Shown here: one piece after another, positions 1 through 64,000 of the stretch | How positions within the stretch are numbered: the stretch's first letter is position 1 | Layout of the letters: each line of letters begins with the position of its first letter | Origin: an uncultured Dehalococcoidia bacterium | GTDB taxonomy: Bacteria > Chloroflexota > Dehalococcoidia > DSTF01 > JACRBR01 | Direction of reading: 5' to 3' | NCBI GenBank assembly: GCA_964421985.1 | Contig: CAYQZE010000018.1 | Span: forward strand, 583-64,582 | Length of the DNA stretch: 64,000 nucleotides | The notes under the pieces: generated by a model | Seen by the model: the letters and a program-made list of their open reading frames with translations, nothing else | The model's database searches: none | Told to the model about the DNA's origin: nothing | Made by a program: the position numbers and the translations under genes

Positions 1-385
1 GAACTCGGTCTTCGACAAAGGGCGGTCGCTGCAGCTGCCGGTGTACCTCCACGCGGCGGCGTCGCTGCTCGGCCTGGACCCTTCCCAGGGCGAAGCGCAG
101 TACTTCTACGTCAGCCGGGGCGGTGGCTATCGCCGCAAAACGCTCACGGGCGGTGCATTGGCCCGGCAGCAGGGGCAGCAGGGGCAGCTGGAGCAGATCC
201 TCACCACGATCGCGAATGGCGTCGACGGCGGCTTCTTCGCGGCGAATCCGGGCGGAAAGGGGCGGCAGAACTGCGCGTACTGCGAAGTCAGAGATATCTG
301 CGACACGGGCATCGAGCGCATCGCGCTCCGCAAGGCGGATGATTCGCGGGGCGCCGCGTATCGGGCATTGGAGGACGTCGTATGA
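1..385 (+). CDS. helicase-nuclease subunit (AddB/AdnA-like), C-terminal fragment; gene begins upstream of the window
   Basis: Frame 2 is open from the window edge to TGA at 383-385. C-terminal motif CAYCEVRDIC (CxxCx5C) matches the Fe-S-containing nuclease domain of AddB/RecB-type proteins. The stop overlaps the ATG of the next gene (ATGA). Confidence 0.55.
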   Translation, partial: NSVFDKGRSLQLPVYLHAAASLLGLDPSQGEAQYFYVSRGGGYRRKTLTGGALARQQGQQGQLEQILTTIANGVDGGFFAANPGGKGRQNCAYCEVRDICDTGIERIALRKADDSRGAAYRALEDVV

Positions 386-3300
386 CGAATTCGTTCACTC
401 CGTCCGATCGGCGTGTGCGCGATGACATCCGCACGCAGCTGGACGCCAATATCTGTGTCGAAGCCGGCGCCGGCACGGGCAAGACGACCGTGCTCGTCGA
501 CCGCATCGTGGAAGTACTGCGCCGTGAACACGCCGCGGTCGCGCAATTGGTGGTGATCACATTTACCGAGAAGGCTGCGGCGGAACTGGCATCACGTGTG
601 CGGCGCGGGCTGGAGGACGCTCTGCGCGCCGCACCGGATGACGCCGAGCGCGACTGCCTGGCGGCGGCGATCCGCGGGTTGAACCACGCGCACATCGAGA
701 CGATCCACGCGTTCGCGGCGAGCTTGCTGAGGGAGCGTCCGGTCGAGGCGCTGATGGACCCCGGATTCGACGTGCTGGATGAGCTGCCCGCCCAACTGGC
801 GTTCAGCGCAGCCTGGGACGCGTGGCTGACGGATGAGCTAGCGCAAGAACCGCCGTCCCCGGCGCTCCTGAACATCCTCGACCTGAATCTCGACTTCCGT
901 TACGTGCGCGAGGCGGCGGAGCGGCTGAACCGCCACCGGTACGCCCTGCCGCTGCGCGCCTATCCCGCGGCGCCTCGCGACCCGAAGGCGTTGCTGGCCG
1001 CGCTCGGAGAGGCGGCGATCCGCCTGCGCGAACTCGACCGCCGCGTAGGTGCGTTCGAGGATCCGGCCCGGCAGGCGATGCCGGAGTACATCGAGCGCTT
1101 GGAACAGCTGCTCGAGCTGGGCGCAGGAAGCCCCGCGCTGCCCCACGCGCTGGCCTCGATCACATTTCCCGCGACCCACCTCGGGAACAAGCAGCGCTGG
1201 CCACGTCCATCCGATTGCGACGCGGCTAAGGCCGGCATGAAGTTCGTGAAGGGGGCCATCGGCGAGTACGTCGGGGCGCTGCGGAGTGCCGCCACGGGTG
1301 ATCTGGTGCGCTGGCTCGAAGGCTTCGTGCGCTTCTTCGAGCAACGGCGGCGTCGCGACGGCGTCGCCGACTTCGACGACCTGCTGCTCCGTGCGCGCGA
1401 CCTGGTGCGGGATGCGCCGGAGGTCCGGCGTTACTTCCAGGGCAAGTATCGCTGCATCCTGGTCGACGAGTTTCAGGATACCGACCCGGTGCAGGCGGAG
1501 ATGATCGTGCGCCTGTGCGCCGAGGACGGCGGCGAGGCCGACTGGCGGGCGGCGACGTTGCGCGCCGGGGCGCTCTTCGTCGTTGGCGACCCCAAGCAGT
1601 CCATCTACCGCTTCCGGCGCGCCGACATCACCATGTACGACGAGGTGAAGCGCGGCCTGTTCCACGGCGAACGCGCGATCGTCCAGAACTTTCGCTCGGC
1701 GACGCCGATCATCGGCTGGATCAACGATGTGTTCGGGCGGATGATCACCGCGAGCCAGGGAGTGCAGCCGGCCTATGTCCCGCTCGAGCATCAGCCGGCG
1801 TTCGAGGCGGGCGCGGTGGCGCTGGTGCGAGGGACCGTCGCCGCCTCCGCGAAGATCGCCGACGTCCGGTCGGCCGAGGCGTCGGCGCTGGCTGGGCTGA
1901 TCGCCCGCGAGGTGAACGCCGGTAGCTGGGCGGTGAGAGGGGAAGGCAACGGGGATCCGCGTCCCGCGACGTGGCGCGACGTGGGGGTGTTGATCCCGTC
2001 TCGTACAGAGCTGCAGATCTACGAAGACGCCTTCGCCCGCGCACGCATCCCGTATCGGCATGAAGGCGGACGCACGTTTTTCCTCCGACAGGAGGTGCGG
2101 GAGCTGGTCGCCGTCCTGCGCGCCATCGACGACCCGTCGGACGGCGTCGCGGCGATCGCAGCGCTGCGTTCGGCCGGGTTCGGCTGCTCGGACGAAGACC
2201 TGTTCATCCATCGCAGCGAGGGTGGCCGCTTCGATCACGCCGCGCCAAGGCGCACGGGCGTCGCATCCGTCACCTACGCCCTCGGCACGCTGCACGAGTT
2301 CGCGGAGATGCGCCGCACGATGGCGCTTCCGGATCTTGTGCGTGCCGTGCTCGATCGCACGCGGCTTGTCGAGTTCGCGATGCTGCAGCCGCACGGCGAT
2401 CAGGTCGCGGCCAATCTGTTGAAGATGATCGACCAGGCGCGCGCCTTCGCCGATGCCGAGGGCAGCGGATTGCGCGGGTTCACGCGCTGGCTGAAGGACA
2501 ACGTGACGCGCGCAGCCGACCCACGCGCCGGGTCTGGCGGCGACGAAACGGATGCCCTGATCAGCGAGGACACGGATGACGTGGTCCGCATCATGACCGT
2601 ACACGCGGCGAAGGGGCTGGAGTTCCCGGTGGTCGTGCTGGCGAACATGTGCGGCGAACGCGCCGATCTGACGAACGTGATTGCCGTCCGAGACGGGGCG
2701 CCGGGCGCCAGCCTCCACATGAAGTTAGGCAAGAAGGACGACGGCTTCCGCACGCCCGGCTACGACGAAGCGGAGGTAACGGAGGATCTGCACCGCGAGG
2801 CCGAGGAGAAGCGCCTGCTGTATGTTGCCGCCACGCGTGCGAAGGACCGCCTGGTCGTCCCGTTCTTCGACAAAGATCACGGCCACGCCAAGCGGACTGA
2901 GCTGTCGAAGTCGCTGAGCGGCTGGCTGAAGTCCGCCGGGGCGGATCAGGGGGAAGCGATCGCCGCTGGGACGCTGCCGGCCGGCGCGGCGGACCTGCCG
3001 GTCTGGCGCGGCAGCATTCGTTCCGCACGACCTGGCGATATTGCTCGTGTATTGGCGGAGCGCGACGCCTGGCTGGGCGCGCACGAAGCGCTCGTGACCG
3101 AAGGGAACAGGCAGCTGCGCGTGCGCACCGCCACGTCGATGAAGGCCGAGATGGAGCCGCCGTGGGCATCGGACGAGCAGATCCGGCGCAGCCGGGCGGC
3201 GGACTTCGGCACGGCCGTGCACGCGTTGCTCGAGCGCATCGATCTGCGTGACCACGCTGACCTCGCGGAGCGGGCACAGGTGGTGGCCGTGGAGTTCGGC

Positions 3301-3732
3301 ATGCGCGAGCGCGCGGGAGAGATCGAGCGCGTCGCTCGCAATGCGCTCGGCAGCCCGGCGCTCGACCGCGCGCGTGCATCGAAGCGCTTCCTGCGGGAGG
3401 TCGCGTTCACCGCTCCGTTGCCGGGCGATGACGGGGGATTCGGGGAGGGGCGAATCGACCTGCTCTTCCTCGAGGATGGAGCCAATGGCCCCGGCATCAT
3501 CGTCGTGGACTACAAGACCGATACGATCCGGCCCCACGAACTGCGGGCCCGCACCGAGAGCTACCGCCCGCAGGCGCTGGTCTACGCCTGGGCGGCGGCG
3601 GCCGCCACGGGACTGCTGGTCCGCGCGGTCGTGTTCCTGTACGCACGTCTGCCGGCAGAATCGATCGTGCCGGTGGATGCGGCATTCGTGGCGGAGTCCG
3701 AGCGAGCGATGCGGTCGCCTGTGCCTGCCTGA
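382..3732 (+). CDS. UvrD/Rep-family ATP-dependent helicase-nuclease subunit (AddA/AdnB-like)
   Basis: 1116 aa. Walker A GAGTGKTT. UvrD-type motifs: DEFQDT, GDPKQSIYRFRRAD, TVHAAKGLEF, LLYVAATRAKD. C-terminal RecB-type PD-(D/E)XK motif GRIDLLFLED...IIVVDYKTD. Translationally coupled to the upstream partial nuclease gene. Confidence 0.85.
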   Translation: MTNSFTPSDRRVRDDIRTQLDANICVEAGAGTGKTTVLVDRIVEVLRREHAAVAQLVVITFTEKAAAELASRVRRGLEDALRAAPDDAERDCLAAAIRGLNHAHIETIHAFAASLLRERPVEALMDPGFDVLDELPAQLAFSAAWDAWLTDELAQEPPSPALLNILDLNLDFRYVREAAERLNRHRYALPLRAYPAAPRDPKALLAALGEAAIRLRELDRRVGAFEDPARQAMPEYIERLEQLLELGAGSPALPHALASITFPATHLGNKQRWPRPSDCDAAKAGMKFVKGAIGEYVGALRSAATGDLVRWLEGFVRFFEQRRRRDGVADFDDLLLRARDLVRDAPEVRRYFQGKYRCILVDEFQDTDPVQAEMIVRLCAEDGGEADWRAATLRAGALFVVGDPKQSIYRFRRADITMYDEVKRGLFHGERAIVQNFRSATPIIGWINDVFGRMITASQGVQPAYVPLEHQPAFEAGAVALVRGTVAASAKIADVRSAEASALAGLIAREVNAGSWAVRGEGNGDPRPATWRDVGVLIPSRTELQIYEDAFARARIPYRHEGGRTFFLRQEVRELVAVLRAIDDPSDGVAAIAALRSAGFGCSDEDLFIHRSEGGRFDHAAPRRTGVASVTYALGTLHEFAEMRRTMALPDLVRAVLDRTRLVEFAMLQPHGDQVAANLLKMIDQARAFADAEGSGLRGFTRWLKDNVTRAADPRAGSGGDETDALISEDTDDVVRIMTVHAAKGLEFPVVVLANMCGERADLTNVIAVRDGAPGASLHMKLGKKDDGFRTPGYDEAEVTEDLHREAEEKRLLYVAATRAKDRLVVPFFDKDHGHAKRTELSKSLSGWLKSAGADQGEAIAAGTLPAGAADLPVWRGSIRSARPGDIARVLAERDAWLGAHEALVTEGNRQLRVRTATSMKAEMEPPWASDEQIRRSRAADFGTAVHALLERIDLRDHADLAERAQVVAVEFGMRERAGEIERVARNALGSPALDRARASKRFLREVAFTAPLPGDDGGFGEGRIDLLFLEDGANGPGIIVVDYKTDTIRPHELRARTESYRPQALVYAWAAAAATGLLVRAVVFLYARLPAESIVPVDAAFVAESERAMRSPVPA

Positions 3733-3760
3733 CGGGGAAGCCGCCCCGCGGGCGCAGGAC

Positions 3761-3789
3761 GGGCGCCGTCGGTGGTCCGGACGGCGCCC
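3761..3789. terminator. GC-rich hairpin (10-bp stem gggcgccgtc/gacggcgccc, 9-nt loop) in the convergent gap after the helicase gene
   Basis: Perfect inverted repeat read directly from the sequence. No U-tract, so this is a possible factor-independent terminator only. Confidence 0.35.
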
Positions 3790-3901
3790 CGCATGAGTGT
3801 GCTAACCCCATGTGACCGGCGCCGCTTGTGGCGGCAGCACGGTCGTCCTGCGGCGAAGCCAGGATGCGCGCAGACTCGTCTGGTGGCACGCGCGCCCGGC
3901 C

Positions 3902-4948
3902 TCATCGCTCCGCGCGCGAGTTCGGGGCCTCCATGCCAGGGCGAGCGCCCGCGCGCGCGGCACGGGTGAGGATGCGGCCGGCCAGCCCTACGCAACCGGC
4001 GATGAATCCAAGCCCGTACGCGAAGTGGAGACACGCGAAGACGACGGGTAGAGGTGGGACGCGTCGCCAGCCGTGTCGCCGTACAAGAGCGAGTGATGCG
4101 ATGGTGGCGCTGAGAGTATACACCCCCAGGAGGGCCTTGAGCGCGCCAGAGCGGCCAAGAATCGCGGCAAATGCTGTTGCGATCACGGCGCTGACGAATG
4201 CCGCCGGGACGAATTGCCGGGGCCGTGCCTGCGCCGGGTGCCTGCGCAACACCTCCGGCTTGGCGCGGCCGTAGCCGAAGTACTGGCACCAGACGCCGGG
4301 CAGGCCGCCACGCACCGTGTAGGTGGCGGCGATGCCAGGCGCCAGCGTAATGACGCCGCCATGGTCCAGGAGCCGGTAGTTGAATTCGTCGTCCTCGCCC
4401 TTCTCGATGTCTTCTGTGAAGCCGCCGATGCGTTCGAACACGTCGCGCCGATACGCGCCGAACGCGACCGTGTCTGCGGGGCCATCGCCGCCGATGCGAA
4501 ACGCCACGCCGCCGACGCCGAACCGCGACGACATGGCGACGGCGACCGCGCGGCCGACATAGGTGTCACCCTCGGTGGTGAGCGCGCCGCCGACGCAGTC
4601 CGCGACCGTGGTCTCCAGCGCCTCGACGTTGCGCCTGAGGAAGTCCCGCGCGACGGTCGCATGTCCATCGACGCGTACGACGACATCGCCGCGGGCTTCA
4701 GCGAGACCGATGTTCAGCCCGGCGGCCGTGCGGCGCCGCGGGTTCTCTAGCAGCCGCAGGTCCAGCGTGGATTCGGCAGCGAAGCGATAGATGATCGCTC
4801 TGGTCTTGTCGCTCGATTGGCCGTCGATGACGAGGACTTCGAAGCTGCCGCGCGGATAGTCCTGCGCAGCGATGCTGTAGAGACAGCGCTCGATGTAGCG
4901 TTCTTCGTTTCGCACGGGGACCAGGACTGAGACGAACGGCTGCCACAT
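3902..4948 (-). CDS. family 2 glycosyltransferase with C-terminal transmembrane segments
   Basis: GT2 core VSVLVPVRNEERYIERCL...VIDGQSSDKT...DDEF. C-terminal hydrophobic helices. Start ambiguous: ATG at 4948 or GTG at 4990. Confidence 0.75.
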   Translation of the reverse strand: MWQPFVSVLVPVRNEERYIERCLYSIAAQDYPRGSFEVLVIDGQSSDKTRAIIYRFAAESTLDLRLLENPRRRTAAGLNIGLAEARGDVVVRVDGHATVARDFLRRNVEALETTVADCVGGALTTEGDTYVGRAVAVAMSSRFGVGGVAFRIGGDGPADTVAFGAYRRDVFERIGGFTEDIEKGEDDEFNYRLLDHGGVITLAPGIAATYTVRGGLPGVWCQYFGYGRAKPEVLRRHPAQARPRQFVPAAFVSAVIATAFAAILGRSGALKALLGVYTLSATIASLALVRRHGWRRVPPLPVVFACLHFAYGLGFIAGCVGLAGRILTRAARAGARPGMEAPNSRAER

Positions 4949-5260
4949 GGAGGCAGTGTAGCGCCGGAACCTAACCCCCGGTCTGTACACCTACGAGGGA
5001 AGGGGAGCCTCGCAAGTGGATGTGGCGCGAAACGCGATAGGCGTCAGGCCGGTCCCAGCATACGCCTGCGGGCGCCCAACGTTAGGTGCACACCGACGCG
5101 GCCACAACGCTTCGGTTCAATGGCATATCGCGGGAATCATCCCACAGCCAACCGCCTCGATCAAACGAGATTGAACCGCTTCCACCGGAGTAGGCGTCGA
5201 TCGCCCCGACGGGAATCGAAGCAGTACCTGAGAAGCTCTCGCATCGGGTGAGCCGCGCGC

Positions 5261-5761
5261 CTATTCGACGGGGCTGGCTGCCTCGATCGGGCGCGTTTCC
5301 AGCGAGTCAAGCGCGATGCGGACGTTCTTGCCGAACAGCTGCAACTGATCGTCCAGGCGGCGCAGCATCTCGGTGGCGTAGCGGTCGGCTTCGTCCATCT
5401 GTTCGTTCGCCAGCTTCTCGGCCTCGCCCATGCGCGCGCGCGCCTGGTTCTCTGTGTCGAGCAGCATGTGGTCGCAGCGTGCTTCTGCCTCGCGCACCAG
5501 CATGTCGGCGCGCGCCTCGGCAGCCTTCACGACGGATTCGTTCGAAAGGATATCGTCGGCCTGCTCCTCCGCGCGGCGCAGCTTTATCTTCGACTCTTCC
5601 TCCGCGCGCTCGATCATCTCGTCGCGGCGGCGGAGAATGTCCTCCGCCTCCCTGATCTCCGTCGGCATCGCGGCGCGCATCTGGTCGACCAGGTCCAGCA
5701 GACGCCGGCGGTCGACGACGACGCCCGCGCCGATCGGCATGCGCCGGCCCTCGGCGACCAT
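5261..5761 (-). CDS. hypothetical coiled-coil protein (charged E/R/A-rich heptad-like sequence)
   Basis: 166-aa ORF, highly charged coiled-coil-like composition. It lies downstream of coaD-rsmD in the same orientation. No confident family assignment. Confidence 0.5.
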   Translation of the reverse strand: MVAEGRRMPIGAGVVVDRRRLLDLVDQMRAAMPTEIREAEDILRRRDEMIERAEEESKIKLRRAEEQADDILSNESVVKAAEARADMLVREAEARCDHMLLDTENQARARMGEAEKLANEQMDEADRYATEMLRRLDDQLQLFGKNVRIALDSLETRPIEAASPVE

Positions 5762-5823
5762 CTCCTCGAGGCGGTCGATGAGATGTAGAGAATCGATGGC
5801 GCACCTCCCTGTGCTGGCGCGGG

Positions 5824-6294
5824 CTATCCGCGCGCCGCGTACTTCTTCTTCAGCGCGGTCCAGACGTGCGGCGGTACCAGATCGCTCACATCATACCCCA
5901 GCGCCGATACCTCGCGAATGCGGGTGCCGCTTATGTAGAGGTGCTCGAGGCTGGCCATCATGAAGATCGACTCGATCTCGGGCGCCATCTTCTTGTTCAT
6001 CAGCGCCATGTCGAATTCTGCCTCGAAGTCGGTGACGGCGCGCATCGATCGGACAACCACGCTGACGCCCTGCTGTCGCGCGAACTCGACCGTCAACCCC
6101 GAAAATGACGTCACGTCGATGTTCCCGCAATCCGCCACGGCCTCGCGGAGCAAGCTGACGCGTTCGGCGGTGGAGAAGAGGTAGTTCTGCTTCAGATCCG
6201 CGACGGCGACCAGCACGGTATCGAACATCCTCGCGGCGCGGCGCACAATGTCCCGATGACCGTTGGTGACCGGGTCGAACCGGCCGGGGAACAT
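5824..6294 (-). CDS. coaD: phosphopantetheine adenylyltransferase
   Basis: MFPGRFDPVTNGHRDIV...SFSGL...ISGTRIRE, full-length CoaD (157 aa). ATG at 6292-6294 inside a longer upstream-extended ORF. Confidence 0.9.
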   Translation of the reverse strand: MFPGRFDPVTNGHRDIVRRAARMFDTVLVAVADLKQNYLFSTAERVSLLREAVADCGNIDVTSFSGLTVEFARQQGVSVVVRSMRAVTDFEAEFDMALMNKKMAPEIESIFMMASLEHLYISGTRIREVSALGYDVSDLVPPHVWTALKKKYAARG

Positions 6295-6299
6295 CGCTT

Positions 6300-6875
6300 T
6301 CACAACGGAATCCCTTCTGCGGCGTAGATCGCGACGGCCGTATCTCCGTGCGCGCGTCTCTTGAGCAGGCGCAGGCGCCCCAGCGCCTCCGCTGTAACCG
6401 TCTTCTTGTGCTGCTCCAGCACAAGCACGGTCTCCGCATCTACCAGCGGCGAATCCGCGACGGCGGATACGCACGCCAGCGCGCCCTCATCGTAATACGG
6501 CGGGTCGGCGAGGACGAGGGTGTATGGCCCAGAAAGCCGTCCGATCGCACGATCGGCTGTCAAGCGGTGGACGTGGCCGCGCGCTTCCAGGCCCGTGCGT
6601 ATCAGGTTCGCCGAAATGATCGACGCCGTGGCCGCGTCGGCCTCCACGAAGTCCGCGGCGCCGTCGCCACGGCTCAGCGCCTCGATACCGAGCGCGCCTG
6701 TCCCGGCGTAGAGGTCCAGCACACGGGCATAGTCGGCGCCCATCGCGTCCAGCATGTCGAAGATGACGCCGCGGATCAGGTCCGACGTCGGACGGACGCC
6801 CGGGCGGCCCGGGGCGCGCGGCCTCGGCGGGCTCAACAGCGTGCGGCCGCGAGCGCTCCCCGCGATCACACGCAT
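6300..6875 (-). CDS. rsmD: 16S rRNA (guanine966-N2)-methyltransferase
   Basis: MRVIAGSARGRTL...VLDLYAGTGALGIEALSRG...LVLADPPY, typical RsmD. The start is set at the MRVIAG methionine; the 5' extension of the ORF is low complexity. Confidence 0.85.
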   Translation of the reverse strand: MRVIAGSARGRTLLSPPRPRAPGRPGVRPTSDLIRGVIFDMLDAMGADYARVLDLYAGTGALGIEALSRGDGAADFVEADAATASIISANLIRTGLEARGHVHRLTADRAIGRLSGPYTLVLADPPYYDEGALACVSAVADSPLVDAETVLVLEQHKKTVTAEALGRLRLLKRRAHGDTAVAIYAAEGIPL

Positions 6876-6913
6876 CGCGCGCGAGTCGTCGGTCGAGAGT
6901 CGTTGGTCGTGGG

Positions 6914-6960
6914 GATTGAACCACAGAGACACAGAGCCACAGAGATGCCTTGTTGGGTTA
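6914..6960. repeat. TTGAACC + CACAGAG x3 element (period 8), copy 1, 30-40 nt upstream of the rsmD start
   Basis: gattgaaccACAGAGacACAGAGccACAGAGatgccttgttgg. About 55 bp is shared with two copies at 28323-28378 and 28552-28608. Confidence 0.7.
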
Positions 6961-7044
6961 GATGGGAGAGCTGCCTGGGATCGCGCGTTGGGCATTGGGG
7001 GTCGGTCGAGGGTTGTCGGTCGGCGGCGGAACGGGATGCGCAGA

Positions 7045-8718
7045 TCACGGAGGGGTTGTCGCTCCCGGCGCGACATCCAATGAGACAAGCTGCCCTGCCC
7101 GGACGACGCCGTCGCTGACGATCAGCGTGACGGTGTAGGTGCCTTCGTTGGCGGGGGCCGTCCAGGTGACGGCGTCGCCGGTTTGCGGTGTGATGGTGCC
7201 GCTGGCGGTTGACCACGCCGGCGTCAGAAGCTCGCCGTTCGGACGTGATAGTGTGAGGCTGCCCGTGTCAGCCGCCTGTTGCACGGGCGCCCACACATCG
7301 GCTCCACCGCCCTGGGTCGAGACGTCATTGATGGTGACGCCACCGAGGCCGCGCCGCTGCGCCAGGTCCAGCCGGAAGGCCGCGCTGAAGGCGTTGGCAA
7401 CCCAGACCGTGCGCGTGCCGCCACGGCCGGGATACTTGAATGTGACGGAGCGCGCTCCATCGTCCCACGTGAGCCCGCTGGCATTCTCGCTCGCTGCCAG
7501 GTTCTGGGCGACCAACTGCACCTTCGACGACGGCGTCAGATCGCCGGCCGTCTTCACGCTGACTATGCTGGCGCGGCCGAGCGCGTCGTCGAGCGAGAGT
7601 GTGCGAAGGCCGTCGCCGCCCCGTTCGACGCTGAGCGAGCTGATACTGATCAGCACCTTCGTGCGGTCGACTTTGTCGATGATGTAGTCGAGCGCTGCCT
7701 CGGTGTTCTGGAAGTACAGTTCCTGATCCAGCCCCCCGGCCAGCTCGAGCGTATCGGCCGACGTACCGAGTTGCTGCCAGTCGTAGGCGCCGGACTGCAC
7801 GGTGCCGCCTTCCTTCGCGGGCATGGGCAGCGTCAGCGTGAGCGTGCGGCCGTCCGCGTGGAGGGCCTTGGCGACAAGCGCGATGAGGCTCGTGAACTGG
7901 ACGCGCAGCGTGGGGTTGACGCTGCGGTAATCGATGTCGATGCCGGCGAAGTTGCCTTGCTTCACCGCATCGGCGATCGCGGCGGCGTGTTTGGCCTGGA
8001 GGTCTGTGGAACGCAAGATGCTATCAACGACTTCGGGCGCCGGGGCGACGATCGCCGGGACGACCTTGTAGCCCGCGGGCGGGACGGCGGGCGGCTGCCC
8101 GACGATCGTGCCATCGCCGACGGGGATGAACACGATGGGATGGAGCGTCGTAATGACCGCTTCGGCGCGCTTGTCCAGAGTAGCGCCGGCGGACATCGAC
8201 CCGGCCACCTGCAGCGTCGCCTTGCTGCGACGAAGCACGACGACGTTGCCAGGCAGCGCGCCGACGTCGCCACGCACCGCCTCGCCGCTCGCGACGAGCG
8301 TCGCGTCCGAGAGCCGCTGCCACTTGCCATCGATGTAGGTGTACAGCGCGAGGCTCCGCTGCTCGGTCTGCTTTTCGCGCAGCGGCACGGTGATCTTGGC
8401 GGCTCCGCGCTGATCCTGCGGCGCCGCCAGGTCGAATAGCGCAGAGGCCGCGACCAGTCCCGCCGGCAACTTCGGCATGCCGCTGCGGACGGTCGACGTA
8501 TAGGCGTCTGCGTCGCCCGGGCCGCTGGGGATGCCGCCGGTCCCTCCTCCACGACTGAGAATCGAGACCGGGGGCAGCAGCAGCACGAGCAGCAGGATTG
8601 CAAGCCCGACGATCGCGCCGGCGACGTAGATGGCGGCACGGTCGGGCCCGGGCGGTTCGGGGCCGTCGGGTTTCGTCTTCAGGATGCGGTCGAAGGGTCC
8701 GCGTGGTTGCGTCGTCAT
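7045..8718 (-). CDS. membrane-anchored protein with a GH18-like (chitinase-like, probably non-catalytic) domain
   Basis: N-terminal TM helix (AIYVAGAIVGLAILLLVLLL). Central motif FAGIDIDYR resembles the GH18 DxxDxDxE region but lacks the catalytic Glu. Confidence 0.5.
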   Translation of the reverse strand: MTTQPRGPFDRILKTKPDGPEPPGPDRAAIYVAGAIVGLAILLLVLLLPPVSILSRGGGTGGIPSGPGDADAYTSTVRSGMPKLPAGLVAASALFDLAAPQDQRGAAKITVPLREKQTEQRSLALYTYIDGKWQRLSDATLVASGEAVRGDVGALPGNVVVLRRSKATLQVAGSMSAGATLDKRAEAVITTLHPIVFIPVGDGTIVGQPPAVPPAGYKVVPAIVAPAPEVVDSILRSTDLQAKHAAAIADAVKQGNFAGIDIDYRSVNPTLRVQFTSLIALVAKALHADGRTLTLTLPMPAKEGGTVQSGAYDWQQLGTSADTLELAGGLDQELYFQNTEAALDYIIDKVDRTKVLISISSLSVERGGDGLRTLSLDDALGRASIVSVKTAGDLTPSSKVQLVAQNLAASENASGLTWDDGARSVTFKYPGRGGTRTVWVANAFSAAFRLDLAQRRGLGGVTINDVSTQGGGADVWAPVQQAADTGSLTLSRPNGELLTPAWSTASGTITPQTGDAVTWTAPANEGTYTVTLIVSDGVVRAGQLVSLDVAPGATTPP

Positions 8719-8953
8719 CAGCTTCCGCCGCGCTCGCGAGGAGCGCGATCGGGTGTACCTCCATCAAGTCTCTTGCGCTGGCGGCTCGCGGGTCAGGTAC
8801 GGCCGCTGCGGAAGTGTGGCTACCGCGCGGTCGAAGATCAACATGCGCCCCTTGGAAGGCCGCCGCGCCCCTTCAGCCGGCACCAGGAGCCGACGATCCT
8901 CATGGGCAGAACGGTGGCCATGCCGGCGGCGCATGGCGCGGCGGCCGAGGGGT

Positions 8954-8982
8954 TTGGAAGCACTTTACAGGGGTGCGATCTC
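8954..8982 (+). promoter_or_regulatory. sigma70-like promoter for greA (TTTACA, 17-nt spacer, TATATT)
   Basis: -35 TTTACA at 8954-8959 and -10 TATATT at 8977-8982. About 110-nt leader to the greA ATG. Confidence 0.5.
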
Positions 8983-8994
8983 GCGGGTATATTG

Positions 8995-9025
8995 GCCGCG
9001 TCGCGACTGGGGCCCACCCGCCTCA
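8995..9025 (+). terminator. intrinsic-terminator-like hairpin plus T-tract inside the greA leader (possible attenuator / GraL-like small RNA)
   Basis: Stem ACTGGGG/CCTCAGT (7 bp, one G-U) with an 8-nt loop, followed by TTCTTTTGTT. Confidence 0.4.
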
Positions 9026-9098
9026 GTTCTTTTGTTCACGATCGCCACGAATGCCGGCCGAAGAATCGGCGCAACAGGGGAACCGAGGGGATGTTGCC

Positions 9099-9569
9099 AT
9101 GGTGGAGAAGCAGCAACCGATCACAAAGGCCGGCCTGAAGAAGTTCGAGAAGGAACTCGCGCGTCTGGAGAGCGTGGGCCGGCGTGAAGTGGCCGACAAG
9201 ATCCACCAGGCCCACGAGCTGGCCAGCACGCAGAACAACGCCGAATACGAAGACGCCAAGAACGAACAGGCGATGGTCGAGGGCCGCATCGCCCAGCTCC
9301 ACAGCCTGATCACCAACGCGACCATCATCGACGAGGCCGGCGCTCACAAATCCAAGCTTGTGACCCTGGGCAGTCATGTGAAGGTGCGTAGCGAGGGGAA
9401 GTCGCAGGAATACACCATCGTCGGACCCGCCGAAACGGACCCGAGCGAGGGGAAGATCAGCAACGAATCACCCGTGGGCCGCGCGCTGATCGGCAAGAAG
9501 CTGCACGACGAAGTGCAGGTGAGCGTGCCCAGGGGCATCATCACCATGAAGATCACGAAGATCAGTTAA
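9099..9569 (+). CDS. greA: transcription elongation factor GreA
   Basis: 157 aa, MVEKQQPITKAGLKKFEKELARLE...GKISNESPVGRALIGKK. GAGGGG ribosome-binding site 8 nt upstream of ATG 9099. Confidence 0.9.
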   Translation: MVEKQQPITKAGLKKFEKELARLESVGRREVADKIHQAHELASTQNNAEYEDAKNEQAMVEGRIAQLHSLITNATIIDEAGAHKSKLVTLGSHVKVRSEGKSQEYTIVGPAETDPSEGKISNESPVGRALIGKKLHDEVQVSVPRGIITMKITKIS

Positions 9570-9572
9570 CGG

Positions 9573-9593
9573 GTCGCCGGTCGCCGGTCGTCG
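9573..9593. repeat. tandem heptad triplet GTCGCCG-GTCGCCG-GTCGTCG directly after the greA stop
   Basis: Direct read of the sequence. It abuts the REP element at 9593. Confidence 0.7.
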
Positions 9594-9618
9594 TAGGGGC
9601 GGACCTGTGTGTCCGCCC
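9593..9618 (+). repeat. REP element (5'-GTAG + 8-bp GC-rich hairpin gggcggac/gtccgccc)
   Basis: GTAGGGGCGGACCTGTGTGTCCGCCC. Same architecture as the REPs at 41948, 57957 and 58259. Confidence 0.6.
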
Positions 9619-9699
9619 TGTCGGCTAGCGCCTTCCGCCGGCAGATCACTCCATGCTCCATCCTCCCCTTTCCAGCGCCCCGTCCTATACCCTTGCGCT

Positions 9700-11193
9700 A
9701 TGCCGGGCGAGGAAGAACTGATCCAACTCCGCAGGGAGAAATTGGCGCGCCTGCGCGCACGCGGCATCGATCCGTATCCAGCGCGGACGCCGCGAACACA
9801 TTCGGCGGCCGACGCGCTCGCGGCGTTTGGGCGCTGGGAGGCGGCCGACGGCGCGGTGCGCGGCGACGCGCCCACGGCGTGCGTCGCCGGGCGTATCACG
9901 GCGCTGCGCGATATGGGGAAGGCGTCGTTCCTCGACGTTCGCGATGGCACGGAGCGCATCCAGTGCTACCTGAAGAAGGATGTCATCGGAGAGGAGGCGT
10001 ACACCGGCATCGCTGATCTCGACCTCGGCGACTTCCTCGCGGTCAGCGGACCGCTGTTTCGCACCCGCACGCAGGAGATCACCGTCGAGGCGCGCTCGTA
10101 CACGGTGCTAGCGAAGGCGCTGCGCCCGCCTCCCGAAAAGTGGCACGGCATCGAGGACGTCGAGATCCGCTATCGCCAACGCTACCTCGACCTCATGTCG
10201 AACGCAGACGTGCGTGAGATCTTCCGCAAGCGCTCCGCGATCGTCGCGGCGATCCGCCGCTACCTGGACGCGCGGGGGTTCATGGAGGTGGAGACGCCCG
10301 TCCTGCAGGCCGAAGCTGGCGGTGCCGCAGCGACTCCGTTCGTCACGCACCACCGGGCTCTGGATCAAGACTTCTTCCTGCGTATCTCGCTGGAACTGCA
10401 CCTGAAGCGTCTCGTCATCGGCGGATTCGACCGCGTGTACGAGATGGGCCGCATCTTCCGCAACGAAGGCGTCTCGTGGAAGTACAACCCCGAGTTCACG
10501 ATGCTGGAGACCTACGAGGCGTACGCCGATTACAACGATGTTGCGCGCAGGATCGAAGACATGGTGTCGGGCGTCGCGCGAGACGCGGCAGGCGGCACGT
10601 CGGTCGTGTTCGGCGAGCATGTGTTGGACCTGGCGCCACCGTGGAGGCGGGTGACGATGCGCGACGCGTTGGTCGAGCATGCGGGCATCGACTTCGAGGA
10701 GTTCCGCACGCGTGACAAGCTGCTGGAGGAGTTGCAGCGGCGCAAGCTGGGCGACATCGACCCCGGGTGGTCGTGGAGCAAACTGCTCGATGAGGCAGTA
10801 TCGCACTACGTCGAGCCGAAGCTGATCCAGCCGACCTTCCTCCTCGATTACCCGAAGGAGATCTCGCCGCTGGCGAAGAGCAAGCCCGGCGCTCCCGGCA
10901 TTGTCGAGCGCTTCGAGGTGTTCTGCGCCGGGTTCGAGCTGGGCAACGCCTACTCCGAGCTGAACGACCCGACCGACCAGCGCGAGCGTTTCGAGACGCA
11001 GGCGCGACTCGCCGCTGCGGGACTCGAGGAAGTGGAGACGCTGGACGAAGACTTTCTCACCGCCCTGGAATACGGCATGCCGCCCACGGGGGGCTTTGGT
11101 CTCGGCATCGACCGGCTGGTGATGATCCTCACCGGCCAGACGTCGATCCGCGAAGTGATCCTCTTCCCGCAGCTGCGGAAGAAAGAGCAATAG
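9700..11193 (+). CDS. lysS: lysine--tRNA ligase (class II)
   Basis: 497 aa, class II aaRS motifs FMEVETPVLQ, GGFDRVYEMGRIFRNEG, ELGNAYSELNDP, GMPPTGGFGLGIDRL. Conserved greA-lysS arrangement. Confidence 0.95.
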   Translation: MPGEEELIQLRREKLARLRARGIDPYPARTPRTHSAADALAAFGRWEAADGAVRGDAPTACVAGRITALRDMGKASFLDVRDGTERIQCYLKKDVIGEEAYTGIADLDLGDFLAVSGPLFRTRTQEITVEARSYTVLAKALRPPPEKWHGIEDVEIRYRQRYLDLMSNADVREIFRKRSAIVAAIRRYLDARGFMEVETPVLQAEAGGAAATPFVTHHRALDQDFFLRISLELHLKRLVIGGFDRVYEMGRIFRNEGVSWKYNPEFTMLETYEAYADYNDVARRIEDMVSGVARDAAGGTSVVFGEHVLDLAPPWRRVTMRDALVEHAGIDFEEFRTRDKLLEELQRRKLGDIDPGWSWSKLLDEAVSHYVEPKLIQPTFLLDYPKEISPLAKSKPGAPGIVERFEVFCAGFELGNAYSELNDPTDQRERFETQARLAAAGLEEVETLDEDFLTALEYGMPPTGGFGLGIDRLVMILTGQTSIREVILFPQLRKKEQ

Positions 11194-11197
11194 CCCG

Positions 11198-11650
11198 GTG
11201 GACCGCCCGGCCGACGTTCAGGCCGCCATGCGTGCATGGCAGGCCGTCACCGACGACCTCGTTAGCCTTGCTCGCGCGTTTCACCCGCCGCAGCTCGATG
11301 CGCGGAGCGCCTGCGGCGACTGGACGAATCGGCAGCTGCTGGCGCACCTCGCCACCGGCTACAGTGTGCGGATCTCGGCACTGCAGGCCGCGATCGGCGG
11401 CGCACGCGCCTCCGCGATCGATGTCGACCGGGCCAACGCAGCCGATGTGATCCGACTGCAAGGCGCGCCCACGGAAGCGATCATCGCCGACCTCGTGCAG
11501 GTGCGAGGCCGCGTGCTCGAGCTGCTCTCGAAACTCAAGCCCGAACACCTGGCGACACGCACGTCCCTGGGCGGCGGCAAGACGCTCGGGGAGGCGCTCG
11601 GCGGGCTCAGCGCCCACGACCTGCAGCACGCAGCGGAGCTGCGCGGGTAG
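11198..11650 (+). CDS. DinB_2 / mycothiol-maleylpyruvate-isomerase N-terminal-domain family protein (TIGR03083-like)
   Basis: 150 aa. WTNRQLLAHL motif typical of DinB_2/TIGR03083 proteins. Confidence 0.55.
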   Translation: MDRPADVQAAMRAWQAVTDDLVSLARAFHPPQLDARSACGDWTNRQLLAHLATGYSVRISALQAAIGGARASAIDVDRANAADVIRLQGAPTEAIIADLVQVRGRVLELLSKLKPEHLATRTSLGGGKTLGEALGGLSAHDLQHAAELRG

Positions 11651-11883
11651 TCCCCGCGACGCACAGGCGGTGGACTCTACGAGATTCACCGTCGTTCACG
11701 CGTAGCACCATCCACGGAGGTCTGCTCAATCCCGACGGGCGTGGGGGTCCAACACCCCTCCGTGAAATCCGTGAAATCCTTGTTTCCCCTGGTCGACTGC
11801 GGAATCCGCAGCCGGCACCGCTTGAGACTTCATGCCGATCGAGCCACAATATCCCTCACCACCCACAGTGGAAGGGACGCACG

Positions 11884-12594
11884 TTGGATTCGCAGCACTT
11901 CGACTTGCCGGTAGCCGTCACGCTTCGCTTGCAGTCACGCTCGGGCAACATCGACGTCCTCGCGGAGCCGCGCGACGATGTCGCTGTGGAGGGCGACGGG
12001 TTCAACACCAGTGAGGCGGACGGCGGGGCGACGCTGGAGGTCCACGCCGGGCGTGCGGGCTCGAAATCGCTCTCGGTGCGCTGCCCCGCCGGCACGGATA
12101 TCGTCATCGGCACGCACTCGGGCTCGGTGAACATGCGCGGCGAGTTCGGCTGCGTCTCCGTCACGACGATGAGCGGCGGCATCGACGTCGAGCGTGCCGA
12201 TGAGGCCGACCTGCGGACCGCTGCCGGAAGCGTCCGGCTAGGTTCCTGCAGCGGGCGTTGCCGGATGAACTCGATGAGCGGCAGCATCAGCGCCGGCTCC
12301 GTTGGCGCGGCGTCGGCAGGCACGATGTCCGGTTCGATCACGATCGAGCGGGTGGCCGGGCGCTTCAAAGCACGGAGCGTCAGCGGCGCCATCAAGGCCG
12401 CGTGCAATTGCGAGGGCGAGATCGCCGTCAAAACGGTGTCGGGCAAGGTGTATCTGGAATTGCCGAGCGGCACCGCGCTCGACACGCGCTTCAAGACGTT
12501 GTCAGGCAAGGTCCGCAACCCCTTCCCCGCGGGGAACGACTGCCGTCTCGAAGCGATGAGCATCTCCGGGTCGATCGAATTGGTCCAGACATGA
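11884..12594 (+). CDS. DUF4097-like putative adhesin / beta-helical repeat protein
   Basis: 236 aa with repeated SGSI/SGsV beta-helix-like units. TTG start with GGAAGGGA ribosome-binding site. The stop overlaps the next gene start (ATGA). Confidence 0.55.
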   Translation: MDSQHFDLPVAVTLRLQSRSGNIDVLAEPRDDVAVEGDGFNTSEADGGATLEVHAGRAGSKSLSVRCPAGTDIVIGTHSGSVNMRGEFGCVSVTTMSGGIDVERADEADLRTAAGSVRLGSCSGRCRMNSMSGSISAGSVGAASAGTMSGSITIERVAGRFKARSVSGAIKAACNCEGEIAVKTVSGKVYLELPSGTALDTRFKTLSGKVRNPFPAGNDCRLEAMSISGSIELVQT

Positions 12595-13133
12595 TGGCGA
12601 CCACGCCAGTCAGAGCGATGGTCGTGCGCGGCACGGTCATGTTCACCGATATCGTCGGCTTCACCGAATTCACGGCCCTGCGGGGCGATGACGAGGCGCT
12701 CACCCTGCTGGCGCTACAAGAAGAGATCGTGAACGAAGAGCTGGGCGACGACGCCCGGATCGTCAAGCACCTCGGAGACGGCCTGATGATCTGGTTCTCC
12801 GACCCTTGCGCGGCGATCGAGGCCGGGCTGCGCTTGCAGGAGCGGTTCGAGGAAGCCTCTTGGAGTCACGACACTCCGCTTTGGGTGCGCATCGGACTGC
12901 ACTCGGGTCAGCAGTCGCGCCGCGGCGACGATCTCATCGGTCACGACGTGAACGTAGCCGCGCGCATCGTCAACGTCGCGGACACGGGCGAAGTGCTGGC
13001 GTCGGAAGCGACGGTACGCAGCGCTGATGGCGGCGTGCCCAACGTCGCATTCCATCGCCTGGGCCCCGTCGTCATGAAGGGCATCCCCAACCCCATCAGC
13101 CTGTTCCGCGCCGAGCGCCGCGTCCCGGCGTAG
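12591..13133 (+). CDS. class III adenylate/guanylate cyclase (stand-alone catalytic domain)
   Basis: 180 aa. Motifs VMFTDIVGFTEF...LGDGLMIWF...VRIGLHSGQ...GHDVNVAARI. ATG at 12591 overlaps the DUF4097 stop. Confidence 0.8.
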   Translation: MMATTPVRAMVVRGTVMFTDIVGFTEFTALRGDDEALTLLALQEEIVNEELGDDARIVKHLGDGLMIWFSDPCAAIEAGLRLQERFEEASWSHDTPLWVRIGLHSGQQSRRGDDLIGHDVNVAARIVNVADTGEVLASEATVRSADGGVPNVAFHRLGPVVMKGIPNPISLFRAERRVPA

Positions 13134-13217
13134 CTTCGCCGCGACGTTCATGAGCCCCAGACACAGCTCGCGCCGCCCGGCCTGAGGGCGGGACAGCCAA
13201 TCCATCCTCATCAGCCT

Positions 13218-13248
13218 AATTGATATATTCGGTATGGTTGATATAATT
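13218..13248 (+). promoter_or_regulatory. AT-rich sigma70 promoter (TTGATA, 16-nt spacer, TATAAT) with a TTGATATA direct repeat; candidate antitoxin operator
   Basis: -35 at 13220-13225 and -10 at 13242-13247. TTGATATA at 13220 and 13238. About 35% GC against a roughly 68% GC background. Confidence 0.6.
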
Positions 13249-13279
13249 GCGATAATGAGTAGTAGCCTGAGGTGATGCC

Positions 13280-13570
13280 GTGAAACGAACGCTCACAGCC
13301 ATGGAAGCGCGCCGCAAGTTCGGCGAGATGCTGGAGGACGTACGCCGAGGCGATGAGGTGATCATCGAGCGCGCCGGCAAAGTGATGGGCGTGCTGATCC
13401 CACCCGAGCGCTACAGCATGATCGAACGGGATCGCGAGCAGTTCCACCAGCTGGTGGCCGAAGCGCGTGAGCGGTTCGAAGGCGTGCCTGGCGAAGAGAT
13501 CGATCGCCTAGTCGACGAAGCCGTGCGCGACGCGCGCGGTAAGAGCCGCGCAAAGCGCCGCTCCGCCTAA
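13280..13570 (+). CDS. Phd/YefM-family antitoxin
   Basis: 96 aa. MKRTLTAMEARRKFGEMLEDVRRGDEVIIERAGKVMGVLIPPERY matches Phd/YefM. GTG start with GAGGTGA ribosome-binding site. Confidence 0.8.
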   Translation: MKRTLTAMEARRKFGEMLEDVRRGDEVIIERAGKVMGVLIPPERYSMIERDREQFHQLVAEARERFEGVPGEEIDRLVDEAVRDARGKSRAKRRSA

Positions 13571-13987
13571 GTGCGAATCGTCGTCGACACCAACGTCATC
13601 GTTAGCGGTGTGCTGCGCAGCGTCGGCTTCCCGGCTCGAGTCCTTGTCACGAACGATGCGGACGACATCCTCTGGATCACGTCCGAGCCACTCCTGGCTG
13701 AACTGCGACGCGTACTCGCGCGTCCGCACGTCAGGCGAAGACTGTTGTGGGACAATGCGCGGATCGTGTTGTTCGGCGATGTGCTTCGCCGAAGATCCAT
13801 GGTGGTCGTCCCCACTACTAGTATCGCAGTGTCGCGCGACCCGGACGACAACCGCGTACTCGAAGCCGCCGTCGCGGGCCAAGTGGACTACATCGTCACC
13901 GGCGATCGCGATCTGCTCGCACTCCGTTCGCACGCCGGCATACGGATGCTCACGCCGGCTCAGTTCGTAGAATTCCTTCCGGCGTAG
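13571..13987 (+). CDS. PIN-domain toxin (VapC-like)
   Basis: 138 aa. MRIVVDTNVIVSG...ILWITSEPLLAEL...VTGDRDLL, PIN acidic residues present. GTG start immediately after the antitoxin TAA. Confidence 0.8.
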   Translation: MRIVVDTNVIVSGVLRSVGFPARVLVTNDADDILWITSEPLLAELRRVLARPHVRRRLLWDNARIVLFGDVLRRRSMVVVPTTSIAVSRDPDDNRVLEAAVAGQVDYIVTGDRDLLALRSHAGIRMLTPAQFVEFLPA

Positions 13988-13992
13988 CCGTA

Positions 13993-14577
13993 TCAATCAC
14001 CGCTGCCGCAGCGCCGGACGTCGAACGGCGCGATGCCGATGACGCCCCGGCTGCGCGTGCAGCTGCGCGATTCCGTATCGACGATCACGTCGCCCTGTGG
14101 GCCCGTGCGAACGTCGAAGCGGTCGAGGTCGCCGTAGCTGTTGCCGAACGAGAACTTGCCGTCAATCCGCCAGACGGCGCGGCCGCTGTTGCAGTCTTCC
14201 ACGAAGGCACCCGCCGTATCGGGCAGCGGTTCCAGTGTGCCGATGCCTGCGGCGTCCTCGTAGTGCACGCGGCAGTCGCCGTTGAGCTCTTGCTGCCTCG
14301 ACGATCGGTCGTAGAGTGCTACAAATCCGCCGTCGGGGAGATGCACGAGAAAGAAGTGCTGCTGCTCAAACTCGTTGACCGAACCCGGCGGGAACGACGT
14401 GATGTTGCCGGCGATGAAGCCATGTGCGCGCTGGTCCGCCTCGTCGCCCTGGTTGAATATCGTGCCGACGGCGACGACGATGCCGGTGATCACCGCCGCG
14501 GCGATGACGACGCGCAACAGGCAGCCGCCCGCGCTGAACCCGCGTTTCGTTGCGGATGGCTGCGCTCCCGCGCTCAT
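13993..14577 (-). CDS. hypothetical membrane-anchored protein
   Basis: 194 aa with an N-terminal TM helix (LLRVVIAAAVITGIVVAVG). Start overlaps the stop of the upstream enoyl-CoA hydratase gene (ATGA). Confidence 0.5.
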   Translation of the reverse strand: MSAGAQPSATKRGFSAGGCLLRVVIAAAVITGIVVAVGTIFNQGDEADQRAHGFIAGNITSFPPGSVNEFEQQHFFLVHLPDGGFVALYDRSSRQQELNGDCRVHYEDAAGIGTLEPLPDTAGAFVEDCNSGRAVWRIDGKFSFGNSYGDLDRFDVRTGPQGDVIVDTESRSCTRSRGVIGIAPFDVRRCGSGD

Positions 14578-15305
14578 ACGGTGCGACTCGCCACGATGCG
14601 TCTCGCGACCGTCGCTTCGAGCCGCAGCGCGGGCTCCAGCGCCAGGTCCGCTCCGCGCACCATTGCCTCCTTGGCGGCCCGCAGCGCCCCCTCCGGCTGC
14701 GCCGCGAGCCGCCCGGCAACGTCCGTGGCTTCAGCACGGAGCCGCGTCCGCGGCACGACGCGCTGCACCAGTCCGGCTCGCAACGCCGTCATCGCGTCGA
14801 TCGGTTGGCCGCTGAGGATCATCTGACGGGCGAGGCCAGGCGGCACAGTGCGCGGCAGCATCTGCGTACCGCCCGCCGACGGGATGTAGCCGAGCGTGAC
14901 TTCAGGCAGCGCGAACGTTGCGTCCTCAGCGGCGATGCGGATGTCGCAGAACAGGCTCATCTCGCAGCCCGCGCCGAACGCGTAGCCATGCATCGCCGCC
15001 ACCAGCGGCTTCGTGCACGCGAGCATCGCGCCCCAGACGTCCCGATCCTGCCGCGCCCGCCGCGCTTCCACAAACGACGGCGCGCTGCCGAACTCGCTGA
15101 TATCCGCACCGGCCGAGAAAGCGCGTTCGCCCGCGCCCAGGAGCACCACGGCGCGGATCTCCGGATCGTCGCGGACGGCCGCCAGCGCCATCCACATCTC
15201 GTCCCGCACGGCCATGTTCATGGCGTTCAGCACGTGCGGGCGGTTCAGCGTCAGCCAGGCGACGCCGTTGGGAGCCTTCTCGAACAGCAAGGGCGATTCA
15301 CTCAC
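14574..15305 (-). CDS. enoyl-CoA hydratase/isomerase family protein
   Basis: Crotonase-fold motifs LNRPHVLNAMN...RAVVLLGAGERAFSAGADI...MHGYAFGAGCEMSLFCD. GTG start at 15303-15305. Confidence 0.8.
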   Translation of the reverse strand: MSESPLLFEKAPNGVAWLTLNRPHVLNAMNMAVRDEMWMALAAVRDDPEIRAVVLLGAGERAFSAGADISEFGSAPSFVEARRARQDRDVWGAMLACTKPLVAAMHGYAFGAGCEMSLFCDIRIAAEDATFALPEVTLGYIPSAGGTQMLPRTVPPGLARQMILSGQPIDAMTALRAGLVQRVVPRTRLRAEATDVAGRLAAQPEGALRAAKEAMVRGADLALEPALRLEATVARRIVASRTV

Positions 15306-15403
15306 GATCCTAAGGCTAACAGGGGCCGCGAAGGCGAAACAGCCACCGTCAGCGACGTGGCTTCGTTTGATCGCGCACGGCGCGCACCCTACGATGTACA
15401 GCG

Positions 15404-15718
15404 ATGACCATCGACGCCGCGACAGCAATCGCCGACCAGGAGGCCTTTCTCGTAGAGGTCGATGCGTGCCTGGACGAGATGCGGCCGTACGTGCATTCGC
15501 ACGGCGGCGAGTTGAATCTGGTCGAGTGGATCCCGGAGGAGGGCCGGCTTCGACTGCAGCTGGCGGGCTCCTGCCACGGCTGTCCGATGAGCATGGTGAC
15601 GATGAAGCTCGGGATCGAACGCATCGTGCAGGACCGCTTCCCGCAGGTAGCGATCGTCGAAGCGATCAAGGTGGACGACTACGACTACCCCGAACTGGGC
15701 ACGGATCCGGCGACGTAA
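15404..15718 (+). CDS. NifU-like (Nfu C-terminal domain) Fe-S assembly protein
   Basis: 104 aa. GGELNLVEW...LQLAGSCHGCPMS matches the Nfu CxxC domain. Confidence 0.7.
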   Translation: MTIDAATAIADQEAFLVEVDACLDEMRPYVHSHGGELNLVEWIPEEGRLRLQLAGSCHGCPMSMVTMKLGIERIVQDRFPQVAIVEAIKVDDYDYPELGTDPAT

Positions 15719-15723
15719 CGTTC

Positions 15724-16239
15724 ATGAGCGCTGCTCCCTTCTCCTTCGACCAACGCGAGACCATCGATCGCCTGCGCGATTCTGTGGTCACGATCGAATC
15801 GTTCCTGCAACTCGTACCGGCAAAGTGGACGCACACGCCGCCCGATGAAGGTGCCTGGTCGGTCGCGATGAACCTCGCGCACATGATCGCGTATGAGGAG
15901 CAGCTCGCGACGCCGGTTATGGAATCGCTCGCGGACGGTGGCACCGGGCAGGACGTCGTGCCGAGCGGCGGCGAAGGATGGCTTCTCACGAGCGCGCAGG
16001 CCATGGCGGACGCCTCGCTCGAGACGCTAGCCGCGCGGTTGCGCGCGATCCGAGAGCGTCAGATCGCGATCATCGATTCGATGTCACCCGGCCTGTTCAA
16101 CACGCCGCGGACGATGCTGTGGTCCAACCGTAACGGCGGCAAGCCCCTTGCCATCAGCTGGGTGGCGACGAAGACCTTCCAACACACCTGGGAGCATGGG
16201 AACGCGATCCTGCGCGTAGCGATGTTCGCGCCGCGTTAG
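15724..16239 (+). CDS. DinB-family (DinB_2 four-helix bundle) protein
   Basis: 171 aa. Has the metal-binding His-containing helices typical of DinB_2 (HMIAYEEQ...TWEHGNAI). The longer upstream ORF was discounted. Confidence 0.65.
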   Translation: MSAAPFSFDQRETIDRLRDSVVTIESFLQLVPAKWTHTPPDEGAWSVAMNLAHMIAYEEQLATPVMESLADGGTGQDVVPSGGEGWLLTSAQAMADASLETLAARLRAIRERQIAIIDSMSPGLFNTPRTMLWSNRNGGKPLAISWVATKTFQHTWEHGNAILRVAMFAPR

Positions 16240-16266
16240 CCGAACACCAACGAAGGGCGCGCCGGC

Positions 16267-16650
16267 ATGGACGGATACCGCGAATTCTGGAATGCAGTCT
16301 TCTACGGGGAATCGCAGTTCCTGGGTACCTCCGATATCCAGACGTACTGGATCAGATTGATCCTCATCGCCGGGGCGTTCTTGCTCGCCGGCGTCGCATC
16401 GAACCGCCTGAGATGGCTTCCGATTGTATTGACGGCGCTCCTCCTGTCGCTGTATGCGACATCCGTAGCGCCGTTCATGATCTGGGCGGCACGCTGCGGC
16501 GGCTGCGGGGCCTCGTATAGCGCCGACTCGGCGCGATCGTACGAGGCGATACTGATCAATCAGTGGTGGGGCGGGCTCATCGCAATCGCGGTGAGCGCGG
16601 TCTGGATAGGTGCGGCGATCGCACGCGGTCGGCGCGCGCCTCGACCGTAA
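16267..16650 (+). CDS. small hypothetical integral membrane protein
   Basis: 127 aa with 3-4 predicted TM helices. Confidence 0.4.
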   Translation: MDGYREFWNAVFYGESQFLGTSDIQTYWIRLILIAGAFLLAGVASNRLRWLPIVLTALLLSLYATSVAPFMIWAARCGGCGASYSADSARSYEAILINQWWGGLIAIAVSAVWIGAAIARGRRAPRP

Positions 16651-16705
16651 CCTGATCGAGGCGATCCGGTTGGGCAAACACCCACGTGCCGCGCCGGGCG
16701 GATCG

Positions 16706-17650
16706 TCAGAACGAAGCGAACTCGTCCGCGAACAGCGCCGGCGCGCCTCCCGTGTGCAGGAAAACAACCGTGCTGCTGATCCTGCCGCTCTTCACGGCGG
16801 CGATCAGGCCGGCCATTGCCTTGCCTGAATAGACAGGGTCGAGCACGAGCGCCTCGGTACGCGCGGCGAGCCGCACCGCGTACTGCGCTTCTTCCGTGAT
16901 CGATGCGTAGTAGGGGCCGCAGTGGTCGGCGATGATCACGTCGCCGGCGGGCGGCGGGCGCTTGGCCAGCGCGGCGGTCCTGGCGGCCAGCTTCGGCACA
17001 CTGATCGAAAGCGGCGTCTTCGGGCGCGCGACGTCGATGCCGAGCACGCGCACCTCGCGCGGAAGGCCAGCGAGCAGCCCCGCCTGCGTGCCGCCGCTGC
17101 TCGTCGCGTGGACGATCCAGTCCGGCGGCGCGTCCATCTGCGACAGGATCTCGTCCGCCGCGGCGACGTAGCCGAGCGAGCCGACGGGCGTCGCGCCGCC
17201 GATCGGCATCGGGTAGGCGCTCGGCCCGATGCCGGCCGCGATGCGCTTGACCTCCGCCCACAGCGCGTCCCAGTCGTCCGTGCCCGCGAAGTGCAATTCG
17301 GCGCCGAAGATCCGGTCGAGCAGGATGTTGCCCGAATCGTGCGCCGGTGCGTCTCCGCTGAGCACGAGGTGGCACGCCATGCCGAGCCTCGCCGCCGCGG
17401 CCGCGGTCATGCGTGCAAAGTTCGATTGCGCGCCGCCGGCAGTCACCACGGTATCGCAGCCCTTCTCGATGGCGTCCCGCATCAGGTAGTCGAGCTTGCG
17501 CGCCTTGTTGCCGCCCATCGCCAGGCCGGTGAGGTCGTCGCGCTTGATGAGGATGCGCAGGCTCCCAGTCGCCGACGGAGCCAGCTCGGATGAGAGGCGG
17601 GGAGCCTCGTCAAGCGGAGTGGGAAGGTGCGAGAGCGGCCTGAAGCTCAT
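16706..17650 (-). CDS. PLP-dependent ACC deaminase / D-cysteine desulfhydrase family protein
   Basis: 314 aa. LIKRDDLTGLAMGGNKARKLDYLM (PLP lysine motif) and VTAGGAQSNFAR. Confidence 0.8.
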   Translation of the reverse strand: MSFRPLSHLPTPLDEAPRLSSELAPSATGSLRILIKRDDLTGLAMGGNKARKLDYLMRDAIEKGCDTVVTAGGAQSNFARMTAAAAARLGMACHLVLSGDAPAHDSGNILLDRIFGAELHFAGTDDWDALWAEVKRIAAGIGPSAYPMPIGGATPVGSLGYVAAADEILSQMDAPPDWIVHATSSGGTQAGLLAGLPREVRVLGIDVARPKTPLSISVPKLAARTAALAKRPPPAGDVIIADHCGPYYASITEEAQYAVRLAARTEALVLDPVYSGKAMAGLIAAVKSGRISSTVVFLHTGGAPALFADEFASF

Positions 17651-17726
17651 TGCCCCAGTCTGACGCCTCCCAGCCGTACTCGCGAGGGGCTCGGTTCGGC
17701 CCGACAGAACCCTGTAGCTGCGGTGT

Positions 17727-17788
17727 TTGACATCCGTCGGCCCGGGCGCTACGATCTCGTCCGGATGTTAGTGAGTGGCCACTCACTA
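17727..17788 (+). promoter_or_regulatory. promoter (TTGACA, 17-nt spacer, TACGAT) followed by a 20-bp perfect palindrome TAGTGAGTGGCCACTCACTA; candidate TetR operator
   Basis: -35 at 17727-17732 and -10 at 17750-17755. Palindrome at 17769-17788, immediately downstream of the predicted start site. Confidence 0.6.
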
Positions 17789-17807
17789 CGCGTTCCGGAG
17801 CGATACG

Positions 17808-18482
17808 GTGGTCCAGCAGCGGGCACGCAGACTTCCGGCCGACAAGCGCAAGCGCCAGATCATCGAGAGCGCGCGCGGCGTCTTCGCGTCGCAGTCGTAC
17901 GCGCATGTCGGCACCGCCGACCTCGCGCGCGCCGCCGGCATCTCCGAACCGGCGCTCTATCGCCATTTCGCCGGCAAGAAGGAGCTGTTCGTCGCGACGA
18001 TCCGCGCGACAGGGCCGCGACTGCTGAAGATCTGGGAAGACATCTCCGTCGACTACGAAGACCCGATCGAGACGCTGTGGGCGATCGGCGTCTACTACTA
18101 CGACCACCTCGAGTCGCACTCCGCCAACATGAAGCTGCAGTTTCGCGCCCTGTCGGAAGCGGACGACCCGGAGATCCAGTCGGCGCTGCACGATAACTTC
18201 GAAGCGTTCGTCGAATTCGTCGCCGACACGCTGGAGGAAGGCAAAGCGCGCGGCGTCGTCAAGCGCGACGTCGACACGCGGCTCGTCGCCTGGCAGTTCC
18301 TCGGCATCGGCATGACGCTGGACCTGATGAACATGCTGGGGTTCAAGGACGAGATGGATCACGCGCGCGCCGACCTGTGGGGGCGCGTCTACCTGGAGAC
18401 GGTGCGCCGGAAGGACAGCCGCCGCCCGCAATACGCGACGGCCGAGGGCACCCCCCTGCGCGCCCCCGGCGGCAGTGGATAA
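17808..18482 (+). CDS. TetR/AcrR-family transcriptional regulator
   Basis: HTH region RKRQIIESARGVFASQSYAHVGTADLARAAGISEPALYRHF. GTG 17808 with GGAG ribosome-binding site preferred over GTG 17775, which lies inside the operator palindrome. Confidence 0.8.
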   Translation: MVQQRARRLPADKRKRQIIESARGVFASQSYAHVGTADLARAAGISEPALYRHFAGKKELFVATIRATGPRLLKIWEDISVDYEDPIETLWAIGVYYYDHLESHSANMKLQFRALSEADDPEIQSALHDNFEAFVEFVADTLEEGKARGVVKRDVDTRLVAWQFLGIGMTLDLMNMLGFKDEMDHARADLWGRVYLETVRRKDSRRPQYATAEGTPLRAPGGSG

Positions 18483-18537
18483 ACAATGGGCTGCGGCCCG
18501 CGGGGAATCGATCTGGTTCTAAGTTCTTGGGGATCGC

Positions 18538-19755
18538 ATGGACTTTCACGACACGCCAACCGAAGCAGCATTTCGCGCTGAAGTGCGCGCGTTCATCGAA
18601 AATGAGTGCCCGCCCGGCATCAAGCGCCGGGGCTTCCGCGCGGCGTTCGGCGGCGGCGGCTGGGACGACATCCGCATGTCGCGCGAGGAGTACTTCGCGA
18701 CGAACGGCGGTTGGGTGAAGAAGCTGGCAGAGCACGGCTGGATCGCGCCGGCCTGGCCGAAAGAGTACGGCGGCGCCGGGATGACCGTTATGGAGCAGTT
18801 CATCTTCAGCCAGGAGATGTCGCTCGCGGGCGCGCCGCGCGGCGGCAACTTCGGCATCGGCACCGGCTGGGCCGGCCCGACGATCATCCTCCACGGCACC
18901 GAGGAACAGCGCAAGCGGTATCTGCCGGGCATCGTGCAGGGCGACGAGGTCTGGTGCCAGGGCTTCAGCGAGCCGGGCGCCGGCAGCGACCTTGCATCGG
19001 TGCAGACGCGCGCGATCAAGGACGGCGACGACTACGTTGTCAACGGACAGAAGATCTGGACATCGGGCGCGCACGTCGCGAAGTACATGATCCTGCTCGC
19101 TCGCAGCGACCCCGACGCGCCCAAGCACAAGGGCATCAGCTACTTCATCGTCGATATGAAGTCGCCCGGCATCACCATCCAGCCGCTGGTGAACATGGCG
19201 AACAACCACGACTTCAACGAAGTCTTCTTCGACAACGTGCGCGTGCCGGCGAAGAACATGATCGGCGAGGAGAACCGCGGCTGGTACGTCGGCACGACGA
19301 CACTCGACTTCGAGCGCTCCGGTATCGCCACGAGCATCTCGCATTCGCTCATGGTGCAGGATCTCGCGACCTTTGTGCGCGAGAACAAAGGCCAGGGATT
19401 CATCTCGGAGAGCAAGAGCGTAAAGAACGAGATCGCCGACCGGATGATCGAAGCGGGCGTCGAGGAGATGCTGTCGTACCAGGTGATCTCGATGCAGAAC
19501 CGCGGCCTCGTGCCGAACAAGGAGTCATCGATCGCCAAGCTGTTCTCGTCGGAGCTGGACGTGCGGATCGCCGGCACCGCCATGCGCGTGCTGGGCCCCT
19601 ACGGCCAGCTGTGCACCGGCAGCGAGCACGCCCCGGCGGGCGGACGCGTCGAAAGCACATACCTGTACGCGACGACGAGCACAGTCGGTGGCGGAACATC
19701 GGAAATCCAAAGAAATATCATCGCGTCGCGCGGGCTGGGTTTACCCCGCGCGTAG
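18538..19755 (+). CDS. acyl-CoA dehydrogenase, paralog 1
   Basis: 405 aa. GWIAPAWPKEYGGAG, WCQGFSEPGAGSDLAS, C-terminal GGTSEIQRNIIASRGLGLPR. About 60-70% similarity to paralogs 2-5. Confidence 0.9.
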   Translation: MDFHDTPTEAAFRAEVRAFIENECPPGIKRRGFRAAFGGGGWDDIRMSREEYFATNGGWVKKLAEHGWIAPAWPKEYGGAGMTVMEQFIFSQEMSLAGAPRGGNFGIGTGWAGPTIILHGTEEQRKRYLPGIVQGDEVWCQGFSEPGAGSDLASVQTRAIKDGDDYVVNGQKIWTSGAHVAKYMILLARSDPDAPKHKGISYFIVDMKSPGITIQPLVNMANNHDFNEVFFDNVRVPAKNMIGEENRGWYVGTTTLDFERSGIATSISHSLMVQDLATFVRENKGQGFISESKSVKNEIADRMIEAGVEEMLSYQVISMQNRGLVPNKESSIAKLFSSELDVRIAGTAMRVLGPYGQLCTGSEHAPAGGRVESTYLYATTSTVGGGTSEIQRNIIASRGLGLPRA

Positions 19756-19771
19756 AAACATGAACGAGCGT

Positions 19772-19793
19772 GTAGCGCGGACTTCAGTCCGCG
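19772..19793 (+). repeat. REP element type 2 (GTAG + cgcggac/gtccgcg hairpin)
   Basis: GTAGCGCGGACTTCAGTCCGCG. An inverted degenerate copy of the palindrome core lies at 19815-19830. Confidence 0.55.
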
Positions 19794-19892
19794 TGAGGTG
19801 GGAAGCGGCGAACGCGCAGACTGAAGTCCACGCCACAGAATCGCCGAACAGACGACTGACGGCCGACGACCAATTCGAGAGAGGATCAACCG

Positions 19893-21074
19893 ATGAACTT
19901 TGCTGACAGCGCGGAAGAGGCGACGTTTCGGCAGGAGGTGCGCGACTTCGTCAACGCCGAGATCAAGTCCGACTTGAAGACCGGCGATCTGGTGGAGTCG
20001 GGCATGTATCGCGGCGCCTTCGAGCGCCTGAAGGGCGTGCGCGGCAAGCTCGCGAAGCGCGGCTGGATCGCCCCGGCGTGGCCGAAGGAGTACGGCGGTG
20101 CCAGTCTCTCCGTGATGCAGCAGTTCATCATGAACGAGGAGTTCGCCGAAAGCCGTGTGCCGCCCGTCGGCGGCATGGGCGTCTCGATGGTCGGACCGAC
20201 GATCATCACCCACGGCAACGAGGACCAGCGGAAGGAGCACCTGAGCCGCATCCTCTCGGGTGACGTGCAGTGGTGCCAGGGCTTCAGCGAGCCCGGATCG
20301 GGCTCCGACCTCGCGTCGCTGCAGACACGCGCGGTGAAGGACGGCGACGACTACGTGATCAACGGTCAGAAGATCTGGACATCCGGCGCTTCCTACGCGC
20401 ACTGGATGTTCATGATGGCGAGGACCGACCCTGATGCGCCGAAGCACAAGGGCATCAGCTACTTCCTCGTCGACATGAAGTCGCCTGGCGTCGAGGTGCG
20501 GCCGCTGACGAACCTCGCGAATCAGAACATGTTCAATGAGGTGTTCTTCCAGGACGTGCGCGTGCCGGCGAAGAACATCGTTGGCGAGGTGAACCGCGGT
20601 TGGTACGTCGGCACCACGACGCTCGACTTCGAGCGATCGAGCATCGGCAGCGCCGTCGGCCTCAAGCTGCAGCTCGATGAACTGGTGAAGTACGCGAAGC
20701 AAAACGAGAAGACAGGCAGCAGCCGCACCGGCTATCTCTCGTCAGTCAAGTCGGAGCTCGCCGACCGCTACGTCGAAGCGACCGTCGCGAAAATGATGTC
20801 CTATCGCGTCGTCACGATGCAGGCCAAGGGCCTGATCCCCAACCATGAAGCATCGATGACCAAACTCTTCGCTTCGGAGTTGACGCAGCGCATCGCGCGC
20901 ACGGGCGTGAAGGTGCTGGGTCTGTACGGGCAGCTCTACGGCGAAGGCGCACCGATGCGTGGCCGTTACGAGAGCTCGTACATGACGTCCCTCGCATCGA
21001 CGATCGCCGGCGGCACCAGCGAGATCCAGCGAAACATCATCGCGACCAGAGGGCTCGGACTACCGCGGGACTGA
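19893..21074 (+). CDS. acyl-CoA dehydrogenase, paralog 2
   Basis: 393 aa with the same motif set as paralog 1. Confidence 0.9.
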   Translation: MNFADSAEEATFRQEVRDFVNAEIKSDLKTGDLVESGMYRGAFERLKGVRGKLAKRGWIAPAWPKEYGGASLSVMQQFIMNEEFAESRVPPVGGMGVSMVGPTIITHGNEDQRKEHLSRILSGDVQWCQGFSEPGSGSDLASLQTRAVKDGDDYVINGQKIWTSGASYAHWMFMMARTDPDAPKHKGISYFLVDMKSPGVEVRPLTNLANQNMFNEVFFQDVRVPAKNIVGEVNRGWYVGTTTLDFERSSIGSAVGLKLQLDELVKYAKQNEKTGSSRTGYLSSVKSELADRYVEATVAKMMSYRVVTMQAKGLIPNHEASMTKLFASELTQRIARTGVKVLGLYGQLYGEGAPMRGRYESSYMTSLASTIAGGTSEIQRNIIATRGLGLPRD

Positions 21075-21088
21075 CGAGATGGTCGCCT

Positions 21089-21116
21089 GGTGAGTAGTGA
21101 CTAGTGATTGGTGGGT
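21089..21116. repeat. heptad array GGTGAGT-AGTGACT-AGTGATT-GGTGGGT; left terminal inverted repeat of four-helix-bundle cassette 1
   Basis: Four tandem 7-mers with consensus RGTGAYT. Inverted relative to the array at 21499-21526. Confidence 0.6.
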
Positions 21117-21127
21117 TGTCCCATCGC

Positions 21128-21451
21128 ATGGAGAAGGGATACGAGGATCTAGAGGTGTACCGCCGCGGACTCGCCTTGCAGCGACCGGTTCATGCGCTCG
21201 TCCTCCGATTTCCCGACTATGAGAAATACGACCTCGCGAGCCAAATGCGCCGGGCATGCAAGTCGATTCCGACCAATATTGTCGAGGGCTACGCGCGACG
21301 GCGATCTCCAAAGGAATTTTGCAGCTATCTCGCGCTGTCCGTAGGCTCAGCCAACGAGATGGAAGTACATTTCAAGATTGCGAAGGAGCTCGACTACATC
21401 AACGAAGCGGAGTTCGCACACTTCATCGAGGAATATCAGATCATCGGCTAA
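21128..21451 (+). CDS. four-helix-bundle protein (TIGR02436 / 23S rRNA intervening-sequence protein family), probably C-terminally truncated
   Basis: MEKGYEDLEVYRRGLAL...DLASQMRRACKSIPTNIVEGYARRR...SANEMEVHFKIA. TAA at 21449; in-frame continuation (QLTRLIQYWRT) is homologous to the C-terminus of the paralog at 23982-24389. Confidence 0.7.
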   Translation: MEKGYEDLEVYRRGLALQRPVHALVLRFPDYEKYDLASQMRRACKSIPTNIVEGYARRRSPKEFCSYLALSVGSANEMEVHFKIAKELDYINEAEFAHFIEEYQIIG

Positions 21452-21498
21452 CAACTAACGCGGCTTATCCAGTACTGGCGGACAAAAGGCGACGAGTC

Positions 21499-21526
21499 GG
21501 TCACCAGTCACCAATCACCAATCACG
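21499..21526. repeat. heptad array GGTCACC-AGTCACC-AATCACC-AATCACG; right terminal inverted repeat of cassette 1
   Basis: Reverse complement reads CGTGATT-GGTGATT-GGTGACT-GGTGACC. Followed by GAGGAGACCAGACG and the ATG of ACAD paralog 3. Confidence 0.6.
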
Positions 21527-21539
21527 AGGAGACCAGACG

Positions 21540-22721
21540 ATGGACTTTAAGGACACGCCGACCGAAGCAGCATTTCGCAACGACGTGCGCACGTTCATTC
21601 AGGCCGAGGCGCCGAAGCGGAAGCTGGGCCAATCGGTCGAGGAAGCGATGGTGTCCGGCTGGCAGGCGAACCAGGAGTGGTTCCACAAGCTGGGCAGGAA
21701 GGGCTGGATCGCCCCGGCCTGGCCGAAGGAGTACGGCGGCGCCAGCATGACCACCGTCGAGCAGTTCATCTTCAACGAGGAGATGGCGCTCAACAAGGCG
21801 CCGCGCCCCCTGCACCAGATCATCGGGCTGGGCATGGCCGGCCCGACGCTCATCGTCCACGGCACAGAGGAGCAGCGGAAGAAGTACCTTCCGGGCATGT
21901 TGACCGGCGACGACGTCTGGTGCCAGGGCTACAGCGAGCCGGGCGCAGGCTCCGACCTCGCATCCTTGCAGACCCGCGCCGTGCGCGAAGGCGACGACTA
22001 CGTCGTGAACGGCCAGAAGATCTGGACGACGCTGGCGCACATCGCCCGCTACATGATCCTGCTCACGCGCACCGATCCGGATGCGCCGAAGCATCGCGGC
22101 ATCACGTACTTCATCCTCGATATGAAGTCGCCCGGCGTCGAAGTGCGGCCGCTCTACAACCTCGGCAACAGTCACGAGTTCAACGAGGTGTTCTTCGACA
22201 ACGTGCGCATCCCGAAGGACAACGTCATCGGCGAGGAGAACCGCGGCTGGTACTCCGCCGTCACCACGCTCGACTTCGAGCGCTCCAGCATCGGCAGCGC
22301 GACGGGCATGAAGCAGCACGTCGAAGAGCTGATCGACTACGCGACAGAGCACGCAGGCGACCCCACGAGCACGCTCCGGACGAACCCGATGCTGCGCTAC
22401 GAGCTTGCGGACCGCATGGTCGAGACCGAGGTCGCACGGATGCTGTCGTATCGCGTGGCCTCGATGCAAGCGCGCGGGCTGATCCCGAACTACGAGGCGT
22501 CGTCGCTGAAACTGTTCTCGACGGAGCTGAACCAGCGCATCGCGAAGTCGGCGATCCATATCCTGGGGCTCTACGGTCAACTGCGCGGCGACAGCGCGCC
22601 GACGAAGGGCCGCTGGCTCGGCCTGTTCTTGCGCTCGGCGGCGTATCCCCTCGAAGGCGGCACGTCCGAGATCCAGCGCAACATCCTCGCCCAGCGCGGC
22701 CTCGGCCTCCCGCGAGACTAA
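21540..22721 (+). CDS. acyl-CoA dehydrogenase, paralog 3
   Basis: 393 aa. MDFKDTPTEAAFRNDVRTFI...GWIAPAWPKEYGGAS...GGTSEIQRNILAQRGLGLPRD. Confidence 0.9.
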   Translation: MDFKDTPTEAAFRNDVRTFIQAEAPKRKLGQSVEEAMVSGWQANQEWFHKLGRKGWIAPAWPKEYGGASMTTVEQFIFNEEMALNKAPRPLHQIIGLGMAGPTLIVHGTEEQRKKYLPGMLTGDDVWCQGYSEPGAGSDLASLQTRAVREGDDYVVNGQKIWTTLAHIARYMILLTRTDPDAPKHRGITYFILDMKSPGVEVRPLYNLGNSHEFNEVFFDNVRIPKDNVIGEENRGWYSAVTTLDFERSSIGSATGMKQHVEELIDYATEHAGDPTSTLRTNPMLRYELADRMVETEVARMLSYRVASMQARGLIPNYEASSLKLFSTELNQRIAKSAIHILGLYGQLRGDSAPTKGRWLGLFLRSAAYPLEGGTSEIQRNILAQRGLGLPRD

Positions 22722-22749
22722 CGCCCGTGCCGGTGGATGGGAGTCCACG

Positions 22750-23931
22750 ATGCGATTCAAGTTCACGCCAGCACAAGAAGCATTCCGCACTGAGGTCAAC
22801 ACCTTCCTCAAGGAGACGCTGCCGCCCGACTGGGAGGGCGCGGATAACGCGATCGACGACGAGTCGTACGAGTTCGGGCGCGAGTTCCTGAAGAAGCTAG
22901 CGCCCAAACGCTGGATCGCGCCGGCATGGCCGACGGAGTACGGCGGGCTTGCGCTCTCGCACTGGGACCAGGTCATCTACAACGAGGCGATGGGCTACGC
23001 GCGCGCACCGATCATCAACGCGGCCGCGACGGGCTACCTCGGCCCGACCGTCATTCTCTACGGCAGCGACGAGCAGAAGGCGCAGCACCTGCCAGGCATC
23101 ACCTCCGGTGAAGTGGTGTGGTGCCAGGGGTACAGCGAGCCGAACTCCGGATCCGACCTCGCCTCACTGCAGACGCGCGCGGTGATGGACGGTGACGACT
23201 TTATCCTCAACGGGCAGAAGATCTGGACTAGCCAGGCGCACTACGCCGACTGGATGTTCGTCCTGGCGCGCACCGACCCCGACGCACCGAAGCATCGCGG
23301 CATCAGCTACTTCCTCATGGATATGAAGACGCCCGGCATAAGCGTGCGGCCGCTGGTCAATATGGCGAATGGTGCAGGCTTCAACGAAGTCTTCTTCGAG
23401 AACGTACGCATCCCGAAGTCCGGCCTGTTGGGAGAACTCAACCGCGGTTGGTACATCGCGACCACGACGCTCGACTTCGAGCGCTCGTCGCTGACCGGGA
23501 CGGCGCAGTCGCAACGCTCGCTCGAAGACCTGACGCGATTCGCGAAGACGGAGCGCCAGGCGGGCACCGGCGCCCGGCTCTGGGACAGGCCGGCCGTGCG
23601 GCACACCCTCGCCGACCTGTGGGTGTCGCTCGACGTGACGCGCATGCTGTCGTACCGCGTCGTCAGCATGCAGGCGCGCGGTTTGGTGCCCAACTACGAA
23701 GCGTCGATCATCAAGGTCTTCAATACGGACTATGTGCAGCGACAGGCGCGCGTCGGCCTCGGCCTCATGGGCCTCTACGGCGGACTGTGGGGCGAAGGCC
23801 CTTGGTCGAAGCTGCGCGGCCGCTTCGCGAAGTCCTACGTCGCCACGGTCGGCGCGGCGATCGCCGGCGGCACGACGGAGATCCAGCGCAACATCATCGC
23901 CCAGCGCGGTTTGGGCTTGCCGAGGCAGTAA
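22750..23931 (+). CDS. acyl-CoA dehydrogenase, paralog 4
   Basis: 393 aa. WIAPAWPTEYGG...WCQGYSEPNSGSDLAS...GGTTEIQRNIIAQRGLGLPRQ. Confidence 0.9.
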   Translation: MRFKFTPAQEAFRTEVNTFLKETLPPDWEGADNAIDDESYEFGREFLKKLAPKRWIAPAWPTEYGGLALSHWDQVIYNEAMGYARAPIINAAATGYLGPTVILYGSDEQKAQHLPGITSGEVVWCQGYSEPNSGSDLASLQTRAVMDGDDFILNGQKIWTSQAHYADWMFVLARTDPDAPKHRGISYFLMDMKTPGISVRPLVNMANGAGFNEVFFENVRIPKSGLLGELNRGWYIATTTLDFERSSLTGTAQSQRSLEDLTRFAKTERQAGTGARLWDRPAVRHTLADLWVSLDVTRMLSYRVVSMQARGLVPNYEASIIKVFNTDYVQRQARVGLGLMGLYGGLWGEGPWSKLRGRFAKSYVATVGAAIAGGTTEIQRNIIAQRGLGLPRQ

Positions 23932-23942
23932 TGGTGGCCGAG

Positions 23943-23963
23943 AGGTCAGAAGTCAGAGGTCGG
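23943..23963. repeat. heptad triplet AGGTCAG-AAGTCAG-AGGTCGG; left terminal inverted repeat of four-helix-bundle cassette 2
   Basis: Matches 18 of 21 positions of the reverse complement of the triplet at 24347-24367. Confidence 0.6.
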
Positions 23964-23981
23964 AATGTGACAAGCACGAGC

Positions 23982-24389
23982 GTGATCAAAAGCTTTCGTG
24001 ACCTTCAGGTGTACCAGCGCGGTATGTCGTTGCTGAAGCCGGTGCATGAGCTGACGCGCACGCTGCCAGACTACGAGAAGTACGATCTTGCGAATCAACT
24101 TCGTCGCGCCTGCAAGTCAGTGCCCGCGAACATCGCGGAAGGTTACGCGAAGCGGCGCTCAGCGAAGGAGTTTCGCGCCTACCTGACCAACGCGATGGGC
24201 TCCGCGACCGAGATGGAAGTGCATCTGGAAATCGCACGCGAACTGGAATACATTTCGATCGAAGAGGCCGCGCAGCTAATCGACCAGTACCAGATCCTGG
24301 CGAGACAGCTGTACCGGCTCATCGAGAAGTGGCGCACGCTCGAGATCCGACCTCCGACTTCCGATCTCTCAGCCACCGGAACGGATTGA
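23982..24389 (+). CDS. four-helix-bundle protein (TIGR02436 / 23S-IVS protein family), full-length paralog
   Basis: GTG start gives IKSFRDLQVYQRGMSLL..., aligning with MEKGYEDLEVYRRG of paralog 1. C-terminus QILARQLYRLIEKWRT. TGA overlaps the ATG of ACAD5 (TGATG). Alternative in-frame starts at 23931 and 23967. Confidence 0.7.
   Translation: MIKSFRDLQVYQRGMSLLKPVHELTRTLPDYEKYDLANQLRRACKSVPANIAEGYAKRRSAKEFRAYLTNAMGSATEMEVHLEIARELEYISIEEAAQLIDQYQILARQLYRLIEKWRTLEIRPPTSDLSATGTD
24347..24367. repeat. heptad triplet CCGACCT-CCGACTT-CCGATCT within the 3' end of four-helix-bundle gene 2; right terminal inverted repeat of cassette 2
   Basis: Reverse complement reads AGATCGG-AAGTCGG-AGGTCGG. The 7-nt periodicity is out of codon phase, so this is a DNA-level repeat. 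Confidence 0.6.
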
Positions 24390-25570
24390 TGGACTTCCGA
24401 GATTCTCCCGAAGACGCAGCATTCCGGCAAGAAGTACGCGACTTCCTGCGTGATGAGCTGCCGCACGACCTGCGGGCCGCCGATGACGCGATCCTGGGCG
24501 TGGGCATCGGCGAGGATGAGCGCGAGCGCGACTGGCTGCGGACGCTGGCAAAGCGCGGCTGGGTCGCGCCGGCGTGGCCGAAGGCCTACGGCGGCGCCGG
24601 TCTCTCCGTGATGCAACAGTTCGTCTTCAACGAAGAGATGGCACGCGCCGCGGCGCCGCGGCCGAACTGCCTCGCGATCGGCCTCGCAGGGCCGACGATC
24701 ATCGTGCACGGGACCGAGGAGCAGAAGCGCGAGCACCTCTCGGGCATCCTCTCCGGCGAACAGTTCTGGTGCCAGGGATTCAGCGAGCCGGGGTCGGGAT
24801 CGGACCTGGCGTCGCTGCAGACGCGCGCCGTGGAGGATGGTGACGACTACATCATCAACGGCCAGAAGATCTGGACGTCAGGCGCGCACCGCTCGCAGCG
24901 GATGATGCTGCTGGCGCGCACGGACCCGGACGTACCGAAGCACAAGGGCATCAGCTACTTCCTCCTGAACATGAAGTCGCCGGGCATCACGGTGCGGCCG
25001 CTGACGAACATCGCGGACACGCCGAGCTTCAACGAAGTGTTCTTCGACAACGTACGCGTGCCGAAGAGCGACCTGCTGGGCGAGTTGCACCGCGGCTGGT
25101 ACGTGGCGACGACCACGCTCGATTTCGAGCGCTCGGGCATCATCAATGGCGTTTCCCTGCAGCGGCTCGTGCATGAACTCGCTGCGTTCGTCCGCGATCG
25201 CGATCGCGTGCGGGATGACCCCGGCCTGGAAACCGTCCGACACGAGCTGGCGGACCGGGCGATCGAGGCACGGATCTCTATCGTGCTGTCCTACAGAGTG
25301 GCGACGATGCAAGCGAAGGGCATCGTGCCCAACCAGGAGGCATCGATCACCAAGTTGTTCGGATCTGAGCTGGCGCAGCGCATCGCGCGCACCGGTGTTA
25401 AGCTCAGCGGCCTCTACGGACAGCTGCGGGCGGGGTCGGCGCGCGCGCCGTTGGGCGGGCGGCTGGACGCGATGTATCGCATCGCGGTCGGCTCGACCCT
25501 GGCGGGCGGCACGTCGGAGATCCAGCGCGGCGTGATCGCGCAGCGCGGGCTGGGGATGCCGCGGGGATGA
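24389..25570 (+). CDS. acyl-CoA dehydrogenase, paralog 5
   Basis: 394 aa. MDFRDSPEDAAFRQEVRDFL...GWVAPAWPKAYGGAG...GGTSEIQRGVIAQRGLGMPRG. Confidence 0.9.
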   Translation: MDFRDSPEDAAFRQEVRDFLRDELPHDLRAADDAILGVGIGEDERERDWLRTLAKRGWVAPAWPKAYGGAGLSVMQQFVFNEEMARAAAPRPNCLAIGLAGPTIIVHGTEEQKREHLSGILSGEQFWCQGFSEPGSGSDLASLQTRAVEDGDDYIINGQKIWTSGAHRSQRMMLLARTDPDVPKHKGISYFLLNMKSPGITVRPLTNIADTPSFNEVFFDNVRVPKSDLLGELHRGWYVATTTLDFERSGIINGVSLQRLVHELAAFVRDRDRVRDDPGLETVRHELADRAIEARISIVLSYRVATMQAKGIVPNQEASITKLFGSELAQRIARTGVKLSGLYGQLRAGSARAPLGGRLDAMYRIAVGSTLAGGTSEIQRGVIAQRGLGMPRG

Positions 25571-25664
25571 GGCTGGAAGTGGAAGCAGGAAACGGGATGC
25601 GAGAAGCGAGATGCGCGAACCGAAAGCGATCACGAATCGTGCTGTGCGAGCGGGCGGGTCATCG

Positions 25665-26051
25665 ATGAAGCGTATCGGCCTTGCTCTGGCAATCGCGCTG
25701 GCCATCTACGGCCTGGCCGTAGGCGTCGGTTCGCTGCTGTACGCGACCGGCGCGATATCGACCGGCGCGACGCACAACGACTGCGACCGCGCGCTGATCG
25801 CGCGGACGCTCGGGAAGGCGGACGACGACCTGACGCAGCAGGAGTTGAAGGAGGGGACGCAGACGTGCCTCGACGAGCATCAACTGACGAAAGGGCACGC
25901 CTTTCGCACCGAGTATCTGTTCTGGTCGGCGTGGCCTGCCGTCATCTGCGCGGTCGTGTTCCTGGCGTGGCCGGCGTGGGCGCAGATTCTGCGAACGCAG
26001 GAAGACGCCGATCGCGATGCCGAAGCGAGCCGTCAGCAGATGGGGCAATGA
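25665..26051 (+). CDS. small hypothetical membrane protein
   Basis: MKRIGLALAIALAIYGLAVGV... with two TM helices. Start uncertain (25611 or 25665). Confidence 0.4.
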   Translation: MKRIGLALAIALAIYGLAVGVGSLLYATGAISTGATHNDCDRALIARTLGKADDDLTQQELKEGTQTCLDEHQLTKGHAFRTEYLFWSAWPAVICAVVFLAWPAWAQILRTQEDADRDAEASRQQMGQ

Positions 26052-26139
26052 CCGGGTAGGCAACAACAAGGGATGACTTCCGCCTAAGGCGGATCAATTG
26101 CATAATCTGGATCCGAAGAAAGGAAAGGGGAACGCACAC

Positions 26140-27264
26140 ATGGACCTGGGTCTGTCCGAAGAACAAGAACTGCTGAAGAACGCAGCGCGCGACTTCCTGG
26201 AGAAGGAGTGCCCGGAAACGCTCGTCCGCGAGATGGAGGACGACGAGAAGGGGTACTCCCCTGATCTCTGGAAGAAGATGGCTGAGCAGGGCTGGCAGGG
26301 GCTGCTGATCCCCGACGCCCACGGCGGCGCGGGATTCGGCTACCTCGACCTGATCATCCTGATCGAGGAGTTCGGGCGAGCCCTGGTGCCGGGTCCGTTC
26401 ATCTCGACGCAGGTCGGCGGCGTCTTGCCGCTACTCGAGGGCGGGACCGACGATCAGAAGAAGCAGTACCTGCCGAAGATCGCCAGCGGCAACGCCATCT
26501 GGACCCTCGCCTACACCGAGCCCTCCGCCCGCTTCGACACCGAGGGCGTGGCGCTCGAAGTGAAGGAGGACGGCAACGACCTCGTGCTCAATGGCACGAA
26601 GCTCTTCATCCGCGACGCGAACGTCGCCGACTTCTTCACGGTCGTCGGCCGCAAGCCGGGCACGAAGGGCGACGACGGCATCACGCTCGTCATCGTCGAT
26701 GCGAAGACCGCCGGCATCAGCCAGACGCAACTCAAGACCATCGCCGCCGACAAGCAGGCCGAAGTGAAGTTCGAGAACGTCCGCGTGCCGAAAGCGAGCA
26801 TCATCCCGGGCGGCGCCGCCACCCTCAAGAAGGTGCAGCGCAAGGCGACCGTGCTGGAGTGCGCGTACCTCGTCGGACTGGCGCAGATGGACTTCGAGGT
26901 CAGCGTGCAGTACGCGAAGGACCGGATCCAGTTCGGCCGGCCGATCGGCTCGTTCCAGGCGATTCAGCACAAGGCCGCCGACATGGTGACCGACGTCGAC
27001 GGCTCCCGCTTCATCATGTACCGCGCCGCCTGGTCCGTCGACCAGGACGAATCCGACGCCGACATGAACGTGCACATGGCGAAAGCGTGGTGCAGCGAGG
27101 CGACGCGCCGCGTCGTGGCGCATGGCCAGCAGATCCACGGTGGCATCGGCTTTACGAAGGACTACAAGATCCAGCTCTACTTCCGCCGCCAGAAAGCGTC
27201 CGAACTGGCCTGGGGCGACGGCGACTACCACCGCGAGCTGGTGGCGTCGGAGCTGGCGATCTAG
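26140..27264 (+). CDS. acyl-CoA dehydrogenase (distinct sixth ACAD, short-chain-like)
   Basis: 374 aa with classical ACAD architecture (TEPSARFDTEG...QIHGGIGFTKDYKIQLYFRR). ATG 26140 with AAAGGAAAGGGG ribosome-binding site. Confidence 0.85.
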   Translation: MDLGLSEEQELLKNAARDFLEKECPETLVREMEDDEKGYSPDLWKKMAEQGWQGLLIPDAHGGAGFGYLDLIILIEEFGRALVPGPFISTQVGGVLPLLEGGTDDQKKQYLPKIASGNAIWTLAYTEPSARFDTEGVALEVKEDGNDLVLNGTKLFIRDANVADFFTVVGRKPGTKGDDGITLVIVDAKTAGISQTQLKTIAADKQAEVKFENVRVPKASIIPGGAATLKKVQRKATVLECAYLVGLAQMDFEVSVQYAKDRIQFGRPIGSFQAIQHKAADMVTDVDGSRFIMYRAAWSVDQDESDADMNVHMAKAWCSEATRRVVAHGQQIHGGIGFTKDYKIQLYFRRQKASELAWGDGDYHRELVASELAI

Positions 27265-27304
27265 CGCCGCCCGTCGACGACGAAGGCTCGAACCAGCATG
27301 TAAG

Positions 27305-27335
27305 GAAGGGCCGCCCACATCGGGCGGCCCTTCCT
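27305..27335. terminator. 13-bp perfect-stem hairpin (ggaagggccgccc / gggcggcccttcc, loop acatc) between convergent ACAD6 and panE-like genes; bidirectional terminator candidate
   Basis: Read directly from the sequence. Confidence 0.5.
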
Positions 27336-27342
27336 TGCTCAA

Positions 27343-28314
27343 CTAACCGCCCATCTCGGCTTCTACATCGTGCACGCTCACGGATCCCGGTGCGGCGCCG
27401 TCGCGCGCCATGCGCGATGCGATCGCCTGCAGCGCGGCGTTCGCGCGCGTGGCGACGCCGTGCAGCCTGCCCAGCAGGGCGATCTCGCCGTTGAGGTAGT
27501 CGGTCTCGATGCTGCCGGTCTTGCGGGCGAGGCTCTGCCACGACGACCCGCCGGCGCGGGCATGCCCCGCGATCTCGCGCATCGGCGACATCGGCCTGCG
27601 CCGCTCGTTCATCTCGTCGTCCGACGCCCAATCGATGCCGGCGGCGCGATAGCAGGCGATCGCTTCGTCGCGCAGGCGGGCGTGGAGTGCGCGCGTGTTG
27701 CCGCCGAGGCCGCATGAAGCCTGGACGGCGTTGCCGAGGTTCGAGAGCAGCTTGGCGTACTTCCAGCGCATGATATCGGCCGTCGGATGCGCGCTGATGC
27801 CCGACGCGTCGAGGTCCGCGGTGACGCGTGCGATCAGCGCGTCGCTGCCCGACGGATAGCAACCCGCATCGAGCACGCCGCTGACGGGTGCGCAGTGTGC
27901 TTGCACACGCCCGGGATCGAGATGCGTCGCGGGCAGCAGGACGAGCATCCCGTAGACGTTGGCGAACCGCCGCGCCGCCAAACGCTCGTTCTCGACGCCG
28001 TTCTGGGCGCAGACGACGGGCACGTGCGGTCCGGCCGTGGTGTGGAGGTCGGCGAGCGCGGCGGCCGTGTGCTGCGTCTTCATCGTCATCAGCACGACGT
28101 CATCCCCGGTGAACCGCAGCTCGGACGGATGGGCGACGGCGCTGATGCGCAGCGTCGTGCTCGTATCCGGCGTCTCGAGTGTCAGGCCGTGGCCGCGAAT
28201 GGCATCGAGGTGCCGCCCGCGCGCGATCAGCACGACGTCGTGCCCTTGCTGGAAGAGCCGCCCGCCGATGACGCCTCCGACGGCGCCGGCACCGTAGATG
28301 ATGTAGCGCGTCAT
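27343..28314 (-). CDS. 2-dehydropantoate 2-reductase (ApbA/PanE) family protein
   Basis: MTRYIIYGAGAVGGVIGGRLFQQGHDVVLIARG Rossmann N-terminus. The start is set at the MTRY methionine inside the longer ORF. Confidence 0.8.
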   Translation of the reverse strand: MTRYIIYGAGAVGGVIGGRLFQQGHDVVLIARGRHLDAIRGHGLTLETPDTSTTLRISAVAHPSELRFTGDDVVLMTMKTQHTAAALADLHTTAGPHVPVVCAQNGVENERLAARRFANVYGMLVLLPATHLDPGRVQAHCAPVSGVLDAGCYPSGSDALIARVTADLDASGISAHPTADIMRWKYAKLLSNLGNAVQASCGLGGNTRALHARLRDEAIACYRAAGIDWASDDEMNERRRPMSPMREIAGHARAGGSSWQSLARKTGSIETDYLNGEIALLGRLHGVATRANAALQAIASRMARDGAAPGSVSVHDVEAEMGG

Positions 28315-28722
28315 GCTTGATTTTGAACCACAGAGGCACAGAGGCACAGAGGCTTTGGATGATGGTGGATGGTGGAGATCAACGGGGCGGGCAAGAGCGA
28401 TTGGAACGGCCGCCCGAGCGCGAACGGCCTCTCTTCTCGTCTGCGCACCCGGATTGCCGGAGAGGTCTATGTATTCGAACGCACGGCGTACAGCCGATGA
28501 CGCCTCCGACGGCGCCGGCACCGTAGATGATGTAGCGCGTCATGCTTGATTTTGAACCACAGAGGCACAGAGGCACAGAGGTTTTGGTGGGTGGTGGATG
28601 GTGGAGACCAACGGGGCGGGCAAGAGCGATTGGGAACGGCCGCCCGAGCGGGAACGGCCTCTTTTCTCATCTGCGCGCCCGGATTGCCGGAGAGGTCTAT
28701 GTATTCGAACGTACGGCGTACA
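28264..28722. repeat. tandem duplication of a 229-bp unit (copies 28264-28492 and 28493-28722, about 95% identical)
   Basis: The unit spans the first ~17 codons of the panE-like gene, the intergenic CACAGAGG x3 element and the last ~13 codons of the hydrolase-cyclase gene. The junction sits at a shared gccg microhomology. It generates the pseudo-ORFs MTRYIIYGAGAVGGVIG... and ...QRLYAVRSNT. Confidence 0.85.
28323..28378. repeat. TTGAACC + CACAGAGG x3 element, copy 2 (8 nt upstream of the panE-like start on the minus strand)
   Basis: ttttgaaccACAGAGGCACAGAGGCACAGAGGctttggatgatggtgg. Copy 3 at 28552-28608 lies inside the duplicated unit. Confidence 0.75.
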
Positions 28723-30043
28723 GCCGCTGCGGCTCCTCGATGCCTTTGAGCGCATGCTCGCCACGATCGTCGAACGCGACGCCGGCCGACGTACGCCCGA
28801 GCGAGCGCACGACATCGGATACCAAGGTCTCGCCCGGCGCGGATGCGCTCGCAACGCGCGCGGCGATGTTCACGGCGCCGCCGTGGACGTCCTGCCCGTC
28901 GCGGATCACGTCGCCGGCGTGGATGCCGACGTGCAGTTGCAGATCGAGTCCGGCTGCCGCTTCGTGGCACCGCAGGGCACCCGCGATGGCGTCCTTCGCC
29001 GCATCGAACACCGCCATCACGCCATCGCCCAGCACGCGGCCTTCGACGACGCGCCCGCCGGCCGCCGCCAGCGCTTCGCGCACGCCGCGATGCAGCGCAT
29101 CGGATCGCCCGTGAAACGCCGCATCACCGATGCGCTCCGTGATCGCCGTCGAATCGACGATATCGGCGAAGAGGATGATGGCGGTGCCAACCGTGGCCGT
29201 GGGCGTCGCTTCAGTCATTTCGTGGTCCGCCGACGGCTCGCGGCCAAGCACGAACCGGGTGACGGCCCCGGCATCCTCGCGCCAGCCGAGCGCGGTATTC
29301 ATCGTCATCAGTCGTGCCCCGGCGACTCCGGCGACGACGACGCGTGCGAACTCGTTTCCGAGGCCGGAATACTGCTGGATCAGCGTAGGCGCTTGCACCC
29401 GCGCCAGCATCGGCGTGACGTCCTGCTCGCGTAGCGCCGCCAGGTAGCGCCGCAGCGTCGCTGGAGTAGTGGCTGAGCGCATGAGGCGGGCGAGCGCCGG
29501 CGCATCATCGCCACTCGCGTTCGCGGCTGTGAGCGCCGTTGCGTGCGTCAGCGTGTACAGCTCCCACTTCTCATCACCCATGGCCCGGAACGACTCCAGT
29601 CCTTGCATGGTTGGTAGGCGCCGATACCATTCGGCGCCGTTCACAAACGGGGTCGTGAGGATGAGGTGCGTCAGCCGCGTGGGATATTGAGCCGCGTAGG
29701 CGATACACGCGGGCGTGGCGAACACCATGCCCCACAACGCGAACCGTTCGAGCTGGAGGTGCTCACGCAGTGCCTCGAGGTCGGCGACCTGGCTTTCGAT
29801 CGAGAAATCTTCGACGTCACGGTCGGACATGCCCATGCCGCGCATGTTGTAGCGGACGAGATGGAAGCTGTCGCCGACGAGTTGGAGCGACGGCTCTCGC
29901 CACTCCATCTCCCATTGCAGGTCGAGGTGCGCCCAGATGTTGGACGAGAAGACGAGCGGCACACCTTCGCCCATATCGGTATAGGCGATGTGCGTGCCGT
30001 CAGCGCTGCGCACATACTGGACCTGCGGTTGCATGATCGGCAT
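28697..30043 (-). CDS. alpha/beta-hydrolase domain fused to a class III adenylate/guanylate cyclase domain
   Basis: 448 aa. N-terminal alpha/beta-hydrolase fold (HLVRYNMRGMGMSD...ALWGMVFATPACI). C-terminal cyclase motifs ILFADIVDSTAIT...VGIHAGDVIRDGQDVHGGAVNIAARV. Confidence 0.8.
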   Translation of the reverse strand: MPIMQPQVQYVRSADGTHIAYTDMGEGVPLVFSSNIWAHLDLQWEMEWREPSLQLVGDSFHLVRYNMRGMGMSDRDVEDFSIESQVADLEALREHLQLERFALWGMVFATPACIAYAAQYPTRLTHLILTTPFVNGAEWYRRLPTMQGLESFRAMGDEKWELYTLTHATALTAANASGDDAPALARLMRSATTPATLRRYLAALREQDVTPMLARVQAPTLIQQYSGLGNEFARVVVAGVAGARLMTMNTALGWREDAGAVTRFVLGREPSADHEMTEATPTATVGTAIILFADIVDSTAITERIGDAAFHGRSDALHRGVREALAAAGGRVVEGRVLGDGVMAVFDAAKDAIAGALRCHEAAAGLDLQLHVGIHAGDVIRDGQDVHGGAVNIAARVASASAPGETLVSDVVRSLGRTSAGVAFDDRGEHALKGIEEPQRLYAVRSNT

Positions 30044-30108
30044 CGTACCGCGACCGGCCGCGATGCGCCCGAACGGCGCACTTTCGCGCTAATCCGGCTG
30101 CCTGCCGG

Positions 30109-31035
30109 TCAGCCGCTCATCACCGTCGCCAGCCAGAAGTCGGCGAAGGCGGGCGCGTCGACCGAGGTGACGATCTCCGCTTCGTGTCCGGCGGCCGGGT
30201 CGATGAACGTGCGGACATGGCCGTGATGCATCGCCACGGTTACAGGCATCCGACTCGTCGTGACGAAGCGCCGGCCATCATCGACCATGCAGGCGATGGC
30301 GAGCGGATCGTGGAGCAGCGCGACGAACTCGGGCGGGATGATGCCACGGCCGCCGCGCTGGAAGTGCGGGATCCAGATGTCGATCTGGCGCGCCAGCGCG
30401 CGGCAGAGCGCATCGCCTTTGCGCAACTGGTCGAGGTGCGAGGCGGTGAGCCACGTCCCCATGGTCACATCGCACGGCACGTAGAGCGTCGAACCGCCGG
30501 TGTTGAGGGCGCGCAACGACGCCGGCTGGTCGACGTTGAGGTTGTGGTCGACGGTCGGCGGCAGTGTCACGCCCAGGAACTGCACCGGCGCGAACACCCC
30601 TCCCATCACCGTCAGCCGCGGCACCGTCGTCAGGAACCCCGCGTCGCCTTCGAGCGCCGCGGCGATGTTCGACTGCATGCCGACCGTGGCAATCTCGTAC
30701 CCCCGCGCTTCGCACTCGGCCAGCAACAGGCTGACGGCGCCGCGCTCGGAAGGCGCCAGATCGCCCGCCTCGCCGAGCATGGCGTCCTCGTGACCAGCTT
30801 CCGCGCTGCGCAGCGGCTGGCTCTGGATGCCCCGCTCGCCCGCCGCGACCTCGATGTCGTCGCGCCCCGCGAGCAGAAGCAGCTTCCTGGCGATCCGCGC
30901 GCGCCGCACGGTGTCGCCCGAGACGGTGGTTACCGCGCGGAGGTCCAGCGCCGGGTGACGCAGCGCGAACGCGAGGGCCAGCGCGCCGTCCACGTCGGTG
31001 CCGATGTCGGTATCCAGGATGAACGAGAGGGGCAT
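30109..31035 (-). CDS. inosine-uridine-preferring nucleoside hydrolase family protein
   Basis: MPLSFILDTDIGTDVDGALALAFAL matches the IU-NH Asp-rich N-terminal motif. Confidence 0.8.
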   Translation of the reverse strand: MPLSFILDTDIGTDVDGALALAFALRHPALDLRAVTTVSGDTVRRARIARKLLLLAGRDDIEVAAGERGIQSQPLRSAEAGHEDAMLGEAGDLAPSERGAVSLLLAECEARGYEIATVGMQSNIAAALEGDAGFLTTVPRLTVMGGVFAPVQFLGVTLPPTVDHNLNVDQPASLRALNTGGSTLYVPCDVTMGTWLTASHLDQLRKGDALCRALARQIDIWIPHFQRGGRGIIPPEFVALLHDPLAIACMVDDGRRFVTTSRMPVTVAMHHGHVRTFIDPAAGHEAEIVTSVDAPAFADFWLATVMSG

Positions 31036-31114
31036 CGTGAACCTGTCGTACAGGATGCGGAGGCACGGGATCAGCCGCATCAGCCTAAACGCCCGTGACC
31101 GGCCGTCCCAGCGG

Positions 31115-31143
31115 TTGACAAACAAACGTTTGTTTGCTTAGAT
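31115..31143 (+). promoter_or_regulatory. promoter TTGACA, 17-nt spacer, TTAGAT with an 18-bp perfect palindrome CAAACAAACGTTTGTTTG in the spacer; candidate autoregulatory TetR operator
   Basis: Palindrome 31119-31136. GTG start of the TetR gene at 31151 implies a leaderless or near-leaderless mRNA. Confidence 0.65.
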
Positions 31144-31150
31144 CGTTGCC

Positions 31151-31825
31151 GTGAGTACTCTCGTCGCCAACGCCCCGCCCAGCGAGCTCCCCTCCACGCG
31201 CACCGCGATCCTGGACGCCGCCGAGCGGCGCTTCGCCGAGCGGGGCTTTGACGGCGTGTCGGTGCGGGAGATCGCCGCCGACGCGGGACTGAAGAACCAG
31301 GCGAGCCTGTACTACCACTTCGCGAACAAGCAGGAGATCTACGAAGCCGCGCTCGAGCGCAGCGTGGCGTCGATCATTGCGCGGTTGGCGGGCGCTGCGG
31401 ATGTGGCACGCCGCCCGCACGATCCGGCAACGATCGCGCATGATCTCGACCGCGTGCTCGATTACCTCATCGAGCATCCGCACGTCGCGAGGATCATCCA
31501 GCGCGCCGGCCTCGACGAGAGCGCGCTCGTCCGCGGCGTCGCGCAGCGTGCCGTCGAGCCGCTGTACACGCTCGGGGTACGACTCTTGCAGGATGCCGGC
31601 GGCCCCTGGCACGCGGACGAACTGCCGCATGTCGCGGCCGGGTTGTATCACCTGATCTTCGGGTACTTTGCCGACGCGGCGTTGCTGGAGGGCGTGCTGC
31701 ACGAAGATCTTCGCGGCGCGCCGGCATTGGCACGGCAGCGCAAGTTTCTCAGACGCGCCGTGGCGCGATTGATCGGCGCCGCGCCGCGGGACGAGACAAT
31801 GACGCACCAAGGAGACACACGATGA
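31151..31825 (+). CDS. TetR-family transcriptional regulator
   Basis: TRTAILDAAERRFAERGFDGVSVREIAADAGLKNQASLYYHF HTH. Stop overlaps the P450 start (ATGA). Confidence 0.8.
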   Translation: MSTLVANAPPSELPSTRTAILDAAERRFAERGFDGVSVREIAADAGLKNQASLYYHFANKQEIYEAALERSVASIIARLAGAADVARRPHDPATIAHDLDRVLDYLIEHPHVARIIQRAGLDESALVRGVAQRAVEPLYTLGVRLLQDAGGPWHADELPHVAAGLYHLIFGYFADAALLEGVLHEDLRGAPALARQRKFLRRAVARLIGAAPRDETMTHQGDTR

Positions 31826-33033
31826 CCACGGAGACCCGCGTCGATCTGTACAGCCCCAGCACGTACCAGCAGTCGATGCCGCACGAGGCGTTTACGGCGC
31901 TGCGCGGGGAACAGCCGGTCGTCTGGCAGCCGGAGCCGGACGGCACCGGCTACTGGGCCTTTACGCGTTACGAGGATATCGTGACCATTTCGTCGGATAA
32001 CTCGCTGTTCTCATCCGGGCGCGGCGGCACGAACATCGAAGATCAACCGGAGGAGGCGATGGCGCTGCTTCGGACGATCCTGATCAATATGGACCCGCCG
32101 AAGCACACGAAGTATCGCAGGCTGGTGGCCACCGGCTTTACACCGAAGATCGTCGCGCAGACCGAGCCTCACGTGCGGGAGATCACGAAGCGCATCGTCG
32201 ATAGCGTCGCGGCGAAGGGGTCGTGCGACTTCGTGACGGAGGTCGCGGCGAAGCTCCCGCTGGCGGTGATCTGCGAGATGCTGGGCGTACCCGAGGAGGA
32301 CCACGGTAAGGTGTTCGACTGGAGCAACCGGTTGATCGGCTTCGATGACCCCGAGTACCACACGTCGCCGGAAGACGGCCGCGTGGCCGCTACGGAAATG
32401 TTCCTGTACGCGCACGGGCTCGCGGCGGAGCGCAAGGCGCGACCGAAGGCCGACATCATCAGCATTCTGATGGGTGCTGAAGTGGAAGGCGACGTGTTGA
32501 ACGAGGCGGACTTCGACGGGTTCTTCATCCTCCTGTCGGTCGCCGGCAATGAGACGACGCGCAACCTCATCTCCGGCGCCATGCTGGCGTTGATCGAGCA
32601 TCCGGAACAGCGCGCCCGGCTGATAGCCGACCCGGCGCTGATGACGACGGCGGTCGAGGAGTTTCTGCGCTGGGTTTCGCCCCTGATCTACTTCCGCCGC
32701 ACGCTTGCTCGCGATGTGGTGGTGGGTGGACAGCAGCTGCGTGAAGGCGACAAGGTCGCCATGTACTACCCCTCCGGCAACAGGGACGAAGCGATCTTCG
32801 AGGGCGGGCAGGTCTTCGATGTCGCGCGCAGCCCGAACCCGCACATGGCGTTCGGTGGCGGCGGCCCGCACTTCTGCCTCGGCGGGAGCCTGGCGCGCCT
32901 GGAGATTCGCTGCATGTTCCAGGAGCTGCTGACGCGCTTGCCCGACATCGAATTGAACGGCCCGGTGCAGCGGCTGCGGTCGAACTTCATCAACGGCATC
33001 AAGCACATGCCGGTGCGGTTCACCGCTGCCTAG
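31822..33033 (+). CDS. cytochrome P450
   Basis: 403 aa. I-helix AGNETT, EEFLRW, heme-binding loop FGGGGPHFCLG. Confidence 0.9.
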   Translation: MTTETRVDLYSPSTYQQSMPHEAFTALRGEQPVVWQPEPDGTGYWAFTRYEDIVTISSDNSLFSSGRGGTNIEDQPEEAMALLRTILINMDPPKHTKYRRLVATGFTPKIVAQTEPHVREITKRIVDSVAAKGSCDFVTEVAAKLPLAVICEMLGVPEEDHGKVFDWSNRLIGFDDPEYHTSPEDGRVAATEMFLYAHGLAAERKARPKADIISILMGAEVEGDVLNEADFDGFFILLSVAGNETTRNLISGAMLALIEHPEQRARLIADPALMTTAVEEFLRWVSPLIYFRRTLARDVVVGGQQLREGDKVAMYYPSGNRDEAIFEGGQVFDVARSPNPHMAFGGGGPHFCLGGSLARLEIRCMFQELLTRLPDIELNGPVQRLRSNFINGIKHMPVRFTAA

Positions 33034-33156
33034 CAGGGCGACGCAGATGCACCACGGATCTTAACCCGGGATAACCCGGCGTTAACGCACGGGCAGTACA
33101 GTGGAGACGCGCAAGAGCGAAACCAATCGGCAGCGAAGCATGCCGGGTGGTCGGGA

Positions 33157-33206
33157 GGCCGGACGAGGCGGGGCGTCCGGCCTCTCTCCGTGTATTCACG
33201 GAGAGA
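33157..33206. terminator. two adjacent perfect hairpins (9-bp stem ggccggacg/cgtccggcc; 10-bp stem tctctccgtg/cacggagaga) between the convergent P450 and flavin-reductase genes
   Basis: Read directly from the sequence. Confidence 0.5.
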
Positions 33207-33256
33207 CGACCGTCCATCCTCTACCACCCATCGTCCATGGTCGCTACAAGCCGCCG

Positions 33257-33937
33257 TTAGCCCCGGCGCTTGCGGTCTTCTTCTTCCGCCGCGCGCACGC
33301 GCCTCTCCGCCGACTCCTCCTCGCTGACGACCTCCGCAGCGCCGGCCTCGACATCGCGCTTGATGTCCGCGGGTTGCGGGATGCGCGCCTCCAGCACGTC
33401 GCCGAGGATGGCGTAGCGGTTGATCCCCAGGTAGTGCAGCGGACGCTCCTCCGGGTCGGCGAGCAACCACGTCTCGTCGAACGCGTCCTTCTCCGCCTGC
33501 ACGGCGGACACCTTGCCGACGAACAGCGTGTGGTCGCCGATCCGGTAGGCATCCTCGACGCCGCACTCAATCCATCCGACGCAGCCCTCCAGCAGCGGCG
33601 CATCGACGCGCCGCGCCCGAAACGTCGGGAGCTTCGTCAGCTCCAGCTTGCTCAGCTCGGCGCCGGTGACGCTGCCGAGGTACTGCACGTGGTGCAGCAG
33701 CTCGCGCGTCGGAATATTCAGCGCGAACTCCTCGCTGTACTTGATCATGTCGTGCGTGTGGCGGGCCGGATGCACCGCCACGCCGATCAGCGGCGGGTCG
33801 ATGCTGAGCGGCGTGACGAAGGCGGCCGGCATGACGTTCTGCGCGCCGTGCCACGCCGTCGTAATCAGCGCCACGGGCGAGCCGCCGAGCAGCCGCCGGG
33901 CATCGTGTTCGTCGATCGTGTGTCGCATCGCGACCAT
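33257..33937 (-). CDS. flavin reductase-like (FMN-binding split-barrel) domain protein with an acidic C-terminal tail
   Basis: LLGGSPVALITTAWHGAQNVMPAAF...IGVAVHPARHTHDMI resembles the flavin-reductase domain. Start uncertain (33937 or 33964). Confidence 0.65.
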   Translation of the reverse strand: MVAMRHTIDEHDARRLLGGSPVALITTAWHGAQNVMPAAFVTPLSIDPPLIGVAVHPARHTHDMIKYSEEFALNIPTRELLHHVQYLGSVTGAELSKLELTKLPTFRARRVDAPLLEGCVGWIECGVEDAYRIGDHTLFVGKVSAVQAEKDAFDETWLLADPEERPLHYLGINRYAILGDVLEARIPQPADIKRDVEAGAAEVVSEEESAERRVRAAEEEDRKRRG

Positions 33938-33994
33938 CGTACGCGAACGGCGGGCGGCGGTCACGGCCAGCGCCGAACGGATCGCACATCACCG

Positions 33995-34110
33995 TCCGGA
34001 GGTGCGGCTGCTGACGAATCTGGCGAATCAGACGGGGCTTATCCGGTGCTGGCGAACAAGAGGCGGCGCGTAGGCCACCAATCACCAGACACCAATCACA
34101 AGGAGACCAG
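33995..34110 (+). pseudogene. 3' relic of a four-helix-bundle (TIGR02436-like) gene with its terminal heptad array, placed just 5' of larC
   Basis: About 80% nucleotide identity to 21461-21540. Translation ...LLTNLANQTGLIRCWRTRGGA* parallels the C-terminal helix of the 4HB paralogs. Followed by heptads GGCCACC-AATCACC-AGACACC-AATCACA and AAGGAGACCAGAC. Confidence 0.45.
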
Positions 34111-34154
34111 ACCGGCGCTACGGCGCGGTACGATGGTGGACGGAGGATGCGCGT

Positions 34155-35339
34155 GTGACCAAGATCGCCTACCTGGACTGCTTCGCCGGCATCAGCGGCG
34201 ACATGCTGCTCGGCGCGCTGCTCGATGCCGGGCTTAGCATCGATGCGCTCCGCGGCGAACTCGATCGCCTCGACGTCGCGGGCTGGACGCTGCGTGGCGA
34301 GCGCGTGACCCGCGCCGGTATCGCGGCGACAAAGGCGCACGTCGACCTCGCCGAATCGCCACCGCCGCACCGCAGGCTGCCCGACATCCTGGCCCTGATC
34401 GACCGCTCAACGCTGCCTGCGGCCGACAAGCAACGCGCAGCCAGCGTGTTCGAGCGGCTTGCGGTGGCTGAGGCGCGTGTGCACGGCGTCGAACGCGAGT
34501 CCATCGACTTTCACGAGGTCGGTGCGCTCGACGCGATCGTCGACATCGCCGGCTGCGTCGCCGGGCTGCGGCTGCTCGGCATCGAGCGGCTGTACTGCTC
34601 GGCGTTGCCGGCAGGCGGCGGTACGGCGCGCTCGGCGCACGGCACGCTGCCCGTGCCCGCACCGGCGACGCTCGAATTGATCGCTCTGGCGCAGGCGCCC
34701 CTCGCGGCTTCGGCCGGCGACCGGCCTGTGGAGATGGTGACGCCGACGGGCGCCGCTCTGGCGACGACGCTGGCGGTCTTCGAACGGCCGGCGATGCACG
34801 TGACCGCCGTCGGTTATGGCGCCGGCGGCCGCGACCCGGAGGGCTGGCCGAACGTGCTGCGCATCTGGCTGGGCGATGCGATCGAGCCCGCTTCGCCCGC
34901 GATGCTGCTCGTCGAGACGAACATCGACGACATGAACCCGGAGATCTATGGCTACGTGCAGGAGCGGCTGTTCGCGGCGGGGGCGGCCGACGTCTGGTTC
35001 CAGCCGATCCAGATGAAGAAGAACCGCCCCGGCGTACTGCTCTCGGTGCTCTGCGCCATCGACCGGGAAGATGCCGTCGCCGGCGTCCTGCTGCGCGAGA
35101 CGCCGACGCTGGGTGTGCGCGTCAGCGCCGTGTCGCGGCATGAGGCGCTCCGCGAGAGCTTCGACTTCGAATCGAGCCTCGGTCCCGCGGCCGTGAAGAT
35201 CAAGCGCCTGCCTGGTGAGCCAGCGCGCGTTGCGCCCGAGTACGAATCCTGCCGCCGCATCGCCGAAGCACGCGGCATGCCGCTGGCCGAGGTGTACCGC
35301 ATGATCGAGCGCGAGGCGCTGGCGCTGCTGCAGCCCTGA
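34155..35339 (+). CDS. larC: LarC-family (DUF111) nickel-pincer cofactor biosynthesis protein
   Basis: MTKIAYLDCFAGISGDMLLGALLDAG N-terminus and overall LarC/UPF0272 architecture. GTG start with GGAGG ribosome-binding site. Confidence 0.8.
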   Translation: MTKIAYLDCFAGISGDMLLGALLDAGLSIDALRGELDRLDVAGWTLRGERVTRAGIAATKAHVDLAESPPPHRRLPDILALIDRSTLPAADKQRAASVFERLAVAEARVHGVERESIDFHEVGALDAIVDIAGCVAGLRLLGIERLYCSALPAGGGTARSAHGTLPVPAPATLELIALAQAPLAASAGDRPVEMVTPTGAALATTLAVFERPAMHVTAVGYGAGGRDPEGWPNVLRIWLGDAIEPASPAMLLVETNIDDMNPEIYGYVQERLFAAGAADVWFQPIQMKKNRPGVLLSVLCAIDREDAVAGVLLRETPTLGVRVSAVSRHEALRESFDFESSLGPAAVKIKRLPGEPARVAPEYESCRRIAEARGMPLAEVYRMIEREALALLQP

Positions 35340-35479
35340 GCCAGGCGCGCGTCGGATCCCGGACATATTCGTAACGCTGGGCGCATCGGCATGAGGCGGC
35401 GGCTGTGCTGGCGGCCGACGGAGCTTCGACGCACCGACGCTATCCGCGCAGCGCCGGTCGGCGTGCCATCCACATCGAC

Positions 35480-36430
35480 CTAGATCGAGAACTGCTCCTT
35501 GCCCTCGTACACCGCCATCGCCTCGTCGACGCTGTGGCCGCCGTAGGTGATGGCGGAGATGGCGTTCGTCATCTGCACCGCCTCGTGCAGCGGCTTCTGG
35601 TGGATATTGCGCCCCGTGGCGCTGCCGTAGGCGCCCGAGATGAAGATCTGGTCGTGCAGCGTCTGAAGAAACTTGCGCACGTCGGTGCTGCCGCCGCCCG
35701 CCGTGATCACACGCGTGCGTCCGGCCGCCTTGACTGCTTCCTTGAAGGCCTCAGCGGGCGAGCCTTCCTTCGGTTTGCAATAGTTCACCTTGCAAAAGTC
35801 TGCGCCCAGCGTCGCACCCAGACCAGTCGCTCCGGCGATGATGTGCGGGTGCTGTTCCTCGGGTACGGCCGCCCCGCGCGGATAGATCCAGAGCGCCGAG
35901 ACCAGGCCCGCCCGGTGGGCCTGGAAGCAGGCCTGCGCTGCCTCGCGCATCTGCTCCGGCTCGTACGCACTGCCCAGGTAGACGGTGAAGCCCACGGCGA
36001 CGACGTTCACGCCATTCTCTCGCAGCGTCAACGCGTCGCCGACACTGCACCATGCCAGGCTGCGCGGATCCTGCTGCGAGGTCTTGATGAGATGCGATTT
36101 TGAGTTGAGCTTCACGAGATAGGGCACCGTCGGATAATCGCGGGCGTATCGAGCGATCAGCCCGAGCTGCGTCGCGAAACAGCCGATGACGCCATCGCGC
36201 GCGATGCGGAACAGGTGCTCCGGGTCGGCATCGTCGTCCGCGATGGGCGTGCCGTCGCTGAGCGCGCCGTAGAAGTCGTCGTTCAGATGTTCGACCTTCT
36301 GGTCGCCGGCGAACAGCATCAGCCGGCCGGTGCCCTTCGTCATCGTCTGGAAGTTCTGTTCGTAGAGCGCGCGATTTGCGGAGGGCACGTCGGCGGGGAC
36401 ATCGATCCGGTTGGTCGTCATCGTGGTCAT
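35480..36430 (-). CDS. class I fructose-bisphosphate aldolase, DhnA/FbaB family
   Basis: 316 aa, archaeal-type class I aldolase family (PYLVKLNSKSH...FCKVNY...). Confidence 0.7.
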   Translation of the reverse strand: MTTMTTNRIDVPADVPSANRALYEQNFQTMTKGTGRLMLFAGDQKVEHLNDDFYGALSDGTPIADDDADPEHLFRIARDGVIGCFATQLGLIARYARDYPTVPYLVKLNSKSHLIKTSQQDPRSLAWCSVGDALTLRENGVNVVAVGFTVYLGSAYEPEQMREAAQACFQAHRAGLVSALWIYPRGAAVPEEQHPHIIAGATGLGATLGADFCKVNYCKPKEGSPAEAFKEAVKAAGRTRVITAGGGSTDVRKFLQTLHDQIFISGAYGSATGRNIHQKPLHEAVQMTNAISAITYGGHSVDEAMAVYEGKEQFSI

Positions 36431-36715
36431 GTCGGCGCTCCTTCGGTCGCTGTGTCGCGGGTCGTCACTTGCCGGGACGTGATATGCCCGATCGCCGGCA
36501 GCGACCCTGCCCCTTTATTATCGAACTCCCGCCGGGCGATGACAACGGCCGGACCGTACTTGACCGCTTACAGGTACCGAGCGCGGTGAGGGCAGTTCGC
36601 CGCGGGAGGCCGGAGCCGCGGGACGCGCATGACCGCGCACGCACGGCGAGCGGCAGGCCGTTCACGGAGCAGACCGCGCGCGTGCGCCGCATTCCGGGTA
36701 GCGGTGACCGGCGTC

Positions 36716-37366
36716 TCAGCCCCGCTGGAACTCAGCCGCTCCGTAGCCCAGCAGATCGCTGAAATTCTTCGTGACGATATCCGGCTTGTAGTCGACGGCG
36801 TGCTTGGGGTCGAGTGCGTACTTGCCCTGGAGCACGTGGACCGTCGTGAGTCTCGAGCCCAGCGCCGCCTTCGCGCGCATGAGAATGCCGGGCTTATCGT
36901 CGATGAGCACGTAGTGGCCGGCCTTGAACTGCGCTTCTACGGCAGGAAGAAAGCGCTCCTTGTGCGCAAAAATGAACACCCGGCCATCGACGGCTTCGGT
37001 GACGCCGCACTTGTGGATCTTCGTCGGCTGGAACACCGGGTCGCCGTCCGAAAGCACGAGCGGCAGGCCCATCGTCTTGAGGTGCAGGACCGTCTCGATC
37101 GCGCGCGGGTAGACGCGTGCGGAAAAGTCCCAGTCCGCCAGCGCGTCGGTGGCGGCGTCGACGACCGGCAGCTTGTCGCCGGCCACTTCAGCGCGTAGCC
37201 GCTTCATCTGCTCGAAGAAGTCGATGACGTCGAGATCTTTGCGGACGGCTTCGTACAGCTCCCAGAAGCGCACGGCCAGTGCGTCGCCCAGGATCTCAAG
37301 CATGCGTCGTTCGAGGTCCTTCTTCACGCCGTCGTTGTCGAGGATCGTGTTGTCCAGATCGATCAT
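36716..37366 (-). CDS. HAD-superfamily hydrolase
   Basis: MIDLDNTILD (DxDxT motif I). LVLSDGD. Confidence 0.65.
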   Translation of the reverse strand: MIDLDNTILDNDGVKKDLERRMLEILGDALAVRFWELYEAVRKDLDVIDFFEQMKRLRAEVAGDKLPVVDAATDALADWDFSARVYPRAIETVLHLKTMGLPLVLSDGDPVFQPTKIHKCGVTEAVDGRVFIFAHKERFLPAVEAQFKAGHYVLIDDKPGILMRAKAALGSRLTTVHVLQGKYALDPKHAVDYKPDIVTKNFSDLLGYGAAEFQRG

Positions 37367-37490
37367 GAAGACGAGGTCGCGCACGAGATCCCCTTCCGCC
37401 GGCACTTGATGGCGGCCGTCCACGGCAACCATGGTACGCCGCGGCCTCCGTTCAGGCGAGGGCCGAGTGGGCCGAATGGAACAAGTTCAT

Positions 37491-38438
37491 CTACGGCCGA
37501 AGCATCAACGTCCCGGCGACGTACGGGAGGAGCGCGGACAGATCACCACTCGCGCGCAGGAAGATCTGCGCGTCGGGAGCGATCTGCCGGACCGCTCGCA
37601 GCAGACCTCTGGCGTCGGCGATCCAGTCGGCGTCGGTGTAGGTGCGGTTCGTCGCTTTGTTGATCGGATGCGAGAGCAGCACGGCATCACCGCATGGCGT
37701 GAGGGGCGCCGGCACGCACGCGGCGACACCGTCGAGCAGCACGCCGTCGTAGCCCAGCCTGGCGAACTGCCGCGTCCGGACGCCGATGTCGTTGCGGACG
37801 TCCGCGCTGGCCGGGTCGAAGGCATAGCTCGGCCTTCCATTCCATGCGGCGATGTCCTGGTAGGCGTGCACGAACTCGCCGCTGCCGTCGCGCAGGAACC
37901 ACGGGCCGTGCACGCCGTCGTCGGGAGCGACGCCGAAGATCGGCCCGTCGTTGTTCGTCAGCGCGCCGACGTAACGCAACACGCGCAGCCGGGGATTCGT
38001 GGCCTTCATGCTCGCGATCTGCGATGCGTCGAACGCCGCTCCGTCCGGTTGCCAGCGGAGGTCGTCGACGACGATGTCGTGCGCGGCCGCGATGGCGGCG
38101 AGTTCGTCCGGCGTGGCGTCGCGCTTCGGCGGATTGCCGTAGCGGTCACGCCGCGTCAGGTCGAGCGGACGGAAGTCGAGCGCGATCGCCTGCGACTCTA
38201 TCGCCTTCTCCGGGCCCGATGCCCGCTGCGGCCCGCTCGCCCCCGGCGCGGCCGCTGCGCCCTCCCCCGGTGCGTGCGCCACGGCCACGGGCGGAGCCGC
38301 ATCGCTGCCAGCCCCGTAGCTCGCCCGCCCGCGCGGGACGTCGTCCGACGGCAGCACCCGCGCCAGCCCGGCGATGCCGCCGCCGAACGCAACAGCCCCC
38401 ACAAGCACGACCAGCCACGACATCCGGGTAACCCGCAC
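37491..38438 (-). CDS. hypothetical exported/membrane-anchored protein (possible glycoside-hydrolase-like TIM barrel)
   Basis: N-terminal TM/signal anchor MSWLVVLVGAVAFGGGIAGLA. No confident family. Confidence 0.4.
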   Translation of the reverse strand: MRVTRMSWLVVLVGAVAFGGGIAGLARVLPSDDVPRGRASYGAGSDAAPPVAVAHAPGEGAAAAPGASGPQRASGPEKAIESQAIALDFRPLDLTRRDRYGNPPKRDATPDELAAIAAAHDIVVDDLRWQPDGAAFDASQIASMKATNPRLRVLRYVGALTNNDGPIFGVAPDDGVHGPWFLRDGSGEFVHAYQDIAAWNGRPSYAFDPASADVRNDIGVRTRQFARLGYDGVLLDGVAACVPAPLTPCGDAVLLSHPINKATNRTYTDADWIADARGLLRAVRQIAPDAQIFLRASGDLSALLPYVAGTLMLRP

Positions 38439-38570
38439 GCGTAGGTATCGGCAGCGCGGCCGCGCATGTATGGGGGTTCACCTAAGGGAAGCCGCTCATC
38501 GGAGCCTTCGCGGCGCGCGTCCCTGGGGCCGGAATCGCCCTCGCCGCGCCGATTCGCCATACTGCGCCGC

Positions 38571-39374
38571 ATGGAGATCACCGCAGATGCACCGCTGACG
38601 CCGCGTGGCCGCGCCGGCACACGCGCGTTCGGCGATACGCCGTGGACGCCGCGTGACGTGCTGTTCGGCGCGCTGTGGTTCGTTGGCATCTTCGTCGGCG
38701 CGCAGGTCGCGCTGCTGCCGCTGGCCCTGGTGTTCGGCGCGGCGTCCGGGCAGTTCTTCTCGGCGGCGTTCATCTCGAGCGCGGCGGTCGAAGTGTGCAT
38801 CGTCGTCGTGGCGGCGAACTTCACCTTCCGGCGCTACGGCGGCAGCTGGGAGCGGCTGGGCATCCGCCAGCCGGGGCGCTCGGCGATCGTCTGGGCGTTG
38901 GCGGCCTTCGCCGGCGCGCTCGTCGTCTCGTTCGTCTATGCCGCGATCATCGATGTGCTCGACGTGGGCTGGCTGCGGTCCGGATGCGCCGAGCAGGTGC
39001 CGAAGGAGGTGCGCGACACGCGCGCGCTGCTCGCGCTGGCCAGTCTGACGGTGATCGCCTTCGCGCCCGTGTGCGAGGAACTGTTCTTCCGTGGCTTCAT
39101 CGTGCCGGGGATCTCGAATCGCTGGGGGCTGGTCGCCGGGATCGTCGCCAGCGGCGTCATCTTCTCGGGCGTCCACCTGCTGTACAAGTCGTTCGTACCG
39201 ATCGCGGGCGTTGGTATGGTGTTCGCCTACGCGTACTACCGGAGCGGCAACATCTTCACGACCATCCTGGCGCACATCGCCTTTAACAGCCTCTCGATCG
39301 GTCTGATTGCGGCGGGGTCCTGCGACAGCACGTCTTCCATCTCCACCGGCCTGGTGAGGGGGTGGCCGCTGTGA
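38571..39374 (+). CDS. CPBP-family intramembrane metalloprotease (CAAX protease homologue)
   Basis: EELFFRGF and FSGVHL motifs in a polytopic membrane protein. Confidence 0.75.
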   Translation: MEITADAPLTPRGRAGTRAFGDTPWTPRDVLFGALWFVGIFVGAQVALLPLALVFGAASGQFFSAAFISSAAVEVCIVVVAANFTFRRYGGSWERLGIRQPGRSAIVWALAAFAGALVVSFVYAAIIDVLDVGWLRSGCAEQVPKEVRDTRALLALASLTVIAFAPVCEELFFRGFIVPGISNRWGLVAGIVASGVIFSGVHLLYKSFVPIAGVGMVFAYAYYRSGNIFTTILAHIAFNSLSIGLIAAGSCDSTSSISTGLVRGWPL

Positions 39375-40174
39375 GCCGCATCGCGGCGACGTTGGAGCGC
39401 GCCCGCGCGGAAGGGCGCATCGCGCTCTTCCCTTTCATGACGGTGGGGTATCCGGACCTGGACACCAGCATCGCGCTGGTGAAGGCGATGGTCGAGGCCG
39501 GGGGCGAGGGGATCGAGCTGGGGATCCCCTTCAGCGACCCGCTCGCCGACGGGCCGACGGTGCAGAAGGCCTCATACCAGGCCTTGCAGGGCGGCACGCA
39601 CCCCCGCGATGCGCTTGACGTCGTGCGCCGGTTGCGCGCCGCCGGGGTTGCCGTGCCACTGATCCTTATGGGATACTTGAACACCTTCCTCGCCTGTGGC
39701 GAGGAATCGTTTATCTCGGACGCTGCCACGGCCGGCGCCGACGGGCTGATCATCGTCGATCTGCCGCCGGAAGAGTCGGACGCCACGAAGGCGCTGTGCG
39801 AGACGAACGGGCTCGACCTGATCTACCTGCTGGCGCCGACATCGGACGATGGGCGCATTGCAGAGGTCACGTCGAGGGCGTCGGGGTTCATCTACTGCGT
39901 GGGCGTGGTAGGCGTAACGGGCGCCCGGGACAGCATCTCGGCGGAGTTGCCAGGGTTCTTGCGCCGGCTGCGCGAGAAGACTGCTCTGCCGCTGGTAGTA
40001 GGATTCGGCATCTCCAAGCGCGAGCACGTGCAGGCGCTGGAGGGGCTGGCCGACGGGGCGATCGTCGCCAGCGTGCTGATTGACATCGTAGAGTCGTCGC
40101 CTCGCGACGAACAGGTGCAGAGAGTTCGGACGTATGTTGAGGTGCTCACCGGCCGCTCGGAGGCCAGCACGTAG
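39362..40174 (+). CDS. trpA: tryptophan synthase alpha chain
   Basis: ALFPFMTVGYPDL...GIELGIPFSDPLADGPTVQ...GFGIS, 270 aa. GTG start overlaps the upstream gene end. Confidence 0.9.
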   Translation: MAAVSRIAATLERARAEGRIALFPFMTVGYPDLDTSIALVKAMVEAGGEGIELGIPFSDPLADGPTVQKASYQALQGGTHPRDALDVVRRLRAAGVAVPLILMGYLNTFLACGEESFISDAATAGADGLIIVDLPPEESDATKALCETNGLDLIYLLAPTSDDGRIAEVTSRASGFIYCVGVVGVTGARDSISAELPGFLRRLREKTALPLVVGFGISKREHVQALEGLADGAIVASVLIDIVESSPRDEQVQRVRTYVEVLTGRSEAST

Positions 40175-40279
40175 AGCCATCGAAGGTTCCTTGCGGATCT
40201 CCGCCGGCTGCGCGTGGTACTCCGCGGCCGGCGCATTTGGGCCGTATCGCTAGCGGCCGCTCGCGCGTGACGGGCGGTC

Positions 40280-40296
40280 GTAGGCCCCGGCGGGGC
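40280..40296 (+). repeat. weak REP-like element (GTAG + gccccg/cggggc palindrome)
   Basis: GTAGGCCCCGGCGGGGC. Confidence 0.3.
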
Positions 40297-40319
40297 GTAC
40301 GGTCGAAGGCGGAGCATCC

Positions 40320-40706
40320 ATGGGCACGAACGAGGCGATCCGGCTGCGCGGGATCCGCGGTGCGACGACAGTCGAGTCGAACACCAGAGAGGCGATCCTC
40401 GAAGCCACCGGCGAACTGCTCACCGCCATCATCGACGCGAATGGCCTTCAGGAAGACGACGTCGCGAGCGTGTTCTTTTCCGCGACGCAGGACCTGAACG
40501 CCGAGTTTCCCGCACTGGCGGCGCGACACATGGGCTGGTCTCACGTCGCGCTCACCTGCATGCAGGAGATGTACGTGCCGGGCAGCCTGCCGATGTGCGT
40601 GCGGATCCTGATGCACGCGAACACTGCGAAGGCGCTGCGGGAGGTCCAATTCGTCTACCTGCGCGGGGCACGCGTGCTGCGCCCGGACCTGGCGAACGAG
40701 GCGTGA
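40320..40706 (+). CDS. aroH: monofunctional chorismate mutase, AroH class
   Basis: 128 aa. IRGIRGATTVESNTREAIL is the AroH-class signature. Confidence 0.8.
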   Translation: MGTNEAIRLRGIRGATTVESNTREAILEATGELLTAIIDANGLQEDDVASVFFSATQDLNAEFPALAARHMGWSHVALTCMQEMYVPGSLPMCVRILMHANTAKALREVQFVYLRGARVLRPDLANEA

Positions 40707-40889
40707 CCGCCGGGAGCTACGAATGCGACGGCCCGTGGAGGGCACGAAGGGGATCACGAAGAGTTGACCACAGAGGGAACAGCGGCGCGCCCGCTGCGTT
40801 GAGTCAGATAGGGCGCGGACTGCCGAGTCGAACAACGGCTGGAATCACGTCTTCCACCACGAGGTGGAGGATGGAGGAGAGAGAGTCAA

Positions 40890-41930
40890 ATGATGGTAAT
40901 CATGAAGCCGGGACATACCCGAGCGGAGTTCGATGCGGTGATGGGCCGCATCAAGGAAGTGGGGCTGGACGGCCACCCGATCATCGGCGTCGAGCGCACG
41001 GTGATCGGTGTCGTCGGCTTGGATCGGGAACACCCTGAGCTGGCCGACGACATCGAGGTGATGCCGGGCGTTGAAGGGACGGTGCCGATTAGCAGCCCCT
41101 TCAAGCTGTGCAGCCGCGAGTTCCGCTCGGACGATACCGTGGTCAACGTCAACGGCGTGCGCATCGGCGAGGGCACCGTGACCGTGATGGCGGGTCCGTG
41201 CGCCGTCGAGAGTGAAGCGCAGTTGATGGCGACGGCGAAGGCGATGAAGGAGCGTGGCGCGTCGATCCTGCGCGGCGGCGCCTTCAAGCCACGGACGTCA
41301 CCCTACAGCTTTCGCGGGCTCGAGGAAGACGGCCTCAAGCTGCTGGCGCAAGCGCGCCAGGAGACGGGGTTGCCGGTGGTGACGGAGGTGATGTCCGAAA
41401 CGACCGTGCAGTTGATCGCCAAGTACGCCGACATCCTGCAGATCGGCACGCGCAACGCGCAGAACTTCTTCCTGCTCGAAGAGGTGGCGAAGGCACACAA
41501 GCCCGTTCTGCTCAAGCGCGGCCGGTCCTCGCCGATCCAGGAGTGGCTGCTCGCGGCCGAGTACATCCTGGCGAAGGGCAACCGCGACGTCATCCTCTGC
41601 GAGCGCGGCATCAGCACGTTCGAGACGGCGGCGCGGAACACCATGGACATCAACGCCATCCCCCTGGTGAAGGAGATGAGCCATCTCCCCATCGTCGCCG
41701 ACCCGAGCCACGGCACGGGCAAGCGAAAGCTGGTCGGTCCGGTGGCGCTGGGTATGGTGGCGGCCGGCGCCGACGGGCTGATCCTCGAAGTGCACCCTAG
41801 CCCTGAGCACGCGCTCAGTGACGGCGCGCAGTCGCTGACGTTCGACCTCTTCTCGAGCCTGATGCAGAACGTCACCAAGGTGGCGGCCGCCGTCGGCAAG
41901 CGGATGGAGCGCGAAGCGGTGGCTGTGTAA
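40890..41930 (+). CDS. 3-deoxy-7-phosphoheptulonate (DAHP) synthase, type I-beta, with an N-terminal regulatory domain
   Basis: 346 aa. MAGPCAVESEAQL...GAFKPRTSPYSFRGL...DPSHGTGKRK. Confidence 0.9.
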   Translation: MMVIMKPGHTRAEFDAVMGRIKEVGLDGHPIIGVERTVIGVVGLDREHPELADDIEVMPGVEGTVPISSPFKLCSREFRSDDTVVNVNGVRIGEGTVTVMAGPCAVESEAQLMATAKAMKERGASILRGGAFKPRTSPYSFRGLEEDGLKLLAQARQETGLPVVTEVMSETTVQLIAKYADILQIGTRNAQNFFLLEEVAKAHKPVLLKRGRSSPIQEWLLAAEYILAKGNRDVILCERGISTFETAARNTMDINAIPLVKEMSHLPIVADPSHGTGKRKLVGPVALGMVAAGADGLILEVHPSPEHALSDGAQSLTFDLFSSLMQNVTKVAAAVGKRMEREAVAV

Positions 41931-41947
41931 CGGAAAGGTTGTACGTC

Positions 41948-41971
41948 GTAGGGGCGTAGCCTGCTGCGCCC
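41948..41971 (+). repeat. REP element type 1 (GTAG + 9-bp hairpin gggcgtagc/gctgcgccc)
   Basis: GTAGGGGCGTAGCCTGCTGCGCCC. One G-T difference from the copies at 57957 and 58259. Confidence 0.6.
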
Positions 41972-41993
41972 TCGCGAGGATCGGATACATCAC

Positions 41994-42016
41994 GTAGCGC
42001 GGGCTTCAGCCCGCGC
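41994..42016 (+). repeat. REP element type 2 (GTAG + gcgcgggc/gcccgcgc hairpin, loop ttca)
   Basis: GTAGCGCGGGCTTCAGCCCGCGCGG. Paralogous to the copy at 19772. Confidence 0.55.
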
Positions 42017-42036
42017 GGACAACGCACAAAGCATGA

Positions 42037-42078
42037 GGGACGGATGGCCTATGCCGTCCGTCCCTCAACGTTTTGTGG
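42037..42078 (+). terminator. 12-bp-stem hairpin (gggacggatggc/gccgtccgtccc) followed by a TCAACGTTTTGTGG T-rich tract, between convergent genes
   Basis: Read directly from the sequence. Confidence 0.5.
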
Positions 42079-42085
42079 CGATGCG

Positions 42086-42841
42086 TCACACCTCGCGCGT
42101 CTCGGATGCGTAGAACGTCGCCGACATGTGGTCGATCGTCGTGCTCGCGAGCGCGCGCTTCGGCAGGCCAAGCGCGCGCAATTCGTCGGCGATCGCGTGC
42201 GTACCAAGTTGCAGGCTTGCACCACCAAGACGTGCGCCCAGCCCGGTGCCGCCCATCGTTGCGCGCGTCCGGTACAGCGCGCCGTCCCGCAATGCGTACG
42301 ATATCTGCTCGCGCCGGGGCATCGAGCGCGAGCCACCGGCGTGCACGGTCTGCGTGAGGACGTGCTGTCCATCGACCGTCAACACCGACGTGCTGCCGCC
42401 GGCCACGGCGGAGATCGCGATCTCGCTCATGAATTTCGGGAAGCCCCAGATGGTCCGACCGGCTTCGCACGTGAACTCGCCATCGACGGGCAGGTGGTGG
42501 ATGTAGGCGGCGAGGTTGCCTCGCACCATGCTCAGGACGGTCCCTGCGAAGGGTATCGCCCGCGTGCCGCGCTCCCGTACGAAGAAGGTGATCGCGATCT
42601 CGTGGTACCGGCCGAGGTCGTTGTCCCGGTAGTCGACGCTGCCGATCGAGCAGAGCGTGCGCCCGGGGAGGATCGTCGCGACGTGAAGGCCCGTGGGGGC
42701 GACGAGGTGCTGCGCCGCCCTGGCGCTGACCAGATAGAACGCCACAGCCGTGGAGGCGTCGCGCACCTCGACCGGCAGGCGCACGTCACGGCCCTGAATC
42801 CGATGCGTTTCCGCCTGGACGAGCGGCGCCGGCGACGTCAC
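42086..42841 (-). CDS. acetoacetate decarboxylase (ADC) family protein
   Basis: 252 aa from GTG 42839-42841 with GGAGG ribosome-binding site. ADC-like beta-cone family similarity; modest confidence. Confidence 0.55.
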   Translation of the reverse strand: MTSPAPLVQAETHRIQGRDVRLPVEVRDASTAVAFYLVSARAAQHLVAPTGLHVATILPGRTLCSIGSVDYRDNDLGRYHEIAITFFVRERGTRAIPFAGTVLSMVRGNLAAYIHHLPVDGEFTCEAGRTIWGFPKFMSEIAISAVAGGSTSVLTVDGQHVLTQTVHAGGSRSMPRREQISYALRDGALYRTRATMGGTGLGARLGGASLQLGTHAIADELRALGLPKRALASTTIDHMSATFYASETREV

Positions 42842-43011
42842 GCGAAACCTCCAGTCCGCTGGGGCTCGATCATAGCACGGACGCCCCGGCGCGCGCCGAA
42901 GGCTTACCGTGTGGCAACTGGCGTCGTGTGCTCGACGCCGATTGGCCCTCGTCGAGGCGGCCGGGTGTCCGCTACACTGGGGCTGTCCACGCACATAACG
43001 GAGGATGAACC

Positions 43012-43953
43012 ATGGTTGCCACGAATGAACGTTCCCCGCAGACGAGCCCGTCTTCGAACGGCGGTAGCGCGGCCGTAACCGGGACGTGGGCCGTCAAGAA
43101 GGGGCTGGCGCAGATGTTGAAGGGCGGCGTCATCATGGACGTCGTCACGCCGGAGCAGGCGAAGATCGCCGAGGAGGCAGGCGCCTGCGCCGTCATGGCG
43201 CTGGAGCGCGTGCCCTCGGATATCCGCAAAGATGGCGGCGTTGCGCGCATGTCGGACCCGGAGATGATCACCGGCATCATCGCCGCCGTCACGATCCCTG
43301 TGATGGCGAAAGCCCGCATCGGTCACTTCGTTGAGGCGCAGGTGCTGGAGGCGCTGGGTGTCGATTACATCGACGAGTCCGAGGTACTGACGCCGGCCGA
43401 TGAGGAGCATCACATCGACAAGCACCAGTTCAAGGTGCCGTTCGTCTGCGGCTGCCGCGACCTGGGCGAGGCGCTTCGCCGGATCAGCGAGGGCGCGGCG
43501 ATGATCCGCACCAAGGGCGAAGCCGGCACCGGGAATGTGGTGGAGGCCGTGCGACACATGCGCGCGCTGTGGGACGGCATCCGCCGCCTCCAAAACATGC
43601 CGGAGGACGAACTCTTCGCCGCTGCGAAGGAGCTGTCGGCCCCGTATGACCTCGTGAAGTACGTCCACGATAACGGCAAGTTGCCCGTCGTGAACTTCTC
43701 AGCCGGCGGCATCGCGACGCCGGCGGACGCGGCGCTGATGATGCAGCTCGGAGCGGAAGGCAACTTCGTCGGCTCGGGCATCTTCAAGTCGGAGAATCCG
43801 GAGCAGATGGCGAAAGCGATCGTCAAGGCGACCACGCACTTCCGCGACGCCGCGATCATCGCCGAGGTCTCGCGAGGTACCGGCACGGCGATGAAGGGCC
43901 TCGAGATCGGTGCTATTCCGCCGCACGAGATCCTGGCAACGCGCGGCTGGTAG
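43012..43953 (+). CDS. pdxS: pyridoxal 5'-phosphate synthase subunit PdxS
   Basis: GGVIMDVV...AEEAGA...[13 protein letters not shown]...[19 protein letters not shown]...[17 protein letters not shown]. Confidence 0.9.
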
Positions 43954-44203
43954 GCAACCCGGGCACACGTCGGTGCGGGTCAGAGCGGCGGCGTCGTCTC
44001 GGCCCCGCTGATCCGGCCTGGCAGCGCCCGACGATCCCGAATCGACCGGAAAAACAGGCTACGTTGCCTGTAATGTTCGGCCGGGTTCAGCGTTGGAATA
44101 CCGGCGAGCAAGCGAAAGAGCGCTCGTGGACGGCACTCCCGCCGGCGGGGGTGCAGGCACCAATACAGATTCGGCCGGCGCGTCCGATGCTTAGGGTAAG
44201 GCG

Positions 44204-44398
44204 ATGACCATGACCACCAAGACTGCAGAGAATCCGACCAGCTTCGAAGAGGCCGCGGCCGCCCGATGGCTTGCCACGACGCTGGCACAGGCCCGCATCG
44301 ATACCAAGAACGTGCCGTCGGCGGACGCCGTCGACCGTATCCGCGCCCGCGTCTTCGGGCCCGAGCCAGCCCAAAAGGCACGCTCGATCGCGGCGTAA
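44204..44398 (+). CDS. small hypothetical protein (64 aa)
   Basis: ORF only. Preceded by a 250-bp non-coding gap and followed by a strong hairpin. Confidence 0.3.
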   Translation: MTMTTKTAENPTSFEEAAAARWLATTLAQARIDTKNVPSADAVDRIRARVFGPEPAQKARSIAA

Positions 44399-44419
44399 CA
44401 CCCGGCGAACGATTGTTGA

Positions 44420-44448
44420 AGCATGCCCGGTTACGAGCCGGGCATGCT
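44420..44448 (+). terminator. 11-bp perfect-stem hairpin (agcatgcccgg/ccgggcatgct, loop ttacgag) 22 nt after the small ORF stop
   Basis: Read directly from the sequence. No U-tract. Confidence 0.4.
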
Positions 44449-44517
44449 CGCGCCCGCCGCCGAGGATGGAGCGCCCCCCGCTTAGCACGCAAGCCGCGCA
44501 GGCCCGATACTGTAGGC

Positions 44518-45195
44518 ATGCCCCGAGAACCCGATCTGACCGGTATTACGATCGTCGCCCGGCCCACGGCCGAGCTAACCCGCAGCGACCGGGCCACGAT
44601 GTCGGCGCTCTTCGCTATGGCGTACCGCGCCGCGAACCAGCCGTATCTCGAGAAGTCGCTGACCACACTTCGCTTTGCCGCGATCGGGATGCAGGGCGAG
44701 ACGCCGGCCGGACTCGCGCTGGGCGACGTACGCGTGATGGACCTGCCTGGCCTGCCGCAGCAAGCCGTGATCCTCGCCGGCATCTGCTGCATCGATCCTC
44801 GCTTCCGTCGCCGCGGCCTGTTCGGCGCGATCGAACGCGCGGCGGTCCTGGGCGCCGGCATCGTGCCGAACGGCCGCGTGCTCAGTGCCGGACGCATGGC
44901 CCACCCGGTGAGCTTCCGCGTGATGAACCCGGCGACGCGGATCCCGCGCTACGGCACCGCACTGACGCCCTGGCAGCGGGCGGTCGGTCAGGCGGTCGCC
45001 GATGCGTACGGCGTGCCGAAGTTCGACCAGGAGACCTTCGTCTGCCATGGCACGGGCGAGCCCATCGGCTACCCGATCATCGAGATGGATGTCGAGCCGG
45101 AGGAGTGGCGGATCTTCGCGCACGTCAACCGCGATCGCGGTGACTCGCTGCTGGGTCTTACCTGGTCACCGGACGCACCGGAAGGCTGGCTGTAG
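44518..45195 (+). CDS. hypothetical protein, possibly GNAT-like acyltransferase
   Basis: FRRRGLFGAIERA resembles GNAT motif A. Weak assignment. Confidence 0.4.
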   Translation: MPREPDLTGITIVARPTAELTRSDRATMSALFAMAYRAANQPYLEKSLTTLRFAAIGMQGETPAGLALGDVRVMDLPGLPQQAVILAGICCIDPRFRRRGLFGAIERAAVLGAGIVPNGRVLSAGRMAHPVSFRVMNPATRIPRYGTALTPWQRAVGQAVADAYGVPKFDQETFVCHGTGEPIGYPIIEMDVEPEEWRIFAHVNRDRGDSLLGLTWSPDAPEGWL

Positions 45196-45298
45196 TCTCG
45201 GCGGGGCCGGTCTTTACGGCGTGATGCGCCAGCGCCTCCGCGGCGTCATCCCACGCTGCCACCGCGCCGGTCACTCTCCGTCGACGCCGCGCGGAAGA

Positions 45299-45793
45299 CT
45301 ACGCCTCGCGCAGGCCGGCGCGGATGTGAGCGGCATGCTCCGCCAGGTGTTCTACCGGCTTCTGAAACATGGCGGCGATCGTCATAGTCTCGCCCATGCG
45401 CGTAGCGGACAATCGCAGCGTTTCATCATCGAACGCTTCCAGCACTGCCAGGAGCTTCCGCGCGGCGGTGTCAAAATCGGCGCGCACCTCCGCGGAGGTC
45501 GCCTTCCGCGATACGACGCGAACACGCCACTCGTTCATCTTATAGAGGATCGGCCGCACGAACGCGGGCGGATTGAGCGCCTTGCCATCCTTCGCCTTCT
45601 CTATCTGACCGGCCAGGAACGCGGTGCCCGACGCCAGGTGCCATGCGAGTTGCCCGCAGGTGTACGCGGGAAGCCCGCTCTTCGTCTTCCATCCCCCGTC
45701 GCCAATCTGCCCCAGGAGGGTCGCGAATTCTGGCGACATCCCCTCGATCGCGGTCCGGATTGCGACACGGTCTGCTGATACCGTCGCGTCCAT
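45299..45793 (-). CDS. DinB_2 / TIGR03083-like protein
   Basis: 164 aa. CGQLAWHLASG...HLAEHAAH helices typical of the family. Confidence 0.55.
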   Translation of the reverse strand: MDATVSADRVAIRTAIEGMSPEFATLLGQIGDGGWKTKSGLPAYTCGQLAWHLASGTAFLAGQIEKAKDGKALNPPAFVRPILYKMNEWRVRVVSRKATSAEVRADFDTAARKLLAVLEAFDDETLRLSATRMGETMTIAAMFQKPVEHLAEHAAHIRAGLREA

Positions 45794-45874
45794 GTCATCA
45801 CTCCTTGCTGTGTGTCTCCGCACTGCGCGTGCATGAGCCAGCGTAGCGCATCCGGCTCCCCACGCATGCTCTGG

Positions 45875-46960
45875 TCACACACGGTCGCCCGGCATGATCT
45901 TTATGCCCGGCTCTGGCTCGTGATCCTCTTCGACTTCCGCGCCGTTGCCCAGCACGGCATCGACCACCACCGCGCGATCGCCAACACCGGCGTAGGCAGC
46001 GATGATACTGCTGCTGATGCGGGCGCCGTCGCCGATGCGCGCCTCTTCCCAGACGATGCTCGAGGAGATCGTCGCGCCTGCCCCGATGACGGTGTCGTGC
46101 CCGACCACCGCAGGCCCCACGATGCGCGTCCCGGCGCCGATCGACACGCCGTCGCCAATCAGCACGTCGCCCTCGAAGTGCGCGTCGGCGGCGATGGCCG
46201 TCCTCTCGCCGACGGCGAACGTGACGCCGAGGTCGCGCATCGTGCGCTCCAGCAGGAGCCGCGTCGCTGTCATGTAGCGCTCGGGCGATCCAACGTCGAC
46301 CCAGAGGTCCTCCTGAAATCCCTGCACGCGAAGGCCATCCCCGATGATGCCGGGGAAGAGGACGCGCTCCGAGAAGCCGTCGCGCACGGCCGTGTCGTCA
46401 TCAGGAATGCGATCGAGCATCCGCGGCTCCCAGAGCCAGGTGCCCCCGTTGATCAGGTTGCTCGGTTCCTCGCCGCGCGGCGGCTTCTCGACGAAGCTGA
46501 GGATGCGGAGGTCTTCGCTCACCTCGGCCACGCCGTACGTCCAGGGATCGTCTACCGACGCCAGCGACATGCTGAGCGTTGCGTCCGTATCGCGGTGGCG
46601 CGCGATCATTGCCGTGAGGTCTACGTTTGTCAGGATATCGCCGTTGCAGACGACGAGCGTGCCTTCCGCTCCGACGGCCCGCGCCGCCTCCTTGACGGCG
46701 CGACCCGATCCCAGCGGACGATCCTCGTAGGAGTACCGCAGACGCACGCCAAGTGCCCCGCCATCACCGAAGTGTTCCTCGATCTCGCCGGCGCCCTGCG
46801 AGCAGGCGAGCACGATGTCGAGCACGCCGTGTTCCCGAAGGTTGACCAGGCGATATTCGAGCAGCGGCCGGTTGAGAAGCGGCACGAGCTCCTTGCGCCG
46901 CGCGTAGGTGAGGGGGCGCAGGCGCGTGCCGCTCCCCCCGGCGAGAATGACAGCAAACAT
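45875..46960 (-). CDS. sugar-phosphate nucleotidyltransferase with a C-terminal left-handed beta-helix (mannose-1-P guanylyltransferase-like)
   Basis: MFAVILAGGSGTRLRPLT signature, followed by C-terminal hexapeptide repeats. Confidence 0.75.
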   Translation of the reverse strand: MFAVILAGGSGTRLRPLTYARRKELVPLLNRPLLEYRLVNLREHGVLDIVLACSQGAGEIEEHFGDGGALGVRLRYSYEDRPLGSGRAVKEAARAVGAEGTLVVCNGDILTNVDLTAMIARHRDTDATLSMSLASVDDPWTYGVAEVSEDLRILSFVEKPPRGEEPSNLINGGTWLWEPRMLDRIPDDDTAVRDGFSERVLFPGIIGDGLRVQGFQEDLWVDVGSPERYMTATRLLLERTMRDLGVTFAVGERTAIAADAHFEGDVLIGDGVSIGAGTRIVGPAVVGHDTVIGAGATISSSIVWEEARIGDGARISSSIIAAYAGVGDRAVVVDAVLGNGAEVEEDHEPEPGIKIMPGDRV

Positions 46961-46992
46961 GCGAAGAGGATACCGGCGAGGCCGCGGAGGCG

Positions 46993-47634
46993 TTAGGTCA
47001 GGCGCTCGAGCCACGGATGGCCCGCGTACACCGCCGAGATCGCGTCGTGCAGCCAGCCGCGGGCCGCGGCGTCGAGCGCCGCCGCACCAGCATCGAAGTC
47101 GGCGGCGTTGCGATCGATCTCCAGGTGGTTCGCCTTGTAGAGCAGCGCCACCTCTGGGGCGACATACGGGATGCCGTCCGCCGTGACCCGGCCGAGCGCC
47201 GGTAGCGGCATCCGCACGGAGGGCTCTCTACGGAATACCCAGTCGCCATCTTCGTCATCTTCGAGCAGGATCTCGAACGCCCAGGCGGCGTTCGTCGCGC
47301 GCCGCACCCAGAACTGGTGACGCGGCGCCGCCAGCCAGTCGCCGGGCGCCCAGGGCATCAACTCGCCTTCATGAGCTACCTGTACATCCCAGCTGACCAG
47401 GTGCCCCTGCAGGAGTGGCTGGTCACGGCGCAAGATGGCCAGATCGAGGTCGCCGTGCGGGCGCGTCTGACGCCCGAGGAAGAGGTCGAGCGCCCAGCCG
47501 CCCGCCACCCACCAGGGCCCGCCGAACCCGTCCAGCACCCTGCGGACCTCGTCGGGCGAGAGCGCGTCCCATCGATGGGTCGTCACGGAAGCTGGCGCGG
47601 CGTCACGCCGGCGCCTCGCGCTTCTTCGACGCAC
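46993..47634 (-). CDS. nucleotidyltransferase-domain protein resembling the aminoglycoside-2''-adenylyltransferase (AadB/ANT(2'')) family
   Basis: GGWALDLFLGRQTRPHGDLDLAI matches the minimal nucleotidyltransferase (GG...D.D) motif of AadB-like proteins. Confidence 0.5.
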   Translation of the reverse strand: MRRRSARRRRDAAPASVTTHRWDALSPDEVRRVLDGFGGPWWVAGGWALDLFLGRQTRPHGDLDLAILRRDQPLLQGHLVSWDVQVAHEGELMPWAPGDWLAAPRHQFWVRRATNAAWAFEILLEDDEDGDWVFRREPSVRMPLPALGRVTADGIPYVAPEVALLYKANHLEIDRNAADFDAGAAALDAAARGWLHDAISAVYAGHPWLERLT

Positions 47635-49114
47635 GCTTCGGCTTCGGGTCGTCGCTGGTCAGCATGTGACCGGTGCGCACGTCGGACATGCGATCGCCGG
47701 GAAGGATGACGATGAACTCCGTGCCGTCCAACTCCGAGCTGATGGCGCGTACCGTGCCGCCGTGCGCCTCTACGATCTCGCTCACGATCGACAGGCCAAG
47801 GCCGCTGCTGCCGCCTTTGCGTGCGCGTGCGCGGTCCACCTGGAAGAATCGCTCGAACACGCGCGGAAGATCTTCCTTGGGGATGACGGAGCCGGTGTTG
47901 TGGACGCCAATACTGACATGTCCGCCCGCCAGCGTACGGGCGCGGACCGTGATCGTGCCGCCGCGAGGTGTGTGCCGCACCGCGTTCTGCAGGAGATTCG
48001 AGAACACCTGCTCGAGGCGGCGTTCGTCACCGTGCACCTCCGAAACGGGTTCGACGCGCAGCCGCGGCTCGATGCCGGCGTCGCGGATCGCGAACTGAAA
48101 GCGCTCAATCGTGCGCTCAAGAAGCTGGCGTACGTCGACGTGCGCATGCTGCATCGCGACCTGCCCCGACTCGATCTGCGAGAGCAGCATCAGGTCGTCG
48201 ACGAGTGCTCGCATGCGGTTCGACTCCTCGTGGATCGTGCGACTGTACTCCTTGACGTCGTCCGGGCCGCTGACCACGCCGTCCACCATCGCCTGCGAAA
48301 ATCCCTGAATCGATGTCAGCGGCGTCTTCAGTTCGTGTGACACATTGGCCAACAGATCTTTCATCATCCGTTGCGAGGTGTTGACCTGGGTGGCCATCTG
48401 GTTGAACGCTTCCGCCAGACGACCCACTTCGTCCTCTCCTTTGATGGGGATGTGGACGTCGTAGTTGCCGCCGGCCATCTGTTTCGATGCCGCCGTGATG
48501 CGCGCCAGCGGGCCGGAGATCGATCGCGAGATGAAGAACGAGACGACGAACGACACGGTCAGCGCGATGGCCCCCGCGAGCGCGAGGCGCGGCGCGAGAT
48601 CGAGCCAGGCGGAGGCGAGCTTGTCCTGCGGAATCGCGATGATCGCGTCGTACGTAGGGGCGGTGAAGGTGGCGTCCTCTGGCCGCGGCGGGGAGGCGAA
48701 CAGCGTCAGGTGCGTGTCGCCGCGGTCGAAGTTGGACCATTTGTAGGTGATGCCTGCCGCCTGGGCCGACTTCACGCGATTTCCGGCGAACGACAACACG
48801 TACTTGCCCGTCAGGCCGTCATCGACGCTGTCGAACGCCACCTGCAGATCCTGGTCCAGCAGCAGGATGCGCACGCCGGAATCCGCGGCGCGCTGGCGGA
48901 GCTCGACCTTGACTGCGTCGAGCGGCTGGCCGGCGCCCAGCAGCCGCGCCACGCGGTCGTTCACGGGCTCCGCCAGGCGGCCGTAGCGTTCGCGCGCCGT
49001 CTCTTGCTGCTTGTCGCGCAGGAGGAAGAGCGCGCCCGCGCCGGCGAGGAAGACGGCCAGCGCGACCACCAGCGTAAACGAGACGATCAGCCGGGCTCGA
49101 AGGCTACCCAGCAT
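47603..49114 (-). CDS. sensor histidine kinase (two TM helices, HAMP, HisKA, HATPase_c)
   Basis: H-box SHELKTPLTSI. N/G-box motifs NLLQNAVRHTP...GSSGLGLSIV. Confidence 0.85.
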   Translation of the reverse strand: MLGSLRARLIVSFTLVVALAVFLAGAGALFLLRDKQQETARERYGRLAEPVNDRVARLLGAGQPLDAVKVELRQRAADSGVRILLLDQDLQVAFDSVDDGLTGKYVLSFAGNRVKSAQAAGITYKWSNFDRGDTHLTLFASPPRPEDATFTAPTYDAIIAIPQDKLASAWLDLAPRLALAGAIALTVSFVVSFFISRSISGPLARITAASKQMAGGNYDVHIPIKGEDEVGRLAEAFNQMATQVNTSQRMMKDLLANVSHELKTPLTSIQGFSQAMVDGVVSGPDDVKEYSRTIHEESNRMRALVDDLMLLSQIESGQVAMQHAHVDVRQLLERTIERFQFAIRDAGIEPRLRVEPVSEVHGDERRLEQVFSNLLQNAVRHTPRGGTITVRARTLAGGHVSIGVHNTGSVIPKEDLPRVFERFFQVDRARARKGGSSGLGLSIVSEIVEAHGGTVRAISSELDGTEFIVILPGDRMSDVRTGHMLTSDDPKPKRASKKREAPA

Positions 49115-49790
49115 CGCTTTCCACCACCAGCTTGTAGCCAACACCCCAGACGGTCTGGATCTTGACCGATCCTTCGCCGAGCTTGTCGCGGAGCCAGGCG
49201 ACGTGCACGTCGATCGTCCGCGAATCGCCGTAGTAATCGGTCCCCCACACCAGGCGCAACAGCCGCTCCCGGTCGAGGACGTTCCCCTTGTGCTGGGCGA
49301 ACGCCGTGAGCAGGTCGAACTCCTTCGCGCGAAGGGTAAGCGGGCGGCCGTCCAGCGTCGCCTCGCGGCTGGCCACATCGATACGGAGGCCGCCGGCCTC
49401 GACCACGTCGGGCGCGTCGTGTTCGCCCTGGGCGCGCCGCAGGACGGCCTTCACCCGCGCGACGAGTTCGCGCGGGTTGAATGGCTTCGCCATGTAGTCG
49501 TCGGCGCCGATCTCCAGCCCGATGATGCGGTCGATCTCGTCGCCCCGGGCAGTGAGGATGATCACGGGGACGTTGCTGGTCTTCCGGAGCTCTTTGCAGA
49601 CGGTGAGGCCGTCCATCTCCGGCATCATAACGTCCAGGACGATCAGATCCGGCTTGATCGCCTTCGCCTTCTCAAGCGCCTGCTTGCCATCGTGCGCCGC
49701 TTCGACGCGAAACCCCTCGTTGTTGAGGTAGAGCCGCGCAAGCTGGACGATGTTCTTTTCGTCATCGACGACGAGGATCGTTCCCGGCAT
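49104..49790 (-). CDS. OmpR-family response regulator
   Basis: MPGTILVVDDE...DLIVLDVMMPEMDG receiver domain plus winged-helix C-terminus. 11-nt overlap with the kinase gene. Confidence 0.9.
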   Translation of the reverse strand: MPGTILVVDDEKNIVQLARLYLNNEGFRVEAAHDGKQALEKAKAIKPDLIVLDVMMPEMDGLTVCKELRKTSNVPVIILTARGDEIDRIIGLEIGADDYMAKPFNPRELVARVKAVLRRAQGEHDAPDVVEAGGLRIDVASREATLDGRPLTLRAKEFDLLTAFAQHKGNVLDRERLLRLVWGTDYYGDSRTIDVHVAWLRDKLGEGSVKIQTVWGVGYKLVVESDAG

Positions 49791-50263
49791 CGGGCCGCCT
49801 TCTGTACATGCTTTCGGGCCATTATAGACGGAAGGCTCGCCCGCGGACTGCCGGCACACCCCCGCGCTACGCCACGCACGGCGCGACACGTTCGCCCTGG
49901 TTGTTCAGCGTAGCACCGCGGGCCGACCCCGCTCTCCGGCGATCGTGCCAGCCGCCCACGTTACCGCCGCCAGCCGCCCATGCGACGGTTGTAGTCGGCC
50001 CGGACCACGTCCTCGCGGCGCAGCGCCGCCAGTTCGTCCTCCAGCGCCGGTGGGTCGTCTGGCCGCACGAACGACAGCACGCGTCCCTGCCGCAGATACG
50101 GCGCGCCCGGCCACAGGCTCTTTCGATGCCCAGGTGACGGCGATCGCGCCCCGGCGTCTCGATGAATACCGCGTCGCATACGGGATCATCGGCAGAACCC
50201 CTAGGGAACTGCACCTAAGGGCTCGGCTGTCCGATACCAAAGACAGGGATACGAGGCACGGAC

Positions 50264-51031
50264 ATGCTGATTTCCATAGCCCGGCGCAGTCTGGCGGTCG
50301 CTCTGGTCGCGTGCGTTCTTCTGGCGGCTGCGGCCAACCGTCCAGCGCTCGACGCGGCTGCCGCGGGCGGCTGCACCGTGGATGCCGCAATGGACAGCGA
50401 GGAACAGGCGTTCCTTCTGTTAATCAACAACTACCGCGCGCAGAACGGACGGGCCCCGCTCAAGGCGTCCTACATGCTGACGAAGGCGGCGGCCTGGAAG
50501 TCCAGGGACCTCGCCACGAACAACTACCTCGCGCACGACGACCTCAATCGCACGTGGTCCCAGCGCATCGTGGACTGCGGCTACGGGTTCAACACGTGGC
50601 TGGGAGAGAATATCGCGGCCGGCTACGCCACTGCGCAGCAGGTGTTCGGCGGCTGGAAGGCGAGTCCCGGCCACAACGCCAACATGCTCGGTGCGAACTA
50701 CACGGCAATCGGCATCGGCCGCTACTTCCAGCAGGGCAGCACCTACGGCTGGTACTGGACCACGGACTTCGGCGGGTTCAGCGACGGCTGGGCGACGGCC
50801 ACCGGCGCGGTGTCCCCGATCATCGGCGACAGTGAGCCATCATCGGGCCGCCCGCAGTCCGCGATGGCTCGCCGGACTCCACCTCTCCAGGCGCGGCCGG
50901 TGCGCGCGGGCGCGGGCGTGCCGTCAACGCCGCGTGGTCCCCAGTGGAGCTGGCGGCGTCGCGAGACGTCAGGCGGAGCGTCGCGGGATCAAGAAGCTCG
51001 GCCGGCTACCACTGTACGAACATTGGCATGA
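50264..51031 (+). CDS. secreted CAP/SCP (PR-1-like) domain protein with a low-complexity C-terminal tail
   Basis: Signal peptide MLISIARRSLAVALVACVLLAAAA. CAP motifs GHNANMLGANYTAIGIG and YWTTDFG. Confidence 0.6.
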   Translation: MLISIARRSLAVALVACVLLAAAANRPALDAAAAGGCTVDAAMDSEEQAFLLLINNYRAQNGRAPLKASYMLTKAAAWKSRDLATNNYLAHDDLNRTWSQRIVDCGYGFNTWLGENIAAGYATAQQVFGGWKASPGHNANMLGANYTAIGIGRYFQQGSTYGWYWTTDFGGFSDGWATATGAVSPIIGDSEPSSGRPQSAMARRTPPLQARPVRAGAGVPSTPRGPQWSWRRRETSGGASRDQEARPATTVRTLA

Positions 51032-52136
51032 CGACGTGAACGTAGTTGTCGTTGTCGATGGGCCGGATCACGCCCGGCTGCGATGGGCCCGTCGTTTCGA
51101 GCGCGACGCGGCCGCCATCGAGCACCTGCAGCACTTCTTGCAGATACTTGCCGTTGAAGGCGATCTTCGACGCCTCGCCCTCGACGGCCGCGTCTAGCGC
51201 GCCGTGGTTGTCGCCGATCTCTTCGGCCCGGGCCGCTACCGTCATCTGGCCGGGCGCGCCGCCTTCGCCGTTCTCGAACGTGATGCGGACGATACCGCTG
51301 CCGTCGCGCGCGAAGATCGAGGCGATCTTCGTCTCCTGCAGGAAGTCGCGCACCTCGACGACGGCGCGGCTCCCCCATTCGCTGGGGATCAGCCGGCTGT
51401 AGTCCGGGAAGGTGCCTTGGATCAGCTGCGCGACCATCTCGACGTCCTTCAGCTTGAACAGCACCTGTGTCTTGCCGGCGTTGAACGTCACCTGCACGGG
51501 GTCTTCCTGATCCTGCAGCAGGCGGTTGAGTTCCGACAGCGCCCGGGACGGCACGATTACTTCCTGGCGCTCGCTGACCTTCTTTTTGAGCTTGAGCTTC
51601 CGAACGGCGAGCCGAAATCCATCAGCCGCCGCCAGCGTCATCTGGTCGCCCTCCACGACAATATCGACGCCGGTCAACACCGGACGCGAGTCGTCTGTGG
51701 CGGCGGAGAATACAACCTGTGCGATCGCCTCGCGCAGCGTCTTCGCCTCGATCTCCAGCGTGTCGCCTTCGACCGAAGGGATCGGCGGGAAATCGTCGGC
51801 GTCCATGCCGCCGATGGTCGCTTCGTTGCGCGCGCAGACGAGCTTCAACTGCCGGGAGCGTGGCGAGAGCGTGAGCGCGATCTTGTCGGCCGGCAGCGAG
51901 TTCACGAAGTCGGTCAGCAGCCGCGACGGCACGGTAATCGCGCCTTCTTCTTCGATCTGGCCGCCGATCCAGCAACTCAGCGCGATGTCGAGATTCGTCG
52001 CAGCGAGCTTGATGCGGCCATGTTCCGTCGCTATCAGCACGTTCGACGTGATCGGCAGCGTGCTGCGCAGCGCGACCGCCCGCCCAACGATGCCGAGGCC
52101 CCTCGCCAGGTTCTCCTGGAGACACGTAACCTTCAT
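51006..52136 (-). CDS. dnaN: DNA polymerase III beta sliding clamp
   Basis: 376 aa. MKVTCLQENLARGL...three-domain clamp. Not adjacent to dnaA/recF/gyrB in this window. Confidence 0.9.
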   Translation of the reverse strand: MKVTCLQENLARGLGIVGRAVALRSTLPITSNVLIATEHGRIKLAATNLDIALSCWIGGQIEEEGAITVPSRLLTDFVNSLPADKIALTLSPRSRQLKLVCARNEATIGGMDADDFPPIPSVEGDTLEIEAKTLREAIAQVVFSAATDDSRPVLTGVDIVVEGDQMTLAAADGFRLAVRKLKLKKKVSERQEVIVPSRALSELNRLLQDQEDPVQVTFNAGKTQVLFKLKDVEMVAQLIQGTFPDYSRLIPSEWGSRAVVEVRDFLQETKIASIFARDGSGIVRITFENGEGGAPGQMTVAARAEEIGDNHGALDAAVEGEASKIAFNGKYLQEVLQVLDGGRVALETTGPSQPGVIRPIDNDNYVHVVMPMFVQW

Positions 52137-52239
52137 TGCGCTCACCCGTGTAATCACTTTTCGGGGAGTATACGGCGGCGTTTGTCAAGCGACAATAGAT
52201 CAACGCGCTTGATCATTTCAGGGCGCCGGCCTTCTGGGA

Positions 52240-53664
52240 TCAGGCGCCGGCGGCGAACGGCGGCCAGCGATCGGCCCACGGCATCGCCGATTCGAGCTGC
52301 GCCGCGACGCGCAGCAGCACGTCGTCGCGCCCGTACGCGCCGACGGCGTGCACGTCGTCGGGCAGGCCGCCCGGCGTCCAATGTAGCGGTAGCGACAACG
52401 CCGGCTGGCCACTAAAGCTGAAGGCGGGCGGGAAGACCCCCGCGCCGACGGCGCCGCCGGTGAGGCCCAGCGGCCACGGAGGCTGCCGGAGCGTCGGCGT
52501 GATGAGGATGTCGTGGCCCGACGCCCACCAGTCGCGGACCGGTCGTGTTTCACGGACGATCGCGTTGATCGCGTCCGTCAGCCGGGCGCCGGACGTGGGC
52601 GTGGCTTCCGCGGCAACGGCGTTTGGGTCATCGAGGTCGGCAGCGGTGACGTCGCGCCCCACCATGTCCGATAGCCACCCTGGCTGCGAGCGCGACACGG
52701 AGATCAGCGCCTGGACATGCGGGAAGATGCGCAGCAAGAGCCCGTCGAGTGCAGGCGGGTGTGACAGTTCAAGGTGGTGCCCAAGCGACGCCAACGACTG
52801 TCCGGTGCGCTCGACGGCCGCGACGCACGCGGCGTCGGTGCTCATTCCTGTTATGACGTCGCGGCGCATCAGCCCGACGCGCAGGGGGCCAGTCGGCGTG
52901 CCGATCGCGTCGCGGTAGGGCGGCGCGGACCTCACGCTCGCGAAGCTCTCGCCGTCGGCCGGACCGCCAACGGCGTCGAGGATGCCCGCCAGGTCGCGGA
53001 CGCTGCGCGCGAGTACGAACTCCGTCCAGACGCGAAGAAGGTCGACTTCGCCGCTCGGCGTGTCCGTCGGCACACGCCCGCGTGAGGGCTTCAATGTCGC
53101 CACGCCGCAGCATGCTGCCGGGTAGCGCAGCGACCCGGTGCCGTCGCTGCCATGGGCGATGGATATCATGCCGCTGGCGACCGCCGCCGCGGACCCGCCG
53201 CTCGATCCGCCGACGCTCCGCGTGACATTCCAGGGATTACGCGTGGCGCCAAAAGACCGAGGCTCTGTTGTGATCCCGCCGGAGAGCTCCGGCACGTTCG
53301 TCTTTCCAAGGAAGATGAATCCGGCGTGACGGAGGCGATGCGCCAGCTCCGTGGTGTGCTTCGAGCGGTAGCCCGCGTCACGCAGGAGCCGCGTGCCGAT
53401 GTAGTAGGGCGTCCCTTCGACCTGGATGCACGCGTCCTTCAACAACATCGGCACGCCCGCGAACGCCCCGGTGCCGTAGTCGCCGTCGCGCGCTTGCCGG
53501 CGTGCCGAATCGAACATCGGCGTGACGACGGCGTTGATCTGCGGATTCAGCAGCTCGATGCGGGCGATCGCGGCATCGACCATCTCGACCGCCGTCACCT
53601 GGCGCCCGGCGATCAGCGCCGCCTGCGCGGTGGCGTCCAGCTTCCACAGATCGCGCGTGTCCAT
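52240..53664 (-). CDS. amidase-signature family enzyme
   Basis: GGSSGGSAAAVASGM...GSDGTGSLRYPAACCG amidase signature. Confidence 0.85.
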   Translation of the reverse strand: MDTRDLWKLDATAQAALIAGRQVTAVEMVDAAIARIELLNPQINAVVTPMFDSARRQARDGDYGTGAFAGVPMLLKDACIQVEGTPYYIGTRLLRDAGYRSKHTTELAHRLRHAGFIFLGKTNVPELSGGITTEPRSFGATRNPWNVTRSVGGSSGGSAAAVASGMISIAHGSDGTGSLRYPAACCGVATLKPSRGRVPTDTPSGEVDLLRVWTEFVLARSVRDLAGILDAVGGPADGESFASVRSAPPYRDAIGTPTGPLRVGLMRRDVITGMSTDAACVAAVERTGQSLASLGHHLELSHPPALDGLLLRIFPHVQALISVSRSQPGWLSDMVGRDVTAADLDDPNAVAAEATPTSGARLTDAINAIVRETRPVRDWWASGHDILITPTLRQPPWPLGLTGGAVGAGVFPPAFSFSGQPALSLPLHWTPGGLPDDVHAVGAYGRDDVLLRVAAQLESAMPWADRWPPFAAGA

Positions 53665-53735
53665 GCGTCAGGATCGTACGAGCGGAGCGCAGTGGCAGGC
53701 AGGTACGAACGCACCATCTTGCCTGCCGCGCGCGG

Positions 53736-56465
53736 TCAGGACACCACGCGGATACGCGAGCCGTTCCCGCACGTCTCGACGAGGATCTGGTCGGGAAAAT
53801 TGTCGCGATTGGTGAACGCGTCGAGGTGCGATACGACGATCACCTTATCCATGTGCGTCGCCAGTTGCCGCAGCTCATCCACCATCTGCTGCTGGCCGGC
53901 GGCGTCGAGGCTGCCGAAGCCCTCGTCGATGACGATCGAGCGCATGCCGCCGGCCCCCGCATACTGCCCGATGCCCGACGCGATGGCGACCGCGCAGCGG
54001 AACTTCTGTGAGCCGGACAGCACCTTCGGGCTACGTGGCTCTCGCATGCACGTGGAGTCGATCGCCAGCAGCTCCAGCAGGTCGCCCTTGGGGCGCTCGA
54101 TGGCGAGCTGCAGCGTGCCGCCGGTGAGCCGCTGCAGGAACGCGTTCGCGTTGCTGGTGATCGCGTTCAGCGCGTCCGTGATCAGCACGCCCTGCAGCCC
54201 TTTCTTGCCGAGCAGATCGGCGAGCTTCTTCAGTCGCTTGATCCGTACCTCGCCGTGCGCGCGTTCTGCCTGCTTGCGCGCCAGCTCGTCGATGCGCGCT
54301 TCGAGGAGCGTGAGCCGCTGTTGCGCGGCCTGCGCCGTGCGCCGCGCTGCATCCGCTTGGGCTTCCGCGCCGGCGGCGATGACGCGCGCGGTCGCCTCGT
54401 CGATGCGGTGGTCCGCCGGGATCGACGCGACCTCGCTCTGCTTCGCCGCGCGCTCGCCGCTGCAGGCCGCGTGGTCGCGCAGCGCCTCATCGAGGGAGGA
54501 CTTGCGTTGCGGCGCACCAGCGAGATCCTGGCGGTGCGAGCGCAGCGTGGCAAGCGTGCCAGCCGCGTCGTCCAATGCAGGCTCCGCCAGCGCGCCAAGA
54601 CCGCGGGCGACCTCCTCGGCGGCCTGATGATGCCCGACAGCTTCCTGCGTCCGATGCGCCGCCGTCGCCTCGAGTGCCGCTCGCTGGTCGCGGGCCGTCG
54701 CGAGCGCATCGCGCGCTGCCGCTTCTGCCGCGCGCGACGCATCCAGCTGACGTCGCGCGCCCGCAAGCGCGACCTGCAACGACTCGAGTTGACGCACCGT
54801 GCGCGCGTGCGCCTCCTGCGCCGGTCCGACGTCCTTGTTGCGCCCGTTGAGCTTCGCCTCATGCGCGGCGAGCACCGTCGTCGCGCGCTCGTGCTCCAGC
54901 ACGGCGGCTGCGCGCTGTCCATCAAGACGGTGCAGCTGCTGCTCGACCGTCTTCATGCCCTCGGCGATTTCGTCGTGCCGCTGCCGGGCGGCGGCTCGGG
55001 CAGCGGCCGCCCGTTTCTCCGCGGCACGTGCGCCCGTCGCCTGCTGCTGCGCGGCCGCGAGCTGCGCCGTCAGCTCGCCGATCTGTTCCTTCGCCGCCTT
55101 CTTGTCGATCGGATGCCCGCAGCGTGTACAGGTCGATTCCTTTGCGGCGGCTTTGCGGTCGGCCAGCTGTTGCCTGACGGCGCCCGCGGCTGCATCGGCC
55201 TCGGCAGCTGCCGTGCGCGCCGCGTCGAGCGTGGCATCCGCCTGTTCGGCGGCCATCCGCGCGGCGGCGGCATCACGCGCGACGGACTCCCGGCCGGCCG
55301 ACAGCTCGCGGAGCTGTGCGTTCGCTTGCGTCCGCTGCTCGGCGATGGCCGCGACGCGTGCCTGGCCCTCGAGCACCGCACCTGCGATCTGCGCGAAGTC
55401 ACGCGCGTCGCGTTCCGCCGCCGCCGTCGCATCGTGCTCGCGCTCGTCTTTACTCACCTTCTCCGTCAGCGCTCGGACCTGCGCTGCCGCCGCGACGTGC
55501 TCCGCCGTCAGCGCATCGATGTCCAGCGCAGCGGCCCGCTTGCGCGAGTCGTTCGCCGCGCCCTCGGCCTGTTGCGCGTCGGTGAGCAGCGACGCGATCC
55601 GCTGCACGGAGTCGATCGCGCCCTCCAGCGTCTCGAACAGCGCCGCATCCTTCTCGATCTGGTCGCGCTCAGCGATCAGGATCTCGGCTCCGGCAAGCCG
55701 CGCATCGAGCGCCGCGATCTCGCCGGCCAGCCGCGCATGGCGCTGCGCGTCCGCGAGGAGCGTGCGCGCCGCCTGTGCGGCGGCGGCGGCCTGCTGCTCG
55801 CGTTCCAGCGTCGCCGTCAGTTCCTCCCGCAGGCGTATGACGGCGTCGGCATCGACGCCCTCGAATCCTTTGAGGTCTTCCGTGAGCTTGTCGAGAATGA
55901 CCTTCTCCACTTTGTGCGCGTCGCGCGCGCGCTTCTCCAGCGCCTCGTACTCGTGCAGCCCGATCAGGCCGCTGACGATGTCGAATCGCGGCTTCGGGTC
56001 GGCGTCGAGGAAGCGCGTGGCGTCGCCCTGCTGCAACAGAAACGAGGACGTGAACGCCTCGGGCGTCAGTCGCACGATGTGGTCGATGGCGCGTTTCAGC
56101 GCGTCTTCCTTCTGGGTGCCGGGCACCTGCGTCCAGTCGCTCGCGCCGGCGTCCCAGATCCAGAGGCTCTGATCGCGCTCCGCCTCCTTGCGGCCGCGGC
56201 TTCTGCGCACGAGGTAGCGCTGCCCGTCCGTCTCAAACTCGAAGTCGACTGACAGCCGGTCCATGTCTTGCGAGATGAGCTGCGCCGCGTGCACCTTGCC
56301 GAGGCGATGCAGCCCGTAGAGCGCAAACGTGATGGCATCGAAGATGGACGACTTGCCGGCGCCGTTCGCACCGCAGATCGCGATCAGCGGGCCGCCGCCG
56401 AAGTCGGCGACCTGCTCGTCGCGATAGCGCATCCAGCCGCTCATGCGGACGCTCAGCGGGATCAT
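53736..56465 (-). CDS. sbcC: SbcC/Rad50-family SMC-like ATPase with a CxxC zinc hook
   Basis: 909 aa from ATG 56463-56465. Walker A GANGAGKSS. Central coiled coil with CTRCGHP hook. C-terminal signature LSGSQKFRCAVAIA and Walker B VIDEGFGSLD. Confidence 0.85.
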   Translation of the reverse strand: MIPLSVRMSGWMRYRDEQVADFGGGPLIAICGANGAGKSSIFDAITFALYGLHRLGKVHAAQLISQDMDRLSVDFEFETDGQRYLVRRSRGRKEAERDQSLWIWDAGASDWTQVPGTQKEDALKRAIDHIVRLTPEAFTSSFLLQQGDATRFLDADPKPRFDIVSGLIGLHEYEALEKRARDAHKVEKVILDKLTEDLKGFEGVDADAVIRLREELTATLEREQQAAAAAQAARTLLADAQRHARLAGEIAALDARLAGAEILIAERDQIEKDAALFETLEGAIDSVQRIASLLTDAQQAEGAANDSRKRAAALDIDALTAEHVAAAAQVRALTEKVSKDEREHDATAAAERDARDFAQIAGAVLEGQARVAAIAEQRTQANAQLRELSAGRESVARDAAAARMAAEQADATLDAARTAAAEADAAAGAVRQQLADRKAAAKESTCTRCGHPIDKKAAKEQIGELTAQLAAAQQQATGARAAEKRAAAARAAARQRHDEIAEGMKTVEQQLHRLDGQRAAAVLEHERATTVLAAHEAKLNGRNKDVGPAQEAHARTVRQLESLQVALAGARRQLDASRAAEAAARDALATARDQRAALEATAAHRTQEAVGHHQAAEEVARGLGALAEPALDDAAGTLATLRSHRQDLAGAPQRKSSLDEALRDHAACSGERAAKQSEVASIPADHRIDEATARVIAAGAEAQADAARRTAQAAQQRLTLLEARIDELARKQAERAHGEVRIKRLKKLADLLGKKGLQGVLITDALNAITSNANAFLQRLTGGTLQLAIERPKGDLLELLAIDSTCMREPRSPKVLSGSQKFRCAVAIASGIGQYAGAGGMRSIVIDEGFGSLDAAGQQQMVDELRQLATHMDKVIVVSHLDAFTNRDNFPDQILVETCGNGSRIRVVS

Positions 56466-57646
56466 CCGTCGGCTCCTGCCGGCAGAGCGCGCAGTTCTGT
56501 CACCAACTCCAGCAGCGCGGCGCGCTCGTCTTCGGGCATCTGCTGCTCGCCGAGGTAGCGGCGTACCGTTTCCTCGACGTCCGCCGGATTCAAGCCGGCG
56601 ACCGTCGGGACGAGCGGCGCCGCGTCCGTCCACGCGCAGTCGACGTTGCCGTACAGCCGCGGGAAGAGTTGGCGCGCCCGGTCCAGCAGCGGCGCCAGAT
56701 ACGTCCCCTGAGGCACCTGCAGCGTCAGCTTCACGAGCGTCACGTCCGGCCGTGCGATTGTCGCCGCACCGGCCACCAGAGTCGTTTCGTCCGACGCGGT
56801 GATGGCAGCGATCGGAGTCGGGTCGAGCGGCAGCGACGTGACCTCGCGCACGCCGGCCGGGCCGATGTCGGCGAGCAGGACGCGCGGCTGGTAGTCACGC
56901 TCGCCCACATCCATCCGGTCGAGCGCGCCGACGTAGTAGAAGTGCCCGCCACCGAGTTGCTCGGCCTTGTGGATGTGACCGACGACGGTCAGCTCGAACT
57001 CCGGGAAGGCGCCACGCGGCACGACCACATCGTCGCGCGGCGTGATGCGATGCGCCTTCACCGTGGTGCCGGTGACGGTGACATGCGTGAGCAGTACCGT
57101 CGGCAGCCGCTGTTCGGCCGACGCTTTCCGCAGCTCCTCCATCTTCTCGACGAAGAGCTTGGTGAGCTGTTCGTTGCGCTGCGCGACACCGCCCGCATCA
57201 TCGTGCTGGAGTTCGTAGCGCGCGAGCGTGGGGAACGGCAGCATCGCGAAGTTCAGGCGCTCGCCGCGCGCTTCGACGGTGAGCAACTCGGGACGCGTGC
57301 GCAAGGCGATGCGTTCCCCATCGGCGGGCGCGTGCGCACCCAGCCAGGTGCTGGCCATGTCCATGAAGTAGTCGCGATCATGGTTCCCCGCGACAGCGAC
57401 GATGCGCAGCCCGCGCGTCAATGGCCCGGCCAGCGCCTCCATCATCGCCCCGACGGCAGCCCGGGCCGCGCCCCGCTCCTGCGCCTCGAACACGTCGCCC
57501 GCGATCGCCAGCACGTCGACCGCGTGCTCGTCGATGTACGCCGCGATCATCCGGAGCTGCCGCGCCTGATCTGCCAACCGAGGCGCCGGATTCGCGCCGG
57601 CCAGCGAGTATCCCAGGTGCCAGTCGGCGGAGAACAGCACCTTCAT
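56462..57646 (-). CDS. sbcD: SbcD/Mre11-family nuclease
   Basis: MKVLFSADWHLG...AGDVFE...GNHD...calcineurin-like phosphoesterase motifs. Start overlaps the sbcC ATG (ATGA). Stop of the upstream RAYT gene overlaps its ATG. Confidence 0.85.
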   Translation of the reverse strand: MKVLFSADWHLGYSLAGANPAPRLADQARQLRMIAAYIDEHAVDVLAIAGDVFEAQERGAARAAVGAMMEALAGPLTRGLRIVAVAGNHDRDYFMDMASTWLGAHAPADGERIALRTRPELLTVEARGERLNFAMLPFPTLARYELQHDDAGGVAQRNEQLTKLFVEKMEELRKASAEQRLPTVLLTHVTVTGTTVKAHRITPRDDVVVPRGAFPEFELTVVGHIHKAEQLGGGHFYYVGALDRMDVGERDYQPRVLLADIGPAGVREVTSLPLDPTPIAAITASDETTLVAGAATIARPDVTLVKLTLQVPQGTYLAPLLDRARQLFPRLYGNVDCAWTDAAPLVPTVAGLNPADVEETVRRYLGEQQMPEDERAALLELVTELRALPAGADG

Positions 57647-58242
57647 CTGGCGACCTCTGCGCGACCAACGACCGGCGGCGCGGCCTTGCTTAGCCAATAG
57701 TCGAATTCGCGTTCTACGGCGTCGGGTCTCCCGGCCGGATTCTCGCGGTCGAAGGACCACCGCGTGGGGTTGTCGACGATGTACTGGCGGATGCGTCGAA
57801 GCGCGCCTTCGTCCCGAATGATGTGCTCGTGGTAGTTGCGTTGCCACACGATGAACTCACTGCCGGCCAAACGCCGGAGATCCCGAGTCACACGCGCCTT
57901 AAATGAGCGAACGATCGCGCCCAGCGCGCCCGCTTCGACACGAGGCCGCGCATGCTGTAGGGGCGCAGCCTGCTGCGCCCGGTCGGCGGTTGCATCGCGA
58001 TCCCCAAGAAACAAGATGCCATGCACGTGGTTCGGCATGACGACGAACTCGTCGATCTCGATGTACGGATGATGGTTTGGAATGTCCGTCCAAGCGACTT
58101 CTATGATCTGACGCATTCGCAGGTCCGCGAACAATGCTTGGCGACCGCTGGTACAGATCGTGATGAAATAGCCGCCGGGCGTACGGTAGTCGTAGTCCCG
58201 GAGGCGCACGGATCGCCGGTTTGGCGGCACCGAGCCGGTCAT
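57643..58242 (-). mobile_element. REP-associated tyrosine transposase (RAYT; IS200/IS605-like Y1 HuH transposase family, TnpA_REP)
   Basis: 199 aa. RRSVRLRDYDYRTPGGYFITICT resembles the RAYT N-terminus. HuH motif PNHVHGILFL. Catalytic Tyr region RNYHEHIIRDE. A REP copy lies inside the CDS (57957-57980) and another 17 nt upstream (58259-58282). Confidence 0.8.
57957..57980 (+). repeat. REP element type 1 inside the RAYT coding sequence
   Basis: GTAGGGGCGCAGCCTGCTGCGCCC. Encodes ...QQAAPLQ... within a linker of the RAYT protein. Confidence 0.65.
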
Positions 58243-58258
58243 CGCGATCGCCCGTTCC

Positions 58259-58282
58259 GGGCGCAGCCCGCTGCGCCCCTAC
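58259..58282 (-). repeat. REP element type 1 (inverted orientation) just upstream of the RAYT start
   Basis: Reverse complement reads GTAGGGGCGCAGCGGGCTGCGCCC. Confidence 0.65.
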
Positions 58283-58316
58283 AGTGCCTCCGCGATCGTT
58301 CAGGAAGCTGCCCCAT

Positions 58317-60266
58317 CTACATCTCCAGAGACTGCGCCTTGCGCTTGCCGTCCGGCGACGGCGTCACCTTCCCGGCGTCGATGCCGGGCGCGCGCTCGGC
58401 GCCGGCGAGGCAGTCCGGCGGCGTGTCGGTTGCCTCTTCTGGGCGCATCGCCCAGGGCGGGCGCGGCACCTTCACGTGCAGTGCCTCGCGAAAGTTCGGT
58501 GCGACGATGACTTTCTCCTCCGGGCTCAGCCGCAGCGCGAGCTTGCGGTCGCCCTCGGAGAAGCCGCGCCAGATCGCATCCGCCAGCTCCTGCCCGCCGG
58601 AGCGGCCCAGCACGCGCGTCTGGCTGTTCTCGATCACGACGTCCGACACGCGCGACCCCTGCTGCTGCGCGCCGAAGAGGATGATGCCGCGTGAGCGCAT
58701 CTGGCTGGCGACGTACTCGAACAGCCTGGTGATCGCGTCCGATGCGCCGCGCGGCGCGTAGCGGTTGAGTTCGTCGATGACGACGAGAAAGGTCTCGTAA
58801 CGCGCTGCGTGCGGGCCGCTCCGCCACTGCACGAGCTGGTTGAGCGCCGCCGCGATGACGAAGCGCTGCAGGTGCGCGTCGTGGATCGACTGGATGTCGA
58901 TGACGCTGACATCCTCCTGCATCGTCACCAGCGAGAGCGGCGCGCCCTCGATGTCGTCGCGGCGCAGCAGCCCCGACGTCGGTCCGAGCACGCGCGCGAG
59001 CCTGCGCCACAGCGCCTGGATGGTGGAGTTGCTCATGCTGCGCAGGCTGTCGTCGTCGACATCCTTCGACTCAGGTTGCGCCTTCATTTCGATGTAGTTC
59101 AGCAGGTCCTGGAATGTCAGCACCGGGTTGCCGCCGGCGAGGTCGTTCTTGCTGTTGAACGCCCGCTCCAGCGAGTCGGTCAGCTGGCGGCGGGCGGCGA
59201 CGCGCGCGTCGGGTGCGCCGCCCAGCCGCTCCTCCAGGCTCTGCGCCTTCGTGCGGCCGACGGACAGCCGGTGGCTGAGCCAGTTGATCAGCGTGACGAT
59301 GTTATCGTTCGCGCGCGTCTCCTCCGAGAACAGCAGATCGAAGAGGCCGAAATCGATGATGTCCTTCAGTGACCACGAGTACGGCTTCACATCGCCCGGG
59401 CGCTCCGTCGTGATCGGCAGTGGCGCGCCGCTTCGTTGCGATGTCTCGGGCGCGTAGTAGGCGATGCTGCGGAAGATGTCGGGCGACGCCACGCCCATCT
59501 CGCGCCACGTCCGCAGGTCAGCCTCCGTGAACTTGTTGGACCAGCGGTCGAGCCAGAAGAGGTCGAACCCCTTGACGTTGAAGATGATCGCCTTGATCCG
59601 CGGACGCTGGCCGCTTCCCACCATGCCGGCGCCGCGCGTCTTCACGGCGTTGATCGTCTGCGACGCGGCGAGCGTGAGGAACGACGACTTCGTGCCGGAA
59701 CCGGCCGCGCCGTTGACGTTCAGGTGCCCCGACTGCGCGCCCAGCAGGAAATCCTGATCGAGGAATGCTCGGCCCGCGGTGGAGTCCCCGCCGTTGCGGA
59801 TCAGACCGACGCAGACGCCGCGCTCGTCGGCGTACTGGTCGATCTCGTACGCGCGCTCGGCGTCGCGCTCCCCGCACGAAAACACGGTGCTGCCTTCGAT
59901 GGGCGGCGCCAGTTTCGGTGGGAAGGCGTTGACCACGCGCGCCTTTGCGTACGTCACGCCGTCGCGGTCCAGCATCAGGTCATCGGCGATCGGATCGCCG
60001 TCGTGCGCCGCCAGCTCCATGTGCATGGAGCTGATGGTCGAGCGGCGGTAGACCTGCTCGACGACGCCGAACAGCTCGACCTCCGCGCCGCCCATGACCG
60101 TCGGCACGCGCACGATCTGCGTCTGCTCGACGAGCTGCCCGGGCGCCAGCCAGAAGTAGAACTCATCGCCGTTCGCCTCCTGCCCCAGCGGGCAGCCGAT
60201 ACGCCCGACCGCCTGGGGTTCGGGTGCGTCTGGCGTGTGGCCGTTGGCGGAGGAATCCATCGTCAT
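58317..60266 (-). CDS. HerA-like FtsK/HerA-superfamily ATPase (bipolar DNA helicase homologue)
   Basis: 649 aa. P-loop NGAAGSGTKSS. Walker B LVVIDELNRYAP. C-terminal GAQQQGSRVSDVV sensor-like region typical of HerA/FtsK/VirB4 ATPases. N-terminal ~140 aa is consistent with a HAS-barrel. Gene order nurA...herA. Confidence 0.65.
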   Translation of the reverse strand: MTMDSSANGHTPDAPEPQAVGRIGCPLGQEANGDEFYFWLAPGQLVEQTQIVRVPTVMGGAEVELFGVVEQVYRRSTISSMHMELAAHDGDPIADDLMLDRDGVTYAKARVVNAFPPKLAPPIEGSTVFSCGERDAERAYEIDQYADERGVCVGLIRNGGDSTAGRAFLDQDFLLGAQSGHLNVNGAAGSGTKSSFLTLAASQTINAVKTRGAGMVGSGQRPRIKAIIFNVKGFDLFWLDRWSNKFTEADLRTWREMGVASPDIFRSIAYYAPETSQRSGAPLPITTERPGDVKPYSWSLKDIIDFGLFDLLFSEETRANDNIVTLINWLSHRLSVGRTKAQSLEERLGGAPDARVAARRQLTDSLERAFNSKNDLAGGNPVLTFQDLLNYIEMKAQPESKDVDDDSLRSMSNSTIQALWRRLARVLGPTSGLLRRDDIEGAPLSLVTMQEDVSVIDIQSIHDAHLQRFVIAAALNQLVQWRSGPHAARYETFLVVIDELNRYAPRGASDAITRLFEYVASQMRSRGIILFGAQQQGSRVSDVVIENSQTRVLGRSGGQELADAIWRGFSEGDRKLALRLSPEEKVIVAPNFREALHVKVPRPPWAMRPEEATDTPPDCLAGAERAPGIDAGKVTPSPDGKRKAQSLEM

Positions 60267-60688
60267 CGGCGCTCCAGTACCTCACCCCCCGACCCCCTCT
60301 CCACGACGTGGAGAGGGGGGGCAGGAGCACCGAGCGTGCGCAGTATGTCACCGAGAACTTGCTTGATGTTCTCGAGGACGGTGTGGTTGGTTACGCGAAG
60401 AAATCGGATGCCGCGTTGCTTCAGGTATTCCTGACGCGCGAAGTCTTCGTGCACCCGTCGATCGTGCACGGGCCCGTCGACTTCGATGACAACGCCTAGT
60501 TCGACACAATAGAAGTCCACAATGAACCGGCCGATCGGATGCTGGCGACGGAACTTCCATCCGCCCAGCCGTTTGCCTCGCAAACGCTCCCACAACAGCG
60601 CCTCCGCCTGCGTCGGCTCATGCCGCATCGAGCGGGCGAGCTCGCGCTGAGCGGTCCAACTCCGGCCATGCGTTGTGTAGCGTGTCAC
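60263..60688 (-). CDS. DUF559 (Vsr/restriction-endonuclease-like fold) domain protein
   Basis: 141 aa. EALLWERLRGKRLGGWKFRRQHPIGRFIVDFYCVELGVVIEVDGPVH is the canonical DUF559 core. GTG start with AGGAG ribosome-binding site. Stop overlaps the herA ATG. Confidence 0.7.
   Translation of the reverse strand: MTRYTTHGRSWTAQRELARSMRHEPTQAEALLWERLRGKRLGGWKFRRQHPIGRFIVDFYCVELGVVIEVDGPVHDRRVHEDFARQEYLKQRGIRFLRVTNHTVLENIKQVLGDILRTLGAPAPPLHVVERGSGGEVLERR
60293..60319. repeat. 27-bp perfect palindrome CCCCCTCTCCACG-A-CGTGGAGAGGGGG (inside the 3' end of the DUF559 ORF, upstream of herA)
   Basis: Read directly from the sequence. Partner copy at 60710-60734. Confidence 0.85.
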
Positions 60689-60709
60689 AAGAACTCTCCT
60701 CGTGCGGCT

Positions 60710-60734
60710 CCCCTCTCCACGTCGTGGAGAGGGG
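60710..60734. repeat. 25-bp perfect palindrome CCCCTCTCCACG-T-CGTGGAGAGGGG (between the nurA stop and the DUF559 start)
   Basis: Read directly from the sequence. Together with 60293-60319 it brackets a ~440-bp DUF559 unit. Confidence 0.85.
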
Positions 60735-60788
60735 CTGGGGGTGAGGTGCCCCGGCCTGCACCGACGTGTCGCCTTCCCAACAATCCGC

Positions 60789-61880
60789 TCATCTGAACAT
60801 CCGGTGCAGCCGCGGGATCAGCGCGTCCAGGTCGGGCAGGATGGCGTGCAGGTGATCTTCGACCCGCACGATCGGCTCCACGCTGATGCCGGCGCGCGCA
60901 TACGCCAGGTCGCGGTGGCGCAGGCGATACAGGTACGCCGCGAGCCCCGACAGGTAATCCGGCATGTCGTGCGCGTGCGCGCTCTCGACGTACGCCAACG
61001 GCGCCGTCAGGCGGACGATGCCGTACGACGGCGAGGTGCCGGCTTCGCCTGACAGCCGCACGTAGGTGTTCACCAGGTCGACATGCTGCACGGTCCGCAG
61101 GACGAATGCCGGCGTGCGCTCGCCCGGCTTCAGCGCGTAGGTCAGCTCCTGCAGGCCCGCAGGGAGGTACGCCGTCATCTGGCGCTTCACCAGGCCGACG
61201 ATCGGCACGTTGTGCGTCGGCGCGGTCGCGAGGCGGCGTTCGAGCAGGCCGTCCATCAGCGTCGACTTCGCGAAGTCGGCGAGCATGACAGCGCGTTCGG
61301 CTTCCTCCATCGCTTCCATCGCCAGGCTGCGCGTGCCGCGGCGCATCGTATCGAAATCGCCGTGCACCGAGCCCAGCGGGCGTTCCAGCAGGTCGACGTC
61401 GATCGCCCGCAGTGCGTGGAACGCCTCGGCGATCGCGTCGCGCTCGATGCCATCGGAGTACACGCACAGCACCTTGCGCGTGAGCGCCCCGGCGCCGCGC
61501 TTCGTCGCACGCCCGTCGATCTCAAGCGAGGCGGCCGACACGGCGGCGGCGATGATCGGCCTGCGCCGGAAGTCGACGAGCAGCGATCCGACGGTCTTCG
61601 ACTTGATCGAGCCGTCCACGAAGCGCACGGGCGCGTCGTCCGGCGGCGTGCCCGGCGCGATCGGCGCCCAGGCGTGCTGCGGAAGCTCGTATTCGAGTTC
61701 GAGTCCGTCACGCGGCGTGTCGTCCTCGTCGTCCGCCTCGTGTCCGGGAAACGGCGGTACTGACGCATCGTTGAGCGCGCTTGGCGCATACGCCGAGAAG
61801 ATCGTGCGCGGGGGGGCCGATGCGGGCACGAAAGCTCCGGATGCGTTATGTCGCACGTTTGTTCTAGGTGCTTGCTGCAA
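60789..61880 (-). CDS. NurA-like nuclease (RNase-H-fold 5'-3' nuclease partner of HerA)
   Basis: 363 aa. After a low-complexity N-terminal extension, VRFVDGSIKS matches NurA motif I (catalytic Asp in xxDGS). Size and acidic-residue spacing are consistent with a NurA domain. Assignment rests mainly on this motif and on synteny with the HerA-like ATPase. Confidence 0.55.
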   Translation of the reverse strand: MQQAPRTNVRHNASGAFVPASAPPRTIFSAYAPSALNDASVPPFPGHEADDEDDTPRDGLELEYELPQHAWAPIAPGTPPDDAPVRFVDGSIKSKTVGSLLVDFRRRPIIAAAVSAASLEIDGRATKRGAGALTRKVLCVYSDGIERDAIAEAFHALRAIDVDLLERPLGSVHGDFDTMRRGTRSLAMEAMEEAERAVMLADFAKSTLMDGLLERRLATAPTHNVPIVGLVKRQMTAYLPAGLQELTYALKPGERTPAFVLRTVQHVDLVNTYVRLSGEAGTSPSYGIVRLTAPLAYVESAHAHDMPDYLSGLAAYLYRLRHRDLAYARAGISVEPIVRVEDHLHAILPDLDALIPRLHRMFR

Positions 61881-61962
61881 GGATACGACCGCAGCCTTGG
61901 CGATGTAAAGCCATCCGGCCTAGACTCGGGAGCGAACGATGTTTTGCAGATAACGGTGCGCT

Positions 61963-62484
61963 GTGATCACTGAAGTCGAAGTGCGAGAGGCCGGGACCAA
62001 GGGCAACGGCGTCTTCGCGCGAAGGAGCTTTGAGCACGGCGAGTTCATCTTCCGGCGGCGGCACGGGTGTGTCGTCGACGCCCGGGGATTGGAACAGCTC
62101 TCCGCGCAGGATCAGATGCACATCTGCGAGCTCGACTGGGATCGCTTCGCCGTGCTGGTGCCGCCCGGCTGCTACCTCAACCATTCGTGCGATCCGAACG
62201 CGATGCGCAGCGGCGTCAAGGTCTTCGCATGGAAGCGGATCCGCGCCGGAGACGAGATCACGATCGACTATCGGTTGAATGCGTTCGACGGAAGTACCTG
62301 GCCGTGCGACTGCGGCAGCGCCAACTGCTCCGGTGAGGTCGTCGGAAGTTACTTCGCGCTTCCCGCCGAGCGTCAGAGGACGTATCTCCGCTACGCGCCG
62401 CGATTCATCCAGCGCGAGTACCGGCGGCGACAGCATCGGAACGCGGAGACGGTTGCGGTTCAGAAGATGGCGAGGAGTTCGTAG
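61963..62484 (+). CDS. SET-domain protein (putative protein-lysine methyltransferase)
   Basis: 173 aa. GNGVFARRSFEHGEFI, core NHSCDPN, post-SET-like CDCGSANCSG. Confidence 0.75.
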   Translation: MITEVEVREAGTKGNGVFARRSFEHGEFIFRRRHGCVVDARGLEQLSAQDQMHICELDWDRFAVLVPPGCYLNHSCDPNAMRSGVKVFAWKRIRAGDEITIDYRLNAFDGSTWPCDCGSANCSGEVVGSYFALPAERQRTYLRYAPRFIQREYRRRQHRNAETVAVQKMARSS

Positions 62485-63287
62485 ATGTCCAGCGCGAGCC
62501 CAAGGGCGAGAGGCGGACCGAGCGGCGCGAGCGAGACGATGATCGACCGCCGCCCAGCGCCCGTTGCCACGGGCCGAAACCGCCGCATCAGAGACGGCGA
62601 CTGCTGGACGAACAGGAGGTAGACGAACGTCCCAATGATCAACAACGTCTTGGGCGCGTCGCCCGTCTCCGCGATCAGGGCCGCCAACACGATGCCCGTG
62701 GCGGGCACGAGCAGCAGCATGCCGGCGGTTTGCGGCAGGGCCAGTGTGTACGTGACTGCGCCGCCTCGCGCCGCCGGCACGGCGCGTTGAACGCCGTCGT
62801 ACACGGGGGCGATGAGGATGCCGAAGAAGACGAACAACGCAGCGAATATGGCGACGTTGACCATCGGTATGCCGAACTCCGCAAAATCTGGATTGCTGCC
62901 TTCGATGAGCGGCGATCCGAAGATCCCGAGCACGAGGCCGCCGAACGCCAGTCCGCGCCAGCGGCCGGCCCACGCGAGACGCTGCCGCATCGCGGCGTAC
63001 AGCATGCCGCCGAACGCACCCGCGGCGCCTCCGAGCAGCGCGAGGAAGATCGTCCCGCCGACGCTGATCTCGCCTACGGTGAACCCCGCGTCGGTCTCCT
63101 TGCCCAGGTCCGCGTCGCCGGCAATCAGCGCGACGATGCGCATCGCCAGGCGCGAGCCGATGCCGAGCGCCACCATGCCGCAGAGCAGGCCGGCGAACAC
63201 CGACACCGCGACGGTCCTGAGCCCGGCCGCCATCGTCACGAGCCGGCTTTGCGATCCTGATCTGCGTGCTGCGATGACGTCCGCCAT
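62460..63287 (-). CDS. hypothetical polytopic membrane protein
   Basis: Glycine/alanine-rich TM helices. Start uncertain (63287 or 63365). Confidence 0.45.
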   Translation of the reverse strand: MADVIAARRSGSQSRLVTMAAGLRTVAVSVFAGLLCGMVALGIGSRLAMRIVALIAGDADLGKETDAGFTVGEISVGGTIFLALLGGAAGAFGGMLYAAMRQRLAWAGRWRGLAFGGLVLGIFGSPLIEGSNPDFAEFGIPMVNVAIFAALFVFFGILIAPVYDGVQRAVPAARGGAVTYTLALPQTAGMLLLVPATGIVLAALIAETGDAPKTLLIIGTFVYLLFVQQSPSLMRRFRPVATGAGRRSIIVSLAPLGPPLALGLALDIYELLAIF

Positions 63288-63421
63288 ACCGCGCTCCTGA
63301 TTGGACGCGATGATAGCACGCCGGCGTACGACCGCGCGCGACGACCTCCTGCTACCGTCTCGCATGCTGGTCTGTCACGCTGTGCTGTCGGCGCAAGGTG
63401 GAGCGGAAAGCAGGTGTACGC

Positions 63422-64000
63422 ATGCAAGCACGACAGCTCGGACGCACGGGGCTGCGCGTGCCGCCGCTCTGCCTCGGCACCATGACGTTCGGGCTGCAGT
63501 GCGACGAAGCAACCTCGTTCGCCATCCTCGACCGCGCCTTCGAGGGCGGCATCGACTTCATCGATACAGCGGACGTCTATCCGCTCGGCGGCGCGCTCGA
63601 CACGGTCGGGCGCACGGAGGAGATCGTCGGTAGATGGATGAAGGCGCGCGGCAACCGCGACCGCATCGTGCTGGCGACGAAGTGCGCGGGCGCGATGGGC
63701 GCCGGCGCCAACGACAACGGCATCTCGCGTTACCACATTCTGAAGTCGATCGATGAGAGCCTGCGGCGACTGCAGACCGACGTCATCGACCTCTACCAGG
63801 TGCACTCGTTCGACCCGCGCACACCGATCGACGAGACGATGCGGGCGCTGGACGATCTCGTGCGGTGGGGGAAGGTGCGATACACCGGCTGCTCGAACTA
63901 CCCGGCGTGGCGCCTCGGCGATGCGCTCGCTGCCAGCGCGCGGCTCGGCATCGCCCGATACGACTGCCTGCAGCCGCGGTACAACCTGCTCTACCGCGAG
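63422..64000 (+). CDS. aldo/keto reductase family oxidoreductase (3' end beyond the window)
   Basis: MQARQLGRTGLRVPPLCLGTMTFG...GIDFIDTADVYP...LYQVHSFDP are canonical AKR motifs. The ORF runs off the window end. Confidence 0.8.
   Translation, partial: MQARQLGRTGLRVPPLCLGTMTFGLQCDEATSFAILDRAFEGGIDFIDTADVYPLGGALDTVGRTEEIVGRWMKARGNRDRIVLATKCAGAMGAGANDNGISRYHILKSIDESLRRLQTDVIDLYQVHSFDPRTPIDETMRALDDLVRWGKVRYTGCSNYPAWRLGDALAASARLGIARYDCLQPRYNLLYRE

Follow-up and report, generated by a model that had tools for sequence, protein, structure and literature searches.

Why does the spacer between a flavin reductase gene and larC hold a sequence that resembles the 3′ end of a four-helix-bundle gene, and does larC depend on it? 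The preliminary description of the 64,000-nucleotide stretch of DNA analysed here (the window) had answered that cassettes of one type had inserted, and partly decayed, ahead of at least three genes with no relation to each other, larC among them. The comparison of this locus with the rest of the window and with related genomes points to another origin. With a probability of roughly 70%, positions 33999-34112 are a non-functional fossil of 114 bp that was copied from a module of an acyl-CoA dehydrogenase operon, consisting of the gene ACAD_b and the cassette next to it. Throughout, ACAD_a to ACAD_e denote the acyl-CoA dehydrogenase genes of the window operon, 4HB a four-helix-bundle (PF05635/TIGR02436) gene and SD a Shine-Dalgarno sequence; compared loci and contigs are given by L numbers.

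Make-up of the fragment in the flavin reductase/larC spacer

The spacer measures 226 nt between the ATG of the flavin reductase gene (33928, minus strand) and the GTG of larC (34155), and matches to PF01613 and PF01969 bear out the earlier naming of both neighbours (Table 1). Its centre reads ...GAGGTGCGGCTGCTGACGAATCTGGCGAATCAGA, then CGGGGCTTATCCGGTGCTGGCGAACAAGAGGCGGCGCGTAG, then GCCACC AATCACC AGACACC AATCACA and finally AGGAGACCAGAC; the heptads had been read correctly from the start, 34073-34112 being GGCCACC AATCACC AGACACC AATCACA AGGAGACCAGAC. A blastn search against the window aligned 34032-34112 with 21458-21538 without gaps (68/81 nt, 84%; E 3e-17), that is, with the last codons of the gene 4HB1, its right heptad arm and the SD terminus that lies ahead of the ATG of ACAD_c. 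The similarity first described between 34021-34110 and 21461-21540 is real, and its true left limit is 34032/34033 instead of 34021, identity to the 4HB1 region being at background level left of 34032.

What lies immediately to the left comes from another gene. Positions 33999-34032 are identical at 31 of 34 sites to 20493-20526 (blastn against the window, E 8e-8), in the middle of ACAD_b (nt 601-634, codons about 201-212), where the protein reads ...GVEVRPLTNLANQ... and the peptide EVRPLTNLANQ corresponds to EVRLLTNLANQ of the fragment. The frame 1 translation of 33960-34073, VTASAERIAHHRPEVRLLTNLANQTGLIRCWRTRGGA followed by a stop, had been held to run parallel to the C-terminal helix of the 4HB proteins; the parallel is correct for the last ~13 codons, whereas LLTNLANQ belongs to the piece shared with ACAD_b. 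The 4HB remnant itself (34033-34073) gives TGLIRCWRTRGGA before its stop, where the 4HB family consensus is QLTRLIQYWRSKG.

When the ACAD operon (18.5-27.3 kb) was searched against the rest of the window, exactly two matches were returned, and these are the two that form the fragment. At larC they adjoin each other, are collinear and lie on one strand, in the order and orientation that they have at the source 12.5 kb upstream, with 931 bp of the source absent between them; the whole, 33999-34112, is a composite of 114 bp. Homology to ACAD sequence upstream of 33999 and to ACAD_c downstream of 34112/34113 is at background level only, and no other 4HB-derived sequence was found in the spacer. 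The heptads are of the same unit type as those of the cassettes at the b/c junction of the window, L083, L087 and L128. On the right, the end of the copied DNA and the natural terminus of the cassette agree to within a few nt, directly ahead of the position that the next gene's ATG would occupy. At larC no start codon follows this terminus within 19 nt, and the next ATG (34132) is out of frame with larC.

It is hardly credible that the fragment is a chance resemblance or a generic repeat of 80 bp unconnected to 4HB genes. Two adjoining collinear matches with the E values given above argue against such a repeat, as do the 40 nt before the heptads, which are homologous to the coding sequence of the C-terminal helix of PF05635 and throughout which close 4HB homologues (identities of 90% or less) have ...IIGKQLTRLIQYWRSKG.... 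The similarity is accordingly not limited to heptads and a ribosome-binding site, about 40 nt of it lying in 4HB coding sequence, and the identification of the stretch as a 4HB 3′ end with a right heptad arm and an SD terminus stands. Furthermore, the exact 23-mer CACCAATCACNAGGAGACCAGAC gave 0 matches among 185,579 GTDB species representatives. What can be said for a repeat is that the 41-nt part made up of heptads and SD is found detached from 4HB genes in metagenomes, while the part from the 4HB tail is gene-derived.

Table 1. Features of the larC spacer and of the ACAD operon in the window, with the distribution of cassettes over the operon junctions
Feature	Position	Strand	Remarks
Flavin reductase gene, divergent neighbour of larC	33257..33928, ATG 33928-33926	-	PF01613, E 1.6e-33
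Native left part of the spacer	33929..33998	.	33929-33973 89% identical to L001; remainder aligns weakly with L001
ACAD_b-derived piece of the relic	33999..34032	+	source 20493-20526
4HB remnant, last ~13 codons	34033..34073	+	stop TAG 34071-34073; frame same as ACAD_b piece
Right-arm heptads of the relic, four	34073..34100	+	GGCCACC AATCACC AGACACC AATCACA
Cassette terminus AAGGAGACCAGAC with orphaned SD	34100..34112	+	12/13 identical to 21526-21538
Native larC leader	34113..34154	+	conserved GCGCGGTACGATGGTGGACGGAGGA (34121-34147); own SD GGAGGA 34142-34147
larC, nickel-pincer cofactor nickel insertion protein, GTG start	34155..35339	+	PF01969, E 2.5e-133
Source-like segment 1, inside ACAD_b (19893-21074)	20493..20526	+	blastn match
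Source-like segment 2, 4HB1 tail, right heptad arm and SD terminus	21458..21538	+	ACAD_c ATG at 21540
Cassette 1, ACAD b/c junction	21081..21534	+	left arm from GGTCGCCTGG; right arm ending AGGAGACC
Cassette 2, ACAD d/e junction	23933..24377	+	arms GGTGGCCGAGAGGTCAGAAGTCAGAGGTCGGA / TCCGACCTCCGACTTCCGATCTCTCAGCCACC
Junction a/b			cassette in L088; none in window, L087
Junction b/c			cassette in window, L083-L086, L087, L088; absent: none
Junction c/d	22722..22749		cassette in L087, L088; window empty, 28 nt
Junction d/e			cassette in window, L088; none in L087

Parent cassettes in the acyl-CoA dehydrogenase operon

Orthologues of the TetR-ACAD_a-e operon are present in GCA_016184985.1 (L087), GCA_040960095.1 (L088) and several ENA contigs (L083-L086), and the module ACAD_b-4HB-ACAD_c, cassette included, is collinear across these genomes at 82-86% DNA identity. 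This collinearity of an orthologous module argues that the ACAD cassettes are old, vertically inherited residents; it speaks against recent insertions, the ACAD-associated cassettes sitting at orthologous junctions. Nor do the cassettes stand in front of unrelated genes as a single type, given that the ACAD genes are paralogues and that the heptad units of window cassettes 1 and 2 differ. The heptad unit is largely junction-specific, with the c/d and d/e types common to several genomes; the b/c type is one and the same in the window, L083, L087 and L128 and a different one in L088. The shared target-site motif that had been envisaged was not seen at the cassette junctions, and no direct repeats or target-site duplications were seen flanking the relic or the cassettes. 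A classical transposable element or MITE was considered and rejected on the grounds that there is no transposase, that the arms differ between window cassettes and between junctions, and that the copies at shared ACAD junctions are orthologous.

Each cassette consists of a 4HB ORF between two heptad arms. In cassette 1, 4HB1 runs from ATG 21128 to a premature TAA at 21449-21451 (PF05635, E 5e-28; TIGR02436, E 7.7e-25), and in cassette 2, 4HB2 occupies 23967-24389 (PF05635, E 1.4e-31; TIGR02436, E 4.3e-31). The TAA of 4HB1 stands where all close homologues have a conserved Lys codon (IIGKQLTRLIQYWR...), and the product would miss the last ~12 profile positions of TIGR02436, so that the donor 4HB1 is itself a pseudogene or a truncated allele. 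The 4HB ORFs run into the right arm, and their stop lies 0-4 nt from, or overlaps, the start codon of the next ACAD gene. The TGA of 4HB2 overlaps the ATG of ACAD_e in this way (TGATG at 24387-24391), and an overlap or a gap of no more than 4 nt is also seen at 7125-7135 of L087 and at 5399-5403, 8750-8753 and 10392-10396 of L088. Such spacing resembles the pattern of translational coupling. In intact cassettes the ATG of the next gene follows the terminus after 1-6 nt.

In every cassette, the two arrays are reverse complements of each other. Predicted arm duplexes have energies of -42 to -67 kcal/mol and, in 8 of 9 cassettes, z scores of -3.6 to -8.6 against shuffles; the values are -49.5 kcal/mol and z -4.9 for cassette 1 and -66.9 kcal/mol and z -8.6 for cassette 2, whose complete fold has z -5.3. 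The minimum free energy folds of both window cassettes close through their two arms, and cognate arms pair better than most non-cognate arms. Between the b/c cassettes of the window and L088, the heptads have changed on both arms in a compensatory manner (GGTGAYT/ARTCACC versus GGGRACT/AGTCCCC). The cassette termini approximate GGTC(G/T)CCTGG...CCAGGAGACC, a consensus that places the SD of the downstream gene within the closing stem. On the operon transcript, the arms of a parent cassette would thus form a stem of 30-40 bp that encloses and sequesters this SD, and translation of the 4HB ORF, or cleavage of the stem by RNase III, would expose it and couple expression of the ORF with that of the next ACAD gene. 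If this arrangement of stem and SD is functional, it would provide a way for a selfish ORF to become harmless, or even necessary, within an operon.

Some junctions hold other sequences. At the a/b junction of L087 (3616-3716) there are four solo left-type heptads GGTGAKT and no ORF, and at that of the window (19756-19892) a 15-bp hairpin (GCGCGGACTTCAGTC/GACTGAAGTCCACGC) with CGAC-anchored heptads, again with no ORF. At the d/e junction of L087, where the window and L088 have a 4HB cassette, a gene of 398 aa with a DarT (PF14487) domain match occupies 8306-9502.

Copying and decay in front of larC

For each half of the relic, the highest score in a comparison that covered the 64-kb window, L083, L087, L088 and L128 was with the ACAD_b and the b/c cassette of the window itself. 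The ACAD_b piece scores lower against ACAD_a, c, d and e and against the ACAD_b of L083, L087 and L088, and both halves score lower against the orthologous modules of L083, L087, L088 and L128. Elsewhere in the genome there could be a donor closer still, even one in which the ACAD/4HB junction is preformed. Between the 4HB part of the relic and 4HB1, 7 of 8 codon differences are non-synonymous, and the relic has an internal stop, the TAG at 34071. Polarisation of the substitutions with L083 assigned 8 to the relic, 6 of which are changes from AT to GC, and 4 to 4HB1. This distribution suggests that the relic has drifted since it was copied, with about twice as many lineage-specific substitutions as its source.

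The age of the relic at larC was addressed with flavin-reductase/larC or larC-upstream loci (L001, L002/L003, L004, L005, L137 and L138/L139) with LarC identities of 81-89%, 89% being that of the closest relative available for comparison. The relic is absent from every one of these orthologous spacers. The LarC homologues point to a soil Dehalococcoidia/Chloroflexota MAG as the source. The N-terminus of LarC is conserved among orthologues, and the synteny of flavin reductase and larC was seen in L001, L003, L004, L005 and L138. Where the contig covers them, the outer ends of the spacer are conserved (33929-33973, with a match in L001 only, and 34121-34154), and its middle is hypervariable in length and content among the compared loci. 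The variable parts upstream of larC carry different REP-like hairpins in different genomes. A possible degraded copy of the relic in L001 was rejected, since 23 of 500 shuffles reached its alignment score with the relic region, and 375 of 500 that with the 4HB1 tail. No 4HB gene was found near larC in 82 loci with fetched flanks of up to 6 kb on each side. On these comparisons, the relic is not ancestral at larC and is specific to the source lineage. Because L001 and the window agree in the order of the genes between the ACAD cluster and larC, the origin of the relic is better described as a duplicative copy than as a rearrangement.

In the favoured scenario of a fossil copy, a segment comprising part of ACAD_b and the cassette would have been copied duplicatively into the hypervariable spacer in the source lineage alone. 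Two routes are conceivable: an ectopic copy of ~1 kb with later loss of 931 bp, or a template-switch or filler repair that copied two patches. The copy would then have decayed without function. Small segmental duplications do occur in the source genome, as is seen from a tandem duplication of ~230 bp (28264-28499 and 28493-28729, 94-96% identical). The duplicated DNA takes in the 3′-terminal part of a minus-strand hydrolase/cyclase gene (28697-30043), a leader with three copies of CCTCTGTG and CCACCAT heptads (minus-strand reading) and the first ~50 nt of an ApbA/PanE-like gene (27343-28314, minus strand).

An alternative close to the original proposal is that a complete 4HB cassette inserted alone in front of larC, as one of several independent insertions of a mobile cassette near start codons, and that the left arm and the greater part of the ORF were then lost on the spot. 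We regard this as unlikely, even though the relic ends exactly at the natural right terminus, cassette presence varies between genomes at the a/b, c/d and d/e junctions, and the solo left arm at the a/b junction of L087 means that cassettes are gained or lost and decay. An insertion of the cassette alone leaves the 34-nt ACAD_b piece unexplained, the source of which lies about 560 nt outside the left arm. In addition, no orthologous larC locus bears a cassette, the cassettes at shared junctions are stable and not hopping (orthologous, 82-86%), and neither a target-site duplication nor a common motif marks the junctions. The idea of one cassette type inserted and decayed before three genes gives way here to that of a copy of the ACAD_b-4HB1 module, as the relic carries the ACAD_b piece and both its halves match this module best.

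Once in place, the copy seems to have left larC unaffected. The native leader of larC is conserved at 91-96% identity in relatives without the relic (L002/L003, L005 and L137-L139), and its SD, GGAGGA, lies 7 nt ahead of the GTG. The SD core of the relic (34102-34105) is 49 nt away from this GTG; a leader role at the larC start is at odds with this distance and with the use by larC of its own conserved GGAGGA. Within the otherwise hypervariable spacers of L002/L003, L005 and L137-L139, the motif GCGCGGTACGATGGTGG(A)CGGAGGA of the larC leader is strongly conserved, and the leader probably holds a -10-like TACGAT (34129-34134) in addition to the SD. No sigma-70-like promoter was found in 33850-34250, where the minus strand, but not the plus strand, has two weak hairpins of terminator type. 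An Rfam scan of 33000-35000 at E <= 1 gave no relevant match to any covariance model. The relic together with the leader folds no better than shuffles (z +0.86), and a search of 330 nt on each side found no partner for the right arm of the relic (z -0.7 and +0.4). Pairing of this arm in trans with the left arm of 4HB1 (-51 kcal/mol) was not considered meaningful, such pairing being expected from common descent. The relic lacks an ORF start and a left arm, its SD is not followed by a start codon, and larC has its leader and SD intact; the relic therefore appears to be idle and would do nothing for larC. As far as can be judged from sequence, the relic is genuine and probably inert.

Heptad leaders and likeness to known systems

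The module of heptads and SD occurs as a leader before unrelated genes, detached from 4HB genes. A looser pattern, CACCARTCACNAGGAGACC, gave 46 metagenomic matches, close to what chance alone would give (~30 on a rough estimate). On about 9-10 of the metagenomic contigs, further heptads were present and a start codon followed 3-7 nt downstream, and among these contigs a 4HB gene with a partner arm was found only in L128. Heptads and SD stand 3-7 nt before starts, with neither 4HB gene nor partner arm, in L092, L101, L107, L108, L122, L130 and L133. At 917-940 of L092 and ~735-760 of L133 (minus strand), heptads with AGGAGACC form a leader ahead of a gene starting MALTLAEAAKLSNDIVLQGVIETI, the product of which we take to resemble a phage capsid-type protein; this gene context shows that the motif is not confined to ACAD operons. 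Another variant, in L093 (~2590-2640) and L124 (minus strand, ~1230-1280), is a mini-hairpin without an ORF in which left-type heptads directly face right-type ones (GAGTGATGGATGGTG-TC-CACCAATCACC); next come AGGAGACC and the beginning of a putative integrase gene (judged from its N-terminal sequence). The mini-hairpin gives the impression of a cassette of which only the two arms are left.

The window itself contains heptad arrays just upstream of starts, at 6883-6909 and 28585-28605, and short tandem arrays of heptads or octads in intergenic leaders, at 6883-6945, 9572-9590 and 25570-25630. A methyltransferase gene (PF03602, minus strand, ATG 6875), for example, has CGACCAA-type heptads and CTCTGTG octads just ahead of it. 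Heptad leaders appear to be widespread in the source genome.

These arrays bear on the idea that the heptads and AGGAGACC at larC are a functional leader under selection, acting as a C/A-rich unstructured standby or enhancer site or as a protein-binding site. The detached arrays of the seven contigs just listed and those of the window speak for it, as does the proposal that heptamer arrays of Beggiatoaceae are translational regulators (PMC4679880), and the heptad and SD part of the relic could have, or could once have had, leader activity by analogy with them. All the same, a leader function under selection is improbable at this position, where the SD of the relic is 49 nt from the GTG with no start codon behind it, where the SD and leader that are conserved in relatives without the relic are those of larC itself, where no promoter-like site was found (33850-34250), and where the relic also contains useless ACAD and 4HB coding debris.

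The right end of the relic deserves separate comment. It is rare for a random breakpoint to fall on a cassette terminus, and this coincidence hints at an end-specific process, for which reason end-specific mobilisation keeps some probability. In the most far-reaching version, which we consider a long shot, the relic would record the movement of S23p/IVS-type cassettes with a precise right terminus (...CCAGGAGACC) and a sloppy left start, whereby upstream host DNA is carried along; one-ended, rolling-circle-like or transcript-templated copying would each fit. If this were true, the detached arrays of heptads and SD would be the usual end state of cassette insertions, kept in place by the dependence of the downstream gene on the SD of the cassette, and the 30-year-old question of how IVSs originate and spread would become testable in Chloroflexota operons.

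Returning to the fossil copy, the relic matters little alone, as a lineage-specific scar that larC apparently does not need; its value is that of a pointer to a family of cassettes, pieces of which can be duplicated to other sites along with host DNA. In its own properties it resembles filler DNA, the debris of segmental duplications and solo terminal repeats, being likewise short, lineage-specific, non-coding, composed of two collinear patches and drifting neutrally. It differs from them in that one of its breakpoints coincides with a defined element terminus.

Intergenic tandem heptamer arrays are represented in cyanobacteria by the STRR heptamers. TAACTGA heptamers are found in intergenic regions beside starts in Beggiatoaceae, Cyanobacteria and Bacteroidetes, and are proposed to be translational regulators in Beggiatoaceae (PMC4679880). 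Such leaders have 2-6 G-poor heptamers within a few nt of starts, as do the heptads described here. In contrast, the unit sequences differ, the cassettes carry their arrays as inverted pairs on the two sides of a PF05635 gene, and the array of the larC relic adjoins no start codon.

The PF05635 family also includes the Avd accessory proteins of diversity-generating retroelements (PMC10053308), which have the superfamily PF05635/PF22296 in common with the 4HB genes. Neither a retroelement reverse transcriptase nor TR/VR repeats were found near the 4HB genes, the neighbours of which are ACAD, TetR and 4HB genes.

The closest likeness is to the intervening sequences (IVSs) of 23S rRNA that encode S23p, known from Coxiella burnetii, Leptospira, Brucella and Xanthomonas (PMC4990558). 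In Coxiella, the IVS has an S23p ORF and a terminal stem of 28 bp that is cut by RNase III; tandem GACAGAT heptamers lie next to the ORF, which is in reductive evolution (PMC4990558). A search of the literature found no description of S23p cassettes resident in operons. The IVS sits in a helix of 23S rRNA, in contrast to the ACAD cassettes, which sit in intercistronic spacers of an mRNA operon. Unlike the IVS, the ACAD cassettes hold the SD of the next gene in their right arm, and their ORF is apparently coupled to that gene. The larC element departs further, in that all it has is a right arm, 13 codons and, joined to them, part of a host gene. Measured against the make-up of an S23p IVS-type element, with an ORF and both arms, it has ~13 terminal codons and the right arm only; with the rest of the ORF and the left arm missing, it counts as a piece of an IVS-type element and not as a member of the class. 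In the remaining respects IVS and ACAD cassettes agree. They share the ORF family, S23p being the four-helix bundle PF05635/TIGR02436; the ends of both are complementary and pair into a long stem (of 28 bp in Coxiella and of a predicted length of about 30-40 bp in the ACAD cassettes); tandem heptamers are present in the arm of both; and their ORFs decay alike, as seen in the premature TAA of 4HB1 and in the stump at larC. In conclusion, the combination of an S23p gene with inverted arms built of heptads, known from the IVSs of 23S rRNA, is found here in the spacers of an ACAD operon of soil Chloroflexota.

Follow-up and report, generated by a model that had tools for sequence, protein, structure and literature searches.

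Does a contiguous run of nurA, herA, sbcD and sbcC in a bacterium represent an archaeal DNA-end-resection operon, or an arrangement that bacteria carry in their own right? The question was raised by a 64,000-nt stretch of a Dehalococcoidia (Chloroflexota) chromosome, here called the window, in which the first-pass annotation had described an operon that was "archaeal-style" and "unusual for bacteria". Its gene assignments (NurA, DUF559, HerA, RAYT, SbcD and SbcC) were borne out by structure, profile scores and motifs, while neither of those two descriptions was supported by the comparisons given below. The conserved core of this operon, nurA-herA-sbcD-sbcC, very probably constitutes a complete DNA-end-processing set.

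Gene order, starts and junctions

Six minus-strand ORFs were found where the first-pass annotation had placed them, all co-oriented and contiguous in the order nurA - DUF559 - herA - RAYT - sbcD - sbcC. The gene for a bacterial-type NurA nuclease (60789-61829, 346 aa) is followed by a DUF559 mobile cassette (60279-60747; gene at 60263-60688 plus terminal inverted repeats), by herA (58317-60266), encoding a bacterial-type HerA hexameric DNA translocase ATPase of 649 aa, by a REP-associated tyrosine transposase gene (RAYT, 57643-58242) inserted between herA and sbcD, and by sbcD (56462-57646, 394 aa) and sbcC (53736-56465, 909 aa), the homologues of Mre11 and Rad50. The ORF-list entries for sbcD and sbcC were too long at their upstream ends, the true starts being ATG 57646 and ATG 56465. 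The nurA reading frame extends without a stop as far as TTG 61880, and its start was most likely GTG 61829 instead, since a GGAG lies 6 nt upstream of this codon and homologues begin there.

Reading the sequence directly confirmed the two ATGA stop/start overlaps reported previously, at RAYT/sbcD (57646-57643) and sbcD/sbcC (56465-56462), and added a third at DUF559/herA (60266-60263). Two spacers are longer, one of 100 nt between nurA and DUF559 and one of 74 nt between herA and RAYT, the latter containing a REP-like hairpin, GTAGGGGCGCAGCnnnCTGCGCCC, at 58257-58284. No intrinsic-terminator-like sites were found on the minus strand within the operon. On the basis of the overlaps and of a coding strand free of such sites, the four core genes are probably co-transcribed, with internal transcript processing or termination that may occur at the herA-RAYT or nurA-DUF559 spacers.

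An AddAB/AdnAB-type helicase-nuclease had also been noted at the start of the window. This gene is real and AddA/AdnB-like (ORF 382-3732, with UvrD helicase and PD-(D/E)XK domains), and a PD-(D/E)XK C-terminal fragment lies upstream of it.

Assignment of the four core proteins

The Pfam searches proposed by the first-pass annotation (PF09376, PF01935 and the HAS-barrel) returned no match for either NurA or HerA, and the membership of both proteins was therefore established by structure and by profile-profile comparison. NurA matched nothing in Pfam (E <= 0.01), NCBIfam or PADLOC. Its AF2 model (pLDDT 90), however, was matched by Foldseek against the PDB to the NurA proteins of Deinococcus radiodurans (7f6d_G, E 9e-15) and Thermotoga maritima (1zup, E 3.4e-12), the sole matches below E 0.1, and the protein is accordingly predicted to have the RNase H-like NurA fold. 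Its membership of PF09376 is probable by an indirect route, in that the family profile matched the NurA of 7f6d_H (E 5e-5) and hhalign aligned the window protein to NurAs of the D. radiodurans-like clade (97.9% probability, E 5.7e-13), one of which (from locus L113) matches PF09376.

The quoted VRFVDGS motif was found at residues 85-91 of NurA and contains the first of four acidic residues, D89, E195, D210 and E341, that do not vary among 10 homologues (identity as low as 42%), fall on those elements of the model where they are expected and have a spacing resembling that of D49/E140/D157/E280 in T. maritima NurA (PMC3300031). These residues would supply the catalytic Asp(beta1)-Glu(alpha1)-Asp(beta4) together with a C-terminal acidic residue, E341 being the putative fourth position, where T. 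maritima NurA also has an acidic residue. A second bacterial-type feature is an N-terminal beta-strand (residues 34-39) that precedes beta1 in the model and is like the dimerisation strand of D. radiodurans NurA; the archaeal form, in contrast, has an N-terminal helix as its dimerisation element and contains additional insertions (PMC9960219). [quoted passage not shown]

For HerA, the motifs GAAGSGTKS (186-194) and VVIDELNRY (495-503) were both located. A phmmer search of the PDB gave a full-length alignment to D. radiodurans HerA (7f6d_B, E 6e-43), and the AF2 model (pLDDT 80) was matched by Foldseek to the same protein (7wrw_A, E 4e-40, TM 0.73/0.81, 635 columns); together these alignments cover the HAS-barrel, the RecA-like ASCE core and the inserted helical bundle. 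Other HerA proteins were much weaker matches, namely archaeal HerA (3e-21), SIR2-HerA (8e-20) and DUF4297-HerA (1e-18). The window protein retains Walker A (GSGTKS, 189-194), the Walker B acidic pair (DE, 498-499) and the pore arginine R506, with K193/S194, D498/E499 and R506 aligning to K175/T176, D487/E488 and R495 of the D. radiodurans protein, and K193, D498 and E499 invariant among homologues. HerA had no Pfam match, the NCBIfam helicase_HerA model scored just 13.8 bits (cut-off 970), and the PADLOC HerA model matched at E 3.3e-6 in the C-terminal part only. The D. radiodurans NurA-HerA complex (PDB 7F6D, 7WRW and 7WRX; PMC9960219) is thus the top structural match for both proteins, and in that species, as here, nurA lies immediately upstream of herA. 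For HerA the identity is only about 26-28%, for NurA 20%, and neither window protein is picked up by the Pfam models.

SbcD scored 95.3 bits with TIGR00619 against a cut-off of 77.65, and all of its phosphoesterase motifs are present (D8xH10, GD50, GNHD 87-90, H188 and GHIH 223-226). The best-scoring family for SbcC was TIGR00618 (E 2.9e-45), with Pfam AAA_23 at E 3e-20, and the protein contains Walker A (32-39), LSGSQ (816-820), Walker B (IVIDE, 844-848), the H-loop H879 and, midway along its 909 aa, the zinc hook CTRCGHP (446-452; CxxC as CTRC 446-449). At 154.6 bits it fell far short of the trusted cut-off for TIGR00618 (478.5 bits), but SbcC is still the best-scoring family, and we regard the protein as a divergent SbcC by sequence.

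Conservation of the linkage and its likely function

Loci carrying herA were collected by a genome scan and a metagenome scan, followed by ORF annotation. Among loci whose HerA is about 40% identical to that of the window, the four-gene order nurA-herA-sbcD-sbcC was present in 41 of 42, with NurA upstream in 55/56 and SbcD downstream in 54/55, and all four genes were found in 12 of 16 close relatives. The gap from herA to sbcD was 30 nt or less in 54 of 80 loci, and in L022 and L024 the gene calls overlapped by 1-4 nt. At least 7908 clusters at 90% identity make up the D. radiodurans-like HerA clade; here five of the six non-Deinococcus loci sampled had the four genes in order (L106, of the cultured Solirubrobacter ginsenosidimutans, together with L107, L109, L111 and L113). 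The four genes are a closely packed unit conserved in evolution, their order being kept in two HerA clades that share only about 28% identity and in at least two phyla, and chance adjacency is excluded because the same order recurs in more than 60 independent loci.

These counts do not support the view that the linkage is unusual for bacteria. It is the usual bacterial arrangement, and one already reported, since in Oceanithermus profundus sbcD and sbcC lie directly downstream of the bacterial herA, in the order nurA-hepA(herA)-sbcD-sbcC (Blesa et al. 2017, PMC5448004). The authors of that study read the cluster as an archaeal-like double-strand-break repair architecture; in contrast to the window operon, it comes from another phylum (Deinococcota), has a HerA of the D. 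radiodurans-like clade and was noted as a single case. The first-pass annotation had also held that bacterial HerA-NurA pairs are normally unlinked to sbcCD, and this was correct for Deinococcus-type loci (0/2 linked; Deinococcus maricopensis and L110 have nurA-herA only) and incorrect for the other carriers sampled, in most of which sbcDC follows the pair as it does here. The linkage is dispensable in some lineages, with L014 lacking sbcCD, L009 and L112 lacking nurA, and L002 and L027 having herA on its own.

A four-component resection machine, as originally suggested, is well supported by this gene linkage. By analogy with characterised systems, including the mechanism described for D. radiodurans NurA-HerA (PMC9960219) and the archaeal HerA6-NurA2 complex, which resects ends (PMC2288612; PMC3326311), SbcCD would act as an ATP-driven clamp with a zinc-hook tether and a Mn-dependent nuclease, with double-strand ends, hairpins or blocked ends as the structures that it recognises and is the first to cut. 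The HerA hexamer would then thread the duplex through its pore into the NurA dimer on its HAS-barrel face, and NurA would split and digest the strands to leave a 3' tail for RecA. A physical or functional hand-off from SbcCD to HerA-NurA is likewise inferred.

SbcCD is not known to contact HerA directly in any bacterium. The two pairs could be independent repair modules that are merely adjacent, perhaps sharing a damage-inducible promoter, and acting on different substrates with no mechanistic hand-off. Deinococcus-type loci keep both modules unlinked, relatives such as L014, L009 and L112 have them split, and D. radiodurans HerA also works with RecJ, in a study that termed the SbcCD-HerA connection unresolved (PMC4663267). 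We nevertheless consider this explanation unlikely. [quoted passage not shown]

It is more doubtful still that the cluster serves in anti-phage or anti-plasmid defence, with HerA and SMC-like ATPases driving nucleases as in SIR2-HerA (Nezha), DUF4297-HerA and Lamassu. SIR2-HerA and DUF4297-HerA have in common with the window operon a hexameric ATPase of the HerA family that bears a HAS-barrel (Foldseek E about 1e-18 to 1e-19), SbcC matched the PADLOC LmuB model (E 2.3e-33) in addition to the PADLOC match of HerA mentioned above, and destruction of foreign DNA has been raised as a speculative role for HerA-NurA (Blackwood et al., PMC3326311). The neighbour of herA, however, has the predicted fold of NurA, with no PADLOC match, rather than that of SIR2 or DUF4297, and HerA itself resembles the repair-type protein of D. 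radiodurans more closely than it does the defence HerAs, by about 19 orders of magnitude. The LmuB match reflects generic similarity among Rad50/SMC heads, and SbcC has a mid-length CxxC zinc hook and a partner SbcD that clears its curated cut-off. The operon context is that of conserved repair genes, and the locus lies in stable housekeeping synteny (SET-domain gene) and not in a variable island.

The archaeal order is reportedly herA-mre11-rad50-nurA, as Constantinesco et al. 2004 are said to have described, and differs from the nurA-herA-sbcD-sbcC order of the window. Although the operon links the same four activities as the thermophilic archaeal operon of Sulfolobus and Pyrococcus (PMC2288612), its recent horizontal transfer from an archaeon is highly improbable, since NurA and HerA find their top matches, by structure and by sequence, among bacterial homologues, bacterial models score above archaeal ones for SbcD (95 against 27.5 bits) and SbcC (154.6 against 81 bits), GC content is uniform with the flanks, and vertical inheritance has left the arrangement widespread among Chloroflexota and bacteria related to them.

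Returning to a resection machine encoded by the four linked genes, we put forward only tentatively the wider proposal that NurA-HerA regularly has SbcCD as a physically coupled partner across bacteria, that the four make up a single ancient machine for end resection, and that the systems of Deinococcus and Thermus on which experiments have been done, with their genes unlinked, are derived exceptions and not the bacterial norm. If this were true, the machine would parallel the archaeal and eukaryotic pairing of Mre11-Rad50 with a long-range resection motor.

Mobile insertions in the operon spacers

The first-pass annotation had taken DUF559 for an insertion, and we extend this reading to RAYT. 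Both are selfish mobile insertions into operon spacers, as each is absent or at other junctions in relatives. The DUF559 gene (Pfam PF04480, E 1.4e-33) is bordered by terminal inverted repeats at 60279-60318 and 60710-60747, which form an inverted repeat of 32 nt with 94% complementarity and each contain a perfect palindrome with a 12-bp stem; the palindrome occurs twice in the window against 0 expected. L001, L006 and L040 carry DUF559 between the same pair of palindromes, which in the first two lies at another operon junction, and relatives with an empty site exist. This cassette of about 470 bp, with its palindromic terminal inverted repeats, may be an undescribed element that inserts just upstream of start codons within the operon.

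RAYT scored 82 bits with NCBIfam NF047646 (cut-off 80), and its HUH residues (H72 and H74) and Y137 are invariant. Most relatives lack the gene; L003, L007, L031 and L034 have it at the same junction. GTAG-type REP hairpins lie both upstream of and inside it, the internal one being an inverted REP copy at 57955-57982, and the hairpin pattern had five matches at three sites across the window against 0.01 expected. The stop codons of DUF559 and RAYT overlap the ATG of the next gene, so that downstream translation can stay coupled in spite of the insertions.

Layout of the operon and identity of its products

ORF calls placed six minus-strand ORFs head to tail, in the order nurA (60789-61880, 363 aa as called), a DUF559 gene (60263-60688), herA (58317-60266, encoding a 649-aa ATPase), a REP-associated tyrosine transposase (RAYT; 57643-58242, 199 aa), sbcD and sbcC, and all motifs quoted in the first-pass annotation, which had been made from the sequence without database searches, were present. 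GC content is approximately 68% in the window, with no compositional break through the operon region. Direct reading of the junctions confirmed the ATGA stop/start overlaps already reported at RAYT/sbcD and sbcD/sbcC, and revealed a third stop/start overlap at DUF559/herA. The mechanically called sbcD and sbcC ORFs were too long at their upstream ends; on the basis of family alignments and the overlaps, their starts were placed at ATG 57646 and ATG 56465, respectively. The nurA start is most probably GTG 61829, which was favoured because GGAG precedes this codon and homologues begin there. A promoter and terminator scan returned one promoter-like site (0.7 expected) and three terminator-like sites (3.6 expected).

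Two flanking candidates were rejected. An amidase gene downstream (52240-53664) is conserved in no relative, and a 369-aa minus-strand ORF upstream of nurA (61864-62973), probably a high-GC artefact, is without a family match and overlaps a conserved plus-strand SET-domain gene (61963-62484; Pfam E 7e-12). The latter gene is divergent from nurA and syntenic in two of the loci from other genomes, L001 and L013.

Neither NurA nor HerA matched any Pfam model at E <= 0.01, and the Pfam test proposed in the first-pass annotation thus failed for both. NCBIfam and PADLOC returned nothing for NurA and marginal matches only for HerA, and both proteins were therefore analysed by PDB sequence search, AF2 modelling with Foldseek, and hhalign. 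A phmmer search of the PDB with the single NurA sequence gave a chance match only. The AF2 model of NurA, built on 52 homologues (pLDDT 90), had as its sole significant PDB matches the NurA proteins of D. radiodurans (E 9e-15) and T. maritima (E 3.4e-12). The family profile also found D. radiodurans NurA by sequence (E 5e-5), and aligned by hhalign with the NurAs that accompany D. radiodurans-like HerAs (probability 97.9%, E 5.7e-13), one of which matches PF09376. Residues D89, E195, D210 and E341 are invariant among homologues and sit on beta1, alpha1, beta4 and a C-terminal helix, the intact active-site pattern of NurA, given as D51/E105/D126/H411 in P. furiosus and D49/E140/D157/E280 in T. 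maritima (PMC3300031).

HerA aligned over its full length with D. radiodurans HerA (7f6d_B, E 6e-43) in the PDB sequence search, and its AF2 model (pLDDT 80) matched the same protein by Foldseek at E 4e-40 (TM 0.73/0.81), ahead of archaeal HerA (3e-21) and the HerAs of the phage-defence systems SIR2-HerA (8e-20) and DUF4297-HerA (1e-18). The residues that matter in D. radiodurans HerA, K175/T176, D487/E488 and R495 (PMC9960219), are conserved as K193/S194, D498/E499 and R506. SbcD scored 95.3 bits against TIGR00619 (cut-off 77.65) and carries all five phosphoesterase motifs. The best family for SbcC was TIGR00618 (E 2.9e-45) at a score well under the curated cut-off, and it is therefore a divergent SbcC. 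Walker A and B motifs, the signature LSGSQ and an H-loop are all present, and a CxxC hook lies midway along the protein. The DUF559 gene matched its Pfam family at E 1.4e-33, and RAYT its NCBIfam model at 82 bits (cut-off 80). The NurA and HerA encoded here are divergent representatives of the bacterial NurA-HerA family that Pfam does not see, and their operon carries two selfish insertions.

Conservation of the four-gene order

The window locus was compared with 105 loci obtained by scanning GTDB species genomes, by querying metagenomes with a HerA alignment and from two contig look-ups, in which all ORFs were annotated by phmmer and hmmsearch. In counts that were not de-replicated and include near-identical metagenome loci (e.g. 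L022/L023 and L024/L025), NurA lay upstream in 55/56, SbcD downstream in 54/55 and all four genes were present in 41/42 of the loci whose HerA is approximately 40% identical to that of the window, the corresponding values for close relatives being 16/19, 19/22 and 12/16. The lone miss among the 42, L090, is a coordinate-filter artefact, and this locus does have SbcC. The exceptions in close relatives were solo herA genes in L002 and L027, the absence of nurA from L009 and the absence of sbcCD from L014. The two solo genes (L002, 7264-9303; L027, 7926-9899) are 88% identical to the window herA, have no nurA or sbcCD within 7-10 kb, and may represent a relocated or second copy, or MAG mis-assembly; that of L002 lies among PMT_2 glycosyltransferase-like genes.

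Named members of the window's clade belong to Dehalococcoidia, Chloroflexota and Dormibacterota. When 1.84 billion representatives were searched exhaustively with phmmer, 97 HerA matches were obtained at E <= 1e-30. Clustering by BLAST resolved two HerA clades, one window-like and one D. radiodurans-like, the latter only approximately 28% identical to the window protein. A profile search retrieved at least 7908 clusters (90% identity) of this second clade, whose named members include Deinococcus, Deinobacterium, Solirubrobacter and Dehalococcoidia. Eight genomic contexts were sampled from it: five carry NurA-HerA-SbcD-SbcC in order (Solirubrobacter ginsenosidimutans, L106, and the loci L107, L109, L111 and L113), L112 has HerA followed by SbcD-SbcC with no NurA upstream, and only NurA-HerA is present in D. 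maricopensis (L108) and L110. All four proteins diverge in parallel between the two clades. At L112 (201-2537), herA-sbcD-sbcC lies approximately 2.5 kb from genes for Ku and an ATP-dependent DNA ligase, so that end-resection and end-joining genes are clustered there.

The nurA-herA-sbcD-sbcC order turns out to be the commonest genomic arrangement of the bacterial NurA-HerA family, and the earlier claim that such linkage is unusual for bacteria does not stand. The related statement that bacterial pairs are normally unlinked to sbcCD holds for D. maricopensis, but not for most other sampled loci. Outside Deinococcus and Thermus, gene order suggests that the four genes usually form one operon, including in S. 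ginsenosidimutans, a cultured actinobacterium. Loss of the linkage in some lineages is what would be expected if nurA-herA and sbcDC were independent neighbouring modules; however, the linkage has been kept over two phyla and two deep clades, which argues for selection and makes independence unlikely.

Loci L018-L020 from Azospirillum/Rhodospirillaceae (8817-9995) encode a distant HerA (24% identity) with a 393-aa ORF upstream that has a weak NurA-like profile match (E 6e-7 to 1e-5) and is without a Pfam match. No sbcCD was found near this HerA, and the pair may constitute a third NurA-HerA lineage.

A probable single end-processing operon

The best-supported model is that of a single end-processing operon, and the functional reading in the first-pass annotation was largely upheld. 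SbcCD would recognise, and then open or trim, double-strand ends, hairpins or blocked ends; translocation by a HerA hexamer would move the duplex into a NurA dimer, and NurA would separate and digest the strands, leaving a 3' tail. [quoted passage not shown]

A defence role for the cluster, which a match of SbcC to the PADLOC model LmuB might suggest, is very improbable, since that match is generic, HerA is partnered by NurA and ranks by fold with the repair type, and the locus lies in stable housekeeping synteny. Recent transfer from archaea is scarcely credible, being contradicted by gene order and composition as well as by the best matches and the model scores. The "archaeal-style" label is not supported.

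Work on bacterial NurA-HerA has been based on Deinococcus and Thermus, without a visible SbcCD link; the structure and resection mechanism are described for D. radiodurans (PMC9960219), and the connection of SbcCD to the bacterial pair has been called unresolved (PMC4663267). The four-gene concept is not new, being established in archaea and noted once before in a bacterium, Oceanithermus profundus, where the genes for SbcD and SbcC lie downstream of herA in what the authors read as an archaeal-like architecture (PMC5448004). Our literature search found nothing tying NurA or HerA to Chloroflexota repair operons. The survey presents SbcCD linkage as the bacterial norm, provides a genomic argument for a hand-off from bacterial Mre11/Rad50 to HerA-NurA, and identifies tractable, culturable organisms for testing this idea. 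A further result is a sizeable clade of NurA and HerA in Chloroflexota and Dormibacterota that current Pfam models miss, and which annotation pipelines consequently label "hypothetical" or "ATP-binding protein".

The second end-processing system claimed for the organism was also found within the same 64 kb. A 1116-aa protein (382-3732, plus strand) combines a UvrD helicase with a PD-(D/E)XK nuclease and is AddA/AdnB-like, AddAB and AdnAB not being distinguishable; the organism is thus provided with a second route for resection. Ahead of this ORF lies the C-terminal PD-(D/E)XK end of another protein (2-381, plus strand).

The DUF559 cassette and RAYT

DUF559 and RAYT are selfish insertions outside the conserved unit and are usually absent from relatives' operons. 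In L001 and L006 the DUF559 gene occupies the herA-sbcD junction, and in L040, as in the window, it is found upstream of herA. Its cassette of approximately 470 bp is bounded by 32-45-nt inverted repeats (CACCTCACCCC...CCCCTCTCCACG), each of which holds a perfect palindrome, CCCCTCTCCACG-N-CGTGGAGAGGGG, forming a hairpin. The repeat pair flanks every copy (window 60279-60747; L001 12005-12436; L006 1767-2201; L040 242-677), and sites empty of the cassette occur in L001 and L011. The cassette repeat supplies the final approximately 20 codons of DUF559, the stop codon of which overlaps the ATG of herA. Since it is found at differing junctions of one operon in close relatives, the cassette behaves as a small mobile element.

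RAYT lies between herA and sbcD in L003, L007, L031 and L034. The herA-sbcD spacer is often 212-1063 nt in the close Dehalococcoidia clade and elsewhere is at most 30 nt or overlapping, and in this clade the junction resembles a hot spot for insertions. Spacers of 212-417 nt are present in L004, L005, L010, L030 and L033, though DUF559 and RAYT were not detected there. GTAG-type REP hairpins (GTAGGGGCGCAGCnnnCTGCGCCC) occur just upstream of RAYT (58257-58284) and, inverted, within its ORF (57955-57982), where the copy encodes the peptide RAQQAAPLQ, conserved in relatives' RAYT homologues. A third copy lies 16 kb distant, at 41948-41971.

Follow-up and report, generated by a model that had tools for sequence, protein, structure and literature searches.

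The gene that lies between herA and sbcD in the window (the whole stretch of 64,000 nucleotides analyzed, to which all positions refer) is an intact REP-associated tyrosine transposase (RAYT, or TnpA_REP), and its stable inheritance at that site, inside an operon for the repair of DNA breaks, is the new element reported here. Our explanation of the locus, which we regard as very probable, is that an active subclass 2.4 RAYT was inserted once, has been inherited vertically, is coupled in its expression to the surrounding operon, and maintains a population of one REP family (REP-A). RAYTs are the best-known transposases to be kept by bacteria as single, vertically inherited genes, and we know of no established benefit that they bring to the host. 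The locus described here is a dated single insertion, with both filled and empty sites, in an operon that processes hairpins and DNA ends, and the inserted gene overlaps sbcD; it offers a ready natural setting in which to ask whether a RAYT is only tolerated or has a connection with DNA repair.

The RAYT gene (57643..58242, minus strand) is an uninterrupted open reading frame of 199 amino acids, and it is the only RAYT copy in the 64 kb window. An exact-sequence look-up returned no recorded gene with an identical product. The protein scores 82 bits with the NCBIfam model NF047646 (REP_Tyr_transpos), above the cut-off of 80, in two stretches that are separated by a linker; the match to the Pfam model Y1_Tnp (IS200-like) is weak and below threshold. 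The best match in the PDB to the AlphaFold model (pLDDT 85), as found with Foldseek, is 4ER8, the TnpA_REP of Escherichia coli (root mean square deviation [rmsd] 2.0 A over 138 columns), which ranks above the TnpA structures of the IS200/IS605 family, themselves significant matches. Both results bear out the preliminary description of this DNA, which had called the protein a RAYT and had placed its HuH motif at HVH: H72-V-H74 pairs with E. coli H59/H61. That description had put the catalytic tyrosine in NYHEH, which is wrong, because Y137 of that motif pairs with E. coli F98, and it is Y154 in RQYIVDNP that aligns with E. coli Y115 (with N158 of the same motif aligning with N119). The residues H72/H74, Y154 and N158 are invariant among 30 homologs, and the product is predicted to be a working HuH/Y1 single-strand DNA endonuclease. 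The gene carries NHVH, WQ and YIVDNP (with D for N at one position), compared with the published subclass 2.4 signature NH[IFV]H / WQ / YIxNNP and length of about 194 amino acids (PMC6006769). It is a typical member of this subclass, which corresponds to RAYT Group 4 of Bertels et al. 2017, and its operon context leaves the classification unchanged.

The surrounding genes, nurA, herA, sbcD and sbcC, are co-directional (minus strand) in one cluster, with the order nurA-[DUF559]-herA-[REP-RAYT]-sbcD-sbcC. The herA gene (58317..60266, 649 amino acids) matches the HerA of PDB entry 7F6D over its full length (E = 6e-43), and nurA (60789..61880 as limits of the open reading frame, its true start probably lying downstream of the frame limit) matches the NurA of the same entry (profile E = 2e-5, Foldseek E = 1.3e-14). 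The sbcD gene (56462..57646; Mre11-like nuclease, 394 amino acids, with an N-terminus that aligns with the sbcD model from residue 1) has a stop codon that overlaps the ATG of sbcC (53736..56465; Rad50-like ATPase) in an ATGA at 56462-56465. The operon has a second inserted gene, which is DUF559 endonuclease-like (60263..60688); it is flanked by palindromes (60287-60318 and 60710-60741) and has a stop codon that overlaps the herA ATG, again as ATGA. The RAYT stop codon (TGA) overlaps the sbcD start codon (ATG) in the same manner, at 57643..57646, as had been described earlier; however, the two genes had also been called translationally fused, and they encode two separate proteins that are rather coupled by this overlap. 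The RAYT had been placed in an sbcDC repair operon, and although the stop/start overlap stands, the operon is the larger nurA-herA-sbcD-sbcC cluster of four genes. Because the RAYT frame reaches the sbcD start, transcription of the RAYT together with the operon is probable, as is a coupling of sbcD translation to that of the RAYT. A scan predicted no terminator between herA, the RAYT and sbcD and a single promoter-like site, upstream of nurA, but its counts match those expected by chance, which makes this weak evidence; no RNA genes emerged from searches of the full window with Rfam and for tRNAs. We also considered a defence-system reading of the cluster, which was set aside because PADLOC returned only generic SMC/LmuB-type matches (to SbcC) and a weak match to HerA.

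The order herA-REP-RAYT-sbcD recurs in six further related metagenomic loci (L081, L082, L085, L166, L167 and L168), in which the same-site RAYT orthologs are 49-65% identical and their identity matrix is congruent with the matrices for HerA and SbcD. The HerA clade itself numbers about 70 proteins, at 68-94% identity. In four more distant relatives (L170-L173) herA adjoins sbcD without a RAYT, so that these loci represent empty sites; nurA-herA-sbcD-sbcC is uninterrupted in L170-L172, and no REP-A copy was found in 64 kb of the empty-site loci, L170-L173 (L085, one of the filled loci, carries another REP-A copy at 16081). The shared junction, the HerA/SbcD-like pattern of identities and the empty sites in distant relatives together point to one old RAYT insertion, which would since have been held under purifying selection (dN/dS of 0.17-0.28, a rough estimate with dS near saturation). 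One observation complicates this picture: the divergence of the RAYT exceeds that of its neighbours even at synonymous sites, which simple vertical inheritance does not explain. A target-site duplication was sought at the herA/sbcD junctions, which have diverged too far to show one. The ATGA overlap between RAYT and sbcD, or a TTGA in its place, is kept in five of the six relatives, and because a gap of 200 nucleotides separates the two genes in L085, the coupling is not obligatory.

A RAYT kept at one site in a repair operon might have been recruited as a partner in break repair, with SbcCD and HerA-NurA processing its cuts, its 5'-phosphotyrosine-DNA intermediates and its hairpins, and with selection acting on co-expression. 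SbcCD cleaves hairpins and protein-bound DNA ends, and such a role would fit the retention of the herA/sbcD position in all seven loci of the sub-lineage, the purifying selection on the protein and the stop/start overlap with sbcD in most relatives; REPs within genes are, in addition, often found in replication and repair genes (Di Nocera et al.). We nevertheless consider this recruitment unlikely. Among the matches listed, none of about 160 RAYT loci of the wider family adjoins sbcD, sbcC or nurA, and only one (L058) has a weak herA-like match nearby (26% identity). The operon of the nearest outgroups works without a RAYT, RAYT and sbcD are uncoupled in L085, and RAYTs in general keep a conserved position on the chromosome (PMC5581495). 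The operon also tolerates the unrelated DUF559 gene, which has the same kind of ATGA overlap, as well as further genes in the nurA-herA interval; this suggests that its junctions are simply permissive.

Two copies of REP-A accompany the gene. The first (57957..57980, plus strand; GTAGGGGCGCAGCCTGCTGCGCCC) lies within the coding region, with its GTAG on the antisense strand of the RAYT; its 24 nucleotides are in frame and encode R-A-Q-Q-A-A-P-L-Q (codons 88-96), in agreement with the earlier report of a perfect REP inside the coding region that encodes a linker. This segment is a low-confidence linker in the AlphaFold model, where it connects the HuH strand to the helix that follows, and is predicted to be disordered. 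The second copy (58259..58282, minus strand) is inverted, with its GTAG on the RAYT sense strand, and lies within the 74-nucleotide spacer between herA and the RAYT; an inverted REP upstream of the ATG had been recognized before, but its distance from the ATG (58242) is 16 nucleotides and not 17. The two copies together form a 28-nucleotide inverted repeat (57955-57982 and 58257-58284), and the REP hairpins are predicted to be stable as single-stranded DNA (-7 to -12 kcal/mol).

A REP within tnpAREP is a hallmark of TnpA_REP subclass 2.4 (Quentin, Siguier, Chandler, Fichant 2018, BMC Genomics 19:475; PMC6006769), where such REPs were described as insertions, probably with little effect. The in-gene REP is therefore already known for the subclass and is not peculiar to the gene of the window. 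In scans of genome and metagenome contigs that returned relatives of 36-49% identity among the matches listed, the linker between HuH and WQ contains a perfect palindrome of 8 bp or more in 123 of 148 homologous loci (83%, among the matches listed), compared with 4 and 12 for two control segments of the same genes; within 700 nucleotides, the same palindrome is found again 5' of the gene in 41 loci and 3' of it in 33 (both among the matches listed). Closer to the window, a REP occupies the same in-gene position in all seven loci with the herA-RAYT-sbcD order, and third codon positions are conserved at 57 of 63 sites in the REP codons versus 39-49% elsewhere. In L081 and L168 the stem has changed from GCAGC/GCTGC to GCAAC/GTTGC, a compensatory change that is found alike in the upstream and in-gene copies and that turns the peptide QQA into QRV. 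Because synonymous sites are conserved, and because the compensatory change alters the peptide, the alignments indicate that the in-gene REP is constrained at the level of DNA (or RNA) and not of the peptide, which sharpens the question of what role such REPs have, given the little-effect view of 2018.

This evidence also bears on the idea that the in-frame REP arrived recently and neutrally, through a chance insertion confined to this genome, or that the gene is a decaying relic. REPs are known to insert into genes in frame (Di Nocera et al.), and disorder is predicted for the peptide encoded here; yet the presence of the REP at this position across the seven loci and in most of the distant homologs listed, the conservation of its synonymous sites far beyond the rest of the gene, the compensatory stem change, the invariant catalytic residues and a dN/dS of about 0.2 make this reading highly improbable. 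The combined proposal that the RAYT is functionally tied to the repair operon (its expression being locked to SbcCD and HerA-NurA because these enzymes clear the hairpins or covalent tyrosyl-DNA ends that it creates, or because its cuts at REPs supply their substrates) and that the in-gene REP is an obligatory cis element, either an autoregulatory site or a master copy, seems to us doubtful.

REPs are also dispersed in the window, where seven GTAG sequences were counted that precede a perfect stem of 8 bp or more, versus 0.28 in simulated sequence. A third REP-A copy (41948..41971, plus strand, one mismatch) is intergenic, 18 nucleotides past a stop codon, and is followed 22 nucleotides past its end by a copy of a second family, REP-B (41994..42015, plus strand), in a BIME-like pair with the same orientation and with starts 46 nucleotides apart. 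REP-B also forms an intergenic, REPIN-like inverted pair at 19772..19836 (19772-19793 on the plus strand and 19815-19836 on the minus strand, the latter with three mismatches). For each of the two families, these three copies (the mismatched one at 41948 included for REP-A) compare with a chance expectation of 0.02. The intergenic REP at 9593..9618 (plus strand; GTAGGGGCGGACC...GTCCGCCC) has its own stem, which differs from those of REP-A and REP-B and resembles the in-gene palindromes of another RAYT subgroup (L043, L071 and L080); we assign it to a third family, REP-C, in place of the two subfamilies proposed previously. Of the seven or more REP-like elements in the preliminary description, those at 9593, 19772, 41948, 41994, 57957 and 58259 hold, whereas the one at 40280 has a stem of only 6 bp and falls outside every family, and the copy at 19815-19836 had been missed. 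GTAG hairpins at 29614 and 53122 (two of the seven counted above, both inside long open reading frames) and at 40088 match no REP family and were likewise not accepted. The dispersed REPs are intergenic and lie about 17-25 nucleotides downstream of the stop codons of plus-strand open reading frames. With about one dispersed REP-A copy per 60 kb of DNA examined, the genome-wide copy number of REP-A appears to be low, judging by an extrapolation from some 125 kb of related DNA; low numbers are usual for Group 4. We infer the pairing of REP-A with this RAYT from the identity of the dispersed copies with those at the gene; REP-B and REP-C have no RAYT in the window.

That an active insertion sequence of the IS200/IS605 family landed in the operon by chance, and that the gene is simply its transposase, is barely credible despite the weak Y1_Tnp match and the significant IS200/IS605 structures. 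No TnpB-like open reading frame lies beside the RAYT, and there are no IS605-type ends with differing left and right subterminal hairpins; grouping with an IS200 TnpA flanked by such ends was the outcome that the preliminary description had named as contrary to a RAYT. The hairpins at its flanks are instead GTAG REPs, which are found on their own as well, away from any transposase. NF047646 is matched above its cut-off with TnpA_REP as the best and tightest structural match, and same-site orthologs at 49-65% identity that diverge in step with host genes are unlike an insertion sequence.

Under the single-insertion explanation, a REP-RAYT cassette would have entered the herA/sbcD junction once, in the ancestor of this sub-lineage (probably within the Dehalococcoidia), and would then have been passed down vertically under purifying selection. 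If it acts as E. coli TnpA_REP does, the enzyme would bind the REP hairpin and its GTAG on single-stranded DNA and would cut and rejoin DNA nearby by means of Y154. REP-A is its presumed substrate, and such cutting and rejoining would sustain the sparse REP-A population.

Among known systems, subclass 2.4 is the closest to the RAYT of the window, with which it shares a length of about 194-199 amino acids, the NHVH, WQ and YIxxNP (tyrosine) motifs, long GTAG REPs beside the gene at modest copy number, an in-frame REP in a peripheral, variable linker between the HuH and tyrosine motifs, and occurrence in Chloroflexi-type bacteria as well as in many other phyla. The window differs in that its REPs have a single foot, with GTAG at one end only (sense in the upstream copy, antisense in the in-gene copy), in that there is no REP 3' of the gene, whose frame runs into the sbcD start, and in that the gene is fixed within a nurA-herA-sbcD-sbcC operon, a context unreported in the literature searched. 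E. coli TnpA_REP (YafM, PDB 4ER8; subclass 2.2 / Group 2) has the same fold (rmsd 2.0 A), its HuH, catalytic tyrosine and asparagine metal ligand at equivalent positions, and a GTAG-footed hairpin as its target, but is only 22% identical; the RAYT of the window has about 26 additional linker residues and W162 where the E. coli protein has H123, and the E. coli gene has no internal REP and is flanked on both sides by BIMEs. The TnpA proteins of IS200/IS605 elements (IS608, ISDra2) likewise have the HuH/Y1 fold and use subterminal hairpins on single-stranded DNA, but these elements are multi-copy and mobile, with distinct left and right ends and often a TnpB, whereas the RAYT of the window stays at one fixed site and diverges with its host, and its hairpins also occur as solitary elements. 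The operon itself resembles the archaeal and Deinococcus-type clusters of NurA-HerA with Mre11-Rad50 (SbcDC), in which the four genes likewise form one co-directional, overlapping array, and both its HerA and its NurA match the complex from D. radiodurans (7F6D); it differs in carrying two unrelated insertions, DUF559 and RAYT, each with a stop codon that overlaps the start of the host gene after it as ATGA.

The RAYT (TnpA_REP) gene, an intact ORF of 199 aa (57643..58242, minus strand), lies within an operon of the order nurA-[DUF559]-herA-[REP-RAYT]-sbcD-sbcC, every gene of which is on the minus strand; the archaeal-type nurA-herA-sbcD(mre11)-sbcC(rad50) cluster (53736-61880) sits in a bacterial lineage, probably Dehalococcoidia judging from the NCBI labels of HerA/NurA homologs (64-84% identity). 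The herA product (58317..60266, minus strand; 649 aa) matches PDB 7F6D over its full length (E = 6e-43), and the 363-aa nurA ORF (60789..61880, minus strand) matches the NurA of that structure by family profile (E = 2e-5) and by model (7F6D_G; Foldseek E = 1.3e-14). As the preliminary description had stated, the RAYT stop overlaps the sbcD start (TGA and ATG sharing ATGA at 57643-57646, minus strand), and ATGA overlaps recur at the DUF559/herA and sbcD/sbcC junctions. The sequence AGAGG lies 7 nt 5' of the sbcD ATG, inside the RAYT 3' end, and a scan for terminator-like sites between herA, RAYT and sbcD found none (scan counts were at chance level). Co-transcription of herA, RAYT and sbcD with translational coupling is plausible from the sequence. 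The DUF559 (Vsr-like endonuclease) gene, in the stretch 60263-60741, has near-identical flanking palindromes, CCCCTCTCCACG[A/T]CGTGGAGAGGGG (60287-60318 and 60710-60741), and its stop codon shares bases with the herA ATG; it resembles a further small mobile cassette in this operon. The content of the nurA-herA spacer differs among relatives (cupin, 234-aa ORF or DUF559); in the related locus L081, a DUF559 68% identical to that of the window lies upstream of cupin and herA.

The arrangement herA-REP-RAYT-sbcD is shared by all of the closest RAYT homologs, in six loci (L081, L082 [with L083 and L084], L085, L166, L167 and L168) with identities to the window of 49-65% for RAYT, 82-94% for HerA and 70-86% for SbcD. 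The pairwise identity matrices of the three proteins agree, placing the window with L081, L166 and L167, and L082 with L085, followed by L168. The stop/start overlap is retained in five of the six; the exception, L085, has a 200-nt AT-rich RAYT-sbcD spacer (8680-8880) with a TTGACA-like hexamer, which suggests that sbcD there gained its own promoter. At the outgroup loci L170-L173 (HerA 68-80% identity), herA adjoins sbcD without RAYT (across a gap of 2-80 nt or a GTGA overlap), and no copy of the REP-A family was found in their 64 kb; nurA-herA-sbcD-sbcC is uninterrupted in L170-L172. In another locus, L169 (RAYT 53% identity), the gene occupies a different site, with REPs before, inside and after it. 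On the simplest reading of these comparisons, a REP-RAYT cassette inserted once between herA and sbcD and was then retained by vertical descent.

SbcCD acts on hairpins and protein-blocked ends, which makes a functional link between RAYT and SbcCD/HerA-NurA attractive, and such a link is compatible with the conserved position of the gene. We nevertheless regard it as improbable: RAYT adjoins sbcD in none of the 160 wider-family loci (those among the matches listed, at 36-49% identity, from many phyla), the outgroup operons lack RAYT, the unrelated DUF559 gene has also inserted in the operon with the same type of overlap, and a fixed position is a general RAYT habit (PMC5581495).

The identification of the protein as a RAYT was borne out by NCBIfam REP_Tyr_transpos (NF047646; 82 bits, curated cut-off 80), the match being split in two stretches, a hint of an insertion mid-protein; the Pfam Y1_Tnp match is sub-threshold. 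The top PDB match of the AlphaFold model (pLDDT 85) is E. coli TnpA_REP, 4ER8 (rmsd 2.0 A, 138 columns), ahead of every IS200/IS605 transposase, and the sole internal low-confidence segment (residues about 81-105) is the REP-encoded linker. In the alignment to 4ER8, H72/H74 correspond to H59/H61, and Y154 and N158 align with the catalytic Y115 and the metal ligand N119 (PMC3479197); none of the four residues varies among 30 aligned homologs. The catalytic Tyr had been placed in NYHEHIIRDE, yet that residue is Y137, opposite E. coli F98, and the alignment assigns catalysis to Y154, in RQYIVDNP. RAYT dN/dS against six orthologs is 0.17-0.28 (sbcD is similar, 0.12-0.30), values that are rough because RAYT dS is 1.2-2.2 (0.43-0.93 for herA/sbcD); synonymous divergence is about twice that of the adjacent herA and sbcD despite congruent identity patterns. 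We rejected an active IS200/IS605 element, given the structural ranking and the divergence of orthologs at a fixed junction, and a decaying relic, given the invariant catalytic residues and the dN/dS range.

The perfect REP reported within the RAYT coding region is the REP-A 24-mer GTAGGGGCGCAGCCTGCTGCGCCC (57957-57980, plus strand). Its inverted counterpart upstream, GTAGGGGCGCAGCGGGCTGCGCCC (58259-58282, minus strand), is likewise present, at a corrected distance of 16 nt before the ATG, and the two form a 28-nt inverted repeat (93% complementary). A third copy, with one mismatch, lies at 41948; 0.02 matches are expected by chance, allowing up to three mismatches. REP-B, GTAGCGCGGRCTTCAGYCCGCG, occurs at 19772 and 41994 and, inverted with three mismatches, at 19815-19836. 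The element at 9593 (REP-C) has a stem unlike either, giving three families rather than the two subfamilies first proposed, and the 'weak' REP at 40280 belongs to none. With these details corrected, the preliminary description is right in substance and its interpretation supported. The window has seven sites at which GTAG precedes a perfect stem of 8 bp or more, compared with 0.28 in simulated sequence; two of the seven, at 29614 and 53122, fall within long ORFs and outside every family. Dispersed REPs lie 17-25 nt past the stop codons of plus-strand ORFs and are predicted to form stable ssDNA hairpins. Other repeats comprise a tandem array of five or six paralogous genes, each encoding about 400 aa (18500-27000; families D1-D8, 60-90% identical and spaced 1.2-1.7 kb apart), with one REP-B pair between the first two genes; a 229/230-bp tandem duplication (28264-28729; families D9 and D11, 94-96% identity); and an 81-nt direct repeat (21458-21538 and 34032-34112; 84% identity, CACCAATCACCA-rich) just 5' of ORF starts, possibly a leader or regulatory element common to both sites.

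The in-gene REP is a property of its clade. The encoded peptide RAQQAAPLQ aligns with G-A-x-x-x-A-P-type peptides throughout the 30-sequence alignment, with P94 invariant. At the DNA level, among the 148 analysable loci of the 160, a perfect palindrome (8 bp or longer) lies between the HuH and WQ motifs in 123 (12 bp or longer in 74), versus 4 in an equal-length N-terminal control segment and 12 in a C-terminal control. The usual form is GTAGGGGC...GCCCCTAC, the inner stem varying by locus. A further copy of a locus's own palindrome lies immediately 5' of the gene in 41 loci and immediately 3' of it in 33; in the first locus set, self-matches numbered 86 in 0.88 Mb versus 12 cross-locus control matches in 4.46 Mb. 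In some orthologs the gene contains two REPs in tandem, a 75-nt duplication encoding RAQQAAPLQRSRP twice (L166, 875-969; L167, 3412-3506; L168; proteins P0002, P0003, P0007, P0009 and P0018), and L041 carries five, indicating that the linker grows by REP-sized units.

Third positions of the nine REP codons are kept in 57 of 63 cases over seven comparisons, versus 39-49% elsewhere in the gene, and the codons GCT and CTA, needed by the hairpin and the CTAC foot, are kept. In L081 and L168, a compensatory stem change (GCAGC/GCTGC to GCAAC/GTTGC) appears in upstream and in-gene copies alike and alters the peptide from QQA to QRV. From this conservation and compensation we infer that the in-gene REP is under constraint, or has been homogenised repeatedly, as nucleic acid rather than as peptide. 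A recent chance insertion of the REP was rejected on the conserved third positions and the prevalence of the palindrome in homologous loci.

If it acts like E. coli TnpA_REP (PMC3479197), RAYT would recognise the hairpin and GTAG foot on single-stranded DNA and would cut and rejoin nearby DNA via Y154, activity that would sustain a sparse REP-A population. Two dispersed REP-A copies were found in about 125 kb (the window and related loci), consistent with the modest repeat numbers of RAYT Group 4 (Bertels et al.). That group equals TnpA_REP subclass 2.4, whose signature is NH[IFV]H / WQ / YIxNNP in about 194 aa (PMC6006769); with NHVH, WQ, YIVDNP and 199 aa, the window protein fits and is assigned to it by sequence. 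The in-gene REP, though genuine, is thus not new: Quentin et al. 2018 (PMC6006769) called it this subclass's 'remarkable and unique feature'. New here are the fixed position of RAYT within the nurA-herA-sbcDC operon and the clear constraint on the internal REP at the DNA level, the latter going slightly beyond the published view that such insertions are probably of little impact (PMC6006769).
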